Shown here: positions 1 through 64,000 of the stretch, piece by piece
Position numbering within the stretch: the first letter of the stretch is position 1
Layout: each line of letters begins with the position of its first letter
Assembly (NCBI GenBank): GCA_029953675.1
Contig: JAMWBK010000007.1
Coordinates: 1,116,001 to 1,180,000 of the forward strand
Length of the DNA: 64,000 nt
Source of the DNA: Rhodosorus marinus CCMP1338
Lineage: Eukaryota > Plantae > Rhodophyta
Direction of reading: 5' to 3'
Notes under the pieces: model-generated
Database searches by the model: none
What the model was told of the DNA's origin: nothing
Seen by the model: the letters and a program-made list of their open reading frames with translations, nothing else
Made by a program: the position numbers and the translations under genes

Positions 1-194
1 TCAGCGATAAGCAGAGCTCCCGTGTCTGTTTTGTAGCTCCAAGTGAGGCTTTGTTCGCTTTCGACGCGCTGACCAACCACGACTTGCTGCAGGACTGTGT
101 AGGCGACAGAAAAGAGCAGAAGACATTGGAGAAGGGTAAGGGACTGTTCCAGGCTCAACTCCGTTTCCAATCAGGAGCGCTGGTTTTCTCCTGC

Positions 195-1162
195 TCACCG
201 TGAAACGTCGCACAGAAACATGTCGACATGGGAACGTGGGCTTGTGCTTCGCGACCTTCGAGTAGGGTAGCAAGCCATGTTGTCGTACACGGTAGGAGAC
301 GCCCGAGATGCCGAAAACCACGTCAACTCGTGAACGAAAAGCCCTGCTTGGTTTCCTAGCAGGCTTCTGAGTTTCCTCACGAGCTCGTCCCTTCCAATCC
401 CGTGCCACAGATTTTTCAGAACGGCCTTTTCAAATTCTTCCACATGGGCAGTCCAGAAGATCGCCTGAAGATCCCGCCTGATCCACTCCCGAAGATTGCG
501 ATCCAAAAGCACAACGATACGGCCGCTGTGATATGCCCGTGGGTCAATGCACTGCTTGATACCCAGAGCATACTGACGAACAGATCAACGAAAAAAAGAG
601 GCATCAAACGGTAGCAAACATCAGCGAAAGCAAGAGTTGCAGTCTCTTCTGGAGGATAGGGTTCTCCGAGGGCATACCAATCTTTCCTTGTACACGATTC
701 TCCTCCAGAGGTGCTCTTCTCCAAGTCCCTGAGGGAGATCTTCCAGCATTGCGCTGCGGTATTCAGAGATCATGCTCTGTCGAGATTTTCTTCGCCACTC
801 CGTATGGCTAGGCGATCTTCTTTGCAAATTCACCACCGAGACCTCCCCGGTTCCTCTCTTAGTGTAGTAGAACGACTCAAGCGTCTTATTGCACAGCGGA
901 CAGGGTACGCGCTTCTTCCTCTTCGCCCACTCTTTCAGACAATCCGTACAGAACCTATACAAACACAACCAACGTCAGGTAACGAAGTCAGTAAGACAAG
1001 AGCACATTGCAGCAAAACGAAACCGCCTCCATGCGGCATGAAAAATAAACGGAACCCCACGTACTGATGAAAACATGGAAACGTCACCGCGAGCTTTTTC
1101 ATCTGCTCAAAGCAGATAGGGCAGACATCACTCTCGTCAACTCGCACTTCACTAATATCCAT
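195..1162 (-). CDS. C3HC4 RING E3 ubiquitin ligase, Topors/Psh1-like (3 exons)
   Basis: Exons 1162-1065, 954-678, 572-195 with GT-AG introns 955-1064 and 573-677. Splicing restores the RING (CPICF..FPCFHQFCTDC..CPLC). Downstream WRRIVYKERLYALG, LREWIRRDL and FVHELTWFS..YD resemble the Topors/Psh1 C-terminal region. Confidence 0.8.
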
Positions 1163-4100
1163 CTCACAACCTCGCGCTCCCCCCCACCGGCCAATTCTCA
1201 ATAAAATCGTTTCCTTTTACACTCCCCAAAAACTAAAACTCGAACGATCAATTCTCAAAATTTTCTAGTTTATCACGTCCTACAATATCAAAACTCCGAG
1301 CACACGTCCGTGCTCCCCAATTCCTCTCTCGACTCGCCAGTAGCTCGACGAAAACCAAAATTAGATCCAAAGCAAAACTTGTCTTGGCTTTTCCAACGGT
1401 GTTTCCTACTTGCCCTGAACTGCCTGCACAGGAACTCTTCCAAACCCAAACCACGGAACTGTTGTTTTCTCTCTCTCTCAAAGCAAAGCCTCTATGGACG
1501 TTTTCCTCATTCAATATCTCCTGGCATGGTGCTGGAAGTGGATATCGCTTCCCGCATTGTGAGTGTTGAGTGAGAATATCTTCGGAGATATCGACATGAT
1601 CTATGGAACGAGTAGCTAGTGGGCACACACACAGTCCTGGTGGTTTGTCTCGATGAAAGCTACTGTTTGTAAACGAGGCTTCCAAAAGCATATCTTATTG
1701 CGGGAAGGCGTCTCTTCTTCCGGATGAATGGTTAGAACTATTCGCTCAGATCACCTAACGGACATATTGCCCCACGGAACCGGGAAACACGCCATGGGAT
1801 TTCTACACTGCAAGGGCATCGGTTACTGATTTCTGTTTTCGTTTTCGTTTTTCTCTGGTCGGTAAGGTGATAACATTTACAGAGTCGAATCAATCGCCAC
1901 GTCCTTCAAGTCACGTTTGCGATCCACCATCAATAACCTGGCAATATAAGCGATTTCCGCTCCAGCGCTTATAACATGTCCGGACAGACCGCGCTTTTAA
2001 TTGGTACACAAGCTTCCACTAGAAACCAATACAAAGAGTTGGTATGGCAGCTACACAAAAAAATTAACTGCGAAGATCCGCTAGCCAAGCTGCTACCAAA
2101 AAAAGAAACCGTGTAAACTGAACTGTGAGCTCTGTGTCCACGGAGAAGAAGCTTAAGGTCAAGCAGGAGGAAAAGCGGAGATCTCCACCTTCCATAGCGT
2201 CTGAAGGCAACAGCAAATAGACTCAAAGGCAAAAAAAGATATCATGATTATGCCATGATTATGTCAAGTAGAGGCTTGAATGCAGGTGTAGAAAATATTT
2301 ATGGTACCGATGTAATCTAGTTTATGAACTTACTACTCTGTTATAGTCTGAAGTCCGCATCCACGGAAAAACTTTTGGTTGCGGCTTGGTTACTGGAGCA
2401 AATGTCACGTCCGGACGTTTCAAGGAACTTCGACTTGATGTCCTAGGACGTGGAAAGGGGAGTAACAATCGTGTGACTAGTCTCGTTTGCAAAACAGCAG
2501 CTTTTCTGGGCCTCTCATAGATGCGAAGTGGAACCAGGAGCTGCACCACCATCGCGTCTCGTTCATGGAGGGAAACGCTTCATGTTGCTGTCTCAGAGCT
2601 ATCTGCTTTGTTTTCTGAAGCCTAACTGCAGCGCAAGTGCCTTTCTCCCCGCTTGGGCCATCGAAGTCTTCGGATTCGTAGAGAGCTCTAATCGCAACTT
2701 GGCCAGGGGACTTTCTTCTTGACACACCGTCGCGTCTTCTCTTTTCCTTGACCTTCATGCTGAGGTGCTCTAAGGTTAGCCTACTTCTTAGAGGTCAGCA
2801 TTCTCTGCTTGCTCATGTTTCGTACCCCTCAGGGTTGCTGGCTCTGACGCAACAACGTTTTCTCTTCTTTGGTTGCGCAGCCTCCACAAGTCCTGACGAT
2901 CTAAATCGACATCCCCCTAGATTTAGATATAAAAAGACCAAAAAAAGAAGAATCAGAAACTTGGAAGGGGGGGTATCCGGATAAATAAATTCATATATGC
3001 TTTTTGTAAAACTTTTCGTAGATTCATTTGCTGATAGGTTGATTTTCTCCTTTTTTGATTGAACATCTATCAGCTCGGCGAGAAAATCTGGATATGGGAC
3101 ACTGGTTTCTGTTGCCTTTTTTTTTTCTACTAATACCTTTTGAGGCGTGGGACATTTTCCAGTAGGCTATTATTTGTTTATTATTCAAAGTTTTGATGGG
3201 ACAAAATGGGAAGTTTGCTCTCGATCTGGTCGGGGGATCGAAAAGGAATCGATACATGGAACGGGGCAGCGTCTCTTCTGGATAGCGACTGAGATACTTA
3301 CCAGCCTTCACTTTTCCTTGAAGGGGTAAGGCCTTGGCAATAAGGAACGAACGATCTATTTAGATAGGGGCTCGCATGGGATGTATTTCTCAGTATGATC
3401 CCGCAGGAATGTGAATTCATGGCTATCAACTGGTTTTCCGACATGCTAATGTAGTTCGAAAAGAAGTGATCGGCTATGCTCTTCATGGTATCTGCCACTT
3501 GCGCAAGGAAGCTTCCAATGTTTTTCAGGGTTTCAACTTCTCGGGCTGGAAAGGGCAGCTGGGATAAACGTTTCTTGGTTGACTATTTCGGGAGGGAACG
3601 ACGGCAGAAGCCTTCCAAACATCGACCGTGGCGTGTGCCGTTAGGGTTGAAACCTATTTGGACCTGGTTAGTTTTGCTACGTCAATCTCTTTTTGGCCAG
3701 GTCTATTGATAGCCAAGGCGCCATAGATACCCTCCTCCATCCCTAGCGGGTTCCAATCGAGACTTCGGATTTAAATTGTTCACGGATCCGACTTGTACGT
3801 TCCACCAAACCACAAGCCCAAAATACCCACCACCACCACATCCACCTCCACCCATACCGCTGCTTATTGCAAGGCCCCCAGGGTACTTAAATAGGCTTAC
3901 ACAACTGTCCGGAGTCACAACAAACCACCTCGGCATGAACCAACCCGAACCTCCGGCCACTCAAGGTAGAATCTTACAGCCCGAGACGTGTGGACATCTC
4001 CAACTTCTTGTGCATTGAGAATCCCTTGGTCTTCGAAAATCCATGCGCGGCAATGATGCATTGTTTCTGCTTTCTCTTCCTAGTTGTTTCTTCTATGTTT

Positions 4101-4262
4101 TGATCTCCTTATAGCGTCTCGTAAGCTTATCAAAGAGGACTGAACCTCCTGGTCCTCTTCATAAGTCGATTTCTCGATCGCATCATGCAAGTCCTCAAGA
4201 GTGGCCTCAAGGCGGTCTGATGCATCACCTGATTTACGAGCGCGATTGCCATTTAAAACGTA

Positions 4263-5786
4263 TCAGCTGGCTGCCAAAAGACCGCGTCCAGGTTTTTGGA
4301 GCATCCAAGACAATGATCGCCTTTCGCTACCTTCGTCGGGAGGATCACCTCCCGCTTCTTCAGCCGCCATTTTGTCAAAATCGTCTTGAATAAGGTATTC
4401 AGACTCCAGCATCTCCTCAACCATAGCCTCAATCAAGTCCTCCCCCGAGCTTCCATCTCGGGCGTTACCTTCCGCTTCCGTTGCGTCCTCGGGAGGAAGC
4501 TGCTTGACACAATCACAAACTCAGTGATAACCTGAGGATAGTTGCAGAGAAAACGGACGATCGCTTCAGCTGTAGCGTCCCATTGTCCGTCCGGCAGAGC
4601 GACGAGTCTGTCCGCAGAACGCTGTTTCAGCCGGGAGCATCGCCTGCTTGTCCCGACAACTAGAAGACCTCTGTTTAGTTGGCGTGGCTGGGCTCACTCT
4701 CTTTCGATACTGATGACGGTATCTGGTTTTGAAGTACTTGAAAATTTTGTAAGAGTCACGGAGTGCAGGTATGGTCGGTTGGAATCTATCGTGGTAGGCG
4801 ATGACCTGGGCGCTTGCAAGGTGCAGCCTGTCCAGTACTTCAGGGAATGTCTTTGAGGGCGATTGCAGACGGAGCAGATAGTTGGGCTCGAAACTCGGTT
4901 TCGAGTAGGCAAATGATATGGATATTCTCGGTCTGACATCAGGTCCCTTCCGGCCACGGCTTCCCCAGTGAATGATTCGATGGGAGAAGATGGCAGCACC
5001 ACCAGCCTAGACGATGGGAATACTCAGGAATCTGATTCTTCGCGAATCCAAAAGGACGTTTGCTCGAGCAGATTCAGAAGTTTTCAATACCTGTAAAGGA
5101 ACTGCTCGAATGCTTTGGTAGTCGTCCTTCTTTTTTAGAGCTCGTTGAAGAGGATCCTCAGTGTCCAGATCTCCAGTCATGTACCCCGGATCCGCATGCT
5201 TCGGGATGACGTAGAGACAAGAGTTGTCTGGGGTTGCGTCGGTTAAAGCCACCCAACAAGTATGGTACTGTGGACTAACTCGAGCAAAGTTGAAGCCTTT
5301 GCCGTAGGCGAACGAGAGCTCAACGTCTTCAGGTTGCCGATCTCGATGAGGAGTGAATCCTGCATCATCCTTGTTCGGGTCGATCACCCAGACTAGTACA
5401 TCTCCGTTGAACTCGTTCTCGGGAGCAGCGCTCGATTGGACCAGCTTGGTGAGTGCTTTAACCAACATCCAGACCTCATCGTATAGGATCAAAAAGGTGG
5501 GAGGCATGTTGTATTCTGCTAGCCTCTGAGCTCCGCGAGCGAGTCGATTGATCAGTTCGTTGTCTTCCAGAACCCTGTCCACAGAGAAGAACCCTTCTTC
5601 TTCCAGCCTGCTCACATAGTCCTGACTTGGTTCCGCTCCTGGCACAACCTCCAGCGTTCTCTCAGAATACTGTTTGTCACCGATGTGCAGATCCGGGTTC
5701 TTCTCTTTGAACCACTTGATCTTGCCCTCAACATAGGCAACCATCTTCTCCCGTTCTTCATCATCATCTCGATTCTTCTCCTTCAT
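4263..5786 (-). CDS. Phytanoyl-CoA dioxygenase-like (PhyH) 2OG-Fe(II) oxygenase; last exon unresolved
   Basis: Exon 1 5786-5091 has the HxD motif (FTPHRDRQ) and TCWVALTDATPDNSCLYVIP. Intron 5007-5090 joins to AGGAAIFSHRIIHWGS..RISISF, giving the distal His and the Arg. A GTGAGC donor lies at 4697. An acidic open frame (PPEDATEAE..EEMLESE) ends at 4263, but its acceptor is uncertain. Confidence 0.75.
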
Positions 5787-7483
5787 ACCACTCTCTCCAA
5801 GTCAAAAGAAAACATTTCCAGGTCGATCGACTTGTCGTCTTCTTCTTCAAACCATTCCTAAGCCGCAAGAGAACTCCGGAAACAAAGTCACAAACTACCA
5901 AGACAACAGTCTTGCCGATCTCATCGTCCTCAGCATCACCTAGTGCTATTCCTAAGCCATCTTCTCAGCGCTTTCTCAAGATTTAATACCTTCAGTTATT
6001 CACACTGCTAACATGTGGCGCAGTTGTCACAACTAGTGGAAGCGCGATAAACCCAAGTTGAGCATAAGGCTGACATCCATTCCGAGCATCAATCTGGGTG
6101 TTGTGTACCTGAACAGAATGTCTATGTCCCCTCTGCGAAGCTGAGTAGAACGGGTTGAAGCGCATAATCTCGGCCTGTTGACAAATTATGATCTACCTGG
6201 TTTGGGGAACGCTTCTAGGAATCCAAGCCCAAAGGAGTTTCCTCGCGTTTCACGCACACGGCCAGGTTTGGTCATGCTGTTCGTGAATGCTACGCTCTCG
6301 TGAGGGGCGGCTCGGGATCTTCATGACGCTGATCAGCGATGATGTTAGTGTTTGGCATCTGGGAAGCCAAAACCGTTCGTCGCTGTTAGAGAAGAAAGGC
6401 ATCGCTCAACATGGACGCGGAGGTAGAGCTGACCAGCAGAAAGAACAGGGCTCAAACGTAAAGGCCAAACCGAACAAAAAAACGATTTGCTTTGTGCAGA
6501 TCGAGCTTTCCCGTTGGGGGCTTCTTCTCAAAAATTCCTGGGCGAATTCGGTCCTGGGCTTTAATGCTAAAGCCAGAGATTATTCTTCCCTTCCCTCCTC
6601 TCCTGGGCGCGCCTCTACCTATCGTCTTGTCCCAAAGCACAACCAATACTCAATCCCAAAGGCGACAGTACTCTTTTTTCACAAAATAATATCCAATAGC
6701 CGAATACTTCATCCAATTGAAGGGAGTCTATGCTTCACAAACCTAAAACAAACAAATTCATGTATCCCTTTACCAATCACATATCTATACATATCTTTAT
6801 ATAGTTCTATTGGTAACTATTATCAACATTTTAGTACTATTTCATACATCTCCCTTATTACTTCTTTTATATATATCCAAGAACATTAAATACTAATCCA
6901 TAATTCCATGTTTCATTCTCGTCATCCCTATCTCAAAGATGTGTGGTCAAATACGTCAGAATTCACTCAAACCCGAAAAAAGATTTTCAAAATTCCAGTC
7001 GTCCAATAGTTATTCACTTAAATACTAATATTAAAAACTAATAGTGCAATAAATACTCTAAATAGGTATATCTTGATGAAAATGTCAAATATTTCAAGAT
7101 ATTTATCTGATATTTGTATTAGAGTTGAATCGATCAAAAAGGGAAAAAGAAAAAGGGGTTTTCGACTTTTTTGGGGGGGGGTTGAAATTTGTTTTTTAAT
7201 TTGATTGCGGAGGATGCGGCAGTGGAGTTGGAGGTGACAATGAGGAGGGATTGGATTTGAGATTGGATTTGGTATGGATTTCTGGAGGTGTTTAGCGCAG
7301 CAGCAACTTTGGTACATATGAACAGGTTGGGATGGTGTAATTTAGTGTGGAGTCGAGGTGAGAGCTGGTAGGCGAGAGAGGAACTGGAAATAAGAGGAAG
7401 TTAGAAAATTTTCTGGAGTGTTTTGTTTTGTCGGAGTGCTGGGGGGACTAGGGTGGGGGGAGGTGGGGCCCAGGAGAGAAAGA

Positions 7484-8099
7484 ATGGCTTTTGTTGGAAG
7501 TAGTTCTGCTGTTGTTGGTAGAGGAGTGGGTAGGAGCGATGTAGTAATGTGCGGGAGAGGGCGGCAGGGTGTGGTGATGTCGCTTTCGAGAAGGGATATC
7601 ATCTCACTTGGTGCTCTGGCGGCTTTGGTGCCTTCTTTTGCGTTTGCGGAGGAGGGGGGTATTGCGCCTGCGACGAAAGCTGCGCCGACCAAGGTTTCTG
7701 GAAATTATGCTGATGGTATGGTTTGGATCAAGTTTTGGGGTAGAGGTTTGGGCTTACCGTACTAACTTTAGCGTTACTTTTGCTGTTTTTATCTGGGCCA
7801 CAGATGCGAAGAACGTGTTGGACAATATGATAAACGTGTGCAGCTTTAAGAAGGGAACTCCGGGGATGAGCGACGTCGTTGCTGATGTGAGAAAGGAAAT
7901 GAACGACTTTGTAGCACGGTATCGACGAAACAACAATGTCAACGGATCGGCATCGTTCAACACCCTCTATACCGCGATAAACACGCTCAGCGGTCACTAC
8001 GCGTCTTATGGAAACAACTACCCGGTCCCCGAGAAGCGCAAGAAGAGACTGACACAGCAGTTTGCAGAAATCGACAAAGCCCTGAAGCGGGGTCGCTAG
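7484..8099 (+). CDS. psb27: Photosystem II assembly/repair protein Psb27, nuclear-encoded (2 exons)
   Basis: MAFV transit peptide and an SRR..AFA lumenal (Tat-type) signal. Intron 7716-7803 has a TACTAAC branch point. Mature domain contains MNDFVARYRR..SFNTLYTAINTLSGHYASYGNNYPVPEKRKKRL. Confidence 0.93.
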
Positions 8100-8601
8100 G
8101 GGTTACCAAACTTTCGCTAGGAACTTGTGAAAGGCGCGGCCTAACGCTGTGGTTCTCGTCCGCGACAGTTCCTCGATATCTGTTTGCTAACCAAGTTCGC
8201 AAAAGAAACTAGAACAGAAAAATCCTCTCGCTATAAAACAGAAATCCCAATCAAAGAAATGAGAATGCTGGCATTGTGAAACCGGATTGGACCTATCTGC
8301 CCGAAAGCTGTCGCAACTGCTCTAGCTTGAGTAAATGCCTCCGAACAATACGAATATATACAGGGACATGGCATCATCCTCCGCGAGCTGAAGGTTTGAG
8401 GTTGCTCGCGAGTCTTGCGGTCAGGCAAAAGACTTAAAAAGCAAGTTAACTTTAATTACACTACTTATACAAGGGTACCCTTTGCCCTGGTCCTTTCACA
8501 GTATCCTGTTCACAACTGCTATCGATATCAAGGCAAGGAGAATCCGTCCCTCCACGGTGACTCTTGGTACGTGGTCTATGCAAAAAAATATTCTTTTCCG
8601 T

Positions 8602-11600
8602 TCAGTTGTGAGCCAGCGGTGGTGGTGGTGGTGGAGGCATAGGTGCCGCCGAAGTTGTCGGGCTTGCAGGGACGAACGCTGGCGGCGGAGGAGGTGGCGC
8701 CATTGTCGCCAAAGTTGTCGGGCTCGCGGGGACGAGCGCTGGCGGCGAAGGAGGTGGCGCCATTGTCGATGTTGTCTTCAAAGATGGCGGAGGTGGCGGT
8801 GGCGCAAGAAACTCGACTCGTGGCGACATCCTCAGAGGTGGTGGCGGCGGCGGCGCAAGAAACTCAACAACCTTTGGCGGTGATGATATCGTTGGCGGCG
8901 GCGGCGGCGGCGGCGCAAGAAATTCAACAACCTTTGGCGATGATAATATCGTTGAGGGTGGTGGCCGCGGCGACAAGGCCGGGGGCGGTGGTGGGCGAAT
9001 CTTTACCGATGTGACTGTGGTACATTCTCCTCCCATCTCACTCTCGCCGTTAGGGATTTCTTCGTGGTCGTTGGGTACAGATTGATTGCTCGCCTGTCCA
9101 TCTCCCAGCGCATCTCCGTTTCCGGCATCAGTACATTTGCTCCCGTGAGAAAGGGCAAAACTCGGAGTTGAGCTGACCTTCGACATTGACTTCTCCTCGT
9201 AGAAGATCCACTCATCCCCAACCGACCGCAGGGATTCACTCAGCCTACGGTCATCACGTACTTTTCTAAATTGAGTAACGAATTGGTCCAGAGCTACAAA
9301 AATTTCCACAACCGTGCTCGCTTTGTTACACGCGGGAAGGTAATGCAAGATTCCATCCGCGCATTCATTCATCGCGTTAATCGATTCTCGTAATTCTTCC
9401 CGAGCAGGTTCTGCCTCCTCCAGCCAATCAGCCATCTCCGCAGCAAACGCAAGTCCGCCGCTTTCATTTCTGCACTGCTGAACCTCGGCTTCCGCATCAC
9501 AAACAGATTTCAAAACCTGGTCACCCCGCGCTACGATCGCTTTGTGGTCCAGGGTCGCGGCATCCCTCAGGCTTGGTATCTCCGAGTCGAACTCGAGAAT
9601 CCCCGGCATCTTCTTGCGCAAGACGGCAACCGCGTAATCAAGAAGTGTGAAACGTCCCATACTTGCCCTCGTGTTCACCATGGTAGGCAGGTTTAGGATC
9701 GAAAACCCGCGCGCGTTTCCCTTTGCTGTACCCGCGTTCATTGTATTGCCCAAGGCCAGCGCGAACTCTAGAAGGCAATGGAACTTATTCGCCTCGGCAA
9801 GTTCTTGACAGGCCCGCCTCACTAGGCTTGAATCTGCGACGGTGGACGTAACCGAATTTTGAAAGTGGAACGACAGGCACATTGCCTCAGCCTTTCGTGG
9901 CAGTCTTTGCACCATGGCAAATCGCACGAACAATTGCTCCGCCACATGCAGACCATCGATGCTTGCAAGGTCGAAACTCTCCCTCCCAATCGTGTCAAGC
10001 TCATCCTCCGTCGGCAAAATCGGGAGGAGTAGCGTAAGTGACTCTTCGTCGAACATCTCCCGATTCGCGGTGTTGAGCCCATTAACCAACTCCTCCAAGC
10101 TCATGCGTCGGAACTTCGCGAGGACTATTTCCACGTTTCGAGCTCTCTTGGAATCGAGATACCGCAAGGTAGACGACGGTTCCGTTTCGTTCGAGAATCC
10201 CGGCTCGTTCTTCCCTGGTGTAACTCCGAAGTAACGTACGAGCTCGTTCTTATCCGGGAACCACGAGCCGGCGACAATCCATTCCCACAAGGATCCTTTG
10301 ATGGACTTGGGCGGGACCTTGTTCCAATGGAATCTCTTTGTTGGGAGACTTTCTGATCGAGCAAATTCATCGTCAAGGTTCTGCACTACTGAGTTGGAGC
10401 CATACATAGACCCTGGAGTTCGGAGTTGATCTGTCCCATCCTTCGCCATACCACCGGCCCCTGGTGTCCTAGATCTCCCTAATTGTCGTTTGGCAGCTTC
10501 AGCCTTTTTCTTCTCGACCGCCTTGAGAGTCAGTTCGCTGGTATCCCGCAAATTCTTGATCTTTTTCGACAATGCGGGACTCAACCCCTCAACGTTTGAG
10601 AGCATATCCAGCGCCTCCGTTATAGAGTCGGCACTAGCGCCGTCCTGTTGAAGCAAACCCTGAATTGCTGAAAGCAGCGAAACCGCCTTGTTGTGGCTAG
10701 AGGTCTCCTCTTCCAGTCTTGAGGTGCGAAGCTCGACCATGTCCCTCTCCAGCTCACGGCATCTCTCCTCGCTTGCTATGAGAGCATTCTCTAGCATCCT
10801 AACATTAGCTTCCTGCGCAGCAACGGCATCCAAAGCTTCCTTCAGGTTTGCTCGAGCCTGATTTTCGCCCTTTACGCCCACGTTCAGCTCCTTCACGTTT
10901 TCGTATGCCTCCCAATCCTCCCCCCAGTTCGCCGTTCGAATTTCGGCGTTACAGTACCAGAGATCCATCTGCTCTTCACGTGACATACCCTCGTACTCCG
11001 GGCCAATCGACAGGACCTTGTAGTCGAAGGCTTGCTCAATTGTTGAGGACCGGAATGTGACAACGATGTCCCAGACATTTCCTGGGTTCCAGTTCATGCG
11101 CCGGGCACAGACCGGGTCCCAGCCGCCAATCTCGTCAGGCTCACCCAGAATGTAGAGGTTCTGCCCATACGCCAGGTTTTGCGGGATTCTCAGGCGGGCC
11201 GGTTCATACCGGTCGTCAAAGTCTGACCTACCCAAGAAGACGTCGCTTGTGTGCAGCACTGCCTTTCTGTTGAACCTATTTTCCCATCGAATAGAAATAT
11301 TCGGATCGAATTGTCCGTCGTTTGCTTGGGCAAAATATCTATATTCAAAGTTGGATTCCCTGCTCGCTGCCGCGCCAAAGTCCACGGTGATATCCCACTG
11401 GTAATCCCCTGCCAAATCATCCAGTGAATGGACCAAAGGCAGGGCCCTCTCCACGTTCCATTCTCCCAACTCGGGTACGGATCCAATAATATAAACTCTC
11501 TCGCCAAACCTCGTTCCAAAATTTACACTGAACCGCAGAGTGATAACTCTATTGTTCTCGTCCGGAGTAATCACCACCTGGTTTGCATCCTCCGATGATG

Positions 11601-11670
11601 ATGTCAGCCCACTTGTCTCGTCATCAGAATCCTCCATAGTTGCAAACTCCCAAGAATTGTCCTCCGACAT
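8602..11670 (-). CDS. Formin (FH2) with two N-terminal CBM20 starch-binding domains, a coiled coil and a C-terminal poly-proline region; single exon, about 1022 aa
   Basis: First ATG is at 11670 (MSEDN). CBM20-1: LRFSVNFGTRFGERVYIIGSVPELGEWN..QWDITV..FEYRY..IRWE. CBM20-2: LAYGQNLYILGEPDEIGGWD..GNVWDIVV..FDYKV. FH2: FHWNKV..SLWE, LDSKRARNVEIVL, LLPILPTEDE, LALGNTMNAG..ARGF. About 7 poly-Pro tracts follow FH2. Confidence 0.9.
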   Translation of the reverse strand: MSEDNSWEFATMEDSDDETSGLTSSSEDANQVVITPDENNRVITLRFSVNFGTRFGERVYIIGSVPELGEWNVERALPLVHSLDDLAGDYQWDITVDFGAAASRESNFEYRYFAQANDGQFDPNISIRWENRFNRKAVLHTSDVFLGRSDFDDRYEPARLRIPQNLAYGQNLYILGEPDEIGGWDPVCARRMNWNPGNVWDIVVTFRSSTIEQAFDYKVLSIGPEYEGMSREEQMDLWYCNAEIRTANWGEDWEAYENVKELNVGVKGENQARANLKEALDAVAAQEANVRMLENALIASEERCRELERDMVELRTSRLEEETSSHNKAVSLLSAIQGLLQQDGASADSITEALDMLSNVEGLSPALSKKIKNLRDTSELTLKAVEKKKAEAAKRQLGRSRTPGAGGMAKDGTDQLRTPGSMYGSNSVVQNLDDEFARSESLPTKRFHWNKVPPKSIKGSLWEWIVAGSWFPDKNELVRYFGVTPGKNEPGFSNETEPSSTLRYLDSKRARNVEIVLAKFRRMSLEELVNGLNTANREMFDEESLTLLLPILPTEDELDTIGRESFDLASIDGLHVAEQLFVRFAMVQRLPRKAEAMCLSFHFQNSVTSTVADSSLVRRACQELAEANKFHCLLEFALALGNTMNAGTAKGNARGFSILNLPTMVNTRASMGRFTLLDYAVAVLRKKMPGILEFDSEIPSLRDAATLDHKAIVARGDQVLKSVCDAEAEVQQCRNESGGLAFAAEMADWLEEAEPAREELRESINAMNECADGILHYLPACNKASTVVEIFVALDQFVTQFRKVRDDRRLSESLRSVGDEWIFYEEKSMSKVSSTPSFALSHGSKCTDAGNGDALGDGQASNQSVPNDHEEIPNGESEMGGECTTVTSVKIRPPPPPALSPRPPPSTILSSPKVVEFLAPPPPPPPTISSPPKVVEFLAPPPPPPLRMSPRVEFLAPPPPPPSLKTTSTMAPPPSPPALVPASPTTLATMAPPPPPPAFVPASPTTSAAPMPPPPPPPLAHN
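8610..9000 (-). repeat. Coding tandem repeats in the formin Pro-rich tail: (K/R)(V)VEFLAPPPPPP x3 and (T/P)MAPPP..A(L/F)VPASPT-type units
   Basis: Near-identical DNA blocks on the + strand, e.g. ggcggcggcgcaagaaa(c/t)tc three times and gaggtggcgccattgtc twice. Confidence 0.85.
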
Positions 11671-14600
11671 TCTCTTCACATTGCCCTTCCTCTCCACCCT
11701 GCCTCACCTCCTCAGACTACCACTACCCCAAGATACTCTCGCACCCTGTTTTCTAAGCACCCCCAATGCGTCCAACAAACCCCTCAGGTCTCCTTTAAGC
11801 TCTTTTTAACCTCGAATGGAGAACCAAAAGAAAAAATCCGAACCCACCCCTCCAACATCTGCCATTTATTCCAGTCAATCCATAAATATCGTAATTCAAT
11901 GAAGTTAAGGGAGTTCAGTCAATATTATTTTTAAATATTTAGGAGGGGTAAAGATCTCCCGTTAATACCAATGCCGTATTTGGGAGTAGTCCACCATTGA
12001 GTATCATTGGCCAGTTTGAACAGCATTGAAATGGCCCAGGAAAAAGTTTTTTGAATTTAAGTAGGTTGAGAGGTAGAGGGAAATTCTCTAGCGATGGATT
12101 TGGATTTTTTTTTTGAAATAGTCTGGTTGGCGCGGCGCACAAAGGAAGGGGGGTTGGTGGTAGGTGGATTTTGCTTGGGGTCGGTGAAGGGAAGGCGCGT
12201 GGAGGGGGGGGAGGGTGTCCTTGAGTGGCGGGAGAGGAAGGCATGAGGGATTGAAATGGATACGTTTTTTTAATATTTTGAGGTTGTTTTTGAGGGGGTG
12301 TCCGCCTTGTTTGCTTCTGTATATTTGAGGATCGATCGCGTTTTCAGGGAGAACTAATAGTTTTTTCTGAGACGTTTTTGAATATACAGTTATATCGCGA
12401 GGGGACTCTGGTCAGGGAGGGTTACCATTTGGAAGATGGGTTCCAAAGTCTTTCTGTTCATATCCCGTGGTTGCAGTTAGAGGGGTAGCTAGTTGACTCT
12501 GATCAGGAATCGCTGAGGGTAGAGCACATGCGATGCATGTCCATCAATCAGTTTCGAGAAGAACGTGTGCACGCCGAGGACCTCGATCTATAGCAGTTGC
12601 ATATCTTGTTCCTCACCCCGACCTCCACGAACGGCATGCCAACAAAAAAAGAAAGGTGGACTCCAGCGGAGATATCTGGAGGCGGAAGAGGTGGGTTTGA
12701 ATTTGAAATAGTTGAGAGGCGGATCCCAGATGAGTCAAGGTTCCAAGGCGAGATTTCTGGATTTCTGAAAGAGCTCCTATAGAGGATAGAAACCCTGCAG
12801 TGCTTCAGGAGGTTAAGTCACGTTGTTAGCTCTGGAGTCGGAAGTGAAAATCTCTCCCGTATTAGATCCTCGTTTAGTCATTGTATCGTTGCACAAATCA
12901 ACGAAAACAAAATCGCCTAGTAGACATCGAGGGAGGAGAGCGGAACACTCAGTACGCGCACCGGTGCATACGCGCGTTTGAGTCAGCCCCCAGGAACCTG
13001 GATCATCACCATCAAGCAAGCCCGTGCCTCGATGTCTGGCATTCAAAAAAAAATTTCGATTTTCAACACTTTGCACCCCCGGAAGTTTAATTGTCTTTCA
13101 AGATTTTTTACTCGTTTTTGAATCGTCTCAACGCTCGCTTGGCGGCCATCGAACAGTCTGGGATTTGACAAGGGGGATAGATCTCGCTCTGTTGCACGAG
13201 CTTTGTCTTTGTCGACGTTAAAAAAAGTCCAAGCGCAGATCGCGGCAATCAAGAACTCTGCCAGAGCGAACTTCTTATCTTCCAACAAAACTCAAGAACA
13301 CTGTCAATTGCGAGAGAACTTTGGCACTGTCACAAATTGGGACGGGATTCGAACTTTGACCAAAACCACAGCGGGGTCGGAATCGAAATAAGCCAAGCTG
13401 AGCTGTGGTGAGCTGTAGTGGTTAGCAGAGAAAACTTCCCGATTGGTAAACATGCGCTCTCGACCTTCCATCCGACTTGTTGAAGGATGCAAAATAGAGA
13501 GCAATTCAATTAAAGCGGTATTTTGCAAAAAGATATTCAGATAACCGATATTCGTCGAGGCACTCGACAACGAAAGATAATGTTTTTGTAATTTCAAAAT
13601 TTTCAAGACACGCGCTATACTATCATTGGTTGAAGTTTCCAAAATGACTGAATGGCTTAACCGTCTCAATAGTTTTGAAAAATTGGCGTTGGGTGGGGTC
13701 CGCGTGATCCGTGAGCCGAACGCGTGGCTTCTGAGAATGTTGTTGAGGACGCGTTTCGTTCGTCCTAGGTGCCAGATGGGAACGCTAGCATGAAAAGTAA
13801 ACAACGTAAAAAGCGAAATGATCCGTTTAAGACTGCTTGAATACAAATTTCTTCGCCCGCCAAACGATTCCGGTCTTGTCCAATGATCCTTCTGAGCTGC
13901 TTTTTCTGGTGCTGTTTCTGAACAATCAACAAGCTGGTGGTGTCCTACTGGAGTACCACCTCCCCTCCCCCGCTCCTTTTCTTCTGGACATTCTGGAAGT
14001 AGCCGAACTCATAGCCCGCCGCCGCCTCCTTCCGCCTATGTTGAGCAGAGCAACAAGAGTACCTCCAGGTTATGAACGAAACCCTCTAAACCCGGTTGTT
14101 TAATCAATCATCTTGACCAATTCTACTTGAAACCGAAACCGCCTGTGCACCCAATAACAACCTACCAAACTTCACGACATTGGCCACAACAGATTCCACC
14201 TTCCCCGCAAACTTTGAAACGTCTACCTCCTAAAACAACAAGCATCCGTTAAATAAAGAAGTAAAAAAATCCCTAACCGGGGAGGGGTGCTCATACGCCG
14301 GCAAATCGCTCGAGAGAGAGAGAGACAGTCTGTCTCTTCGAATTCGGGGCCAAAACCCTGGACTTCATACACAGATCCAATGTTCCCAACAAATGGAAGG
14401 GGGAAACCTAATACCAGGAATTGGTCAATGTTCTGCTTACTAAATAGAAACGCGATGGAAAGAATGAATTGAATTGGGTTGTTAGTGATGTGCTTGACAA
14501 ACGATGATCGTTTTTTTTTTAGGGTTTTGTTGGTGGGGAAGAAGACGACAGTAGTGGGTAGTGGGTGGTGAGGTGTGGCGAAGTGACGGCTTGGTGGTTG

Positions 14601-14856
14601 GAGACGGATGGGAATAGTTGAGGGTTTTGTGAGGGTTTTATGGAGATCATTGAGATAGGGTTGTGTGGAGGGGGATGGTGGGGGGTTGGTGGGGTCGGGG
14701 GTATGATCTATGGGTTTGACAGGGTTTTGATATAGGATAAAATGGTATTGAGTATTTTGTTAAGGACTTGGTGAGGTAGTGGGAGGTTTTGCCTAAGTTG
14801 GTTGGGCTACGGCCCTGCTCTTTGGAGGGCGGGGAGGGGGGTGTTAAGGGGAAGTC

Positions 14857-17772
14857 ATGGAACCGGTGGCATTTGTGGGTGATGTTTGCGGTTTGCGTCA
14901 AAGGGGTCGGAAGATATTGATATGTGCGGAGGATAAGGAGAATTTTATTATAGAGCGGGCGAAGAAGGATCTGGAGGTGACGCAGGAGTTTTTTCGGACT
15001 GCGTTTCAAGCGGATGGGGCGCCGGTGGTGTTGAAGAGTAATACTGCAAAATCTGCTGCGAAGAAGATCAGGAAAGGCTTGGAGGAGGTTGAGAAGGCTT
15101 CTATTCGAGGTGCAAACAGTTTGCAACTTGCTGCTGGCGTTGTTCTTACTCTGTTCTCCGGGATTGTCGGAGGAGCGAAGACACTTGGTACGACAATTAG
15201 GAAAGAACTAAGGCTTGAAGCTGTTGAAGACATCGAAGAAGCGGAACAGGATGATTCCACGGATTCCAACTCCATTACGAAAAAGACTGAAGGAGGAAAA
15301 GTCAAAACTAGACGACGGCCCACTCGCGGTAAGACTTCAGAACGAATGATTATGGGTTCGTTCCGATGGCAGGTCGTACCTGAAGATGTGAAAAGGCAGC
15401 TAGGCTCTGAAGACTTCATACAGCTGCTCAATAGGCAAAGACAAGAGTACAAGATTACCATGAAAACGAGTATCTCAAGCGCGAAAAAGGGCATGCATTC
15501 TCGGGTTACCGAACATTTGCTAAGAGCCGCCAAAAATGATTCCGGAAACAAGACCGCTGCCTTCCCAGCAGGTATGCATGCGTGGGACACTACTACTTCC
15601 CTGCGTCCAGGAGACTGCTGAGGCCGAATCTTTTTCTGGAAAATCTCTCTTAGGATCGCAGGAGTTAGAACGAAGCAAGCCATCGTCTTCACCTAAGGAA
15701 GGGACGAAGCGGAGAAGAGGCGGACCAGAAGGTAATTTTCAAGATCCAAGACGAGGACGACCAATGGTTGGCTCAGGTACAATACTGATACGAATTCCGA
15801 TCGTGACGGCTCTTGCGAACCCGTGATAGGTACTCGGAAGGGCGATGGAATCAACGTCAACGACGTCGTCAAATCAGTCCAGAGTTCTTGGACGGTACTT
15901 GAACGGCAGTCGAAGGACTTGCCGGCTCCGGCCAAAACATTCTTCACCAAAGTGGTCTCTGAAGTCCTGTTGAACAACAAGTCGCCTCCCAGCGACCGAA
16001 AGACAAGGTCGAGAATTGGTAGCGCAGAGGGTTCTATCTCGGAAACCCAGTCCAATACTAAACCCGACCCCCAACTGCGACAAGATGGGGGAAAAGCAAT
16101 GGAATTGAGTTCCGGACCTGAGATGCTGACTCTCCTCGCTTCTGGGGCGTTCTTTGTTGTTACTGCCAATGGCCATGATCTCACGAGTGTCATGGCCGCC
16201 AGCACCGCCTCTATTGGAACTGCAATGGCTGTCATGCGAGCACAGGGTTCCAGAGTCCTACCCTTGCACATGACTACACTTGGTGCAAGTCGGAAAAGTT
16301 CAGCACTGAAGAATTCTGTCTTTAGGAAGAAAGCGTCGGAGGCAACGAGCCCAGTCCAAGCGTATCCAGAGGTAAAGAAGATGGCACCGAAGAAATTGAG
16401 ACCAGTTCAGGCGGATTCCGTGGTTGAGGAGATCGAATCCAAGACATCGAGCCCAGTTCAAGTGGATCCCGTTATTAAGAAGTTGGCATCCAAGACAACG
16501 AGCCCAGTCCAAGCGGATCCAGTGATTAAGGAGACCGCGTCCAAGGCGTCGAGACCAGTTCCAGCAGATCCGGTGGTTGAGGAGATCGAATCCAAGACAT
16601 CGAGACCAGTTCAGGCAGATCCGGTGGTTGGGGAGATCGAATCCAAGACATCGAGCCCAGTTCAAGTGGACCCCGTTATTAAGAAGATGGCATCCAAGAC
16701 AACGATCCCAGCCGAAGCGGATCCAGTGATTAAGGAGACCGCGTCCAAGACATCGAGACCAGTTCAGGCAGATCCGGTGGTTGAGGAGATCGAATCCAAG
16801 AGATCGAGCCCAGTTCAAGTGGATCCCGTTATTAAGAAGGTGGCATCCAAGACAACGAGCCCAGCCGAAGCGGATCCAGTGATTAAGGAGACCGCGTCGA
16901 AGGCATCGAGACCAGTTCAAGCAGACCCCGTGGTTAAGAAGCCCGAATCCAAGACATCGAGACCAGTTCAGGCGGATCCGGTAGTTGAGGAGCTCGAATC
17001 CAAGACATCGAGCACAGTTCAAGTGGATCCAGCGGTTGAGAAGAGGGCATCGACGAAGTCGAGACCAGCTCAAGCGGCTCCGGTGGCTAAGAAGACGTCG
17101 AAGACATCGAGCCCAGTTCAAGCGGACCCCGTGGTTGAGGAGATCGAATCCAAGACATCGAGCCCAGTTCAAGCGGACCCCGTGGTTGAGGAGATCGAAT
17201 CCAAGACATCGAGCCCAATTCAAGTGGATCCCGTTGTTAAGAAGTTGACATCCAAGACCACGAGCCCAGTCCAAGCGGGTCCAGTGATTAAGGAGACCGC
17301 GTCCAAGCTATCGAGCCCAGTTCAAGCGGATCCAGTACTGACAGAGCCCAACAAAAACTCAAAGGCTATTCCACTAGTGCCCCGGGAGGATGGTGGGAAA
17401 CTGCAGAAGGGCCTCTTCACCGTGGAAAACTTATTCTCTACTGCAGGTGAACGAAGCGAGACTAAAACTCAAGGCGTGGCTTCCGGAGATCTAGTGGTGA
17501 TTGCTGAGGATATTGGTGATGAAGCCAATGCGAATAATAGTATTATCATTGACGCAAATGCGTTTACAGTACCGATAGAATTGACTGACTTGTCGCCACC
17601 GGTGCACCTGGCTCTACTGGCGATCCTGGACGAGGGCCTGTACACTGCTGAGGTCGTGCTTAGCCGTGCCAAGTCACGAATTCTCCGATCCGGATTTGGG
17701 ATCGATGTGGCAGATGATGTGGAGATGTTGTCCACTTTCCGGCAACACTATGAGGAAAATGACCTCTTGTAA
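14857..17772 (+). CDS. Uncharacterised protein of about 900 aa with a probable plastid transit peptide and a 17-aa tandem-repeat region (3 exons predicted)
   Basis: Starts MEPVAFVG. Predicted phase-1 introns 15572-15668 (GTATGC..TTAG) and 15732-15829 (GTAATT..ATAG) join the 254-aa and 649-aa ORFs in frame. No known domain was recognised. Confidence 0.65.
16335..17350 (+). repeat. Coding minisatellite, 51-bp / 17-aa unit (consensus SKTSSPVQADPVVEEIE), about 20 copies
   Basis: Counted from the translation. Unit ends cycle EEIE / KK(L,M,V)A / KETA, a higher-order 3-unit period. Confidence 0.92.
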
Positions 17773-18312
17773 AACTAATTCGTGAGAACACTCGCGCTTT
17801 ATGGGTGTTTTTATGTAGCAGGGCTGATGCTTGATAGGCAAAGGGTACTTTATTAAAAAGCAAAACAAACATGAACAGTTAGAAGTAGAGCTAGTCTCCA
17901 GGCACGACCATTCGGACCGGGTTTGCGGTGTGGTGCTGCTCCTTAACCGGGCTGAGTATAGTCAGAATGGTACCTATGATATACATCCACCATCACGCCA
18001 ATGGTGCGTAAAGCACTGATGGAGTAGACTTGGACAAGATTCCTCGGGCTCCTAGCATACTTCGCGGTTGTCTGTTCGGCTTCATAGTTTTTTATATGTT
18101 ACTTGATATATCCAATTATAAGAATCAGTTGGCGAGTCTATAGCTTGAGGCGAAGCACATGGGATGTTCCCCAATCGACGATCCCGCCATCGGTTCATCT
18201 GCTCAGAACGAGGGAGGTGAGGCGCCGCCAATTTTTAAGAAAGTCATTGTACTACTTACTGTCTGGAACGTTCTGTCGTGTTTCGACAACGTCATTCTCT
18301 CCATCCGTGCCG

Positions 18313-19209
18313 TCAGAGGAGAGGGCCGCCATCAAACGCGTCCCAACTATAGTGTTCACCTTCATCGTGTTCAACTTGTTGTTGGGGGGCATTTTGGGCA
18401 TCGGTCTGCATCGCCAGCAGTGTCTGATTGATGTGAACGCTTTTCGACGGCAACTCGGCGCCACAAGGTTGAGCATCAACATTTTCATGTTCTTCAATTG
18501 CGCCAGCTTGTGGTGGTGGTGCAACCTGGTACATTGGTATTGGCTCTGGAGCCTGAAATCCTGTCATATCAGGTCCTCCCCAATGCTGAGTAGTGAGGCA
18601 ACGAACAGACATGAGTTCGAGTTTTCAGAGGCTAATCGAGGTTGATATTCATGGTTACCTCCCGGTTCATAGGCTGTCGAAGAATTTTGTTATCCTGTCT
18701 AAGGCGTTTATTCTCTTCCTTTAGCTTTTCCAGTTCCTCGCTGAGATATAATTTGTCTGCTCTCAGCTCGACCTTCTCATTGCGGACATCCTCCACTGTT
18801 GCGCTGATCTTTGCGAGTTCTGCTCTCAAAATACCTAGCCTCTGTTCCTGTTCGGTGATGTGCTCCGTTGCTCCGTGAACTATCTTCTCGCGGTCCCACT
18901 TCTTCCCTCGGATGATCTCCTCACCTCTGCAGCTCGAAAGAACAGCCTCAAGCGTTTTGAAGCTCGCTGAAGTTTTTGATGAAGCGAGACATAAGCACGA
19001 ACAAACAACTTAGCCATCCGGGTCCTCCAGGACGAGTAAAAATCATGGTGAGGCTTCCCCTTACTGTGAATTTCCTCTCTCCTTCTTCTCTCAGAGACTC
19101 GTTTCCGAACAGCTAAGCTCAGTTTCGGCGACGCTCTCTCAAAATGCTCTGGCTCACTCTTATCATCTCTTCTCTCACCGGAGAAGGTCGTCGAAAATGA
19201 CCCGCTCAT
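18313..19209 (-). CDS. bHLH-leucine zipper transcription factor, ILR3/bHLH-IVc-like (3 exons)
   Basis: Introns 18967-19064 and 18586-18658. The spliced product reads RKRVSERRRREEIHTSFKTLEAVL..KKWDREKIVHGATEHITEQ, then the zipper VRNEKVELRADKLYLSEELEKLKEEN. This zipper resembles the plant IVc consensus (KAEKNELRDEKQRLKAEKE). Confidence 0.8.
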
Positions 19210-21512
19210 CCAGACATATGAAAGATAACACTACGAAGCTTACCCAAGTACTTCACAAATCCACTTCACAGCCCCCAAAGAGAACTTTGCTTCCAACCCG
19301 CAACTGAGGCTCTCCAGACTTCACCGGGGATTCAATCAGCTCAGCTCTTCCCTTCTCAAACCTCCTCGCACCACCCTTCCGGAAACCAGCGCTGAGAGGC
19401 TCCAAACTTCAAAATCAATAATAACTATCACTACAAATAAAAATAATAATTAACCATATCAATCTAAATAATCAACCTCCTCTTAAGATTCCACCCGTAC
19501 AATTTTTCGTTACTTTAATCCCCCTAAAACAGGTTAATTATTAATCTAAATGATATATTGGAAAGAATGTCATTCCTGATGTACCCTGATGAATTCAAGC
19601 ACATCAGTCATTATTAAAAGTGAATGGATTTAAACTTGTTTTGTATAGGTGACGAATAAAATAAATTTCAGAGAGCGCGTGTGTATGGCGCACTTCTTCG
19701 AGCGGAATGATAGTCAACTCTGTACTTTAGCGCTGGACCAAAATACATAATAATGGATATTTTGGTATAAATATTGTACATACTCGACTCAGAGACGGAA
19801 GACTATCTTTTGTTTATGAGGAAATTTTGATAGGGTGATTCAAGTTTTAGATATATTTGGGGAGCACCGCTAGGTATGGGTGGGGGGAGGGGATGGGCTG
19901 GGGAGTTTCCGCCGTTTCTTAGCGACCTTGTTTCTGGAGTTGAACGGTTCTCGACGAAAGTCGGAGGGAAACATTCAGTCGGGGCGTTTGAGACCCTGAT
20001 CACAGGTTACAATTAAGCGCTAGCGCTTCTTGCGTATGGCACGGTCGTTGAGACCTTGTATCTAGTAAGACAAAGTAAAAAGTGAACAGCGACTGCATCT
20101 CTGCAGCCTCGTGAGTAGGCAATCAGATGGAGGCTGGGGAGACGATCGGTTACGGATACTTGGCAATCAGCGCATCCTAGAACGCATAAACGAGCTCTGT
20201 CAGCAATACGACACTATTCAATTCCGCCGTGCAAAGAGTGAAGAGCCTACATGCGACCAGCAGCTTGGTCGGGAGCAAACCCAGACATTGAACCTGTAGC
20301 CGTTTCCGACACATTCTAGCCCTTGCTAGCTGATGAAACTCCTATGGCACCGAGAAACCAGTTCTTTCATATTCCGGCGCTGGAATATGGATTGAACTTT
20401 ACTGTTGATCTCTGTCAAGGGATTTCTTCTGCCGGCTAAGTGTCATTTGTTGAGCGATCTAGAACCGCCCTACGAAAGCTGCTATGGTATGTATGTTAGG
20501 GAATCCCTCTACAGGATGTTATTCGTTTGGACGAAACATCATGACCAGATCTTTTATGATCGAAATGTATTTGGGTCTTGCTCTTGCGTCAGACTCAAAA
20601 AATAGGGTGCCGACTTCCGGGAGGTGGACCTGGCGGAGTGCTTCTTGGTCCCCTAGGATTCACTCTGTCATAGCGTCAGCCGGTGTTTCTATGGCATGGA
20701 ATCACAGTAACGTACCGTACAAAAGCGAAGCCGGGCGAGAAGGTTGTTCTGGGCAACGTTTTCTCCTTTGTCAGGCCGAGATGCGTTCTTGCGATGTATG
20801 TTCGGTACCGTTCGGACTCTACCTTTGGAGTGGATGAATATTTTGAATTCTCACAGGACAGAAAAGCAGCGAACCTCGAACCGCTGATTGGTCATGAGAC
20901 TGCTTACCTAGCCCGCGGAACGGGCCTCGCAAGTGTAGGTTCAGATTGGCAGCCGTATTCGAAGATACGACAACGTTTCGATTGTTTTCCCTTGCTAGGA
21001 AGAACAATGAACCATCCGGACGCCTTTTTCGACGACGCCGTTGTTTTTTTTCCGGTGTTAACCTTGTGATCGTGCTATCCGGTTCTCTGGAGTAGCTAGT
21101 GGAGTATCAGAATGGTGTCTGAGAGGATATATTCGGTTCTCGCGGCAGTAATCGATTCACAACCGCAGCATGCGATAATGACGTTGCTCGAAAACAAAAA
21201 AAACCTCTCGCGTACGCACAAGGTTCGGTCGAGGTGCGCTCGCTGCCATACTATGTAGAGAAGTTTTTCTTTGTCCACCGGTGCACGGCAAATCCCACAT
21301 GGAGCTCCCATGCAAGAGAAAACGTGACGATTAGCTCGATGTTGATCCAGACAAGGGGGTTGCACTCCCACCTGGGGTACCACATAAAAAAATACGAGGG
21401 TTAAAAAGTGTAAAAGGCGAAAAACGCTATAGGTTGAGCCAATACTTTAACAAAAGCTCAGAAACCACTGTATATAGAGGGTTGAGAGCTGTGGTGTGAG
21501 GACAATGACCTG

Positions 21513-21613
21513 TGCAAACTATGTGTAGTTCCCGCGCTTTTGAGAACCCCGAATATCTTATCTGCAAACTATGTGAAGTTCCCGCGCTTTTGAGAACCCT
21601 GAATATCTTATCT
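21513..21613. repeat. 50-bp tandem duplication (2 copies)
   Basis: tgcaaactatgtg(t/a)agttcccgcgcttttgagaaccc(c/t)gaatatcttatc starts at 21513 and again at 21563, with 2 mismatches. Confidence 0.95.
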
Positions 21614-21654
21614 ACTATTCTGAACAGGTTTTTGGAGTGTTTTGGATAGCGTGG

Positions 21655-22060
21655 AGAAAGTGTAGAGTGTGGAAAAGTGTAGAACGGTAGAGGTGTAGAA
21701 GTGTAGAGGTGTAGAAGTTTAGAGGTGTAGAATTGTAGAGGTGTAGAAGTGTAGATGTGTAGACGTGCATAGATGTAGAAGCGTAGAAGTGTAGAGGTGT
21801 AGAAGTGTAGAGGTGCAGAGGTGTAGGGGTGGAGAAGTGTAGAGGTGTAGAGGTGTAGAGGTGTAGAGGTGCAGAAGTGTAGAAGTGCAGAAGTGTAGAA
21901 GTGTAGAAGTGCAGAAGGGTAGAAGTGTAGAAGTGTAGAAGTGTAGAAGTGTAGAAGGGTAGAAGTGTAGAAGTGTAGAAGTGTAGAAGTGCAGAAGTGT
22001 AGAAGTGTAGAAGTGCAGAAGTGTAGAAGTGCAGAAGTTTAGAAGTGTAAAAAGTTGTAA
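21655..22060. repeat. 8-bp satellite (GTAGAAGT)n with GTAGAGGT, GCAGAAGT and GTAGAAGG variants, roughly 50 units
   Basis: Directly visible period-8 array about 400 bp long. Confidence 0.95.
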
Positions 22061-22579
22061 AATGTGAAAACAGTGCAAAATATGAAGAGGGTACAACATA
22101 AAATTGGAGTCCCTCGCACCCCCCAACTTGGATCCAGAGCTTGTACTGTGTACAATCAGATGAGCGCTGAGCTCATATGCCATGTGGTGGTAGACCCGTC
22201 TGCACGCCGAGGAGGGAAATTCGGTCTTTTGGGTCAGGGGCTCGTGGACGGATTTTCCTTGCGAGCCGATATACCCCCGAGGGGATTGGTTATCTAATCG
22301 GTACAAGAGCTGCGGCTTGGTAGGCTAGACGCTGGCGACGCGGACTCTTTCGAGCGCTGATAAAGTTGGTGAGCGTATACTTGGTTTGGGCCAACAGCAA
22401 TTCGTCGTATTGAACAAAATTGGAAGCGCGCCTTTATTGAAACTCTATAATGCGGTCTGCGGGCACAACAGACCTTGCGCGCTAGCCTAGCCAATTTAGG
22501 CGCAGATATTGGAACTCTATGATGGGGGGCCTGCGGTCACATCAGACCCATCTTTGCGCGAAGGGCTAGCCAAACCGAC

Positions 22580-23534
22580 TTACACGAAGTAGGGAGCGAC
22601 ACCAGCGACCCAGGTTGCGACGTCTGGTTGCTTAACACCCATGACGGCCTCATAGTCACCAGTATCGTTCAGGTAGGCCACGCCCTCGTCGATGCCATGG
22701 TAGAGGTCCATGATCCCGTCAGCCTGCCACTCTTGAAATCCCATTCCCATGAACGCCTGTTTGGCCGATTCGTATGGAACCTGAACGTAGCTGATTTCCT
22801 TTCCCATCGAAGCGGTGAAGGCATCAGCAACCTCTCCGAAAGTATGCGCTGGAGCAGTCACCTTGTACGTCATTTCTGTATGGGGTGCAGGGTTGGACAT
22901 GATTTTGGCGGCCATTTGTCCCACATTTTCAGTAACTGTGGGCGTGTACGGCGCCGTCCGATCAACTGGGCAGTAAATAGCCGACTGAGATACAATGCTG
23001 TCCTAAACTCACAGGACAAGAATGTAAGAGTTTTCTCGAGACCGCTCTGTGACTGTCATTAAGTATAGCCTAACATACCTTGAACCCCCAGTAGTTTTCC
23101 ATGAACAACGGGAGTCTGAGAATTGTCCACTCGAATCCGAGCAACTTGATCCCATCTTCGATAAACTTGAACTGTCTTCCGAAGACTGAATCAGTGCCTG
23201 CGTTAAGAACGGAGACGACCATGACGTGTTTTACGCCAGCGGTGGATGCGCTCTTCATTGTCTTGAGCACAAGCGGCGCGCGATCCGCAACTCCAGGACT
23301 GACAATAAAAAGACAATCCACGCCAACAAGCGAAGCAGCCAGACCCGCATCGCCCATCTCCGCCTTCACCACATTAATCCCCGGCAGTTCCGCCAACGCA
23401 GTCGCGGTCTCCGGGTTCCGAACTCCAGCCTTAATCACCATTGTCGCCTCATCATACAGAGCCGACAATGCCTTGCATGTCGACATTCCAATGGTTCCAG
23501 TCGCACCAATCACCATCAACGTCTTCTTCTCCAT
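22580..23534 (-). CDS. NmrA-like / NAD(P)H-binding atypical SDR (2 exons)
   Basis: Rossmann motif LMVIGATGTIG, AGVRNP, GVKHVMVVS and WTILRLPLFMEN. Intron 23003-23078 joins WGFK to DSIVSQSAIYCPVD..VGQMAAKIMSNP. Confidence 0.88.
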
Positions 23535-24261
23535 CTTTCCGATAAACCAAATAAAATAAACACCAACCAAAATCTAACTACAGAACAAAACAACAAGACC
23601 AAAACATAGGATTCCTCGATGCTTCTCTACCTTCCCCTCCAGCAGCTCCTCCTCTTCATCCCCCGGCAAACCGATCTTACCCCAATCTAACAGAATTCCT
23701 CAATATCCCCAAATTGACAATCCCCAATTTCTCCTCTTAATTGCGAAATCATTCAAAACATATTACCCCTTTTCAAGAACAACACAAATCATATATCTCT
23801 GATAGAATAAATAAAATAAAAGATAATCTTTTTTATGGATTGTTTTATACCCCTCTTAGTTCTGTTTGTTAGTCATTGGCAATCAGGTTTGTACAAACTG
23901 CATTTACTAATATTATTTTAGCCCTAAATAAACCGTTTTGTTTTTACAATCGAAAAGGGACAAGCTGTCCTTCGATTTTATTTTTTATTTTATTTTTTGC
24001 GGGAGGGGGATCGGCTGTTCGATAAGCTGATATAGAGGAGATTGATAATGGCAGCACGATCAGAATGTGTGTGGATACAGTTTTTGGATGCTTTCGTTGA
24101 TTAGAGGATCTCAGATTCTGCACCGTCTCCAGGGTCTATTGCCGAAAAGTCCGACGATCCCTGTCCTGTGTGATCGACACTCTGGAGAAGATCGATCGGT
24201 GAGGGGCAGCAAGATCGGACTGTGGGCAGATATCCTCGGGGTTTGTTCGGTTTATTAGAGG

Positions 24262-24315
24262 ATCTCCGCGATCTATTCAATCTCCGCGATCTATTCAATC
24301 TCCGCGATCTATTCA
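24262..24315. repeat. 18-bp tandem repeat x3 (ATCTCCGCGATCTATTCA)
   Basis: Three exact consecutive copies. Confidence 0.95.
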
Positions 24316-24695
24316 AGTTTCTGCACCCATACCCAGGATCCACTGCGAGACTCGCCTCACGATCCTTGTACTATGGGAGAACCTTTCTCCAGAGGATCGA
24401 TTGTAGTAGCACGCTCAGGCCGTCGGTGGACATCCTTTGTGTTCCTTGGTTGATCAAATGATCTGCATGACCTTCTGAAGCTCTTTTCCTTTGTCGAGCA
24501 ACCAGTTACTTCCGCATCATCCGCGGTTTGTATCTCGCGGCGGGTCCTACGCTTGTGAACGAAGCGCCGAATTCGACATTACCCCTTATGTACAAAATGG
24601 CCAAACTGCGCACTTGGTGAACAAGGATCTGCCAAAGGCAGGCAGTCCGCTAGGAACATATACGAACCACTCTTCAACCTAGACGAGCAATACAG

Positions 24696-24703
24696 TATAT
24701 AAA
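24696..24703 (+). promoter_or_regulatory. TATA box upstream of the tRNA gene
   Basis: TATATAAA about 30 nt upstream of the tRNA 5' end, as seen in plant-type Pol III tRNA genes. Confidence 0.5.
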
Positions 24704-24730
24704 TGCAAAAAAACGCCAAAATTTCTAAGT

Positions 24731-24814
24731 GGTGAGATGGCCGAGCGGTCTAAGGCGCTGCGTTCAGGTCGCAGTCAACATCTGTTGGCGTGGGTTCGAA
24801 TCCCACTCTCATCA
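24731..24814 (+). tRNA. trnL-CAG: tRNA-Leu(CAG), intronless
   Basis: Acceptor stem GGTGAGA/TCTCATC. D arm TGGCCGAGCGGTCTAAGG. Anticodon stem CTGCG/CGCAG with loop TT-CAG-GT. Long variable arm. T arm GTGGGTTCGAATCCCAC. Oligo-T at about 24838. Confidence 0.97.
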
Positions 24815-25101
24815 ACATTATGCAAGCCGTTAGCTAGTTTTTCCTTTGCGGTGAAAGCGTGCAAGGTCATGCTAACAAAGCTTTTGCAGACCAATTCTCA
24901 AGGAAGAGCTTGCGATGCATACCCTAATTGGCCGTAGCCACCACATCTCCAAGCTCAGCTGTGCGGACTCTTGACGTTTTCAAGGGTTTACGTCAGACGG
25001 TTTCCGGCCCATAACTGACTTTAATGTGACCAGAGGGATACTTTTCAAGACAAGTAGACCTACACTACTATTCTGAGACAGAATCGGCTTTGCCAAATGA
25101 G

Positions 25102-26501
25102 TTAGAGGTCGTCAACGCCCATCTGATGAAGAGCTGCGTACTGCTGTTCATGCAGATGCTTTGGAACAGTTTCGTACACGTCCGACATCATGCCTGTTAC
25201 CGGTGGTTTTCGTTCTCTTTCTGCGGCTTCAAGCGCATGCTGTAGTTTTCCAATGTAGGAAGAGACATTGAATCAGTGGAACTGGCCCAATAAGCTTGCT
25301 GAGGAATCCGGATAGGCACTCACCAAACACTCTGCCCTAACGTGGTCCCTAAACTCTCTATCCTCCTGGTCTGTCCAAAGCTTTCTGTCGTACAAGTATG
25401 CTCGAAAGCGGTCGATTGCAGAGAGCTGATGACCTACACTTTGAAGCTCATCGGGATCCCTATATCGTGTGGAATCGTCGCTCGTTGAATGATGTCCGCT
25501 TCTGTACGTGACCAGCTCTAAAAGAACGGGCGATTGAGTACTTAAGCACTTGGATCGAGCGTCAGATACTGCTGCGTATACAGCAATAGCATCGTTTCCG
25601 TCCACGCGCAAAGCATCTATTCCATAGCCCTGACCTCGGCTGAGCACACCGTCACCGTGATATTGTTCTTCCGTTGGAGTTGAGATCGCATAGCCGTTGT
25701 TTCGACAGAGGAAGAGTACTGGACATTGTAACGTAGATGCGAAGTTGAGAGCTGCATGAAAATCTCCTTCAGAAGACGCACCCTCCCCAAAGTAGCAGGC
25801 AGCAATTCGTTTCTCTGGCGTTCGAGAACAAGCCGTCGATGAGCTGTTTAGCTGTTTCGCTAATGGCTGAGGGAGTGGTATGCTACTCACCTTCCTTGAG
25901 CTTCATATGATAAGCGGCGCCAACAGCGTGAGGTAGCTGCGTTCCCAGAGGAGATGAGATTGTATGTACGTGCAACTCCTTCGAGCCGTAGTGTACGGGC
26001 ATCTGACGACCCTTCCCAGGATCCTTTGTTGTACTACAGCATTGATTTGCGACCTCATCTAATCCAAAACCCCTCCAAAGGAATAGGCCTTGCTCACGGT
26101 ACTGAGCGAAAACTTCGTCGCTTTGGTTCAAAGCAGCTGCTGAGGCCACTACAGAAGCTTCCTCGCCTGTCGAAACGGGTGTAAATCCCCTCAGTACATG
26201 AAGACTCATACCAGGTGAAGACTACTGGCTTATAGTTACCTGAGCATGTCATGTAAAACGAGATCCGGCCCTGTCTTTGAGCCAGGTAAAAGATATCATC
26301 CATAACGCTCGTTCGGACCATCGTCTTGTACACTTCCTTCCTTGTCTCAGTTGGCATGCCATTTTCAAACCGCCTACCGGTTTTGTCAATCTTACCGTTC
26401 CCGTCCATGACCCGGAAGCTTGGGCGTGGCCGGATACTCGACGCAGCCACATACTCCAGTTTGTTTATGAAGGAACCCGCACGTCTCACCGCCGCGCTCA
26501 T
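25102..26501 (-). CDS. BCKDHA: Branched-chain 2-oxoacid dehydrogenase E1 alpha subunit, mitochondrial (4 exons)
   Basis: Introns 26167-26239, 25815-25890 and 25240-25323. Motifs QRQGRISFYM, GRQMPVHYGS, ISSPLGTQLPHAVGAAY, ThDP motif GEGASSEGDFHAALN..NNGYAISTP and TYRSGHHSTSDDS. Confidence 0.95.
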
Positions 26502-29211
26502 CGTTTCACTCCTCAGAAACGCAAAAGCTCGACCTAGCCAAGAAAACCAAGCTCGTCAGCGTACTGCACGGATTTCCGGTCGAAGATTTTCTGTCACCCA
26601 ACCGTAGGTCGGTCACTTCGTGGACAAGGCCTCTCTCACTAGAACAAACCCCTCAAGGACGTTGAAAAAGTATTTATATCCCCAGCCCCTTTGAACAAAC
26701 TACGAAAATACCTTCCCTACTATTAAAAGGCCTCTTACGCCACCGCCTCAAACCCTGGACTGTTCCAACTCCCTTAGCTGTGTCTGTCCGTGTCTCTACT
26801 GCCCCCATTTCTCAGGAGACCTACCAGTGTGCAAATACTCCAAAACACTTCGCCATCCACTCCAGCGTTCCAAACCATCAATCAGCAATCAGAGGACGAA
26901 GACCAGCAAAGGTTAAATCTAAACGGGCAGGTCGGAGGGGTCGGGGGGAGGGAGTACTGGCTGAGATTCAGTGACAATCTAATATACATCAGTACAAGAA
27001 ACAATCTGCAATCTCGCAGACCTAGTTCCCTTTCCTTAGCGGCCGAGTTCCAAGTTCCCACCAAAGCCTTGAAAACCATTTGCCTCTCCACAAGCTCTCA
27101 TTCCCCCCTGCAAAAAAACATTAAAATGAAAGAAAAAACCATAAGCTTCCACACATCAAAACTCTTTCTGAAAAAAAAAAATTCCCTTCCACCACAAACC
27201 CAAAACTATTTCACGTCTAATAATTCTTTTTTTGAGGATTCCATTCTCCACCATGCGAAACTTAGGAATTTCAACTCGACCAAATAAGATACACAGGTAC
27301 TAAGAAAATCAGTCAATTTTAGGAATCAATCACTAAAATGAGAAGGTATTGAAACTGGATTGGTTGAAATTCTAGATATGATATTGAATAGTGATACTTT
27401 ATGTGTTCGACAGACTGTCACTATCAAGTTTTTATTGTTTTTCTATATTCGGGATGAATAGGTAGCAATAGTTGACTAGGGACAGCAGACTTGGCTCTGC
27501 ATAGCAGTGCTTCGTGAACGCTCTGACTGGCACTCCTCGGGGTTACCCGTTTTGCGTTCCTCTTTTTTCTGTTGTGACGTATGAACGAGGCCTTGATGCT
27601 GGAGGCGCAAGGTGCTCTTCGCGTTGAGTAGAGTGTTTTGTTTCCGAATAGAAATCACCTTGGTATAATATCTGAAGTCCGAGGAGTGATAACGGGGCAG
27701 TAGAGCGTAGAAGAGAATTAGTTGCACTTTGCGTTGGTATGAACTTGATCATCGATTCATCACATAGATCGGTTAGGAGGAAGGAGTTTCAGACAACGGG
27801 ATTGTGTCGAGCCCTCTTCCTCCGGCGTTTTAAGAACGAGAAAGTTGCATCAGATCTTCCCAGAGGATTCCTATTAAGCTCTTAAATGCTTAGGTTGTAT
27901 TGCTCCTAGCTTGGGTTTGAAATCAAAGTCGGATGGAAGCACAACAAGATCAATTATAGGTTTCAGTTCAGTCAATACATGAATTAATTTGGAAATAAAA
28001 TTGAGTTATCAATCAATTGATGGGATGGTATGTGGTGTATGGATGTTGTTGCGAAAGGATTCGATCCGAAGTTTGCTGGGGTTACGTTCAAGTAGGTCAG
28101 AAATTCACACAACCTAGGTGTATAAGAGCTCATTAGGAATCCTTAAGCGATTACTTACTTCTTCCAAAATCGCGGAGAAAGAGGGTTCGACTCGCAAAAT
28201 CCCGTTTTGTGAACCTCCTTCACCCTAACCATTCCATGTGATTCTATTCTTTATCTCACATCAATATTAAATAGATACAAAAACAAAAACATCCACTCCA
28301 GAACTCTACCGTCTCAAGAATGTCGAGTTGCGTTTTGCTGCTAATACAACCACTCCTCTCGGTTTCCGTGCTACCGCCCTCCCCACTATCGCTTCTCGGA
28401 CTCTTTGTATTTATCAAATCCACTTTCTACTAATCGACGGCTGCAAGCATTCACCATGGATATTGAAACTGCAAGTACAAATGCTTCTCCTCTATTACTA
28501 CTCGGACCCTCAATGCTTTGTGACCATTACTACTTGGCCGGTAATCAACGACTGAAGAGTTCATCAAGTATATATTGAAAAATCATTGAATTGAGAATGC
28601 CAGTCTGTCAAAATCAGAAATAACCACGATTCAATGTCAGAGCGATTCCAAGAGTATCAATGGCGCGAGGATAGCGCTGTTGGGGTCGACATCAATGGTG
28701 AGGATAGGTGGTGGGTGACATGTTGGTTAGGATGCGCTTTGCGTTTTAGAAGGTAGCGTGACACAAATTTTGAGGTCCTATCGCATGGACGGTGCTTTGG
28801 TTGGGTTTGGTTGTTCTTCTTGGGTTCTAGCTCTTGTTTCGGTTTTCACAGCTTTGGGTTTTCATTTTTGCCTCGATTTCGTTAATGTGAGCAGAGCGGT
28901 CCGCGAGTTTGGGCTTCTCGATCGAGCTCCTGCTGTTCGTTCCTATGTTCATTCTCAAGTTCCTGATTTGAGCTCTTCCTCCTTCTTAAGACTTTGACCA
29001 TAAAACTTATTCTTTTAGACGAATGTTTAGCCAGCTGCGTGCGGACTGTGTTCTTCATGAACACGCTCGCGATTATACCCGTAGCCGTACAAAATTGCGC
29101 TTCAACATTACTGAGCAATAGCAAAGGGATTGTGACTCGTTCCAAGACCAACACACGGATGGTAGTTCATTTAAACATAGCTTCGCTGTAATTTCGTGCT
29201 TGTGAGCGTGC

Positions 29212-30258
29212 CTACTCCGTCTTCGTTCCGGACGTTGCAGCGTCAGTCAGATCTGCTGGTGCGGTTACCGCCGTCGTAGAGAATCTCTGCCTGATCGTGT
29301 CCAACTGCGGCTGATACTTCTCCAGGTACGGCGACGCCGTGTCGTTGAATTTCTTCGATGCCAGATCAGAGTACTCCCTTGTCCTCTCCTCGGCGATCTT
29401 GTAGGCTTTCGCAGATTCCTGATTACATCATAAGAGCAAATACAGTGAGCAACCCGGGGGTTTCAATGGCGACCGGTGAGCATTCAATCTTACCTCGGCA
29501 ATCCTCTCTTGCGCTTGTGCTGCTGCTTTGTCGATTTCGTCCTTGTTCATCTCGTAGACCTTCGGAAGGATGAAAGCCGCAAGGAAAAGCACGTAGAACA
29601 AAACGAGGTCGGGGAAGATCCGTCCCACAAGGTAAACACCGAACGTCGCACCCAGCGCCTTCAACGTCGTCTTGTTGTCTTTGCACGTAACAATATCCCT
29701 TGTCTTTGTGATATTTTCGTTCAAGAAGTCGACAACCTGGGGGACCTTGGCCTGGATCGCATCTGCGTTGAATGGTTCGAGTCCAAAGCTCGGTTGCGGA
29801 ATTTTGTCCTTGCCCAAATGCCCTTCTAGCAGCTTAGCTGCATTCTTGAAAAGAAAGCTTGCAACCAAGAGCGCCATGACGAGGAACGAGAATACCGACA
29901 GGAACGAATACTTGACGAAAAGCGTCAGAATGCAAATCAAGTTAACAGATCCGAAAATTGCGCCTGAAAGCTTCAGATCTCTCCACAGCAAAATTTGCTC
30001 AACTAATCACAGAAACCAAAACCAACACAAACACAAAAGTCTAAGCACGCTTCAAGCAAACCCCCACAGAAGTTCCAAAAACTCCCACCCCCTTCCCGAC
30101 AACAAAACATCAACACAAAAACCAAATCCACTCAAATCCATAATGCAAACAAAGGACAAAATCGCCTTACCCAAAGTCTCCTCAGGAGCTTCTCCAGTAG
30201 GAGCCATAGCCGTAGTTTCATTCACCTTGGTCACAATCTCATCCGAAGTCGTCTCCAT
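29212..30258 (-). CDS. Reticulon-like protein (3 exons)
   Basis: Intron 30003-30170, plus a second intron starting at 29493 (GTAAGA). Reticulon domain reads ILLWRDLKLSGAIF..LVGRIF..LFYVLFLAAFILPKVYE. Confidence 0.9.
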
Positions 30259-30968
30259 GATCAACAAAAAGCGAAAATAGCCAAGCAGAAAATAGTTCCC
30301 TAAAACAAAAAACCGAACCCAAAATCCCCCTATCCAACTCGATATCTATATCCGTCCTTCTCCTTCCTCCCCACCCTTCTCGTCAAGTTCCCTCAGACTC
30401 CAATCCCTTTTAACCCAATCCCTGTCGTCAGAATACTCGACACACCAACGGCTTTAGTTCCAGAGCATAAAACTACCACTTCAGGATTAATGCTGACCTT
30501 TACTTTCTCAGGTTTCTTGATCTTCAATGATTCCTTCTTCAGGAATTTTTCTCTCACAGATCTACCTCAAACTGATCTTGTCAGAACCATTCAACTCTGC
30601 CTACAGTCTGGAGGAGACCTCTTCAGGAGTCTTTTCTTCCCTTCCCTTCCGATCCTCTTTGCGATCAAAAACTTGAGCGCTATCACTCATCCAGATTTCC
30701 AACTACTCTATCACTTTAATCCAATAGTTATTTACCAAGTGTCTCTAATCTCTGTTTATTAGTATATGATTGGTAAAAATGTAGAAAAGTGGAAAAGTAG
30801 AAAACAATGGCGGGAGAGGCCTTTTTCTGGTTTTTCGTTTGTTTTTATTACGTTTTTTTTGTGGGACAAGGTTTTTCCTTATCAATAAAACCATTGTTAC
30901 CTTTCAAAATTATTAAAATTTCGCTTCTTGTTTTCTCCTGTTTTTCAAGGAAAGTTTTGAAAGTCGCT

Positions 30969-31381
30969 GATGGGTGACGCGAAATATCTTAGGGCGTCAA
31001 GAAATTTTTGAATTTTTTATGTACGGGGGCAAGGGGGTCCATGAGAATGCTATTACCGAAACCAGAGGTTAAAATACTAGCCCTCTCGATTCTGTTCTAT
31101 GATTTCCGTAGTATGTCTAATTGTAATATTTTGAGAGAATTCAAGATCTTCTATGAGTTTCTGTGGGTGCCGGTGAAAACATGGTCATTGTATTTCCAAC
31201 GGGGGTTGGGGGGTTGATTTTGTCTTCTTTGTTTTGATTGATTTACGGATTGATCGATTGGCAATGTCGTTCTTATCATTGTCGATGGCTCTCTTCCTCA
31301 ATGGATGAATGCACGGGTCAAAGGGGAAGGGGACAGTGCTCCCCATTTCCTAGTACCCCGCGGATTTGGAATACGCGAATA
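30969..31381. repeat. About 415-bp direct repeat, copy A (3' flank of the DUF1365 gene)
   Basis: Aligns by eye at roughly 90-95% identity to 33150-33561. Confidence 0.93.
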
Positions 31382-31396
31382 CGTTTTCTCTTCTGC

Positions 31397-32924
31397 TCAA
31401 TGCCCCTTAATCTTGTTCGACCCGAGCATCGGATCCAGAGTCTCCCGAATACGAAAGAAGATCTTTGCGACTTTTTCAATTGCCCGGGATGCTCCTAAGG
31501 CAGAATAGGGCAGGAAGTTCAGCGAACCAGCATTCATCTTTAAAACTGTTACAAAAGTCCTACCTGTTTCAGTGCCATCGGGGTGTGGCACAAACTCCAG
31601 TTCTTTCCTATACAGCTTGATAGCCTCCTGAAGTGAGGAGAGGTGTATTAGCTCAACAAAATTAAGCCACTTGTCCGTGGAATATTGACCGGAGAAGGGA
31701 TGCTCACATAGTGAATAGCCAACACCACTTTGACGGTGTACACGGGCCGGAGAACAAGTTGCTTGATCATCTGTGCAGCTGTGAAGGGCCTCCGCTGTAG
31801 CTTTAGATCTGCGTAGAAGAAATTCGCTCCCTTGTCTTGTAAAGATATGTTCACCAGTAGTTTCTGTTGATTGACAGAAAAGCAAGCCTTTTTTCTCAGG
31901 GTTTTCTCTCTGCAAAGTGCTGAGGAAAAGCCAGTATGGTCCAACGAGCACACACCTCAGAGGGATCATTGAAATTCCACTTGTATACGATATCCTCCAT
32001 CTTGATGAACGGGGAGACGTGAAAATCCTTGCACTGCTCTCCAAACTCGACCATGGTGGCGCTACACTCTTGGGAAGCACCATCGGATCTCACTGCAGTG
32101 TAGAGGTGCTGCTCAAGCCAAGGAATATTCCCTACCTCCATAACGATCGCCTCTACTCTTTCACCGCGCTCGTCGAACACGTAGTAGAAACTCACAGGAT
32201 TGAAACAAAAACCGAGATATCGAAGATTGGTTAGCAGACGTACTGGTCCTGTACAACAAGACAAAACCACAAGGACCAGTGAAATCCTTCAGATTCTACG
32301 TCTGCAAACCACGACATCCACATGAACAACCGAAAGCTCATTTAAACCTCTCAAGCACAATCATTGGTTATAAAAAGTAATACAATCAACATTAATTTCA
32401 TAAATAAATATAAAAAGATACAGTCAGTCTTTTTCATATTCTATAAGCCAATTATTGTGAAGCTGATCAATCATTTTCATCGGTTCATCGATGGTGGTTT
32501 GGGATGACAGGCATTACCTTTGGGAAGCTTTCCAGTCACTCTCTTTACTTCTTCTCGTACTTTTGAGTCTACATGTTGCAGATTTCCCATGGCCATATGG
32601 TCTCCCGTTCTGAGTTCAGAGAACGCGAACTTTGACCTGGAAGAGAACCAGGGCCACATGTCGAGGTCCCCACGTTTGAGCTCGTCCAAGTCGAGGTAGA
32701 CCATGAAGACATCGTATGTGAACTTGTTCAACTTGGGAGCTGCCCGTCTGATTAGTCGAACCAAAAGGGACGCGGCGAACGGGAACAGAAATACACCACG
32801 CAAAACGAAAAGCCTCATGTCAGCTCATGAGAATGTCCAAGACAATCAGGCTTGCGGATACGTTTTCAATCACTCACCTATGCGTCGTCGTCCCTTCATA
32901 AATACAGCTCTTAAGATTCTTCAT
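31397..32924 (-). CDS. DUF1365 family protein (multi-exon)
   Basis: ATG at 32924: MKNLKSCIYEGTTTHR | RAAPKLNKFTYDVFMVYLDLDEL..GDH | GPVRLLTNLRYLGFCFNPVSFYY..EVGNIPWLEQH..KDFHVSPF | ..EAIKLYRKELEFVPHP..GASRAI. Internal exon ends are only partly resolved. Confidence 0.85.
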
Positions 32925-33083
32925 CTCGGGACCAGTTCCTCTTCAAGACCTCCGTACGCTAGCAACTTTTCCGAGCTATGTGCTTGCCAAAGGAGCAGCC
33001 CTGGTGCCGATTTGCCGTAGACTGGCAGTGTCTACATACTTGCAAATCAGCGCCCGCTGGAGTAAAGTTGAGTTCGGATGCAC

Positions 33084-33150
33084 GTTGAGGACGTTGTCGA
33101 AGTCGTTGAGGACGTTGTCGAAGTCGTTGAGGACGTTGACGAAGCCGTTG
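33084..33150. repeat. 21-bp tandem repeat x3 at the duplication junction
   Basis: gttgaggacgttg(t/a)cgaag(t/c)c three times, running directly into repeat copy B. Confidence 0.92.
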
Positions 33151-34149
33151 ATGGGTGACGCGAAATATCTTAAGGCGTCAAGAAATTTTTGAATTTTTTA
33201 TTTACAAGTACAAGGGGTCCATGAGAATGTTATTACCGAAACAACAGGATAAAATATTAGCCCTCTCGATTCTGTTCTATGATTTCCGTAGTATGTCTAA
33301 TTGTAATATTTTGAGAGAATTCAAGATCTTCTATGAGTTTCCGTGGGTGCCGGTGAAAACATGGTCATTGTATTTCCAACGGGGGTTGGGGGTGTTGATT
33401 TTGTCTTCTTTGTTTTGATTGATTTACGGATTGATGGATTGGCAATGTCGTTCTTATCATTGTCGATGGCTCTCTTCCTGAATGGATGAATGCAGGGGTC
33501 AAAGGAGAAGGAGACAGTGCTCCCCGTTTCCTAGTACCCCACGAATTTGGAATACGCGAATATCTGCAAACAGATGAGCAAACAGAAGAGCAAGCATAGG
33601 CGATAATCCCTCTAGTCCGCGCGAATGTACAAATTCACGACAGCATGTCGACAGGAAGACTGGTGTGTTGGGCCCTCCATATGCAACGCACCACACAGAC
33701 ACACAATCCCTCACGGGACCTCTCCAGGATCAAGCAGTACGAAGGGGGAGAGAGGGAAGCTAGTTGTCTCAAATCTGAGTTTTGCCTCGTGTCCCATTAG
33801 CAGATGAGATTTTGTTTGAGAAATCTGCGTGCCAGGGCGTGAGTGTCGCAGGTTTTTGTTGAACTGCTTCAAGGGCTGCTCATTTAGCCTGGACAATGAA
33901 AATAGATCAGCGCACTGGGTTCACATCAGTTTCTTCACCACTAGCGGGGTCCTGAAGATCGGCATTGCGCCGCACTTGTCAGCCATCCTAAATACAGCTC
34001 TTAGGATTCTTCATCTCGTGACCACTCTCAAGTTCTTCAAGACGTCCATATGCTAGAAACTTTTCCCAGCTACGTGCTTGCGAAAGGGGCAGACCTAGCG
34101 CCGATTTTTTTTGTCGTAAACTGGCAAGTCTACACACTTGCAAATCGGC
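33150..34149 (-). pseudogene. Broken tandem duplicate of the DUF1365 locus
   Basis: 33150-33561 matches 30969-31381. 33989-34149 matches 32899-33051, including ATG AAG AAT CCT AAG AGC TGT ATT TAG, where codon 9 (Tyr) has become a stop. The middle shows no visible DUF1365 similarity. Confidence 0.75.
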
Positions 34150-35336
34150 TCAGGGTCGTGCTTCCTGAAGCGGGAGCAGCCTTGGTCCAGGATTCTTACG
34201 GAGAGAAAACTCTAGGATTCCGGAAATTGGTAAAGTCTTGCTCATGCCAGCCGCGGATGGCATCTCTTTGCAAGCCGGCGCTGAGACCAGCAAGCACGCG
34301 ATACCTGGTCAGCAGATCAGCGTAGAGCTCAGTGAGCCACATCGGATCAGTAAATACGCGAAACGCCATCGTTCTACTCACGTTTGCTGTTTTCCGCTCG
34401 GGTTTGCTGACCTGATGCTGTCTGCTGTATCATACGGTCTATTCTGTTCGTGCACGAGAGCGTTCGAAGTCTAATGAATGACCTGGTAGGTTCTGAAGAA
34501 CTTGTGAGATTTGATTCTGGGACGAAGGCAATCACAATCTAACGAGCGAGTGCTTGCTCGTTTGATTCGCTTCTACAAGTTGAGGACGTCACAGTTAGTT
34601 TTCACTTGCGCGTGAGCCACGTTGGAATTACGTTAGGAACGCCCTTCGGGATCCCGTGAAGGGGTACTGCTTCTTCCAATACAAAACCCAAAACAATCTG
34701 CGAATTTTTTTGACGATTCGCTCGGAATCCTTTTGAGAGAACAAACCTGTTCTGCGCCTGCTTTTCTCTAGGGACTCTACTCAGCATTCAATGTACAAGG
34801 CGATCATCTGCTCGCACTTCTTCAGACATCCCCGTGCAGTGCTCATCCAAACCACGGAGGCGGCCATCTTGCTGGAGTAAGCTGGAGAGTTCAGATGGAC
34901 GTTGAGGACCCTATCGCAAGGGTTTCCATAGCGTAACCTCTTTCCATGCATAACTGGGAAAAGCTCTACCACAGAACAAATCTTCCTGCTGCTCTCAAAG
35001 TGCCAAGCACGTCCGTGCCGCGTACATCCACTTCTATCCGTCGGTTGTGATGTTGTTGTTGGCAAGAGGGATGCCCGAAGGGGGAGTTTTCTCTGTCCAC
35101 GGAATCCCAAAGCAAAGGGACTTCGCGGTCTCTATGAAGTCCGTTAGAGGCCAACGTCTCAAGCTGTTAGGAATACAGCTCTTATCATAGAAACAGAGAG
35201 AGGGCAAGCTGTCCATGACGGACAGGTCGTCTCTTTTCGTTTTTTCGTTGGATTCATTGAAGAGGGTTTACGTTTGGGTTTGGGGTTTGGGTAAGTTGGA
35301 TAGGTGGGGGACGGGTGGGGTAAGGGGTGTAGAGAG

Positions 35337-38148
35337 ATGGCTTATTCGTCTGGAAATGAGCAATGGCAACAGTTTACTGATGATAATGGACGTGTGTATA
35401 TGTACAATGGGGTTAGCGGTAAGACTCGATGGCTGTGGGAGAAGTTTTTTGATCCTGGTACGGGAAAGGATTACTATACAAACTTTGTAACTCGGGAGTC
35501 TAGATGGGCCGATGAGGTAGATCGACCTGCTAAGCCTGTTCGAGGGAGTAATGTACAGGCGTCTGTTGGAGTTGATTCCAGAGGGGGTGGTCAGCAGAGA
35601 ACTGATCCGAGAATTAGGCGTGAGGAGGCCGCCGTAGGGGGTTCTCGGAGACAAAAGATCGAGTTCAAAGTTAGCACACCGAGCAAGACTGTGACTAAAA
35701 CTCCTAGCAAGACCGCAAAGGCTCTTCGCGCTCTCTCTGGAGAGGAGCCTGATGAGGTTGTAGAGACAGATCCCAATGGAAGAAGGTTTGTGTTCAATCG
35801 GCGAACCAAGGAGAGTCGGTACATTGACAAGGAGGAGAAGCCCAAGGAGGAGAATCCCAAGGATGAGAGCCGATTTAAACCTTCAAACGTCCAGGAGGAA
35901 AGACCAGGACGATCAGATTCAAGTTCTGATCAAGCTGTCCTGCGCCTCGGAGTGGTCAGCAATCCTCATATAGACAACATTCCCGAAGAGCCTCTGAGCC
36001 TAGCCTTCGACTACGCTCCAGCGGAGAGATTTGAACCGACGGTGACCCAAAGGCAGCGAACCAATGAGGAGACAAGCCTTAGCTATAGAAACCCTAGCGC
36101 TGAGGTGACTAGCCAGATGCCAGCCAACGTATCTGCTACGGCGGATTTCAGCGGGTACAACTACAAGGCAACCAGTGGGATTGTGGAGAGTACTACTCAA
36201 AGCGCCTTGAAGCGCCCAACGACAAACTCGGAGAATAGCCAGAGCCTGAAGGGGCTCAGCATAAAGGACTTTGGTCTAAACACAGACGTTCCCGGCGTTT
36301 TTAAGCGCAACGGTCGGTTCTTTTGTGAGCCATGTCAGCGATCCTTCAAACAGCACCCGCATGCGAAAGCTCACGCGGCATCTGACACACATAAGAAGAA
36401 CCTTAGGAGATGGAAAACTGATCTGTATTCTTCAGAACCCAGTGAACAGAATAACAAAAGGGCTAGAGTCGGCGCAGCGACAGGAATTGACGGAGACAGC
36501 AGCGCCTACTTGGATCAGGTTCTGCGAAAGAACTATCCAGGCCAGCTGAAGCAGTGGATACTCGCGTCACGGCTCAAAACCGAATCCGCTGCAGAGGCAT
36601 CCGAAGTCGACAGAGTGATGGCGGCGACTGTATCGGCGGAAGTTGAAAGCGGCGGCGTCTTCGCAAAGGACTGGTCGCGCCTTGATCCGATAGCCGCTTC
36701 GTATGTTTACTGATCCATGCACTTCTTAAACGGGCCTCTAGTCTTAGCGGTTCTTCCAAAATCTCTTTTCGATTTCGTCCCCCAGAGGCACGGATCCAGG
36801 GAAGTCCGCCCTCAACAAGAAGAAGCTGCTTTCGAAGAAGCTAGGCAGCGCCGATCTCAAGAATCACAAGGAGGAGATGCTGTCCGCTAAACTCCCGAAA
36901 GAGGAGCGCAACAAAGTCAAGCGATCTGCTAGCCGTCCTTATCACAACCCGTACCAACCCGTCCTGGAAAGAGTGACCGACGGGGATCCCGTCTTCGGGG
37001 CTGGGAAGCGAATTTTCCGGTCAATCCAGAGTGAACACCTGGCCGCGGTGTTTAGAGAGTGCCGAGCGGTGTGGAGCACGACCGAAATCTTCAGTGACGA
37101 GATGAAATCTGGCACTATAGTAGGCAGGAATATGACGTTGGAGAAGGAGTTCCTTCGAATGAACAATTATGAGGCTGACCCCGCTGAGGTTCGACCTCCA
37201 GCAATTCTGTCCAAAGCACTGGATTTGATTTTGCAAAAGTATAGGTACGTCGCATTCATCCCGAACACTTTGCCCCTCCAGAGACAGGGAAGCTCTAGCA
37301 TCTAATGACGAAACTGTTTTTATATGGATGGTTTTCCGGGGTGGCGCGCACAGATCGTCCCAGGTTGACTACATCTACATGGTAAAGCAGTTCAAGAGCT
37401 TGCGTCAAGACCTTCTTGTCCAAGGCATTCGGAACGAGATCTCAGTTCGGTTGTACGAAGAACACGCTCGAGTTGCGATACAGTGCAGAGATGTTGGGGA
37501 GCTTAACCAGTGTCTTACCCAACTGAAGGAGTTGTACAGAACCGTAAGAAGTTCTTTCTCGTCGATCTTGTTTCTCGGATGCCCACTCTGTAGAGTTTGT
37601 GTTAATGCCTTCGAACCTTTTTCGACCTCCAGATTCCCAGCGCAGATGAGGAGGAGTTTGTCGCGTACTCGTTGTTGTACGAGATCTACGCAACGTTCGT
37701 CAGTTCCTCGAACAACAGACGAAATTTGCTGAAGAACTTGATCGAGATCTACGCGAGACCGACCACGTCTGATCACGTTTCCTTCGCGCTGAAATGGAGA
37801 TCGGCCCTTAGCTTGAACGAGTACTGGAAGGTGCATGGTTTGATAGAGGATGCAAGAGGCCTGAAGAACGGGAATCTGCTTGTGGGCCTTACCAATTTCA
37901 TGATGGCTCCAGTAAGGTCAAAAGCAGTACTGACGATGGCCAAGGGATTCAGACCATTCGTTCCGGTTGATACAATCGTGAGGAGGCTCGGACTTGGGAC
38001 ACGGACTGAGGGCGTCTCGTTCATAGAAGGTCTCGGCGCTGTGCTTGGAAAAGACGAGGACGGCGAGGTCGCTATGAACTGTAAAGAATCTGTTTCTAAG
38101 ATTCGGGTTCAGAAGCCTGAGAGAATCACGGCGATGGGTGGTTCTTAG
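35337..38148 (+). CDS. SAC3/GANP-family (LENG8/Thp3-like) protein with N-terminal WW domains and a U1/matrin-type zinc finger (4 exons predicted)
   Basis: WW domains: WQQFTDDNGRVYMYN..TRW and WEKFFDPGTGKDYYTN..SRW. Zinc finger: CEPCQRSF..AHAASDTH. Introns 36701-36785, 37245-37353 and 37544-37632 give one frame into IVGRNMTLEKEFLR..DPAEVRP..QFKSLRQDLLVQ..YEEHARVA..GELNQC..EFVAYSLLY. Confidence 0.8.
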
Positions 38149-39822
38149 CGCCTCACTCGTTTATCAGAGTTACGGGTACGTTGGAGTTATCTCGTTTCCT
38201 GCTCTTCTGCCCCGGCTCTCTAGTTGCGAACCAGCCTTCGTTTGAGGGCAACTTGTAGCTTTCGCGCTCGTCTGTTGGAGTTTGTGTATGCGAGGATCCA
38301 ACACGAGGCCTTGAGCGAAGCACAGCTAACTTATATAGCCCAGACTGCGAACAAGGCCAGGACTCACCCGTGCTTTGGACGAGAGCTCGGACAACGGCTC
38401 ATGGGCGCTCGACAACGCTTTCAGAATTTTTTACTGCATATCTAATTAACTACCTCCACATCTTGAAGTCGAATGGTCTGATCGTCCGAGGTCCACCAAG
38501 TTGCATAAAGCCTTTTGTATCGATTTCCGATGTGAATTGAACTGATTTGCATGCTTGCCCGAGTAGCTTGGAGAGTGGTTCTATCCTCTTGTCGATCTAC
38601 GCATCAAGGTCATGCGATTCATTTTCAAAGCCGTAAAATCCCGCTTCCTTATCGGATGATGGGAAAGTGCGAATCTTTTTGGATGAGCTCATAATCAAGT
38701 TCAAACTTCTATTGAGACCTTGATTTGCCTATGGGACGAGAACAGTCAGTGCTGTTCTCGTGTCATTTCGAAGAATACCGACGGCACTTGTGCTTTCCCC
38801 GCCTTTGGCCTATCAGGTCGGAGTTGGACGAGTCGACCAGCCAGCAGCCAACTTGAAATCCATTCCCAGTGAAAAAAAGCATCGCCGAGTTCCATTCCAT
38901 CAGTTCGAGCATAAGAACCGAGACCCATCTAGCAAAGCAATCATCGTTTCCAAATCCATCCCATCCCAGCGGGACAATAGTCGATCCTCGTTTGTCCCAC
39001 CAATTCCTCCTGTCCCAACACATTAGAAAACAAAGAAAAACAAAACAAAAAAACCAAATATCGCGAAAGATCCCAACCCGAATAAATTAGAAGTCAACAA
39101 AGCCAAATCTCTACCAATAAAAAAACACTATATCTCCTAAATCCGAAAAATTTCACCGAACGACGTTCAACGTTTGGGGGAGAAACCTACAATCCAATCA
39201 TAGAAAAGAACGTACAAGTTACACTTTTTAATAACCAATCAATTAATGTCCCAACCGTGGAATTGAGAGAACCGCAGCCACAAAACCTTTGAAACCTGTC
39301 CAAACAGGACAATAATAACGTCTAGAGGGAGTAAATCCACCAACACGAATCATATCCAGGAACATCCTAAAACGTCGGTTTTAATACAATAAAATGTAAT
39401 TCTAAGATATATGATTCTATCCAATGAAACAATGGGATTCATGATATTCTATGAGAACGAGGATTTTTATTTTATTAAATTGGAGCTCCAGGATGGCGAA
39501 AGACAAAAATAGAATATGAAAACAATTTGTAAAGGCTATAGAAAACGATGAAAAATGGATCCAAAATGGTCGTTTTGGTGGTGGAGAGGAAGATTGCAAT
39601 AAGGGGAGTCAATGAGAGTGGTGGCAGGGTTTGGGTGGGAGGAGGGAGGAGGAGGAGGTGGGGGGTGATTGAGAATGTCTTAAGGGTAAAGGAGAGGGAG
39701 AGAGAGAGAAATTGGATGGGTTGGGGATGAGGGGAAGGTAGTAATTTATTAGAAGGTGGAAGTGTGAGGGGTTTATTTGGGGGGAGGGTTGCAGGAGATA
39801 TTGGGGATGTTTTGAAGTGGGT

Positions 39823-41342
39823 ATGGAGGAAGTTTTAGGATTTGTAGGGGGGATTCATGGAGGTCGATGGAGTGGTGTTGAGGTGGGTAAGGTGAGTGCA
39901 TCTGTGGCCACGTGTGTGCTTAGGGAGGCAAGTGTTGGGAAGAAGGTTAATAAGGTTGGGAAGAGGCCGAGGCCGGGGGTGAGGAAGGTTGATAAGGGAG
40001 TGGGGAAGCAGGAGGTCGGGGTGGACACGGGGCAGCTTATAGATTTTTCAAAGCTGGAGGATATTGACGGATGGGCTTCGGATGGGTTGGGTGTGGGAGA
40101 GGAGGAGAAAAAGGAGTCCAAGACGACTGCTCAAGGGACCAAGAAGCAGTCACGACGTAGGAAGGACTCCGAGAAGCAAGCTGAGACGCCAGTGTTTTAT
40201 AGGGACTCTCTAAAGTCCTACATGTCTGAGATAAGGAGAGTGGATATATTGAAAAGGTCAGAGGAAGTGGACCTGGCGAGGAAGATCCAGGCGTGTGTAA
40301 AGCTCGAAGACTGTAAAGCAAGGTAAGTCCCCCAGTAAGAGTCCACGAAGAACCTGGCAGTCAGCTAACGTTGAGTTTGTTCTTCAGACTTCAAGTCTCT
40401 TTGGGAAGGAATCCGACATTTAAGGAATGGGCGGACGACGCAAAGCTTGATGTAAAGGAGCTGAACGGGATCATTATCTCGGGCACATCTGCCAAGCAAG
40501 CATTGGTATCAGCAAACCTACGACTAGTCCACTCCGTTGTAAATAAGTCTTCTCGATCGCATGGATTGAAAGATGCTTCTCAGAGGCAGGATTTGATGCA
40601 GGAGGGCGTATTCGGGCTGATGAGAGCGGCAGAGAAGTATGATGCGGACAAGGGCTTCCGTTTCTCGACATATGCTACGTATTGGGTTATGGTAAGTGGA
40701 AACTAGAGGCGAATGAGGAACCTTGGTAGTCAGATCTGACCGCTGACGTGGTTTTTTTTTGCTTGAATTTTCACGATTCAGTCGTTTACTTCGCGGGCGC
40801 TGCAGACCATCGATAGGCCTGTAAAGGTGCCTACTAGAGTTATGGACAGTTACATGAAGATGAAGAAGCTGCATAGGGAGTATGTCAAAGCTCACAGAAG
40901 TGAACCGAGCGAGAAGGAACTGGCGAAACTGGTGGGAGTGACCGCGCCAAAGCTGAGGACGATCATTGAGAGCGTCAACCAGAAGACGATTTCTACGGAC
41001 CTGCATATATCAGGAGAGGCCGAAGGGGCGACCATTGGGGACCTCTTGGAAGACGATTCGGATATTGATGAGAACCTGGTCGAGGACATGTTTAGAAAGG
41101 ATTTCGACAGGGCGCTGAAGAAGTACCTTAACCCACGCGAACGTGCGGCGATCCGTCTTCGATACGGTCTCGATGATGGAGGGGAGCGGACCCTGAAGCA
41201 GATATCCAAGGTTCTGAAGGTCAGCGCTGAACGTACGCGGCAGATTATATTCGGAGCAATCGTCAAGCTTCGCAACCAAAACGTCCTAAGTGATCTGAGA
41301 GAATACGTTCCTGACGTTAAGGACGTCGATCCTGAGATCTAA
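39823..41342 (+). CDS. Nuclear-encoded plastid RNA polymerase sigma-70 factor (3 exons)
   Basis: LGFV-type transit peptide. Region 1.2: DSLKSYMSEI..EEVDLA. Region 2: ANLRLV..DLMQEGVFGLMRAAEKYD..GFRFSTYATYW. Region 4: LNPRERAAIRLRYGL..TLKQI..VSAERTRQI. Introns 40323-40387 and 40692-40781. Confidence 0.95.
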
Positions 41343-41720
41343 GCACGCCTCTAAGTACTTTAGTATTGGTGATGCTTCACGATCACTGGCCTACCGCGGC
41401 AACCCACCAAACCTTGAAGCTTCCCAGACGAAACTAATTTTCTTGATTATTTCTCGTTACTCTTCCGATGGGGAAAGTTGTTAGGCGGACAGTATTCTGA
41501 TAGACACACACGCTTCAAGCCACAAAAAAGTTCTTTCAAAATGATAACTAAAACCAACCGATACTTTTAGAAAATTTACATCGCAAACCCAAAAATTCTG
41601 AAGGCGGTGCGGGGATGCATTTGCCGCTCCCATTACCCTGCCCATTTTTTTTGGCTCAAGCAAAGACGTGGACACTCGATTACTTTGTTCAAACTATGTT
41701 CTTGTTCGCTCTGAACAGCC

Positions 41721-43073
41721 TCAGTCTTCCCTCGGATAGTCCTGTGATGACGTCTTGCTCTTCTTCTTTTTCTTCGATCGCATCGTATTTCTCAAATCCT
41801 TGACGTGAAGTACAGCCTCTTCCAAAGCAAATGTTTCACTCGCAAGTTGCATCTTGGCTTCCATCAGATCCATAATCGCCTCCTCCTCCCCTGGCGGATG
41901 GTTGAAAATTGCCTGCATCTCCTTAATTTTCCTCCTTAGCTTCTCATTCTCCATCTCAAGTTCAACAGGGCCGCCTACCAGCGCCTCCTTCAGTCTCACG
42001 TTCTCGCTCTCCAATAACGAAATCTGCTCTCTCGTACGTTTAATCTTTTTCTCAAGCTCCCTGCTCGCAGAAAACTGTTCATCGGGTTCGCTAGTAGATT
42101 CACCCACACCCTGTGCAGCAGCAGGAGCTCCTCCAACCCCCGTCGATCCAAACGAACTCATAGATCTGAACAAACAACAAAGTATGCTTAGAATCAGTTT
42201 TATCGCCTCATCGCCTGACCTCTCTCGAGCTACAAACTTGGCGCACAGCAAAAGCGCCATGTCCAGCGGTTCTGACGTTTTGCAAAGAGCTTACTGAGGA
42301 TGAGATTCAGACGCGGTATTAAATTCTATGTCGGATTCCAGTTCATCGAGGTCGTCAAGATCGTCTAAGGAAGCGTATCCTTCATCGGATCCAATATCGC
42401 TGGAGGACATGTAGGTTCCCGCTGAGCTCTGGCTCATGGAGTCTGAATCCGGATTTTTAGCTCGTTTTCCGCTGTGAACGAATTTGGAGCGGACTCTAAG
42501 GACTAGGCTGGATCCGTTGGACATCTTGAGCTTCAGTTTCCGTTCATTTCCAAGCGGATCCGCGTAATCAGAAAGATCGACGCGAAACTTTCCGAGAGTT
42601 TTTCCATTCTTATGACCTGATCGGATGGCCACTTTGTAGACTTTCTCCTTCAGTTGCTCAGAATCGGCATTCGCCTTGTAGAGAGTCATCTCCTTTGCAA
42701 TGGAAAACCCAACGTCGGCACGACCGTCCTTCACCTTGAACGGCTCCGAGCTCTCAAGCGAGCTGCCCCTCTCGAAGATCACCACCGCGCTTCCCAGAGT
42801 ATTGAGATTCTCAACAGTCTCGAACACAATGTCGAAGAAGAACACAACAGGCGTGACCGGAGATATCTTATTTGACGCTCCCTTCCCTGCTTTGACGAAC
42901 AAATTCTGCGTAGCAATACTAGAGGTCCTCCTTCTCAATCCAAACCCGCCACCTCCTCCACCTTGCCCATCACCACTACCAGGAGGTGCAGCTGAGCCTC
43001 TCCGAGACATCCAACTACGAGCCTCACCGCCATCTCCCGCGGAATTCACATTGGAACTTCCTCGACGTAACAT
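41721..43073 (-). CDS. NT-C2 (EEIG1/EHBP1-type C2) domain protein with C-terminal coiled coil (2 exons)
   Basis: FFFDIVFETVENL..VIFERG..MTLYK..KVYKVAI..KTLGKFRVDLSDYA..LVLRV, followed by an acidic linker. Intron 42166-42294 joins to a coiled-coil exon ending in a poly-Lys run. Confidence 0.8.
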
Positions 43074-45311
43074 ATCATAGATATGACAAAAAAAAAGAAA
43101 CAACACTACCCAAAAACCAAAACCCCTCAACAAATCTCAAGTGCTTCCGCCCGCCTCAAAACGCCTCCTTGCACCCCCACCCACGTCCCTGCAGCTCCTC
43201 GACAAATCTCCAAAACCCCTCTCAGAACCTGTTCATCTATCCTTCTACGCCAGGCTCTCTCGTCCCCTTCCTTAAGCACAAAGACGGGAAAAAACTTACC
43301 TTCAAAAACCTAATTGACTCTCTCCTATCACAACCTTCTTCCCCCCCTACCGCTCCCTCCGCCTCTACAAAGCTTCAACTCTAATATCTAAGAACGGGCT
43401 CCCTTCCAACAGTCTTAGCAGCGACTCTTATGAACTGGACATGGAACCCCTTCCTCTTTCTCCTCAAAAAACCTAGTTCCCCAATTCGCACCTTAATAAA
43501 CTCCCTTCTTTACCCGCCTCCAGTCTCTTACCTCAAAACACATCAGTCGATTTCTTTCTCAAACTCAAGGTGCCGTTTACATAACAAGAGAAACAGACGA
43601 CCGCTCTGACCAGCTCTCCTTCACTTCTGCTATGTGTATGTCCTAACCCGACTATGATGAAAGAAGACCAAACAGACCTTGGTCAGGGTAAACTCTTAAT
43701 TACTAGCTTGCAGCCTTTTCTTCTCTCACTCTCCTCAGTATGCCTTCTTCTCAAGAACTCTGTTCACTCTGCTCACGTCCACATCAACTGAGCTTGTCAT
43801 TTACGAAGAGGACGAAACCGGATAAGCAGACCAAACGACAACGCCAGCCGAAACAAATCTGGTGCAAGACCAGAACGAACAACTTGAATTCACATCTTCC
43901 TCGTCGGGGCTGTCAGCCACCGCCCGGCTTTGGGCTGCTGTCTCAAAGGCTTTACAGATTTTATTGTCTAGGTTTGGACCAGGCAGACTTTTCACTGGGT
44001 TTCTTGCTGTTCTTCTTCTCATCAAAGCTGTAACATCTTCGTTGGTAGCCTCAAGACTCTTCAGACCGACAGAAACGGGGCAAGACTCCTTCTGGGGAAC
44101 TCTGTTCGAGGGTTACACCCGCGAGAAGGGAGACCTACACTCGGCGTATGGAAAAAGCCACAAGAATAAGGGCGGCTGAAATCCGCCAAGGGGAGGGACT
44201 AAGAAGAGACTGGAACCGACCAGCGATCAAGTTGATACTCAAAGCAATCACGCAACTAGAGGACACCGCCACTGTCCACGCCGAGCGGGACATACCTGGG
44301 CCGGTCGCAACACTAGAGCAACAAACGGTGAGATCTAAACGCCAGCTATGAAACAACGAGAAGGGGTTGTGGTTAGTAGTGCACGGTAGTAAGAGGTTGT
44401 TGGTTGGGAAGCTGCTTGGCTGAAAGACCGCGCTTCCGTGAGCGCCATGCCGAACGTTCCGTTCTGTACCCGGCTCTTGAGCTGTTGTGGCGAATGGACG
44501 TCGCATTGTTGTTTGAAGCGCGGAACATGCGTCCTGAGTAGTTTTGTGCTCTCAGAGTAGATAGTCCGTGAGAAACGTACTTGTCTTGTACAAGAAGTCT
44601 CGCGCCGAGATAGGCTGCCATGAATGACACCTCTGGTGAGGAAGTGGATCAACTCACGAGCTATTCTGCCGGACCACTCAAGAAGTAAGGGCTCGAGCTG
44701 CGTCTGAGGCAGTGTCCAGACCTGGCATGTCGTCGGGCATTGGCACGGAACCGCATCGATCGGTTGATGCCATGTCCCGTGCCAAAGAGGAGAGAGAGAA
44801 AGATGCCCTACCCTACTGAAAGTCGGCGTGCACAAGAGAAGTCGAAGAGAAAGACAGCTAGGAGATGCGATTTCTGCAAGAGGCCTTATCGAACAGCAAA
44901 ATATTTGCCATCGTAATGCAGCACCGTTGAGGACTAAAGCAACGAAGGAACCAGCGTAGGAACAGTGAAGAGCTTCATGCCATGCTATTAAAAGCGACCG
45001 CAGCACCATAAAAGAATGCGGTGGAGTTCGAATTCAGCCCTAGGCTGTACGGTCTTCAAGACGGAGTACCGCCGACAGGTTCGACGGTCTGCGCGAGCTG
45101 AACCAATTGGAACGCTCTCTGAACAAACTATGACAAACCTGGAAGTGTCCTTGAGGAAGAATGAACTCCGAAGATGTCTGCCTGTGGCGCTCGAGGTCAG
45201 TTTCCATATTTAACGAGGACATACTCCATTAGGATCATCATTTGGATCGAAATCGTTAGTTTATATTCATTAATTTTGCGGACGGATGCACTCGTTTTCA
45301 GTGGGGAAGTC

Positions 45312-46487
45312 TTAGCTTCCATCTCCGTAGAAGCGGTAGTATCTAATTTCTTGGTTCCTGGCAGCTTCGAGGTCGGTGCTGTCAAACTCGAGCGTTGAGA
45401 ACGCTTTTGTCTTCCCCACGGTAGCGTTGACGGTGATCCCGTATTTGAACTTCGTATCATCGCCAAGGGTCACGCCAAACACTCTCGCCTTCTCTACTTG
45501 CCTTAGGGTGATCGCACTGGACCTGCCCACGCCGCCGAAAAAGTGTATATCTCTGAGTGTGACGTATTTCGCATGGGCGATATCCACCTGCGTGCTCTGG
45601 TTCCTTCCATTAAGAACCTTCACATCAGACAAGACGAGCCTGTTCATTCTGTCCAGTAGCACGGCGTTCTTGCATGCCCTCGCAACAACTCCGTTAATTG
45701 TAATATCACCATGACCCGCGATAAAAGCCTCTGAGTGGATCGCGAAAGTGCATCTCGTCGCGATAACGTTGCTTATAAACACTCTGTTCACATGGGCTCC
45801 CGAATCCGGAGTAAATTCATCGTGATCCTGGAGTGCAGCGGCGTAGAAACAGTTCTCCGCATAAATATCCCTGATGAAGACGTCCTTTGCGCCGTCCGTA
45901 ACCTCAATGGTCCCTCTCTCGATTTGATCATATGCTCGAAGGTTCTCGGCGACGATGTTTCTCGCGACGGCCTCCCCTGAACCGTAGCCAGTAATTGAGA
46001 CAAGATCCCTAGCGTTGGAGTAGCCGACGAGGTCGCGAACAACACCTCCTACAATATCGTACTGGTGTGATTTCATAGGTTGGATTGTAATTCCGTTCTG
46101 AGAACTGTCCCTCATTATCCCTCGCTCGATGCTGAAACCCCCCCTCGTCACCCAGATGAGGGGTTCCCGGTCCTTAAACGCTACAGTGCCAACGTTTCCT
46201 ATGAACTCAAAATCGGTCATTGTGAAGCCCTCCGATTGAACAGACATTAGCGGAACATTCCCGATTCCGCTTCCAAGCTTCGCGTGCAAACCGCGTATTG
46301 TCACTGGCCTTCTCACGCGGATCATTTTCCGAACGGTCCACTGGCATGTTGGGTCCGCGACAAGCTCGGAGTGCGCGGGGGCAGATTCAATCTGAGTTCT
46401 TAGGTCCCGCGAACAATTCAATTCGATCACCTCGTGGCAGGAGCACCCAACCACGAACAAAGCAAACAATAGCGCAAACGTCTTCAT
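45312..46487 (-). CDS. Secreted right-handed parallel beta-helix (pectin-lyase-like) protein, paralog 1
   Basis: Signal peptide MKTFALLFALFVVGCSC. Stacked-strand repeats NIVAENLRA, DVFIRDIYA, RVFISNVIA and DITINGVVA. Intronless. The fold call is inferred from this periodic pattern. Confidence 0.8.
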   Translation of the reverse strand: MKTFALLFALFVVGCSCHEVIELNCSRDLRTQIESAPAHSELVADPTCQWTVRKMIRVRRPVTIRGLHAKLGSGIGNVPLMSVQSEGFTMTDFEFIGNVGTVAFKDREPLIWVTRGGFSIERGIMRDSSQNGITIQPMKSHQYDIVGGVVRDLVGYSNARDLVSITGYGSGEAVARNIVAENLRAYDQIERGTIEVTDGAKDVFIRDIYAENCFYAAALQDHDEFTPDSGAHVNRVFISNVIATRCTFAIHSEAFIAGHGDITINGVVARACKNAVLLDRMNRLVLSDVKVLNGRNQSTQVDIAHAKYVTLRDIHFFGGVGRSSAITLRQVEKARVFGVTLGDDTKFKYGITVNATVGKTKAFSTLEFDSTDLEAARNQEIRYYRFYGDGS

Positions 46488-47377
46488 CTTTTCTTTCACT
46501 TCTCCTCAGCGACCAATCAATCCCTCTCTGAACCTCTACCACTCGGTCCAACCCCGTCAACATCAGTTTTATACCCATCCTCAATTTCCAACGCCGAGCT
46601 GTGTAATGCCTCCAAAGGCGAAACCAACAAACTTCATCATCCGCAATCACAGTAGCTAGCTATCGCACCAGGCAATCACTCACTCACTCGCTCACTCACT
46701 CTATACAGTTGCTTCCAGAATCCAATCACACCTGCGCAACAAGGAATCAGTAGTTCGCGTAACTCGATCGTCGCCCTCACTCCGTTAAGCCAAAATTTGG
46801 CCAAGAATTTGGCCCAAATCAATACAAAAAGGAAAATTAAGACTTTATATTTGCCCAAATCCAATATTTGAGTCACAATTGGACCCAGAATTTCGCAACA
46901 GTCAACCCTTATAGTTGGTTAAAAACAAGTATTTTTCAAAGTTTTTAATGGCTACTAAAAACAGGGGGAGGTGAATCATTTCCGTAAATTTTTTTCCTTT
47001 TGAAAAGTAGAAAATTGCTGTTTGCACAATGGATATTTTAAATGCAAAACGAACTTTTTTGGCTTGTTTTTCAGGAGTTTTGGAAGGACATTTGGTTTTT
47101 GGTCTAGGGTTTGCTGACATAGCCTTGAGCGCTTTGCAGTGGGCATCATGCGAACTAGGGGCGGTTTACTTCAAGATACCCATTGTACCGCAAGGGGTGA
47201 CACAAGAAAAGCATAAGAAGCTACTAGGCTAAGGAGACCCCAGAGCAGGGAATGATACTACGTCTGTCTACGACACGGTGTCAGGACGATAGCATCTTTT
47301 TATACATGGCATGGATCGCCAAGCCATCGCTTCCGGGCCATGTTTGTCGGTTCAGATTCACGCGCACGAAATAGGCG

Positions 47378-47525
47378 CTAGGAACAAAAGCGTAGGAGCA
47401 TCGGCCAGCATGCTGCTAGAAATTCGCCATAGAGCGACACTGAATCGGGGTGGGACTCGGCAGGATGGTCAGTAGAACATTTGTGCCGCCGCTGTAAGCC
47501 TGAATTTTCAAGATGACCAAATCCT
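47378..47525. repeat. Diverged dispersed repeat, copy 1 (partner at 61165-61345)
   Basis: Shared blocks aggaacaaaagcgt, ccata(g/a)agcgacactgaa, atggtcagt..catttg and ttttca..atg(a/g)ccaaa appear in the same order in both copies. Confidence 0.65.
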
Positions 47526-49796
47526 TCCTCAGGACGTTTGGACACAGCTTTGTGGGCTTCGGTGTGCGGATTGAGCTGGGGACTAGGTAGCGACTGCCTG
47601 TGGATTTACTTAAGCTGTTTACATGATAGAGAAAGGCTTAGATCATGTTGTGCTAATAAGAACCCCGTGGACGACGAGAAAACGTTCAAGACACACCACA
47701 GCAAAAGGGCGCGTTCCGGCAGACAGTGACGAGGGAACTGCTTCGGACATCGCTCTTCCGCGTGGAAAAAAAAGAGAAAACACTTTCATCTCGTCCCTGT
47801 CTGTTACCCTGTATGGAACTTCGGAGGGAATGCGTCGACTTGCACAAAGTTGCTCGCCATAAGTGGCCTAAAAGAAGTATTTTTCAATGCACGACGATAG
47901 TGCGCAAACAATGCTTAAAAATCAATCTTGCATGCATCATTTTTGTATTTAAAAAACAAAGAAACCAAACGCTTTTTGCAAGTGATTTCCGAGGCTATTT
48001 TAAAAGGAAAAATGAATTAAATTTGTTTGTCCAGAATTTTTGATTCTGGTTTTGGATGACTTCACGGGGATCCCCACTGGGACTTAGTCGTCGTGGCCGG
48101 TGGTAGCATGAGGATTGGAGTAATGATGGCGCGTGAAAGGCTGGAGATATGGATGATGATGGTTTGTCGATATGATCAAGAAGCTGCCTACAAGGATTAG
48201 AGAGCAAAAATCCAGTGACGTCAAATTTAGGCCTGTCTGATCCTGGTTTTGAAGCGTTTTAACTGAGCAACAAGCTTCTCAACTCAAGTCCGTTTTGTGG
48301 CGAATTTGGCTTGCATAGGAGGGCAGCAGCATTGCTTGCTACATGGATACCTATTCTAATCGAACCCAGTTTTGGCTTGTTTACGATGTGAACGAAAATC
48401 TCGACGTAGTTGAATTGGTGGTGAAGATTGTGTAGCGGACGCACTTTTCCCACTACAGTTGGATTTTTTTTGTGGGTAGGGTTTTCGCACGGCTCTGAAT
48501 AAACGGAGCCAGTGCACTTGGTATATTGGCTGGCCTCCGAATAATTGTGGAAGTGACGTGATGTGTTTTTAGATTCTCGTTCTCTCGGCCTAGCCGCGCC
48601 TTTTTCCCCTCAGTGATGTTGTCTCTGGCTCTTCCAGCATCGCCCTGCTCGACAGACGTCCCTCCGCGCCACTCCATCACTCGATACAGTGCCTCCAAAG
48701 GAAATCTTGATACCATTAAGCCACCCCCAACCAAGAAACGGAAGAGAATTTCCGTATTTTTACCCCGTAGCAAATTTATAGACAAGACGAATTTCCTCCA
48801 CTTATTCGACTTTTCATACGTCCCTATTGACACCCATCGAAATTACCGCAAACCACACTTTTTCTCAAACGAAACATTTCTACGGTAAACCCCGCAACAC
48901 CTCATCCCTACATCGAATGGTTACCTAAAACAAACTTAATCTAGAGATAGTTTCCTAATAAATTCCTAACAATAGGAAGATGAACATATTTCACTATGCT
49001 CCAACCTATTTAATGACAACTTGTTCTTGTTGCTCCAGATTACGTACCCTCCAAACTAAACAACCAGTCCATTCATATTGTTTTGCTATATATTCTTGGG
49101 GGGGACGAAAAAGACCCATTAATGATTGAGAATCTTATTTTTCCACTGGAAGTTGGCGGACTTGGAAACTGGAGTTGATTGACTAGATCTCTATCAGTCA
49201 AAATCTATTTGTCCGATTTCGTCCGATAAAAACGTTTAGTACAAACACGAGTACATATTAGTATCTAATAAAAGAGTTAAAACTTTAATTTCAAAATGAA
49301 ACTAATAGGAAAAATCAGACGAACACGAATCAGACAAGTTTTTTATTATTTAATTCTATCTTGCAAGGATGTATTCGTTTAATTAAAATTATATGAAATT
49401 CCGTCCTTCTCCGACATGTCCGATAACTTTTATCAGACGTTTTGTGACAATCGCAGTATTTTGACTGAACATGGAGGCATCCAAAAGAGTTTTTTTTTTG
49501 ATTTTTGCTTTTTCGGGCTGGTTTACAGTATGTTTTTGTAATGAGCAAAGAGCAGCAGCAGTGGAGTTGTGGAGGCGTCCCCACCCCCCGACTCCCCCAC
49601 AGTGGGGGTTGGAAGAGGCAGAGGGGAGGGGGGGGTTTGGGATCGGTCACGGACGATTTCTGAAGGCTGTGAAGAACTAAATAGACCTTTTAATTTCTCT
49701 GGGAGGAGTCGTGTTGAGGGATGGGTTGAAGGTGTAGTAGAGTCCCACCTGGTCGGAGAAGAGGGTGGATGTTGTTTTTAGTTCGGTAACGGCAAG

Positions 49797-51020
49797 ATGG
49801 TGTCAGCAACGACGTTTGGTATGTGCAGGGTGACGTTTCTGCTGGCGGTGGTGGGTCTGCTGATGGCCACCGGATGCCTTGGCGCGAGGCTGGTCAACTT
49901 GGAGTGTGACAAGTCTTTAAAGCAGCAAGTGGAGAAGGCGAAAGCGAATTCCAAGCTGGTTGCAGACCCAAAATGTAGGTGGGAGACCTCCGAGGAGATC
50001 AATATCAACCGGCCCATGACGATAAATGGCATTAACGTCACCCTGAAGAAGGGTGTTGGGAAAACTGCCATTTTTGCCATTCGAGCTGAGAACGTCGTCA
50101 TGCAAGATTTCGTGCTCACCGGGAACAACGGAACTGTGGATTGGCTGGACAGAGAATCGCTTCTACTCGCACACGCTGGAAAGTTCATCATTCAACGCGG
50201 AGTCTTCAAGAAGGCCTCTAAGAATGGTGTTACTGTCCGGCCAGACCGGAAGAACCCCGTGAACATCGTTGGTGGGATCCTTCGTGACCTCGTAGGAAAG
50301 AAAAACAGGAGAGATCTCGCGTCCATTACCACGACGGTTGTAGACGACAAGCTCTACACTTCTAGCGGAATCGTTGCGGAGCATCTGGAAGCATTTGATC
50401 AGCCGGAGAGGGGGACGATAGAAGTTACGGACGGCGCGTGGGGTATTACGATACGCGATATCTACGCGAAGAACTGTCTGTATGCTGTGGACATACAGGA
50501 CCACGATCAGCATAAAAATGGTGTGGTGAAGGATGTACAGATCTCTGACGTACTCGCGGAGGACAGCACGTATGCCGTCCGCTCGGAAACGTTTATGAAC
50601 GGTCATTCGGATATCACAATCAAGAAGGTTCAGGCCAAGAACTGTATGAACGCCGTTCTAATGGACAGGATCAAGAGGCTGAAGATCCGTGACGTCCACA
50701 TTGTAAACGGGAGGAACGAAAGCACTCAGGTGGACATCGCCAATTCAAGGTATGTGACGCTTCGGGACCTCAAGTTCTCATCCGGCGTGGGCAGATCGAG
50801 CGCGGTGATGCTCCGCGAGTCAACGAATGTGAACATGAAGAACATCGTTCTCGCGAAGGACACAGACTTCAAATTCGGCATCACAGTCAACTCCACTCAA
50901 ACCATGGAGAAGGCCTTTCGAACTCTCACCTTTAAGAACAATGACCTCAAGGCTGCGACCAAAAAGGAAGTCCGGTACCTGAAGTGGCACAAACCCGGCG
51001 AGGAACCAAAATCTAGGTAG
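49797..51020 (+). CDS. Secreted parallel beta-helix protein, paralog 2
   Basis: Signal peptide and family motifs DRESLL, RDL, ERGTIEVTDG, NCLYAVDIQDH and GHSDI. Intronless, 407 aa. Confidence 0.82.
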   Translation: MVSATTFGMCRVTFLLAVVGLLMATGCLGARLVNLECDKSLKQQVEKAKANSKLVADPKCRWETSEEININRPMTINGINVTLKKGVGKTAIFAIRAENVVMQDFVLTGNNGTVDWLDRESLLLAHAGKFIIQRGVFKKASKNGVTVRPDRKNPVNIVGGILRDLVGKKNRRDLASITTTVVDDKLYTSSGIVAEHLEAFDQPERGTIEVTDGAWGITIRDIYAKNCLYAVDIQDHDQHKNGVVKDVQISDVLAEDSTYAVRSETFMNGHSDITIKKVQAKNCMNAVLMDRIKRLKIRDVHIVNGRNESTQVDIANSRYVTLRDLKFSSGVGRSSAVMLRESTNVNMKNIVLAKDTDFKFGITVNSTQTMEKAFRTLTFKNNDLKAATKKEVRYLKWHKPGEEPKSR

Positions 51021-51839
51021 AGTCTGCATTTTGCATATGGAATAGCTATTTAATTGAAAAGCGGGTTTATTAACCAATTGAGCCAAGTTTAGAATTAAGT
51101 TCTCCCAAGCCTGTTCTCCATTGGATCAGCCACAACTGAACACCAAGCAGGAGGCTGCGCTCTGCTCGTTGAATGATCAGTTCGGAGTCCGCCTCGAACT
51201 GACGAGAAAGCAGGTCTTGAGGCATGTCCTGGAATATGCTTGCCTCTGGAAAAATGGTCGCAGAGTTTATAAATCTACAAGAACCCCTTCCCCACACCCC
51301 CCCCCCCGGAGGAAGAGGAGCGTCGCGCTTTTCAACCCAACGAGTTTGGGGTTACATCGCTTTCTCAGCTAGCTAGTGGAGAGTAGAACAGAGATCAAGA
51401 TAGACATCCTGGAGTCTTGTGATTTAGAAGAACGAGAGGCGGATCCTCCACTCGTCCGCGCTGCGCACAAACGGGAACCGCAATGCCTTGTACTGTACAG
51501 CAGCACAAACTGAAGCTGTTAGAGCGTATCAATGAAAAAGCGACAAGCTGGCAGAGGACGTGAATAGGAGTGCTGGATAATCTTTCCCTTGCGCCTCTGA
51601 GAATCCCTGCAGGCTCTCCTCTTGATATTGAGAAGGGACAGTTTGTCGCTCAGCTCCGCAGTTGAGAGAGATGGAGAGAGCTCAGTAGTCTTTTCTACGG
51701 AGATTTGCTCAATTTCCTTTATTTGCAAGTCTGAAAACGTAAGTTGACGTCCATCATATCTGGTAAGCTGTACAGGAGCTGTTTTTGTTTTGTTTTTCGA
51801 AAGTACGATCTTCTTCTTCTAGTCTCCTCAGTTCGTGAA

Positions 51840-52994
51840 TCAAGCACCGGTTGGTCGCACGGGCACAATTTTGATTTCTTCAACCTTTGCCGCTCGGAGA
51901 TTGATTTCCGAGATATCTGCCGACAGGAATTTCGATTTGATCGTCTCGAAGAAGGTCATACCGATACCGAAGGAGGTCCGCTCGCCGAGGGTGATTCCAG
52001 ATACTCTAACGCTGCTCGAGTTCTTGATCAAAACAGCGTTTCCGTTTGAGCTGGTACCGATGAAAGCCACATCTCGTACAGTCATGTTGTCGCTGTTCAG
52101 CACGGCAATTTGCGTCCTTCCTATCCCAGCATCGATCACGCGGACGTCATATAGCCTGCCCCAGTTGAGATTATTGATCTGCAAAGCGACTCTGCAATTT
52201 TCAATGATAACGCCTGAGATAGAGATGTCAAAGTGAGGGATAGAGGTTCTAGATTGAATCCCGAAGCCGCAATTCCTGGCAACGACGTTGTTGAGGAACA
52301 GTCGCCTAATGTTGTGCATTTTTCCGCCCTGATCGTGCATACCAAACGCGAAAACACATCTTTCCGCGTAAATGGTCTGTACAAAGATGTCCTGAACGCC
52401 GTTTGAGACCTCCAGGGCGCCCTTGAACTTGCTGTCGTATGCGCGGAGGTTCTCTACAAGGATGTTCTTGGTAGTAATCCTTCCCTCATTTGTAGTCGAG
52501 ATGAACAGAAGATTTCCCATGTTCCTGTAACCAACGAGATCGCGGATAATACCACCATCTATCTTATCACCACCTGCAATGGGCGCGATCCTCACGCCAT
52601 GGCTCGAGCTCGCTTTCAGAATGCCGTTCTCAATTACGAATCCGCCCTTGTGCACCTTTATGAGCGATTCGGCCTTTGTGACGCTATTCCGGTTGCCAAT
52701 TATCGTAAAGTCGGAGATCGTGACACCAGCAGAAAAGATAGCGAAGACCGGGATGACCACACCAGGGGTCAAGGTGACATGCACCCCTTTTATAGTCAAC
52801 GGGATGGCTATTCTGATTACTTGACCCACAGTCCATTTACATGCCCCATTGGATACGAGCACATCAAACCTCTTCGCAGATTCCACTTGATTCTTCAAGT
52901 CATTGCCGCAGGTCAACACGATCGTCCTCCCTAGACATCCCTCGAAGAATATGCACCCAACCAACACCAAGACCCAGACCCGCAACCCCACCAT
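51840..52994 (-). CDS. Secreted parallel beta-helix protein, paralog 3 (divergent motifs)
   Basis: Signal peptide, colinear with paralogs 1 and 2 (KGALEVSNG, RCVFAFGMHDQ, HFDI). Intronless, 384 aa. Confidence 0.8.
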   Translation of the reverse strand: MVGLRVWVLVLVGCIFFEGCLGRTIVLTCGNDLKNQVESAKRFDVLVSNGACKWTVGQVIRIAIPLTIKGVHVTLTPGVVIPVFAIFSAGVTISDFTIIGNRNSVTKAESLIKVHKGGFVIENGILKASSSHGVRIAPIAGGDKIDGGIIRDLVGYRNMGNLLFISTTNEGRITTKNILVENLRAYDSKFKGALEVSNGVQDIFVQTIYAERCVFAFGMHDQGGKMHNIRRLFLNNVVARNCGFGIQSRTSIPHFDISISGVIIENCRVALQINNLNWGRLYDVRVIDAGIGRTQIAVLNSDNMTVRDVAFIGTSSNGNAVLIKNSSSVRVSGITLGERTSFGIGMTFFETIKSKFLSADISEINLRAAKVEEIKIVPVRPTGA

Positions 52995-53277
52995 CTTTCC
53001 TCCTCACGAGAAACAGAACACACCTCCTCAAGACTACCTCCAGTCCGCTCAATACTACCGAGCGCGCTTCTTTGTCAACAGCTACCTGTTCACCTTGCCC
53101 TTTACTCAACAGAACCTCTTAAAGCACATCCCAAGTCCGGTTCAAGTCAACTCTCAGTCTATCCAAATTTGTAACGGAAACTTCCAATATACCGTAAATA
53201 ACAGTAATATATATCATTTTTATACTCAAAAAAATAGAATAGAATATTTGTTCTTAGCACAACAGAACAAACTCTAA

Positions 53278-53329
53278 TTTACCCGACGCGTACCCAGGGG
53301 TTTTACCCCCTGGGTACGCGTCGGGTAAA
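53278..53329. repeat. Perfect inverted repeat: 23-bp arms, 6-nt loop
   Basis: tttacccgacgcgtacccagggg-ttttac-cccctgggtacgcgtcgggtaaa. Confidence 0.97.
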
Positions 53330-55363
53330 AGGTTGGGGAGAACTGAAACAGGCAAAAGCACAAAAGCGTAAGCACAGGGGTCCATAACCCTAATGACAAT
53401 TCAAAGTTGATCTAGAACAAATATATCGTTTCTTGGGAAGTATAGTTATAATTTGGAAGTAAATTCATCAGTTTAATCTAGGTAAAGATCTAATTTTAGA
53501 AAATAAATAACCTTCTTTTGGGTTTTGTCCCAGGGGGGTTAGAGGTAAAAACTGAGGCCGGGAAGAAAATTTTACAAGGGTTTTGATTAGGAATTCCCCT
53601 GAGGGGTGGGGGCCTGTGGTAGTAGATAAACAATAGATTGAAGACGATATTGATGTACTTATCACAGTTGAAAATGACTAGACTTATGGCACTGGTGAAG
53701 ATATGAATAAAAAATTTTAATTTTTTAATGTCGTAACCGTTGGATTTCGAAAGGTGGTAAAAAAATTTCGTTTTACTACTAGAATTTATTTTTGAAATAC
53801 AGATAATCCTTGGGCTGATCAGAAAAGATGCAAAAATTGTATTTTAATATTGGTATTTCTTTCGTTGAGGTTCGTTCCTTTTTTTTTTGGGGGGGGCGAG
53901 GAGAGTATTGTTGTGGGGGGGAATATGGACGGAGAGGAGGTTGGGGAGGCGGTACTGGGAAATTTTGCATGGCATGGAGGAGCGCGGCTGGACTGTTTCA
54001 ATTGTATTTCAGCAGACGAATGCAAGCCTTTGGTCGATTGTTTGTTAAGGCCGTCGTTCGAATGTGGGAATTTTTTTGAATTCGTTCTGTAGACTCAATT
54101 TGGATCTCTCGGGGAAGTGCCTGGGATGCTTTCAGGGGACCTTATTATTGGCGAATGCAGTAGAATTGATCAATAAAGTACGGCTAATCTGAAAAGCGAT
54201 GGTTTGACTGACAAGCAGATGGGGTTTGTAGCGGCGGACATGCAAGTTTGAATTCAGCCAATAGGCTGAAATTGGAGAAAGCAGCCGGGCTCCAGCGGGC
54301 GTAGCTTCATATGCACCCTTGTAAGGAGAGCGGACAAGTCACTACGGATGGTAGATCCCGGGCTACCACAGCAAAGTTACACTCCGTCCAGGTTTGCGGC
54401 CATACAGGTTTCCACAGATACTTCATTCAGCATAGAATTCAGAATACTCTCGCTCCCGTGACCAGGGTCCATAGATTCCACAACTATACCTCCACGGATC
54501 CAGTATTTGAATTTGATCGACAACATTCTAGTTGTACATATGTGATGGAATGAACACCGCCGTTCAAGCTCAATCTGAAGAGACGGACAGAATGACACAT
54601 CGAATTAGCAAAATTTGCTAATAGCGGACGTTTACGCCAAACAAATCGTAGTACAGGGAAAATTGTACTATGCATCAAGATTTTCTGCCAATACAACAAG
54701 ATTCATCTTTGTAAACGGGGTACTTAGGAATACTATGTGCTAGCCATATTCCTTTTTTATTTATGAAATTTAGTCATTGTCATCGTTCAAGTTTTGCTTT
54801 GACGGGGGTGTATGCTGAATGATAAATGAACCACTGTTATTGGTTGCCGAGTGATACCTGAAAAAAATTATACTTCGGTAGGATGGGCATATAGTACATC
54901 GTACGTTGTTAGTATGATCCCGTTGCTCAGTGCGCGGTTAGACTAATGTCTATGCGGTTGGCTGTGGCGTTCATCTGACTCGAGAACGCACAGAACGTGA
55001 TTGCCATTGTGCATAGATTATCTAGCGAGCTCATGACTGTACAGCGCTTCAGACCTTTGTTCTAAAATATGATTGAGATAGATTTTGGAACTCCCTCGGA
55101 ATGCAATACTTGGTCGCACTGATTACCTGTTGCAAGGTACCGCTTACACTTTCAGAGAAACGCCAGTAGGTGTCAACGAGGAGCAAGATCCAGTCAGTCG
55201 AGCTTTCCGAACGCTTTTTTACGTTTGGGTTGACGCTGAGTATTGTAGCTAAGCCCAAACGGACTTTGGAGAGTACTGCAGTCACGGGTTCGGCATTCGC
55301 TCAGAAAGGATCGATTTGGTTATACTTCACCTTTTTATGACTATAAAATTATAAAAACACTGC

Positions 55364-56563
55364 TTAAGTGGTTTCTGAACGTCCAGATGGACCCCGTTTA
55401 CCACCCCACAACAGGGCAGCCCAGTGTGGAGGAATATCCGCGACCTGAATCTCCTGACGTTTCACTGCCGCCAGGTCAACTTGAGATATCTGAAAGCCCG
55501 ATTGGGTTTCTCGGTTCTTTTTGAATACACTTATGCCGAAATGGAAGTTTGAGCTCCGGTCGACAGTGACTCCAGCGATACGCACGTTGCTCGATTGCAT
55601 TACCATGATCGCTCCTCGTGCTTTACCTCCACCGACAAACGACACGTCTCGAATTTTCAGGTCCTTACAATTGATTATCTCCAGGGCGTATCCAGTAGTC
55701 CTTGGAGCTATTACCCTCACGTCATCGACTCTAACCCAGTCGAGATTCTGCAGCTCCAAAGCCTTAATGCAGTTCTTAGCAAAAACCCTGGAGGTGGAAA
55801 CATCCCCGTGCCTGATCGATTCGACCTGGGAAACAATAGCGAAATCTGACCTAACAGCGACGACGTTGCTGACGAAGACTCTCCGGATAGTCTCGAGCTC
55901 GCTCACCCCATGATCCTGAATCGATACCGCGTAATAACAGTCGATCGCGTACACATTCCTGACAAACATATCCTCTACGCCGTCACTTATCTCAACCGCA
56001 CCACGATCCCTGCTGCCGTAGGCTCTGATATTCTCCACGACAATGTTCTTCGTAATGGTCTTCCCTCCATCGAGTGTGGTGAGGGAAACGACGTCACGAT
56101 TGTTTAGAGTCCCTATGAGATATCGAAGTACGCCCCCAGTGATTGAAGGGCTCCCCTCAATTGACCTCACCACAACCCCATCCTTTGTTGAGTTGCGAAA
56201 GGTTCCCCGAGCGATGTGAAATCCGCTCTTGAACACTTGCATCAACGCTTGCCTCCTTGAATCCAAAACCACCATGTTGTTTCCATTTAGCTCGAAGTCA
56301 GTAATAGTCACAGACTTTGCGAGGATCCTCAGCAGAGGAATTGGGTTTGTAGAGTTCAGAACAACCCGGATGCTCCTTATCGTCATCGGCTTCAGCACCA
56401 GGATAGGTTTCGACTCCTGCCATACGCACATCCCCGATCACCTCAGAGTATGCTTACGCATTCTCAATCTGATCCTTAAGTCCCTTGCCACAATCCAGTG
56501 GAATTGTGATACCAGATACAAAAGCTGGGAATAAAAAATCAGAGAAAACAAAACCAGCTTCAT
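55364..56563 (-). pseudogene. Beta-helix paralog 4, disabled at the 5' end; 355-codon downstream ORF still open
   Basis: The signal-peptide ATG at 56563 (MKLVLFSLIF) is followed by a frameshift in a T run (FPAFVSGITIPLDCGKGLKDQIENA), a TAA at 56454-56456 and a second frameshift near 56432 before MCVWQ. The rest carries intact RGAVEISDG, IQDH and HGD motifs. Confidence 0.78.
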
Positions 56564-57352
56564 CTCTACTACGAAAACGAACGCACACGCCTCCAATCCC
56601 TCTCTCCCGCCACTTATCCATCGCAGTAGTGGTGCAAACCTCGCAACTCATCGTCACTTAGTAATCAATGACTCTCACCAGTGGAGCAATGTTAACCTAA
56701 ATTATCTGAAGAACCTATTGCCACGCCTCCCAACCTCGCCACTAAACGGATTCCTGCGCTGGGGTTCGCGACTCGCGACTTTGCTTATTGTCCGGACGGA
56801 GAAGCCAATTTTATCTTATACGTTACCCGATGTTCCTTTATTTTAATTAATAGGAGTATTTATACCGTACTGACTTTATCGTGTTAATGATATTAACAAT
56901 ATTGTAGGAGGGAGCACAGTCCGCAAAGTTTGTAAGTAAATTGATGCACATCCGATTGCGGACTGACTGCTCCAGCTTCAGGGTGACTTGGCGAAGTAGG
57001 AATCGAGCTAAGAAATCCCACTTGCAGTATAAGGCAGAGTGGCAGCTTGGAAGGGGCGGTGCTGGAGAGAAACTGGAAATTTGGCTTTCAATCATGGTTT
57101 TTTATTTAGCATGTCAAGAAGGGAGAGCTAATGAGCGAAACGAGGGTAAGTCCAGCGGGGAAACTATAGAGGTACGGGTTGGAGGCCCCCTGCTCTTGCG
57201 TACCAATCGTCGTGGTATGCCATCTCCGTGTCGAATAAGTGCGGTATTCACTCCCGCGTGCCGAAAATGTCTAGAAAACTCGGGATCGCTAGCATATGTT
57301 CAAACATCGGTAGGGGCTATGGTTTCGTGGTGCACGATCGAATACCAATGCC

Positions 57353-57940
57353 TTAAGGGATCATGCTTGTCCTTCGCACTCGAATGCGCTGTTTTCGAGC
57401 AGCCACGAGGTCTGCTTGTGATATTTTGAGACTTTCTGCAGCGCTTTTCGGTTTCAGTGCCACATAGATCCCATACCGCGCTTTTGAGTGTTTCCCGAGG
57501 GTGATCCCCTCTATGCTGACGTTTCTGGGAAACAGAACTGAGATCGCTTATGACCGGCTTTCCTCCAATAATAGAGATGTCGCGAAGTTTGAGATCCGCG
57601 CAGTTGTAGATGTTAACAATAGGGCCGCTTCCACGGGACCCAATAACACGAACCTCAACGACACGGACCCAGTCTAGATCCTTGAGACGTAACGTCTGTC
57701 TGCACTCCTTGGCTATTACGCTCGTTATTGACACATCTCCGTGACGTACCCCATGTACCTGCGAGAGAACCGCGAAGTCAGAGTTTATCGCAATCACGTT
57801 GCTAATAAACATCCCCTTAATGATCTGAAGATAACCCAGGCCATGGTCCTGGACTACAACATAGAAGCAATTCTCCGCGTAAACATTTCGAAAAAACATG
57901 TCCTCAACACCATCGCTGATCTCAACAGCACCGCGCAGTA
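57353..57940 (-). pseudogene. Beta-helix paralog 5, 5'-truncated and frameshifted; closest to paralog 4
   Basis: Begins abruptly at RGAVEISDGVEDMFFRNVYA..VQDH..RHGDV. After a frameshift near 57555, the other frame reads AISVL..ISQADLVAARKQRIRV to a TAA at 57353. Confidence 0.82.
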
Positions 57941-58292
57941 GTGAAGACCACCCCGGACTCTTTGGTGCGATGGAATAGTAGCAGCAGCAGCAGCAATCTC
58001 TCTCAGATATTCGTGTTCTTGATCAGGGAGCCTCAATTTTAATGTAGTCTAGGAAAAGAAATTGATTTATTTTTTTTGTCCGAGCCTAAGTTCAATCTTT
58101 AAGATTGATTTGGATTGGTCTTGCAAAAATGTGAGCTGGGGAAGCGACCACAAAAATAAGACACTTCCTAGTACCATATTAGAAGGCTTCAGAATAGAAT
58201 ACTTCAACTCTTCAAAGATAAAGGAATTTATTTCTGGAAGCTTAGATGCAGAAGCACGACCCGGGTGTTCGTAAAGCCGTTTCATGAACGGG

Positions 58293-59468
58293 TCACCCCC
58301 TAAACCGTCGGATGATCACGCCATTCCTCGCCGCCTCAAAGCGGTTATACGCCGTAGTAACAGGAACGCCTGTAAGTGAAGGAGGAACCTCAACCCTTAA
58401 CCCTGCCCAGAACTGGGTGTCACTTTCTAGTACAACGGATCCCACGTAGAGCTCAGTACAATCGTTCGTCGCGATTGCAATTCCTCTGTGCCTACTATTG
58501 CGGAAGACTGCATTACTCAATCTGACTCGATTACATTCCTCAGCTAAGACGATTGGGCTGCCTGTCTTTGGCTGCTCAACCTGCAGGAATCTCATACTGA
58601 CATCGTTCATGTACCTCAGGTATACAGCCTGTCTACAATCCGAGAATTCGAGTCTAGTATACGTTATGTCCGAGTGCCCGATAGGGCTCGTTTCGGAGAT
58701 AACACCGTATCTAAGATCTCTTCCTCTAATGTTATAGAATCGGATATGATGATTGGCTTGGATCTGACTCTCTGCATCACCGGCTCTCTCTCTGCGGATA
58801 TGATCTTGAATTGAAACAGCGTAGAAGCATCGTTCACAGTACACATTTTGAACAAATATCCACTGGCATCCATCAGCGACTTCTACAGCTCCCTTCTGTG
58901 CACTGTCGTACCCTTCGACTCCATTAATGTATATCCTAGAAGTAAGTAATCCGTGGCGTGAATTGACAGCCACAACATCTCTTTCAACGCCATAGCCGTA
59001 AATGTTTCTTATCGAACCGCCAGTGATTGGTGTGCGAGTGCTTCCCACCGGCACAACAGTAATCCCGTCCCTGGATGAGTTGACGAATGTACCGTTTATA
59101 ATTGAAAAACCACCTGCGTTTACGCGAAGAAGAGACTCCCTATCTTCGAACGACACCGTGTCCTTGTTCCCGATCAATTCAAAGTCGAAGAGTTGCACGC
59201 CTCTGGAAGAGATTATCATCGCTGCCGTATTGCCCAGACCCGGCCGCAGCTGGGCCCTGAAGTTTCTGATGCGCAGCGGTTTCCCAATTTGAACCTCTTG
59301 AGACAATGTAAAGGTGCAGTCCATACTCCCCACAAGCTCGGCCCCCTCCGGGGCGTTGCGCACCTGCGTTTGAAAGTCTCTATTGCAATCCAATCTGATG
59401 ACTTGTCCTCCGGCAATCGCAATGCATAGAGCAATCACGACCGCAATGGCCTTCCTGAGCGAAAACAT
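58293..59468 (-). CDS. Secreted parallel beta-helix protein, paralog 6
   Basis: Signal peptide MFSLRKAIAVVIALCIAIAGG; motifs DRESLL, NSSRDG, ERDVV, KGAVEVADG, CFYAVSIQDH and GHSDI. Intronless. Confidence 0.82.
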   Translation of the reverse strand: MFSLRKAIAVVIALCIAIAGGQVIRLDCNRDFQTQVRNAPEGAELVGSMDCTFTLSQEVQIGKPLRIRNFRAQLRPGLGNTAAMIISSRGVQLFDFELIGNKDTVSFEDRESLLRVNAGGFSIINGTFVNSSRDGITVVPVGSTRTPITGGSIRNIYGYGVERDVVAVNSRHGLLTSRIYINGVEGYDSAQKGAVEVADGCQWIFVQNVYCERCFYAVSIQDHIRRERAGDAESQIQANHHIRFYNIRGRDLRYGVISETSPIGHSDITYTRLEFSDCRQAVYLRYMNDVSMRFLQVEQPKTGSPIVLAEECNRVRLSNAVFRNSRHRGIAIATNDCTELYVGSVVLESDTQFWAGLRVEVPPSLTGVPVTTAYNRFEAARNGVIIRRFRG

Positions 59469-61164
59469 CTTGAACAGCTTTTTTTTTGTTTTCACTTTGT
59501 AAAGACTTTGATTTCATCCGTTCCATGTGCATTGTCCTGACCGCCACTGCCTCTCTTCTCATGATTGTAAGCTCGAGGACCCGTTCTTATATGGCAGGGT
59601 GATCGTGAACTCCGACTATTCCCAAAGTACATCAAACGCAAACTACTAAACGCGTCTCTACGTTCGTGATTATGGAACCGGACGTTGAAAGAGAAGCTTT
59701 GTCAGTCTCTTTCGGTTGATCCGGTGTCTGAACAACATTTTCATGAAAGAATGAGATCACCCAATTTGACACGGAATGGTTAGTCTCAACTGAGCCAAAC
59801 TCACAAAGTGAATAATAATTTTCCAAATCTCAAAAGCGACCAGCCCACAAGCGTATTTACCCCACCAGACTGTCAGGAATTGTACAACAATCTGCGGGAG
59901 ACAGACGTGCGAAGCATATGCGCTTCCAGACGGGCAGTGAATGAAACCCCCTGAACAGTAGGTTTGGTTACTGTTACATTACGTTGAATGCTTCAATGTT
60001 TCGTTACGGCATGGCCGAATAAATCCTATGGAACTCTCCGATCGATTGGGCTCACGACCTGAGAGTTGTTTCATGGACGAACTCTAGAGTCAGTCAATTT
60101 TCGGACCGGGTTGATGAATAATAAAACTTTTTCTCAATTTGAGCTCTCTTCTTGATTGAACTCGTTGAATGGAATTCGATGTCTCGAAAGCATCAAAAAT
60201 ATTCGGAAAAGGAATTTGTGGATTTAGAGCCTTCGATGTCGGAACAGAGGCTCTTGTCCCGAGAGTTAACTTTGTACAGAGTTATGGATTGGGTCACTAG
60301 GCTGCTGGTAAGGTGATTGGTTTGATTACTTGACGATTCTCCTAAGTGGAACGTTATTGGGAGCCAGGGAGGAGAACCAAAAAAAAGCTCTGGGTTCTCC
60401 CATCTTTTGATCGAGAAACTACTTGAGGCTGGTCCAGCTTGGGACAGATTCTTTCTTTCTAGGTTGGCTTACCGTGTTCTTGTTGGACGAAACGATGATA
60501 CAGAATCGTCAACGTTTTTCTGTATCGATCGCGTTGTCGTGCTCTTGATTTCCCGCCTCAGTCCGCCACACCGTGCGCTGGCTATGAACCGTGTTCAGCC
60601 CGGAGCTCCTTGCTTGTTTACGGCCCTCATGGGCTATGACGTGACAGTTATGAATTGGTGAGAATTTCGATTCTTTCTGTACAGTAGCGGTAGCCGCTTG
60701 TTCACTTTGCTGCGGTAGGACTGCACTTGGTGAATCAAAATCCACAATACAGCTCGTCCCACCGGATCTAGCTCGTGCCCTAAATAGCGCATACGAAGTG
60801 AAGCTGTCCGAACTTGGAATGCGTCTCCAGCAAGCACGCCTGTTGTTAAACAGATTTTTCGTGTTAGCTCTCGACATACCTAGTATTTTCCGGATTATGA
60901 GTGCCATCCAGGGCTACAGTTACGTTCGTCTCTAGTCCCAGTTTCGGAAAAGGGGGCTTCAGCTCATCGTGCCAGCGAGTCCTATGCCATTTAATTCAGT
61001 ACACTCCTATAGCTTGAGCAACCTACAGGTTGAGGAACACGTTTTGAGGTATGTGCTAGCGTAGGTAGGTGACAAACGAGTCTATTAACTGGTGGTTTTA
61101 GAACATACTCTTGAAACACAACACGCGGGGCAATGCGAACGAGAGACCGTTTATTTCTAGGTAC

Positions 61165-61345
61165 GAGGAACAAAAGCGTGCAAGCCAAGGAGGTAGTAGC
61201 GAGCCCCTGTTAGAATATTACTAGAATATGTCCATAAAGCGACACTGAACCGGCGTGGGAGTACAAGATACTCTGCAGAATGGTCAGTGAAGCATTTGCG
61301 GAGCCACTCCACAGCTTGACTTTTCAGAATGGCCAAAAATTTCTA
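61165..61345. repeat. Diverged dispersed repeat, copy 2 (partner at 47378-47525)
   Basis: Same shared blocks as copy 1, in the same orientation. Confidence 0.65.
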
Positions 61346-63179
61346 CGATGCAAGGCTGAAGGCTTTACGACCTGCTATGAGCGAACAGAGGCTGGCCATG
61401 CTCTCGTACCGTCGTTCCTCCTGTCGGCGAAGAATAGCCGCTTCTGCACCGCAGCATAGTTCGACGGATGGGACATAGGTACTACACACCGGGCAAGTGG
61501 CTGCGAGGTCCACAAGTTATGGGCGTCCGGACAGGGCTGCGTCCGAGACCCGGAGTTCTGCCTTGAAACGCGGCAGCTCCGATCAAGTTACGCGTTGATG
61601 AGCACTGGAGTATGTCAAGTTCTTTCTCAGTTCGTGTGCAAGTGCAATGTTACGCTTTTCTCAGAAATGGCCGCACGAAACGGATAATTTGCCGGATGAA
61701 GAATAGCCGACGCAAAAGAGTCATAAAAGTACTAGTCTGCATCATCGACTCTGCAAACGAAAACAGTTCCGGAAATAGTTCATCGAGGCAAAACTGCACC
61801 ACACCAATCCACTTCAGCTTAGGATCCCAAAATCCTTAGTGCTGGCTTCATTAGTTTTACTGACACTAGGTGCTAGCACCAAGGGCTTGCCTCTCCCATG
61901 AATGTGCAGCCGTCCATGTCGACTTTCCCCCCCTCCGCATATCCTGTACTATCCATGCAGATTCATCTAGTGAATCAACTTGAGTCGAGGAACTTCTTCA
62001 GATCCTTGATCTTGGAGCACAGAGCTCATCGAAATTACTTGGGAGCCATCGATAGACTCCATGAGAAAGGTCAAACGCCGAATTTCTGGATCAAGTTTTG
62101 GCTCTCCTTCTCCGAGCGCCCGCCCGTTCACGAGCTCTTTCGTGTTGTCAACCAAGAACAAGTGCTAGAACACAGCGTGCTTCACCAATTCTGGTACTGC
62201 TCTGTAAACGACGTTAACCCGCCTCCTATAGTTCTTTATTTTGCAGTCGCAAAGTTTGGGAATATGTGCTAGTAGTTGCGGTGGTGAGTTTGTGTATGGC
62301 TCCACGTGTCGAACGTCCCTAATAGAGGGTGAGAACCCTTCGGTGTCGTGTCTCAGCACTTAGGGAGGATTAGAATTCCATACCATATCCATCGGCGCGA
62401 CGTGCGGAGAAGTAGCATGTTTTTTTTATTCTCCGCTTCTTTTCTCCTCCTTTGTAGTCTGGCAGTTGTGCCTACGCCGCGTCATCAATCCGAGCAAGCA
62501 GTAAAAGTACCCCTAATGGGTCCCTTTGGGTCCTGTTGTGACGAATTGATGACGCTTTGATGTTGGAGGCGAGCGGTTTACGCTTTCAGTAGTGTTTCCC
62601 CCCACCTCTTTGTCAGTCTCGGAGTAAACAGATGCAATCCATTGGTCCGAGCTCAATCGAAGAAACTCTTTTAAGTTCAATCACAAAGAAACGGTGAAAA
62701 CTTGAAAAGGTTGTGATGTTGATCATAATGACGAGTTTCGGTAATTTGGAGAAGGGAGCTGTCCGGCTTTTTCCAGTCATGCAACTATGGATCAGAATCA
62801 CCTCGGCTGGGGGAACTGGGCGAAGCTCGACCCACTTGTCTTAGTAGAGCGAGTTCTTGTGCTTTGAGATTAATATCGATCTTTTCATTGTACAGAAGAG
62901 TGCTACAATTTGCGCGGTCTCTTCGATCCAAGCGAAGAAGGTCCACTCCATGAATGCTATTGTCCGCAGTTAGTCCAAGGGGTGGCTCCCAAGGTATCGG
63001 GTGCTCAACTACATCGAAAAGCTTGCTGCACGTGAAGAACCCGAAGCTAATTTTTTTGACTACGTTCACCTATCACACACCCGCAACAAGCTTGTCTGAC
63101 GGAGTAGATTTTTTGCTGGTATAGCACCAGGCGCTCTTGTTTCAAAAGACCTGGTACACAGTCAACAGCAGCATGGATC

Positions 63180-64000
63180 TCATATCTCGAACAGTTTCAG
63201 GGGTTCTCCCGACTCTACATTAATGCTTGAAGTGTTTAGATAGGTCTCTCGCCAGCCGACTGGTTTGTAGAACTCAATCCCATAAGCGAACTGGGTCGTC
63301 TCCCTATCCAGCGTCAAGCCCTCAACCCTCACCCGTTTTGACGAGTGCACAACCATCGCTCCGTCCCTCCCCGAGCTGTCCCTTATGGAAATGTCCTGTA
63401 CCGAGAGATCCCTGCAAGCCTCGAACTCTATCGGAGCGAACTGCTCTCTCGTCCCTTCGACTCTCAAGTCCGAGAGACTTAGAAAGTCAATGTACTTCAG
63501 GAGAATCGGCCTACGGCAGTCAATAAAGACCATGCCGGTGATGTTGATATGTCCGTGACCAGGTCGGTGAGTCTGAGATAAAATTCCATACTTGTTTGCG
63601 ACTCCCACGACGTTGGTGATCTCTACCCGGTTGTTGGTTTCAAGTTCTGATCTTTGGTGGTCCTGTATTGCTATCGTATAGTAGCATCCCCTGGCGTAGA
63701 CGTTCCGAATCACAATGTCCTCAACCCCATCCCCAACCTCCACTGCACCTCTGAGATCACTGTTGAATGCTTTGATATTCTCGACCAGCACATGGCTCGT
63801 AGTAATCGCTCCGTCTCCAGCGGTGGTTAGAGCGACGAGGTCGCGGTTGTTTCCGGTCCCTGTAATGTCCCGAATAACACCATTTCTGACCGGTTCAGGA
63901 TCAATCTTGGAGCTTCTTGAGGCATGAACCATTATTCCGTCTCTTGAGGAGTTCACTAGCCTTCCCCTCTCGAGAATGAAGTTGCCGGCGCTCACCCACA
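63180..64000 (-). CDS. Parallel beta-helix protein, paralog 7 (5' end outside the window)
   Basis: Motifs NSSRDG, NNRDLV, RGAVEVGDG, CYYTIAIQDH and PGHGHI. The ORF is open to the window edge. Confidence 0.8.
   Translation of the reverse strand, partial: WVSAGNFILERGRLVNSSRDGIMVHASRSSKIDPEPVRNGVIRDITGTGNNRDLVALTTAGDGAITTSHVLVENIKAFNSDLRGAVEVGDGVEDIVIRNVYARGCYYTIAIQDHQRSELETNNRVEITNVVGVANKYGILSQTHRPGHGHINITGMVFIDCRRPILLKYIDFLSLSDLRVEGTREQFAPIEFEACRDLSVQDISIRDSSGRDGAMVVHSSKRVRVEGLTLDRETTQFAYGIEFYKPVGWRETYLNTSSINVESGEPLKLFEI

What the first reader, a model, noticed from the sequence alone, without database searches (positions are those of the whole stretch)
8602..11670. Starch-binding formin: two CBM20 domains fused to an FH2 actin nucleator
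Seen: a single 3-kb open frame carries two CBM20-like modules (LGEWN, FEYRY, IRWE; IGGWD, FDYKV), a coiled coil and a complete FH2. FH2 keeps the lasso Trps, the actin-binding Ile in NVEIVL and the GNTMN motif; the DTK Lys appears as Arg in NTR. There is no transit or signal peptide. Established: CBM20 binds starch and glycogen, FH2 dimers nucleate and elongate actin, and red algae store floridean starch in the cytosol rather than the plastid. Inference: the protein could anchor or nucleate actin on cytosolic starch granules to position or partition them. I know of no described formin with this architecture.
Basis: partly seen in the sequence, partly recalled or inferred. Interest (0 to 1): 0.88.

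Follow-up and report, generated by a model that had tools for sequence, protein, structure and literature searches.

The report
Starch-binding formin of red algae
A red alga (Rhodosorus marinus) has one intron-free gene that joins two starch-binding modules to an actin-filament-building formin domain, with the proline-rich part placed after that domain rather than before it; relatives in Porphyridium and Bangiopsis share the design, and no paper found describes it.

Summary
Window 8602-11670 (minus strand) is one uninterrupted 1022-codon gene of Rhodosorus marinus (GCA_029953675.1, contig JAMWBK010000007.1), already called there as a single product. Pfam finds a complete FH2 (E 2.6e-66). Each CBM20 module passes the curated cut-off alone (58.5 and 33.4 bits against 23.3).

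The same architecture occurs in transcripts of another R. marinus strain, Bangiopsis and Porphyridium aerugineum, in the P. purpureum genome, and on two environmental or unidentified contigs. The CBM20 pair is the best-conserved part of the protein. Its canonical glucan-binding Trp/Lys/Asn residues are invariant or conservatively replaced.

This holds in all seven orthologues and in the nearest FH2-only formins of Cyanidiophyceae.

The most likely function is a cytosolic formin tethered to floridean starch granules that assembles actin there. That is inference; nothing was assayed. No paper in the searched library links CBM20 with a formin, but the proteins already sit in public databases with automatic names. 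I rate it a new variant of a known kind, of moderately high interest.

The parts
8602..11670 (-). Complete intron-free coding sequence, 1022 aa plus the stop codon at 8602-8604
   Evidence: ORF listing. The same 1022-aa product is called in GCA_029953675.1. It is colinear with the transcript-derived R. marinus protein P0002 at 87-92% identity.
11551..11670 (-). Acidic N-terminal segment (aa 1-40), not a signal or transit peptide
   Evidence: 12 Asp/Glu and 0 Lys/Arg, with an in-frame stop upstream. Poorly conserved between species.
11251..11541 (-). CBM20 module 1 (aa ~44-140)
   Evidence: Pfam CBM_20, 58.5 bits, E 6e-16 when scanned alone. Aligns to the glucoamylase SBD 1ac0 at E 4e-7. W71, W92, W129 and N134 are invariant and R/K111 is conserved.
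11197..11250 (-). Conserved inter-module linker (aa 141-158, HTSDVFLGRSDFDDRYEP)
   Evidence: 88-100% identical among the four Stylonematophyceae-type sequences and 22-27% to the three Porphyridium-type sequences.
10867..11196 (-). CBM20 module 2 (aa 159-268), with an inserted helix of about 20 aa
   Evidence: Pfam CBM_20, 33.4 bits, E 3.9e-8 when scanned alone. The AlphaFold N-terminal model shows a second beta-sandwich. W184, W194, W200, K218 and W249 are invariant.
10471..10866 (-). Helical, probably coiled-coil region (aa 269-400)
   Evidence: Long helices predicted at 269-341 and 365-397 in a low-confidence model. Weak match to the ELKS coiled coil. The heptad test was inconclusive. Only 11-27% identity to the five more distant orthologues.
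10348..10470 (-). Poorly conserved spacer predicted disordered (aa 401-441), with no proline tracts
   Evidence: pLDDT below 50. Proline fraction 0.03 in the 100 aa before FH2.
9268..10347 (-). Complete FH2 domain (aa 442-801)
   Evidence: Pfam FH2, 224.7 bits, profile positions 9-371 of 372. mDia1, DAAM1, FMNL3 and INF2 FH2 structures match at E 1e-25 to 1e-17. I515, the GNxMN motif and the lasso Trp residues are invariant.
8617..8994 (-). C-terminal polyproline (FH1-like) region (aa 893-1018) with six runs of 5-7 prolines
   Evidence: Proline-run map. Partly built from two 60-bp tandem arrays at 8647-8768 and 8843-8972. Its position after FH2 is conserved in all 7 orthologues.

Best explanation
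This is a real, single, cytosolic formin gene of the red alga Rhodosorus marinus. Its N-terminal regulatory or targeting region is a tandem pair of CBM20 starch-binding modules. Shown: the domain composition, its conservation in at least two red-algal classes, and purifying selection on the glucan-contact residues. Inferred: the two CBM20 modules (four per dimer) fix the protein to the surface of cytosolic floridean starch granules or to nascent alpha-glucan. The helical region and the FH2 lasso/post contacts make a dimer. The FH2 dimer nucleates actin filaments and rides on their barbed ends. The C-terminal polyproline tracts recruit profilin-actin, feeding the FH2 from the C-terminal side rather than the usual N-terminal side. 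The net effect would be actin assembled directly on the storage granule, used to hold, space or partition granules. That would be a cargo-anchored nucleator, working like CHUP1 on chloroplasts.
For: The domain calls are well above threshold, and the predicted fold of the N-terminus matches solved CBM20 domains of glucoamylase, laforin and GPCPD1. It is one ORF in two genomes and one transcript in R. marinus MMETSP0011, Bangiopsis CCMP1999 and Porphyridium aerugineum. The CBM20 pair is the most conserved part of the protein: 59-65% identity against 47-49% for FH2, and 37-45% against 30-33% in the Porphyridium-type sequences. The residues equivalent to glucoamylase W543, W563, K578, W590 and N595 are invariant or changed only K/R in both modules. 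The FH2 is complete, with the actin-binding Ile invariant. The N-terminus is acidic with no targeting peptide, and red algae keep their starch in the cytoplasm (PMC6492006). At least one red alga lacks myosin and Arp2/3 subunits but has profilin and formins, which makes formins the plausible main nucleators (PMC7503314). An organelle-anchored, profilin-dependent nucleator has a precedent in CHUP1 (bioRxiv 10.1101/2020.01.14.905984).
Against: Nothing was tested biochemically or in cells. Some CBM20 domains in non-enzymes have no proven glucan role. In module 1, site 2 is incomplete: there is no equivalent of Y556, and the Y527 equivalent is F, I or H. The second conserved actin-contact residue (the Lys of DTK) is Arg here and Met or Leu in the Porphyridium-type orthologues. 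A polyproline region after FH2 has no demonstrated ability to deliver profilin-actin. The presence of profilin in R. marinus was not checked. The full-length model is of low confidence.
Confidence: 0.5

Rival explanations
1. The CBM20 pair acts as a carbon-status sensor. It folds back on FH2 or the C-terminus and holds the formin inactive. Binding of soluble or granular alpha-glucan releases it, so actin dynamics follow carbohydrate supply. The CBM20 pair would then replace the GBD/DID-DAD switch of diaphanous-type formins rather than serve as an anchor.
For: No GBD, FH3 or DAD domain is found. The CBM20 pair and its linker are very strongly conserved, more than FH2, as expected for a module with several partners. 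CBM-type glucan sensing is established for the AMPK beta subunit (own knowledge).
Against: There is no evidence of an intramolecular contact, and the full-length model is too poor to show one. Tandem CBM20 modules with both sites kept are typical of avid binding to insoluble granules (own knowledge).
Confidence: 0.2
2. The protein is mainly a starch-granule scaffold. In plant PTST-type proteins a glucan-binding module plus a coiled coil organises granule initiation or enzyme recruitment. On this reading FH2 only links the granule passively to existing actin filaments by side or end binding, without nucleation.
For: The N-terminal half, CBM modules plus a long helical region, has the same logic as CBM48-coiled-coil PTST proteins (own knowledge). 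A paralogue, P0013, keeps the CBM20 pair and helical region but has lost FH2, so the N-terminal half may be useful by itself. The Lys-equivalent actin contact is not conserved.
Against: FH2 is complete, with the catalytic Ile, the lasso Trp residues and GNxMN invariant. Polyproline tracts have been maintained and expanded by tandem duplication, which suggests profilin-dependent elongation.
Confidence: 0.12
3. The CBM20-like modules no longer bind glucan. They serve as protein-interaction domains or bind another ligand, so the link to starch is only historical.
For: Module 2 has an inserted helix of about 20 aa and matches only positions 11-69 of the 97-position Pfam profile. Module 1 lacks one site-2 aromatic residue.
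Against: All site-1 residues in both modules and all three site-2 aromatic residues in module 2 are invariant, or changed only Y/F or K/R, across orthologues that share only 29-30% overall identity with the window protein.
Confidence: 0.1
4. The fusion is an artefact: two neighbouring genes were read through or mis-assembled.
For: None found. The only hint is that a paralogue exists as a CBM20-only gene.
Against: There is no stop codon in 3066 bases. The same colinear protein comes from independent transcriptomes of three taxa and from two other genomic contigs.
Confidence: 0.02

Closest known systems
Formins (FH2 proteins), e.g. mDia1, DAAM1, Bni1
   Same: A complete FH2 with the lasso Trp residues, the knob Ile (I515, aligned to the mDia1 Ile in NLSIFL) and the GNxMN post motif, plus polyproline tracts in the same protein.
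   Different: There is no GBD/FH3/DAD, PTEN or transmembrane region. The N-terminus is a CBM20 pair. The polyproline tracts lie after FH2, not before it. The DTK lysine is Arg here and Met or Leu in the Porphyridium-type orthologues.
FH2-only formins of Cyanidiophyceae (Galdieria sulphuraria XP_005703173.1, Cyanidium caldarium KAK4536569.1, Galdieria phlegrea)
   Same: These are the nearest FH2 relatives outside the family (E about 1e-56 to 1e-59). Their single polyproline run also sits after FH2.
   Different: They have no CBM20 and carry only one proline run, where the window protein has six.
CBM20 in non-hydrolytic proteins: laforin, STBD1/genethonin-1, GPCPD1
   Same: A CBM20 is used as a targeting module on a cytosolic, non-amylolytic protein. 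Laforin (4rkk) and the GPCPD1 CBM20 (2z0b) are among the structural matches.
   Different: Those proteins carry one CBM20 joined to a phosphatase, an autophagy adaptor or a phosphodiesterase. None is joined to a cytoskeletal nucleator, and none has this tandem with a conserved linker.
CHUP1 (plant chloroplast-anchored actin nucleator)
   Same: The proposed logic is the same: an anchor on the cargo and a profilin-dependent nucleating domain. CHUP1 also has a coiled coil and a proline-rich region (own knowledge).
   Different: CHUP1 is not homologous. Its C-terminal domain only resembles FH2 in fold, and its anchor is a membrane segment on the chloroplast envelope, not a glucan-binding module.
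PTST-type proteins of plant plastids (CBM48 plus coiled coil)
   Same: A glucan-binding module followed by a coiled coil, as in the N-terminal half here and in the FH2-less paralogue P0013 (own knowledge for PTST).
   Different: A different CBM family, a plastid location, and no actin-related domain.

Membership tests
Formin (Pfam PF02181 FH2) | Full-length FH2 match above the curated threshold | tested here: met
   224.7 bits against a cut-off of 34.8, profile positions 9-371 of 372. Solved FH2 structures match at E down to 2e-25.
Formin (Pfam PF02181 FH2) | Actin-binding Ile of the knob (Bni1 I1431 / mDia1 I845) | tested here: met
   I515 in NVEIVL aligns with the Ile of mDia1 NLSIFL and is invariant in 7 orthologues.
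Formin (Pfam PF02181 FH2) | Conserved Lys of the DTK motif (Bni1 K1601 / mDia1 K994) | tested here: inconclusive
   It is Arg (R668, NTR) here and in the Stylonematophyceae-type sequences, and Met or Leu in the three Porphyridium-type orthologues.
Formin (Pfam PF02181 FH2) | Dimerisation elements: lasso Trp residues and GNxMN post motif | tested here: met
   W449, W462, W470 and G641-N642-x-M/L-N645 are conserved in all 7 sequences.
Formin (Pfam PF02181 FH2) | FH1 (polyproline) immediately N-terminal to FH2 (the canonical order, as stated in PMC2386819) | tested here: not met
   There are no runs of 4 or more prolines before FH2, and the proline fraction there is 0.03. Six runs lie after FH2. 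The same holds in all orthologues.
Formin (Pfam PF02181 FH2) | Nucleates or elongates actin filaments | not testable with these tools
   Needs pyrene-actin or TIRF assays.
Diaphanous-related formins | GBD/FH3 (DID) at the N-terminus and DAD at the C-terminus | tested here: not met
   No Drf_GBD, Drf_FH3 or Drf_DAD hit at E up to 1.
CBM20 (Pfam PF00686, CAZy CBM20) | Domain match above the curated threshold for each module | tested here: met
   Module 1 scores 58.5 bits and module 2 scores 33.4 bits, against a cut-off of 23.3.
CBM20 (Pfam PF00686, CAZy CBM20) | Beta-sandwich fold like solved CBM20 domains | tested here: met
   AlphaFold model with mean pLDDT 69 and two beta-sandwiches. The Foldseek top matches are the glucoamylase SBDs 6fhv, 2vn4 and 1kul (E 1e-4 to 5e-4, TM 0.69 relative to 1kul), laforin and GPCPD1. 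Model confidence is only moderate.
CBM20 (Pfam PF00686, CAZy CBM20) | Binding site 1 residues (A. niger glucoamylase W543, K578, W590, N595) | tested here: met
   Module 1 has W71, R111 (K in the Porphyridium-type sequences), W129 and N134. Module 2 has W184 and K218 invariant. The W590 equivalent is either W249 (invariant) or W253 (6 of 7), and the exact mapping is unresolved.
CBM20 (Pfam PF00686, CAZy CBM20) | Binding site 2 residues (Y527, Y556, W563) | tested here: inconclusive
   Module 2 is complete, with Y/F168, W194 and W200. Module 1 is partial: F55 is variable, there is no Y556 equivalent, and W92 is invariant.
CBM20 (Pfam PF00686, CAZy CBM20) | Binds starch, glycogen or cyclodextrin | not testable with these tools
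   Needs a pull-down or ITC with the recombinant N-terminus.

The most novel reading that the evidence does not exclude
Some red algae position or partition their cytosolic starch granules with a dedicated formin. It sits on the granule through four CBM20 modules per dimer and polymerises actin from the granule surface. It does so with a reversed FH2-then-FH1 layout, which would show that profilin-actin can be delivered to FH2 from its C-terminal side. That would be both a new class of cargo-anchored nucleator and a natural experiment on the formin elongation mechanism.
Probability: 0.35. Interest if true: 0.8.

Novelty: new variant of a known kind. Interest (0 to 1): 0.62.

Why it matters
How insoluble storage granules in the cytosol are spaced, held and shared between daughter cells is poorly understood, for floridean starch and for glycogen alike. 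A direct, genetically encoded link between an alpha-glucan-binding module and an actin nucleator offers a concrete handle. It can be tested in Porphyridium purpureum, which I recall is transformable and which has an orthologue.

The conserved placement of the polyproline tracts after FH2 also challenges the textbook FH1-FH2 order. It offers a natural test of whether the geometry of FH1 delivery matters.

Finally, the CBM20 pair could serve as a probe or tether for cytosolic starch.

Tried and rejected
- **Word-index homologue searches.** The searches with the N-terminus alone and with a 7-sequence profile returned almost nothing. They missed even sequences that were in the query, so I did not use them to judge distribution. 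I relied on the exhaustive HMMER search instead.
- **Other CBM20+FH2 proteins.** I looked among the 20 multi-stretch or long-stretch hits in the top 150. None has CBM_20. They carry PTEN_C2, GBD/FH3, RhoGAP or repeated FH2.
- **Full-length AlphaFold model.** Mean pLDDT was 48.6, too poor for domain-packing or autoinhibition arguments, so I did not use it for fold search.
- **Crude heptad periodicity test.** The coiled-coil region was not distinguishable from shuffled sequence.
- **Truncated paralogue P0013.** I considered that it might be a split gene model of this gene. I rejected that because it lies on another contig, is only 48% identical, and has just 480 bp before the next gene.
- **Haplotig explanation for the duplicated block.** Rejected, because the shared Psb27 genes are only 78% identical in DNA.
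- **Literature searches.** Searches on CBM20 with formin, starch-binding domain with formins, FH2-FH1, formin with Porphyridium, and floridean starch with actin found no description of this architecture.
Full report
**What is there**

On the minus strand of the window an open frame runs without a stop from 11697 to 8602. An in-frame stop lies 13 codons upstream. An exact-sequence look-up places the window in Rhodosorus marinus assembly GCA_029953675.1, contig JAMWBK010000007.1. There the same 1022-aa product is already called as one gene carrying Pfam CBM_20 and FH2. Rhodosorus belongs to the Stylonematales, and red algae keep their floridean starch in the cytoplasm (PMC6492006).

**Domain check**

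- Pfam gives FH2 at E 2.6e-66, covering 9-371 of 372 profile positions, and CBM_20 at E 3.3e-23 in two stretches.
- Scanned separately, module 1 scores 58.5 bits and module 2 scores 33.4 bits, both above the curated 23.3-bit cut-off.
- Against solved structures by sequence, the FH2 matches mDia1, DAAM1, FMNL3 and INF2 (E 2e-25 to 6e-17). The N-terminus matches the Aspergillus niger glucoamylase starch-binding domain (E 7e-6 for the whole protein, 4e-7 for module 1 alone).
- An AlphaFold model of residues 35-272 (mean pLDDT 69) shows two beta-sandwiches. Its best structural matches are the glucoamylase starch-binding domains 6fhv, 2vn4 and 1kul (TM 0.69 relative to 1kul), followed by laforin and the GPCPD1 CBM20.

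**One gene, not two**

The fusion is seen independently several times:
- as a transcript-derived protein of another R. marinus strain (MMETSP0011, 87% identical, colinear);
- in Bangiopsis sp. CCMP1999 (transcript marked complete, 44-46%);
- in Porphyridium aerugineum (MMETSP0313);
- in the Porphyridium purpureum genome (KAA8499585.1, named 'Formin-like protein 13');
- on a JGI metagenome contig;
- as a single uninterrupted ORF on an 11-kb genomic contig from run SRR22824290.

The neighbouring Psb27 gene in the window has an intron, so this genome does have introns. The formin simply has none.

**Distribution**

An exhaustive HMMER search of 1.84 billion representative proteins, using a four-sequence profile without the proline tail, found 7085 hits. 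Full-length matches over both halves came only from the red-algal sequences above, plus a few fragments from the same kind of organism. The next best hits are FH2-only formins of Cyanidiophyceae (Galdieria, Cyanidium, Cyanidiococcus), then plant and other formins. Twenty top hits with several matched stretches or unusually long matches were scanned, and none has CBM_20. The three formins reported for Neopyropia yezoensis are PTEN-type or FH2-only (PMC13606620).

Two caveats apply. Only the best 150 hits could be inspected. The two word-index searches were clearly incomplete.

**Conservation argues for function**

In a seven-sequence alignment the two CBM20 modules are the best-conserved part of the protein.

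| Region | vs the Bangiopsis and SRR22824290 sequences | vs the three Porphyridium-type sequences |
|---|---|---|
| CBM20 modules | 59-65% | 37-45% |
| FH2 | 47-49% | 30-33% |
| Helical region | 24-27% | 11-17% |

The residues aligned to the glucoamylase binding sites are fixed:
- **Module 1:** W71 (W543), W92 (W563), R/K111 (K578), W129 (W590), N134 (N595).
- **Module 2:** Y/F168 (Y527), W184 (W543), W194 (Y556), W200 (W563), K218 (K578) and W249.

Module 1 lacks an equivalent of Y556, so its second site looks incomplete. Module 2 has an inserted helix, and it is not settled whether W249 or W253 plays the part of W590.

**FH2 details**

I515 in NVEIVL aligns with the essential Ile of mDia1 and is invariant. 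The lasso Trp residues and GNxMN are kept. No GBD, FH3, DAD, PTEN or transmembrane feature was found.

The last ~130 residues hold six runs of five to seven prolines, partly generated by two 60-bp tandem arrays. This is an FH1-like region, but it lies after FH2. The 100 residues before FH2 are only 3% proline.

The same holds in all seven orthologues. The nearest FH2-only formins of Cyanidiophyceae likewise have their single polyproline run at the extreme C-terminus. The canonical description puts FH1 on the N-terminal side of FH2 (PMC2386819). I found no paper describing the reverse order. This reversed order looks like a trait of a whole red-algal formin lineage, to which the CBM20 pair was added (or from which it was lost in Cyanidiophyceae).

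**Mechanism**

*Shown:* domain composition, conservation, the absence of a targeting peptide (12 acidic and no basic residues in the first 40), and the red-algal source.

*Inferred:* the CBM20 pair tethers the dimer to cytosolic starch, FH2 nucleates and elongates actin there, and the C-terminal tracts bring profilin-actin.

Context that makes this reasonable:
- Cyanidioschyzon merolae lacks myosin and Arp2/3 subunits but has profilin and two formins (PMC7503314).
- Plants move chloroplasts with CHUP1, an organelle-anchored, profilin-dependent nucleator.

Rival readings:
- a glucan-sensing autoinhibitory switch;
- a PTST-like granule scaffold in which FH2 only binds filaments;
- CBM20 modules that have lost glucan binding.

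The artefact reading is excluded for practical purposes.

**Novelty**

No paper in the searched library joins CBM20 with a formin or starch granules with formins. The sequences themselves are public and automatically labelled as formin-like or CBM20-containing. This is therefore an undescribed architecture, not an unseen sequence. I class it as a new variant of a known kind.

**Side observation**

R. marinus has a second, older copy of the block [911-aa unknown gene - CBM20 gene - Psb27] on contig JAMWBK010000003.1. In that copy the formin paralogue (KAJ8906854.1, 400 aa, 48% identical) keeps both CBM20 modules and the helical region. It stops right after the first FH2 lasso residues, only 480 bp before Psb27.

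Noticed in passing
L002 6001-7203 (R. marinus JAMWBK010000003.1); compare window 8602-11670: There is a truncated paralogue (KAJ8906854.1, 400 aa, 48% identical). It has both CBM20 modules and the helical region but ends just after the first FH2 lasso residues. It lies in a duplicated syntenic block next to a Psb27 paralogue. It could be a CBM20/coiled-coil partner or a decaying copy.
   Followed up: partly
window 7484-8099 (+) and L002 7684-8300: The neighbouring gene encodes a Psb27-family photosystem II protein (Pfam PSII_Pbs27, E 1e-26) with a plastid-type N-terminus and one intron. Its paralogue is 98% identical over the last 99 aa but only 78% identical in DNA, so the duplication is old and the protein is tightly constrained.
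   Followed up: partly
P0161, P0019, P0020 (Galdieria sulphuraria, Cyanidium caldarium, Galdieria phlegrea formins): These FH2-only Cyanidiophyceae formins have their only polyproline run (9-11 Pro) after FH2 at the extreme C-terminus. The reversed FH2-then-polyproline order therefore seems general to this red-algal formin lineage.
   Followed up: partly
P0010 residues ~13-30 and P0012 residues ~120-140 (Porphyridium orthologues): The Porphyridium orthologues carry an extra N-terminal extension of 150-300 aa with a short Cys-rich motif (CxxC...CxxxC) that is absent from Rhodosorus and Bangiopsis. It may be a small zinc-binding element or a gene-model extension.
   Followed up: no
window 8647-8768 and 8843-8972: Two 60-bp (20-codon) tandem arrays, about 2 copies each at 88-91% identity, build part of the polyproline region. 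Copy number differs from the MMETSP0011 strain, so the tract number evolves quickly.
   Followed up: partly
window 14857-17772 (+): The upstream neighbour is a 911-aa predicted protein with no Pfam match. It has a paralogue (about 50% identity over the aligned part) in the duplicated block on contig 3.
   Followed up: no

Follow-up and report, generated by a model that had tools for sequence, protein, structure and literature searches.

Secreted beta-helix proteins of apparent bacterial origin in the red alga Rhodosorus marinus: a candidate carbohydrate-active family

A cluster of related genes on contig JAMWBK010000007.1 of the red alga Rhodosorus marinus CCMP1338 encodes proteins with a predicted signal peptide followed by a predicted right-handed parallel beta-helix. 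On balance, these are probably secreted single-domain enzymes of an uncharacterised carbohydrate-active family that was acquired once from bacteria and then grew by tandem expansion and block duplication. The bacterial relatives are encoded beside sulfatases, which suggests that the algal genes probably code for enzymes that cleave or restructure the sulfated polysaccharides of slime.

A tblastn search with the individual copies against the window (the whole analysed stretch of DNA, 64,000 nucleotides) identifies seven homologous stretches, all located between positions 45312 and 64000 and none elsewhere, with E-values from 1e-118 to 1e-13. Combined with inspection of the open reading frames (ORFs), this search bears out the sequence-only reading of the locus, namely, five intact genes (A, B, C, F and G) and two pseudogenes (D and E; Table 1); copy G continues beyond the window edge, and the deposited contig holds it as an intact gene (394 aa, window-equivalent positions 63180-64364). 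The count of seven holds within the window, but the full cluster is larger: an eighth intact copy, H (NDN08_004539, 401 aa), lies outside the window, about 2.7 kb beyond G, so that the cluster comprises 8 copies over about 23 kb. The reported mixed orientation is true only in that a single copy is inverted. The N-terminal cap described earlier as L-x-C..L-x-x-Q-[IV] is present in all five intact copies of the window in the form L-x-C-x3-[LF]-x2-Q-[IV], and the proposed signal peptide is matched in all intact copies by an N-terminal hydrophobic stretch (Kyte-Doolittle heuristic). Copy A combines the predicted signal peptide and the L-x-C cap with the full constellation of conserved polar residues discussed below, and the annotated product of copy F is the shorter version that starts from ATG. 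In copy D, the first 60 or so codons contain an in-frame stop, and the signal-peptide remnant, the cap and the main part of the gene are set off from each other by at least two frameshifts. Copy E is missing the first 190 or so codons and carries a frameshift and a stop near residue 330; its two pieces lie in different frames with a stop between them.

Table 1. Family copies within the window and the recognizable parts of the two pseudogenes
Feature	Position	Strand	State
Copy A	45312-46499	-	Intact; 395 aa from GTG, 391 aa from ATG at 46487
Copy B	49797-51020	+	Intact, 407 aa; sole inverted member
Copy C	51840-52994	-	Intact ORF, 384 aa
Copy D	55364-56563	-	Pseudogene; degraded 5' end
Copy D, body ORF	55364-56431	-	355 aa
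Copy D, in-frame stop	56454-56456	-	
Copy D, cap remnant	56457-56510	-	In another frame
Copy D, signal-peptide remnant	56504-56563	-	
Copy E	57353-57953	-	Pseudogene; 5'-truncated, begins near family residue 195
Copy E, piece 1	57528-57941	-	
Copy E, piece 2	57356-57547	-	
Copy F	58293-59495	-	Intact; 400 aa from GTG, 391 aa from ATG at 59468
Copy G	63180-64000	-	3' 271 codons in window; gene runs past edge

The right-handed parallel beta-helix that had been proposed from the letters of the DNA is recovered in the AlphaFold2 model of copy B (pLDDT 89.8, pTM 0.86), which consists of an all-beta coil with regular strand triplets after the signal helix. A Foldseek search of the PDB started with this model yields 71 matches at E≤1e-3, and the best 50 of the 71 are all right-handed beta-helices, most of them polysaccharide lyases, hydrolases, epimerases or phage depolymerases. 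The Pfam profile PF13229 (Beta_helix) scores below threshold in the window copies (18.4 and 15.9 bits against a cut-off of 25.9) and above it in bacterial members of the family (34-41 bits). Thus, as modeled, the proteins belong to the right-handed parallel beta-helix fold (Pfam clan Pec_lyase-like). The Foldseek matches, among them the RbmB lyase, GH82, GH87, GH28, AlgE and PL6, are at the level of the fold only (TM 0.35-0.55, about 10% identity), so that no catalytic machinery can be transferred from a known enzyme.

In a profile search, 229 of 1.84 billion representative proteins match at E≤1e-3, and the homologues, every one of which is named “hypothetical”, form a small, discrete family by this measure of sequence similarity. 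No curated family claims these proteins in searches of Pfam, NCBIfam and PDB sequences, indirect negative evidence on membership of a CAZy family that is in line with the earlier statement that they could not be placed in a known CAZy family. There is no Pfam match to GH28 at E≤1, and the matches to PDB chains of GH28 reach only E 1.6e-3 to 5e-3 and involve generic repeats of the C-terminal part. For GH82, no sequence match is found in Pfam or PDB and the structures agree no further than the fold (TM 0.35-0.41), and the PDB sequence search yields no match to any polysaccharide lyase (PL) structure.

The family possesses a characteristic set of polar residues, N, R, R-D, E-x-x-D, Y, Q-D-H and H, that is common to the bacteria and the alga. 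Across 20 bacterial and 10 algal sequences, the G-N, R, R-D, E and D (in an E-V-S-D-G motif), Y, Q-D-H and H positions are invariant or more than 90% conserved; in copy B, the set comprises N110, R119, K142, R172, D173, E209, D212, Y229, Q234, D235, H236 and H270. That roughly a dozen polar or charged positions, four carboxylates and two histidines among them, are retained between bacteria and alga at 25-35% overall identity is hard to explain without catalysis. These residues recur approximately every 33 positions (26-36 apart), and in the DSSP string of the copy B model they fall on or beside the short strand of one coil after another, a periodicity which suggests that they line one groove along the helix.

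Among eukaryotes, the same profile search identifies members of the family in Rhodosorus only, and in the tree these sequences group in one clade with an SH-aLRT support of 99, set against 93 bacterial rows that represent at least eight phyla. Taken together, the bacterial spread, the restriction to Rhodosorus among eukaryotes and the single Rhodosorus clade point to a single horizontal transfer from bacteria followed by expansion; because the tree is unrooted, we infer the direction and the donor of the transfer from the breadth of the distribution. The genes sit in a 2.2-Mb chromosome among eukaryotic genes (neighbours include formin, serpin and nucleoporin genes), and their GC3 is host-like. 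They are intronless and their neighbours carry introns, whereas genes of this genome have on the order of 3 introns each (PMC10250338). The single clade, the host-gene surroundings and the atypical intronless structure mark these genes as horizontally transferred; on this reading, the family is of bacterial origin and no algal invention.

The strong divergence noted earlier among the copies corresponds to pairwise identities of 28-55% within the cluster. A second, collinear cluster of six genes is located on another chromosome: copy A is 66% identical to NDN08_003322 of this second cluster and 89% identical to an orthologue in another strain. The closest intact relative of copy D is NDN08_003317 (73% identity), copy E is 55% identical to copy D, and copy F has an 80% identical paralogue, NDN08_005013, on a third contig. 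The counts of at least 16 genomic copies and about 20 paralogue lineages support a strong lineage-specific expansion. The description of the cluster as expanding, however, is misleading: the duplications date far back and two of the copies are in decay, so the turnover is of the birth-and-death type, with no recent burst. After acquisition, the family would have multiplied into tandem arrays, one of which would then have been duplicated as a block. Complete MMETSP transcripts of orthologues exist for other R. marinus strains, one of them 88% identical to copy B, in accord with the expectation that the genes are expressed.

In bacteria, the family occurs in Planctomycetota, Verrucomicrobiota, Acidobacteriota and others, with many members coming from soil or freshwater MAGs. 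In one protein (P0054), the family domain is fused to an S1 sulfatase, and other bacterial members carry F5/8 type C, concanavalin-like, 3-keto-disaccharide-hydrolase/DUF1080, DUF1961 or FG-GAP modules. Another member (P0008) is encoded between a sulfatase and a GH88 gene, with an FGE-sulfatase and a GH29 fucosidase nearby; a GH88 neighbour would be an argument for lyase activity, and it is found in one locus only. Altogether, 10 of the 39 GTDB loci, a quarter, contain 21 sulfatase genes. A Kiritimatiellales locus has the order esterase, sulfatase, an unspecified gene, hydrolase, family gene, sulfatase, sulfatase, and in Rhodopirellula SWK7 the family gene is accompanied by a LamG+beta-helix protein and three sulfatases. 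TonB-dependent receptor plugs are also present among the neighbours. Sulfatases account for 12 of the 135 nearest genes and 8 of the 189 more distant ones (one-sided Fisher p=0.07), an enrichment beside the family gene that is no more than suggestive, and in about three quarters of the bacterial loci no glycan-catabolic context is obvious. The fusions to sulfatase and binding modules and the sulfatase-rich loci strengthen the link to polysaccharides.

Beta-helix lyases (PL1, PL3, PL6, PL9 and the RbmB type) combine Ca2+-binding carboxylates with a Lys/Arg Bronsted base facing the +1 uronate. The sequences analysed here contain a conserved carboxylate cluster and the invariant R119 and R172, and an invariant lysine is absent. 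The best Foldseek match is RbmB, the Vibrio cholerae VPS alpha-1,4-polysaccharide lyase (PDB 9ozd/9ozl; E 5e-7, TMq 0.53, TMt 0.58), which is likewise a single-domain secreted right-handed beta-helix, has a substrate groove along the helix, and cleaves an extracellular matrix polysaccharide. This biofilm-matrix lyase is of similar size (about 360 residues), with K227 as the catalytic base (PMC12993940); in contrast, the family shows only 10% identity to it, no sequence-level match and no invariant lysine equivalent to K227, and its conserved set is rich in carboxylates and histidines. The resemblance would fit secreted glycanases directed against foreign polysaccharides, such as the EPS or biofilm matrix of colonising bacteria, in defence or phycosphere control, as would the divergence and birth-and-death turnover of the paralogues, typical of families that face varied external targets, and the origin of many bacterial members from soil or freshwater MAGs, settings in which one would not first think of algal sulfated galactan as the substrate. 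Such a role appears unlikely, considering the low similarity to RbmB, the missing lysine counterpart and the association with sulfatases, which points to sulfated glycans, typical of algae and animals rather than bacteria.

The second-ranked match, GH82 iota-carrageenase (PDB 1h80, 1ktw, 3lmw; E 6e-7), has a tunnel-forming beta-helix with a catalytic Glu/Asp pair and hydrolyses a sulfated galactan of red algae; its catalytic set draws Glu, Asp, Gln and His from neighbouring coils, similarly to the polar set of the present family. However, the identity is 11-12%, the polar residues differ in order and spacing, and the extra domains of GH82 that enclose the chain are absent. GH28 polygalacturonases, GH87 alpha-1,3-glucanase and GH49 isopullulanase, inverting hydrolases with carboxylates on successive coils, share the fold and the PbH1-type repeats, but their weak profile matches in the C-terminal coils (E 1.6e-3 to 0.19) span generic repeats only and not the conserved strand motifs.

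It seems quite unlikely that these proteins are polymer-modifying enzymes, e.g., similar to uronate C5-epimerases, that tailor the extracellular polysaccharide of the alga during its biosynthesis. The A-modules of AlgE6 and AlgE4 do appear in the Foldseek list (E 3e-5 and 3.5e-4, TMq 0.51 and 0.40, respectively), weak NosD/CASH-type matches fall on the N-terminal cap, and the conserved Y-x-x-D-x-Q-D-H strand resembles the catalytic strand of AlgE/AlgG, Y-G-F-D-P-H-D/E; this motif, however, is one residue out of register, the algal paralogues do not keep the D at +3, and the PDB sequence search gives no match to AlgE or AlgG. Brown algae show the same combination of horizontal transfer, expansion and secretion: their mannuronan C5-epimerases (ManC5-E), akin to the AlgE A-modules, are a horizontally acquired, secreted, multigene family with a bacterial beta-helix gene at its source. 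There is, nevertheless, no sequence-level relationship; the bacterial sulfatases, TonB-dependent receptor plugs, GH29/GH88 and binding modules constitute a catabolic, not a biosynthetic, context; and, unlike the brown-algal hosts of ManC5-E, the recipient red microalga is not known to make alginate.

Copy C is probably a non-catalytic paralogue because it has lost most of the family-invariant polar residues: R119 is replaced by A108, R172 by G160, D173 by N161, D212 by N198, Y229 by F215, Q234 by H220 and H236 by Q222 (copy B residue first). The same losses are found in its partner in the second cluster and, save H238, in the transcribed orthologue P0162. The persistence of this subclade, which stays intact and transcribed and also serves as the second domain in two-domain proteins, as well as the beta-helix adhesins PfbA and Vag8 among the weaker matches, could indicate that all these proteins are structural wall proteins, adhesins or lectins and that no copy is catalytic. 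This is improbable: wholesale loss is limited to one subclade, which implies that the residues matter in the remaining members; their conservation across bacteria and alga is hard to square with a lack of catalysis; and the bacterial fusions to sulfatase and carbohydrate-binding modules fit an enzyme. Identity with NosD-like periplasmic accessory proteins for copper-centre maturation, to which the cap shows weak matches, is effectively refuted by scores under the cut-offs (PF05048, 20.2 bits against 23.6; TIGR04247, 26.1 bits against 300) and by the gene context, with no NosF, NosY or NosZ among the 25 most frequent neighbour families, and we know of no role for NosD in the eukaryotic secretory pathway.

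Returning to secreted carbohydrate-active enzymes as the preferred explanation, we infer catalysis, substrate and cellular role from what is shown of the fold, the limits of the family, its phylogeny, its conserved residues and its genomic context. Each part of the earlier inference that could be put to a test came out in its favour. The groove would run along six successive coils and be lined by N110, R119, K/R142, R172-D173, E209-x-x-D212, Y229, Q234-D235-H236 and H270 (copy B numbering). This groove would bind an anionic polysaccharide chain, probably sulfated and/or containing uronic acids, for endolytic cleavage. The carboxylates D173, E209, D212 and D235 could provide the acid and base in inverting hydrolysis or, alternatively, form a site for Ca2+ and the substrate carboxylate, with R172 or a histidine as the base in beta-elimination. 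In bacteria, the enzyme and the sulfatases would act jointly in catabolism. Stylonematophyceae produce a cell-bound, sulfated and carboxylated capsule (PMC9031348), and in the alga, the task of the presumably catalytic paralogues, A, B, F, G and H, is most likely to restructure or cleave such a capsule. Copy C and its subclade, in which the groove residues are gone, are probably non-catalytic binding proteins.

A more far-reaching possibility, to which we would give somewhat less than an even chance, is that these proteins are the eukaryotic branch of a new, unclassified glycoside hydrolase or PL family for sulfated or anionic glycans, with a novel carboxylate/His groove, that was captured once and re-aimed at the alga's own capsule, one subclade having become dead and lectin-like. 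If so, the carboxylate/His machinery would set the family apart from GH28, from GH82 and from the beta-helix lyases known so far, the donors would be bacteria that degrade algal polysaccharide, and the two-domain proteins would represent dead lectin-like beta-helices fused behind catalytic ones.

Seven homologous stretches exactly, designated copies A to G, are identified in the window by the ORF list and by a tblastn search of the whole window with each copy, and all of them are located within 45312-64000. Five of these are intact and two are pseudogenes, in agreement with the sequence-only reading, and copy G, which had been seen to run off the window edge, is complete in the deposited contig, where an eighth copy, H, is encoded just beyond it. 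The proposed signal peptide and N-terminal cap are both recognizable, all intact copies containing the cap motif and a signal-peptide-like N-terminus, and the strong divergence that had been described corresponds to pairwise identities of 28-55% among the window copies. The annotated product of copy F begins at the downstream ATG rather than at the GTG. Copy D retains a 355-aa ORF, but the remnant of its signal peptide, the remnant of the cap and the body are in differing frames, with an in-frame stop between them, and copy E lacks the first ~190 codons, the remainder being broken by a frameshift and a stop. In the deposited annotation, the D and E remnants are called protein-coding (55364-56431, 355 aa, and 57300-57899, 199 aa, respectively).

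Copies of the family in and next to the window, and the second array (cluster 2) with its partner genes
Feature	Location	Strand	State	Cluster 2 partner (identity)
A	45312-46499	-	intact, 395 aa from GTG, 391 from ATG	L044_10001 (66%)
B	49797-51020	+	intact, 407 aa	
C	51840-52994	-	ORF intact, 384 aa	L043_16853 (60%)
D	55364-56563	-	pseudogene	L043_10001 (73%)
E	57353-57953	-	pseudogene	
F	58293-59495	-	intact, 400 aa from GTG, 391 from ATG	L043_8126 (same clade, with G)
G	63180-window edge (end at window-equivalent 64364)	-	intact, 394 aa in deposited contig	L043_8126 (same clade, with F)
H (NDN08_004539)	L041 1187-2392 = window-equivalent 67077-68282, outside the window		intact, 401 aa	L043_2992 (57%)
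Cluster 2	JAMWBK010000003.1, 1920140-1943285 = L043 2992-17995 + L044 10001-11173			

The cluster is part of the 2.21-Mb contig JAMWBK010000007.1 in assembly GCA_029953675.1, the genome of R. marinus CCMP1338 (PMC10250338); the window corresponds to positions 1116001-1180000 of this contig, in the same orientation. The upstream part of the window carries eukaryotic genes (formin FH2, WW-domain protein, E1 dehydrogenase and NT-C2 protein), copy H is followed by 7.5 kb that are gene-free and then by a serpin gene, and the GC and GC3 of the family genes are similar to those of host genes. Contamination or a mis-assembled bacterial fragment is ruled out by the length of the contig, the eukaryotic neighbors and the host-like composition; the window cluster is a nuclear gene cluster. 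All 14 family genes examined in the genome are intronless, given that the span of each equals three times the product plus 3 in the gene tables of loci L041-L044. The spans of the neighboring serpin, DUF1517 and sigma-70-like genes exceed the requirements of their products, which implies introns, and the genome has about 3 introns per gene (PMC10250338). No tRNA, Rfam family or tandem repeat was found in the cluster region. Apart from a 60-nt imperfect direct repeat (73% identity; 47396-47455 and 61201-61260) in two different intergenic spacers, the spacers of the cluster have no DNA in common, so that there is no sign of a recent duplication or of a transposon vehicle. Elsewhere in the window, a single 1031-aa ORF (8602-11697, minus strand) encodes two CBM20 starch-binding domains at the N-terminus together with the formin FH2 domain (E 2.6e-66). 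The pairing is unusual and might connect actin nucleation with floridean starch granules in the cytosol.

For copy B, an AlphaFold2 model based on eight aligned sequences (mean pLDDT 89.8, pTM 0.86) contains, besides about ten beta-strand coils, an N-terminal helix that corresponds to the signal peptide and a short cap helix. A Foldseek search of the PDB started with this model identifies 71 matches at E<=1e-3, the best 50 of which are all right-handed beta-helices, so that the beta-helix anticipated in the sequence-only reading is borne out at the level of the predicted structure. The best match is the RbmB lyase (E 5e-7, TMq 0.53), and others include GH82 iota-carrageenase, GH87, GH28, AlgE epimerases, PL6 lyases, fucoidan lyase FdlA and phage tailspike depolymerases. 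All of them align at 7-13% sequence identity; thus, the resemblance is at the level of the fold and does not indicate any single family.

Sequence searches likewise detect only matches that are below threshold or confined to generic repeats. Pfam yields only sub-threshold NosD and Beta_helix matches, and NCBIfam only a far sub-threshold match to NosD; the identity with NosD was rejected given the scores below the cut-offs and the genomic context. When PDB sequences are searched with a single protein or with profiles of 8 and 30 sequences, the best E is 2.8e-4, to an uncharacterised protein, and the match to GH28, GH49 and GH87 chains is confined to generic repeats. Exhaustive profile searching with HMMER across 1.84 billion representative proteins retrieves only 229 relatives at E<=1e-3, of which 94 reach E<=1e-30, and in the 90%-clustered database all named homologues are labeled ‘hypothetical protein’ or ‘right handed beta helix domain-containing protein’. 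The UniRef name of one R. marinus paralogue (P0011, NDN08_005013; third contig, 1.16 Mb), ‘Altered inheritance of mitochondria protein 24’, looks like a mis-annotation. Judging from these sequence comparisons, the family is small, discrete and uncharacterised by Pfam, NCBIfam, PDB and the names of its homologues. Literature searches found no described family of this kind, and none on the chemistry of the Rhodosorus capsule either; the R. marinus genome paper does not discuss the family, its clusters or the degenerate subclade described below. The beta-helix fold and the general function class are already well known. No earlier description appears to exist of the family, its confinement to Rhodosorus among the eukaryotes sampled, its origin in bacteria, the two collinear clusters or the degenerate subclade.

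The 20 eukaryote-like representatives checked are all from R. marinus, namely, from the genome, the MMETSP0011 and MMETSP0315 transcriptomes and short JGI contigs of the same clusters; orthologues are transcribed in other R. marinus strains. Among GTDB species representatives, a scan with a 9-sequence bacterial alignment as the query identifies 39 bacterial loci, in Planctomycetota, Verrucomicrobiota (Opitutales), Kiritimatiellota, Lentisphaerota, Acidobacteriota (Bryobacterales), Hydrogenedentota, Bacteroidota and others, two of them from cultured organisms (Rhodopirellula sp. SWK7 and Pelagicoccus mobilis). In the unrooted 122-row ML tree, the 29 Rhodosorus rows form a single clade (SH-aLRT 99) with respect to all 93 bacterial rows. 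The simplest reading is a single transfer from a bacterium to the alga that was followed by expansion and is old enough for complete compositional amelioration, as reflected in the host-like GC and GC3.

A second array, cluster 2, comprises five tandem genes, then two unrelated genes, then a sixth family gene, all six intact, in an order collinear with the window cluster. This collinear pairing implies block duplication of an ancestral array that had at least five genes, and indicates that the duplication is ancient. Local events followed: B arose from the A lineage and was inverted, G and F separated, E formed as a truncated D-lineage copy, and D and E decayed. Copy F has an 80% identical paralogue on a third contig (NDN08_005013), a two-domain gene, NDN08_004250, is located elsewhere on JAMWBK010000007.1, and altogether the family includes at least 16 genes in R. 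marinus. Thus, the cluster that had been called expanding is indeed the product of a multigene expansion, but not of a recent one: given the ancient block duplication, the local events and the decay of D and E, old birth-and-death evolution is the better term.

In an alignment of 20 bacterial and 10 algal sequences (overall identity 25-35%), the invariant or more than 90% conserved residues are G-N, an Arg, the R-D of the R-D-V-V-S-I motif, the G, E, D and G of the R-G-A-V-E-V-S-D-G motif, the Y and Q-D-H of the Y-A-V-D-x-Q-D-H motif, and the His of G-H; the equivalents in copy B are N110, R119, R172, D173, E209, D212, Y229, Q234, D235, H236 and H270. These residues are spaced 26-36 residues apart and, according to the DSSP string of the copy B model, lie on the short strand of successive coils or directly after it. 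In a beta-helix, they would therefore be aligned along one face, the usual position of the substrate groove. Copies A, B, D, F, G and H retain the complete set, as do most genes of cluster 2. Most of it is lost in copy C, its cluster 2 partner (L043:16853-17995), its transcribed orthologue (P0162) and the rest of the C subclade (P0158, P0058, P0082, P0161 and the second domains of P0012 and P0156); both two-domain proteins invariably have such a degenerate beta-helix in second position. Members of the C subclade are intact and transcribed despite the loss of these residues. The sequence pattern points to conserved, probably non-catalytic paralogues, and the putative catalytic/degenerate pairs represent a natural experiment on pseudoenzyme evolution.

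In bacteria, the family domain is fused to an S1 sulfatase (P0054), an F5/8 type C module (P0008), a 3-keto-disaccharide-hydrolase/DUF1080 module (P0038), DUF1961 and FG-GAP (P0033), or DUF6250 (P0045). The gene order on the P0008 contig is FGE-sulfatase, GH29 fucosidase, T9SS-tail protein, sulfatase, the family gene, GH88, oxidoreductase and ThuA. Most of the 39 bacterial loci are uninformative with respect to function. Sulfatase is the commonest Pfam family among the 135 nearest neighbors (12 genes), followed by TonB plug and other beta-helix proteins, and 21 sulfatase genes are spread over 10 of the 39 loci, those of Kiritimatiellales and Rhodopirellula being striking examples. Compared with genes farther away in the same loci, the two nearest genes show a modest and marginal enrichment of sulfatases (odds ratio 2.2, p=0.07). 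There are almost no relatives of GH88, GH29 or ThuA around the 39 loci, and GH88 does not recur, so that the hint of a lyase from locus L001 does not generalise. These observations support catabolic action on sulfated glycans for part of the bacterial family, whether as hydrolases or as lyases.

The best-supported interpretation is that the family consists of secreted endo-glycanases for anionic or sulfated polysaccharides. In the alga, these enzymes would remodel or split the cell-bound sulfated and carboxylated capsule, which is typical of Stylonematophyceae (PMC9031348). An epimerase-like polysaccharide-modifying role is an alternative, AlgE epimerases being among the structural matches along with hydrolases and lyases; another is that the target is exopolysaccharide of foreign (bacterial) origin. 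A role solely as a structural protein or lectin is likely only for the subclade of copy C.

If an activity is confirmed, the family, whose members occur mainly in uncultured Planctomycetota and Verrucomicrobiota, would be a carbohydrate-active enzyme family new to science and directed at sulfated polysaccharides, a marine carbon class for which the lack of enzymes limits turnover, and it would provide tools to tailor the commercially interesting exopolysaccharides of red microalgae. Under the same condition, it would represent a clear case of red-algal acquisition of a degradative enzyme from bacteria living on algal glycans, with subsequent expansion, parallel to the brown-algal C5-epimerase story.
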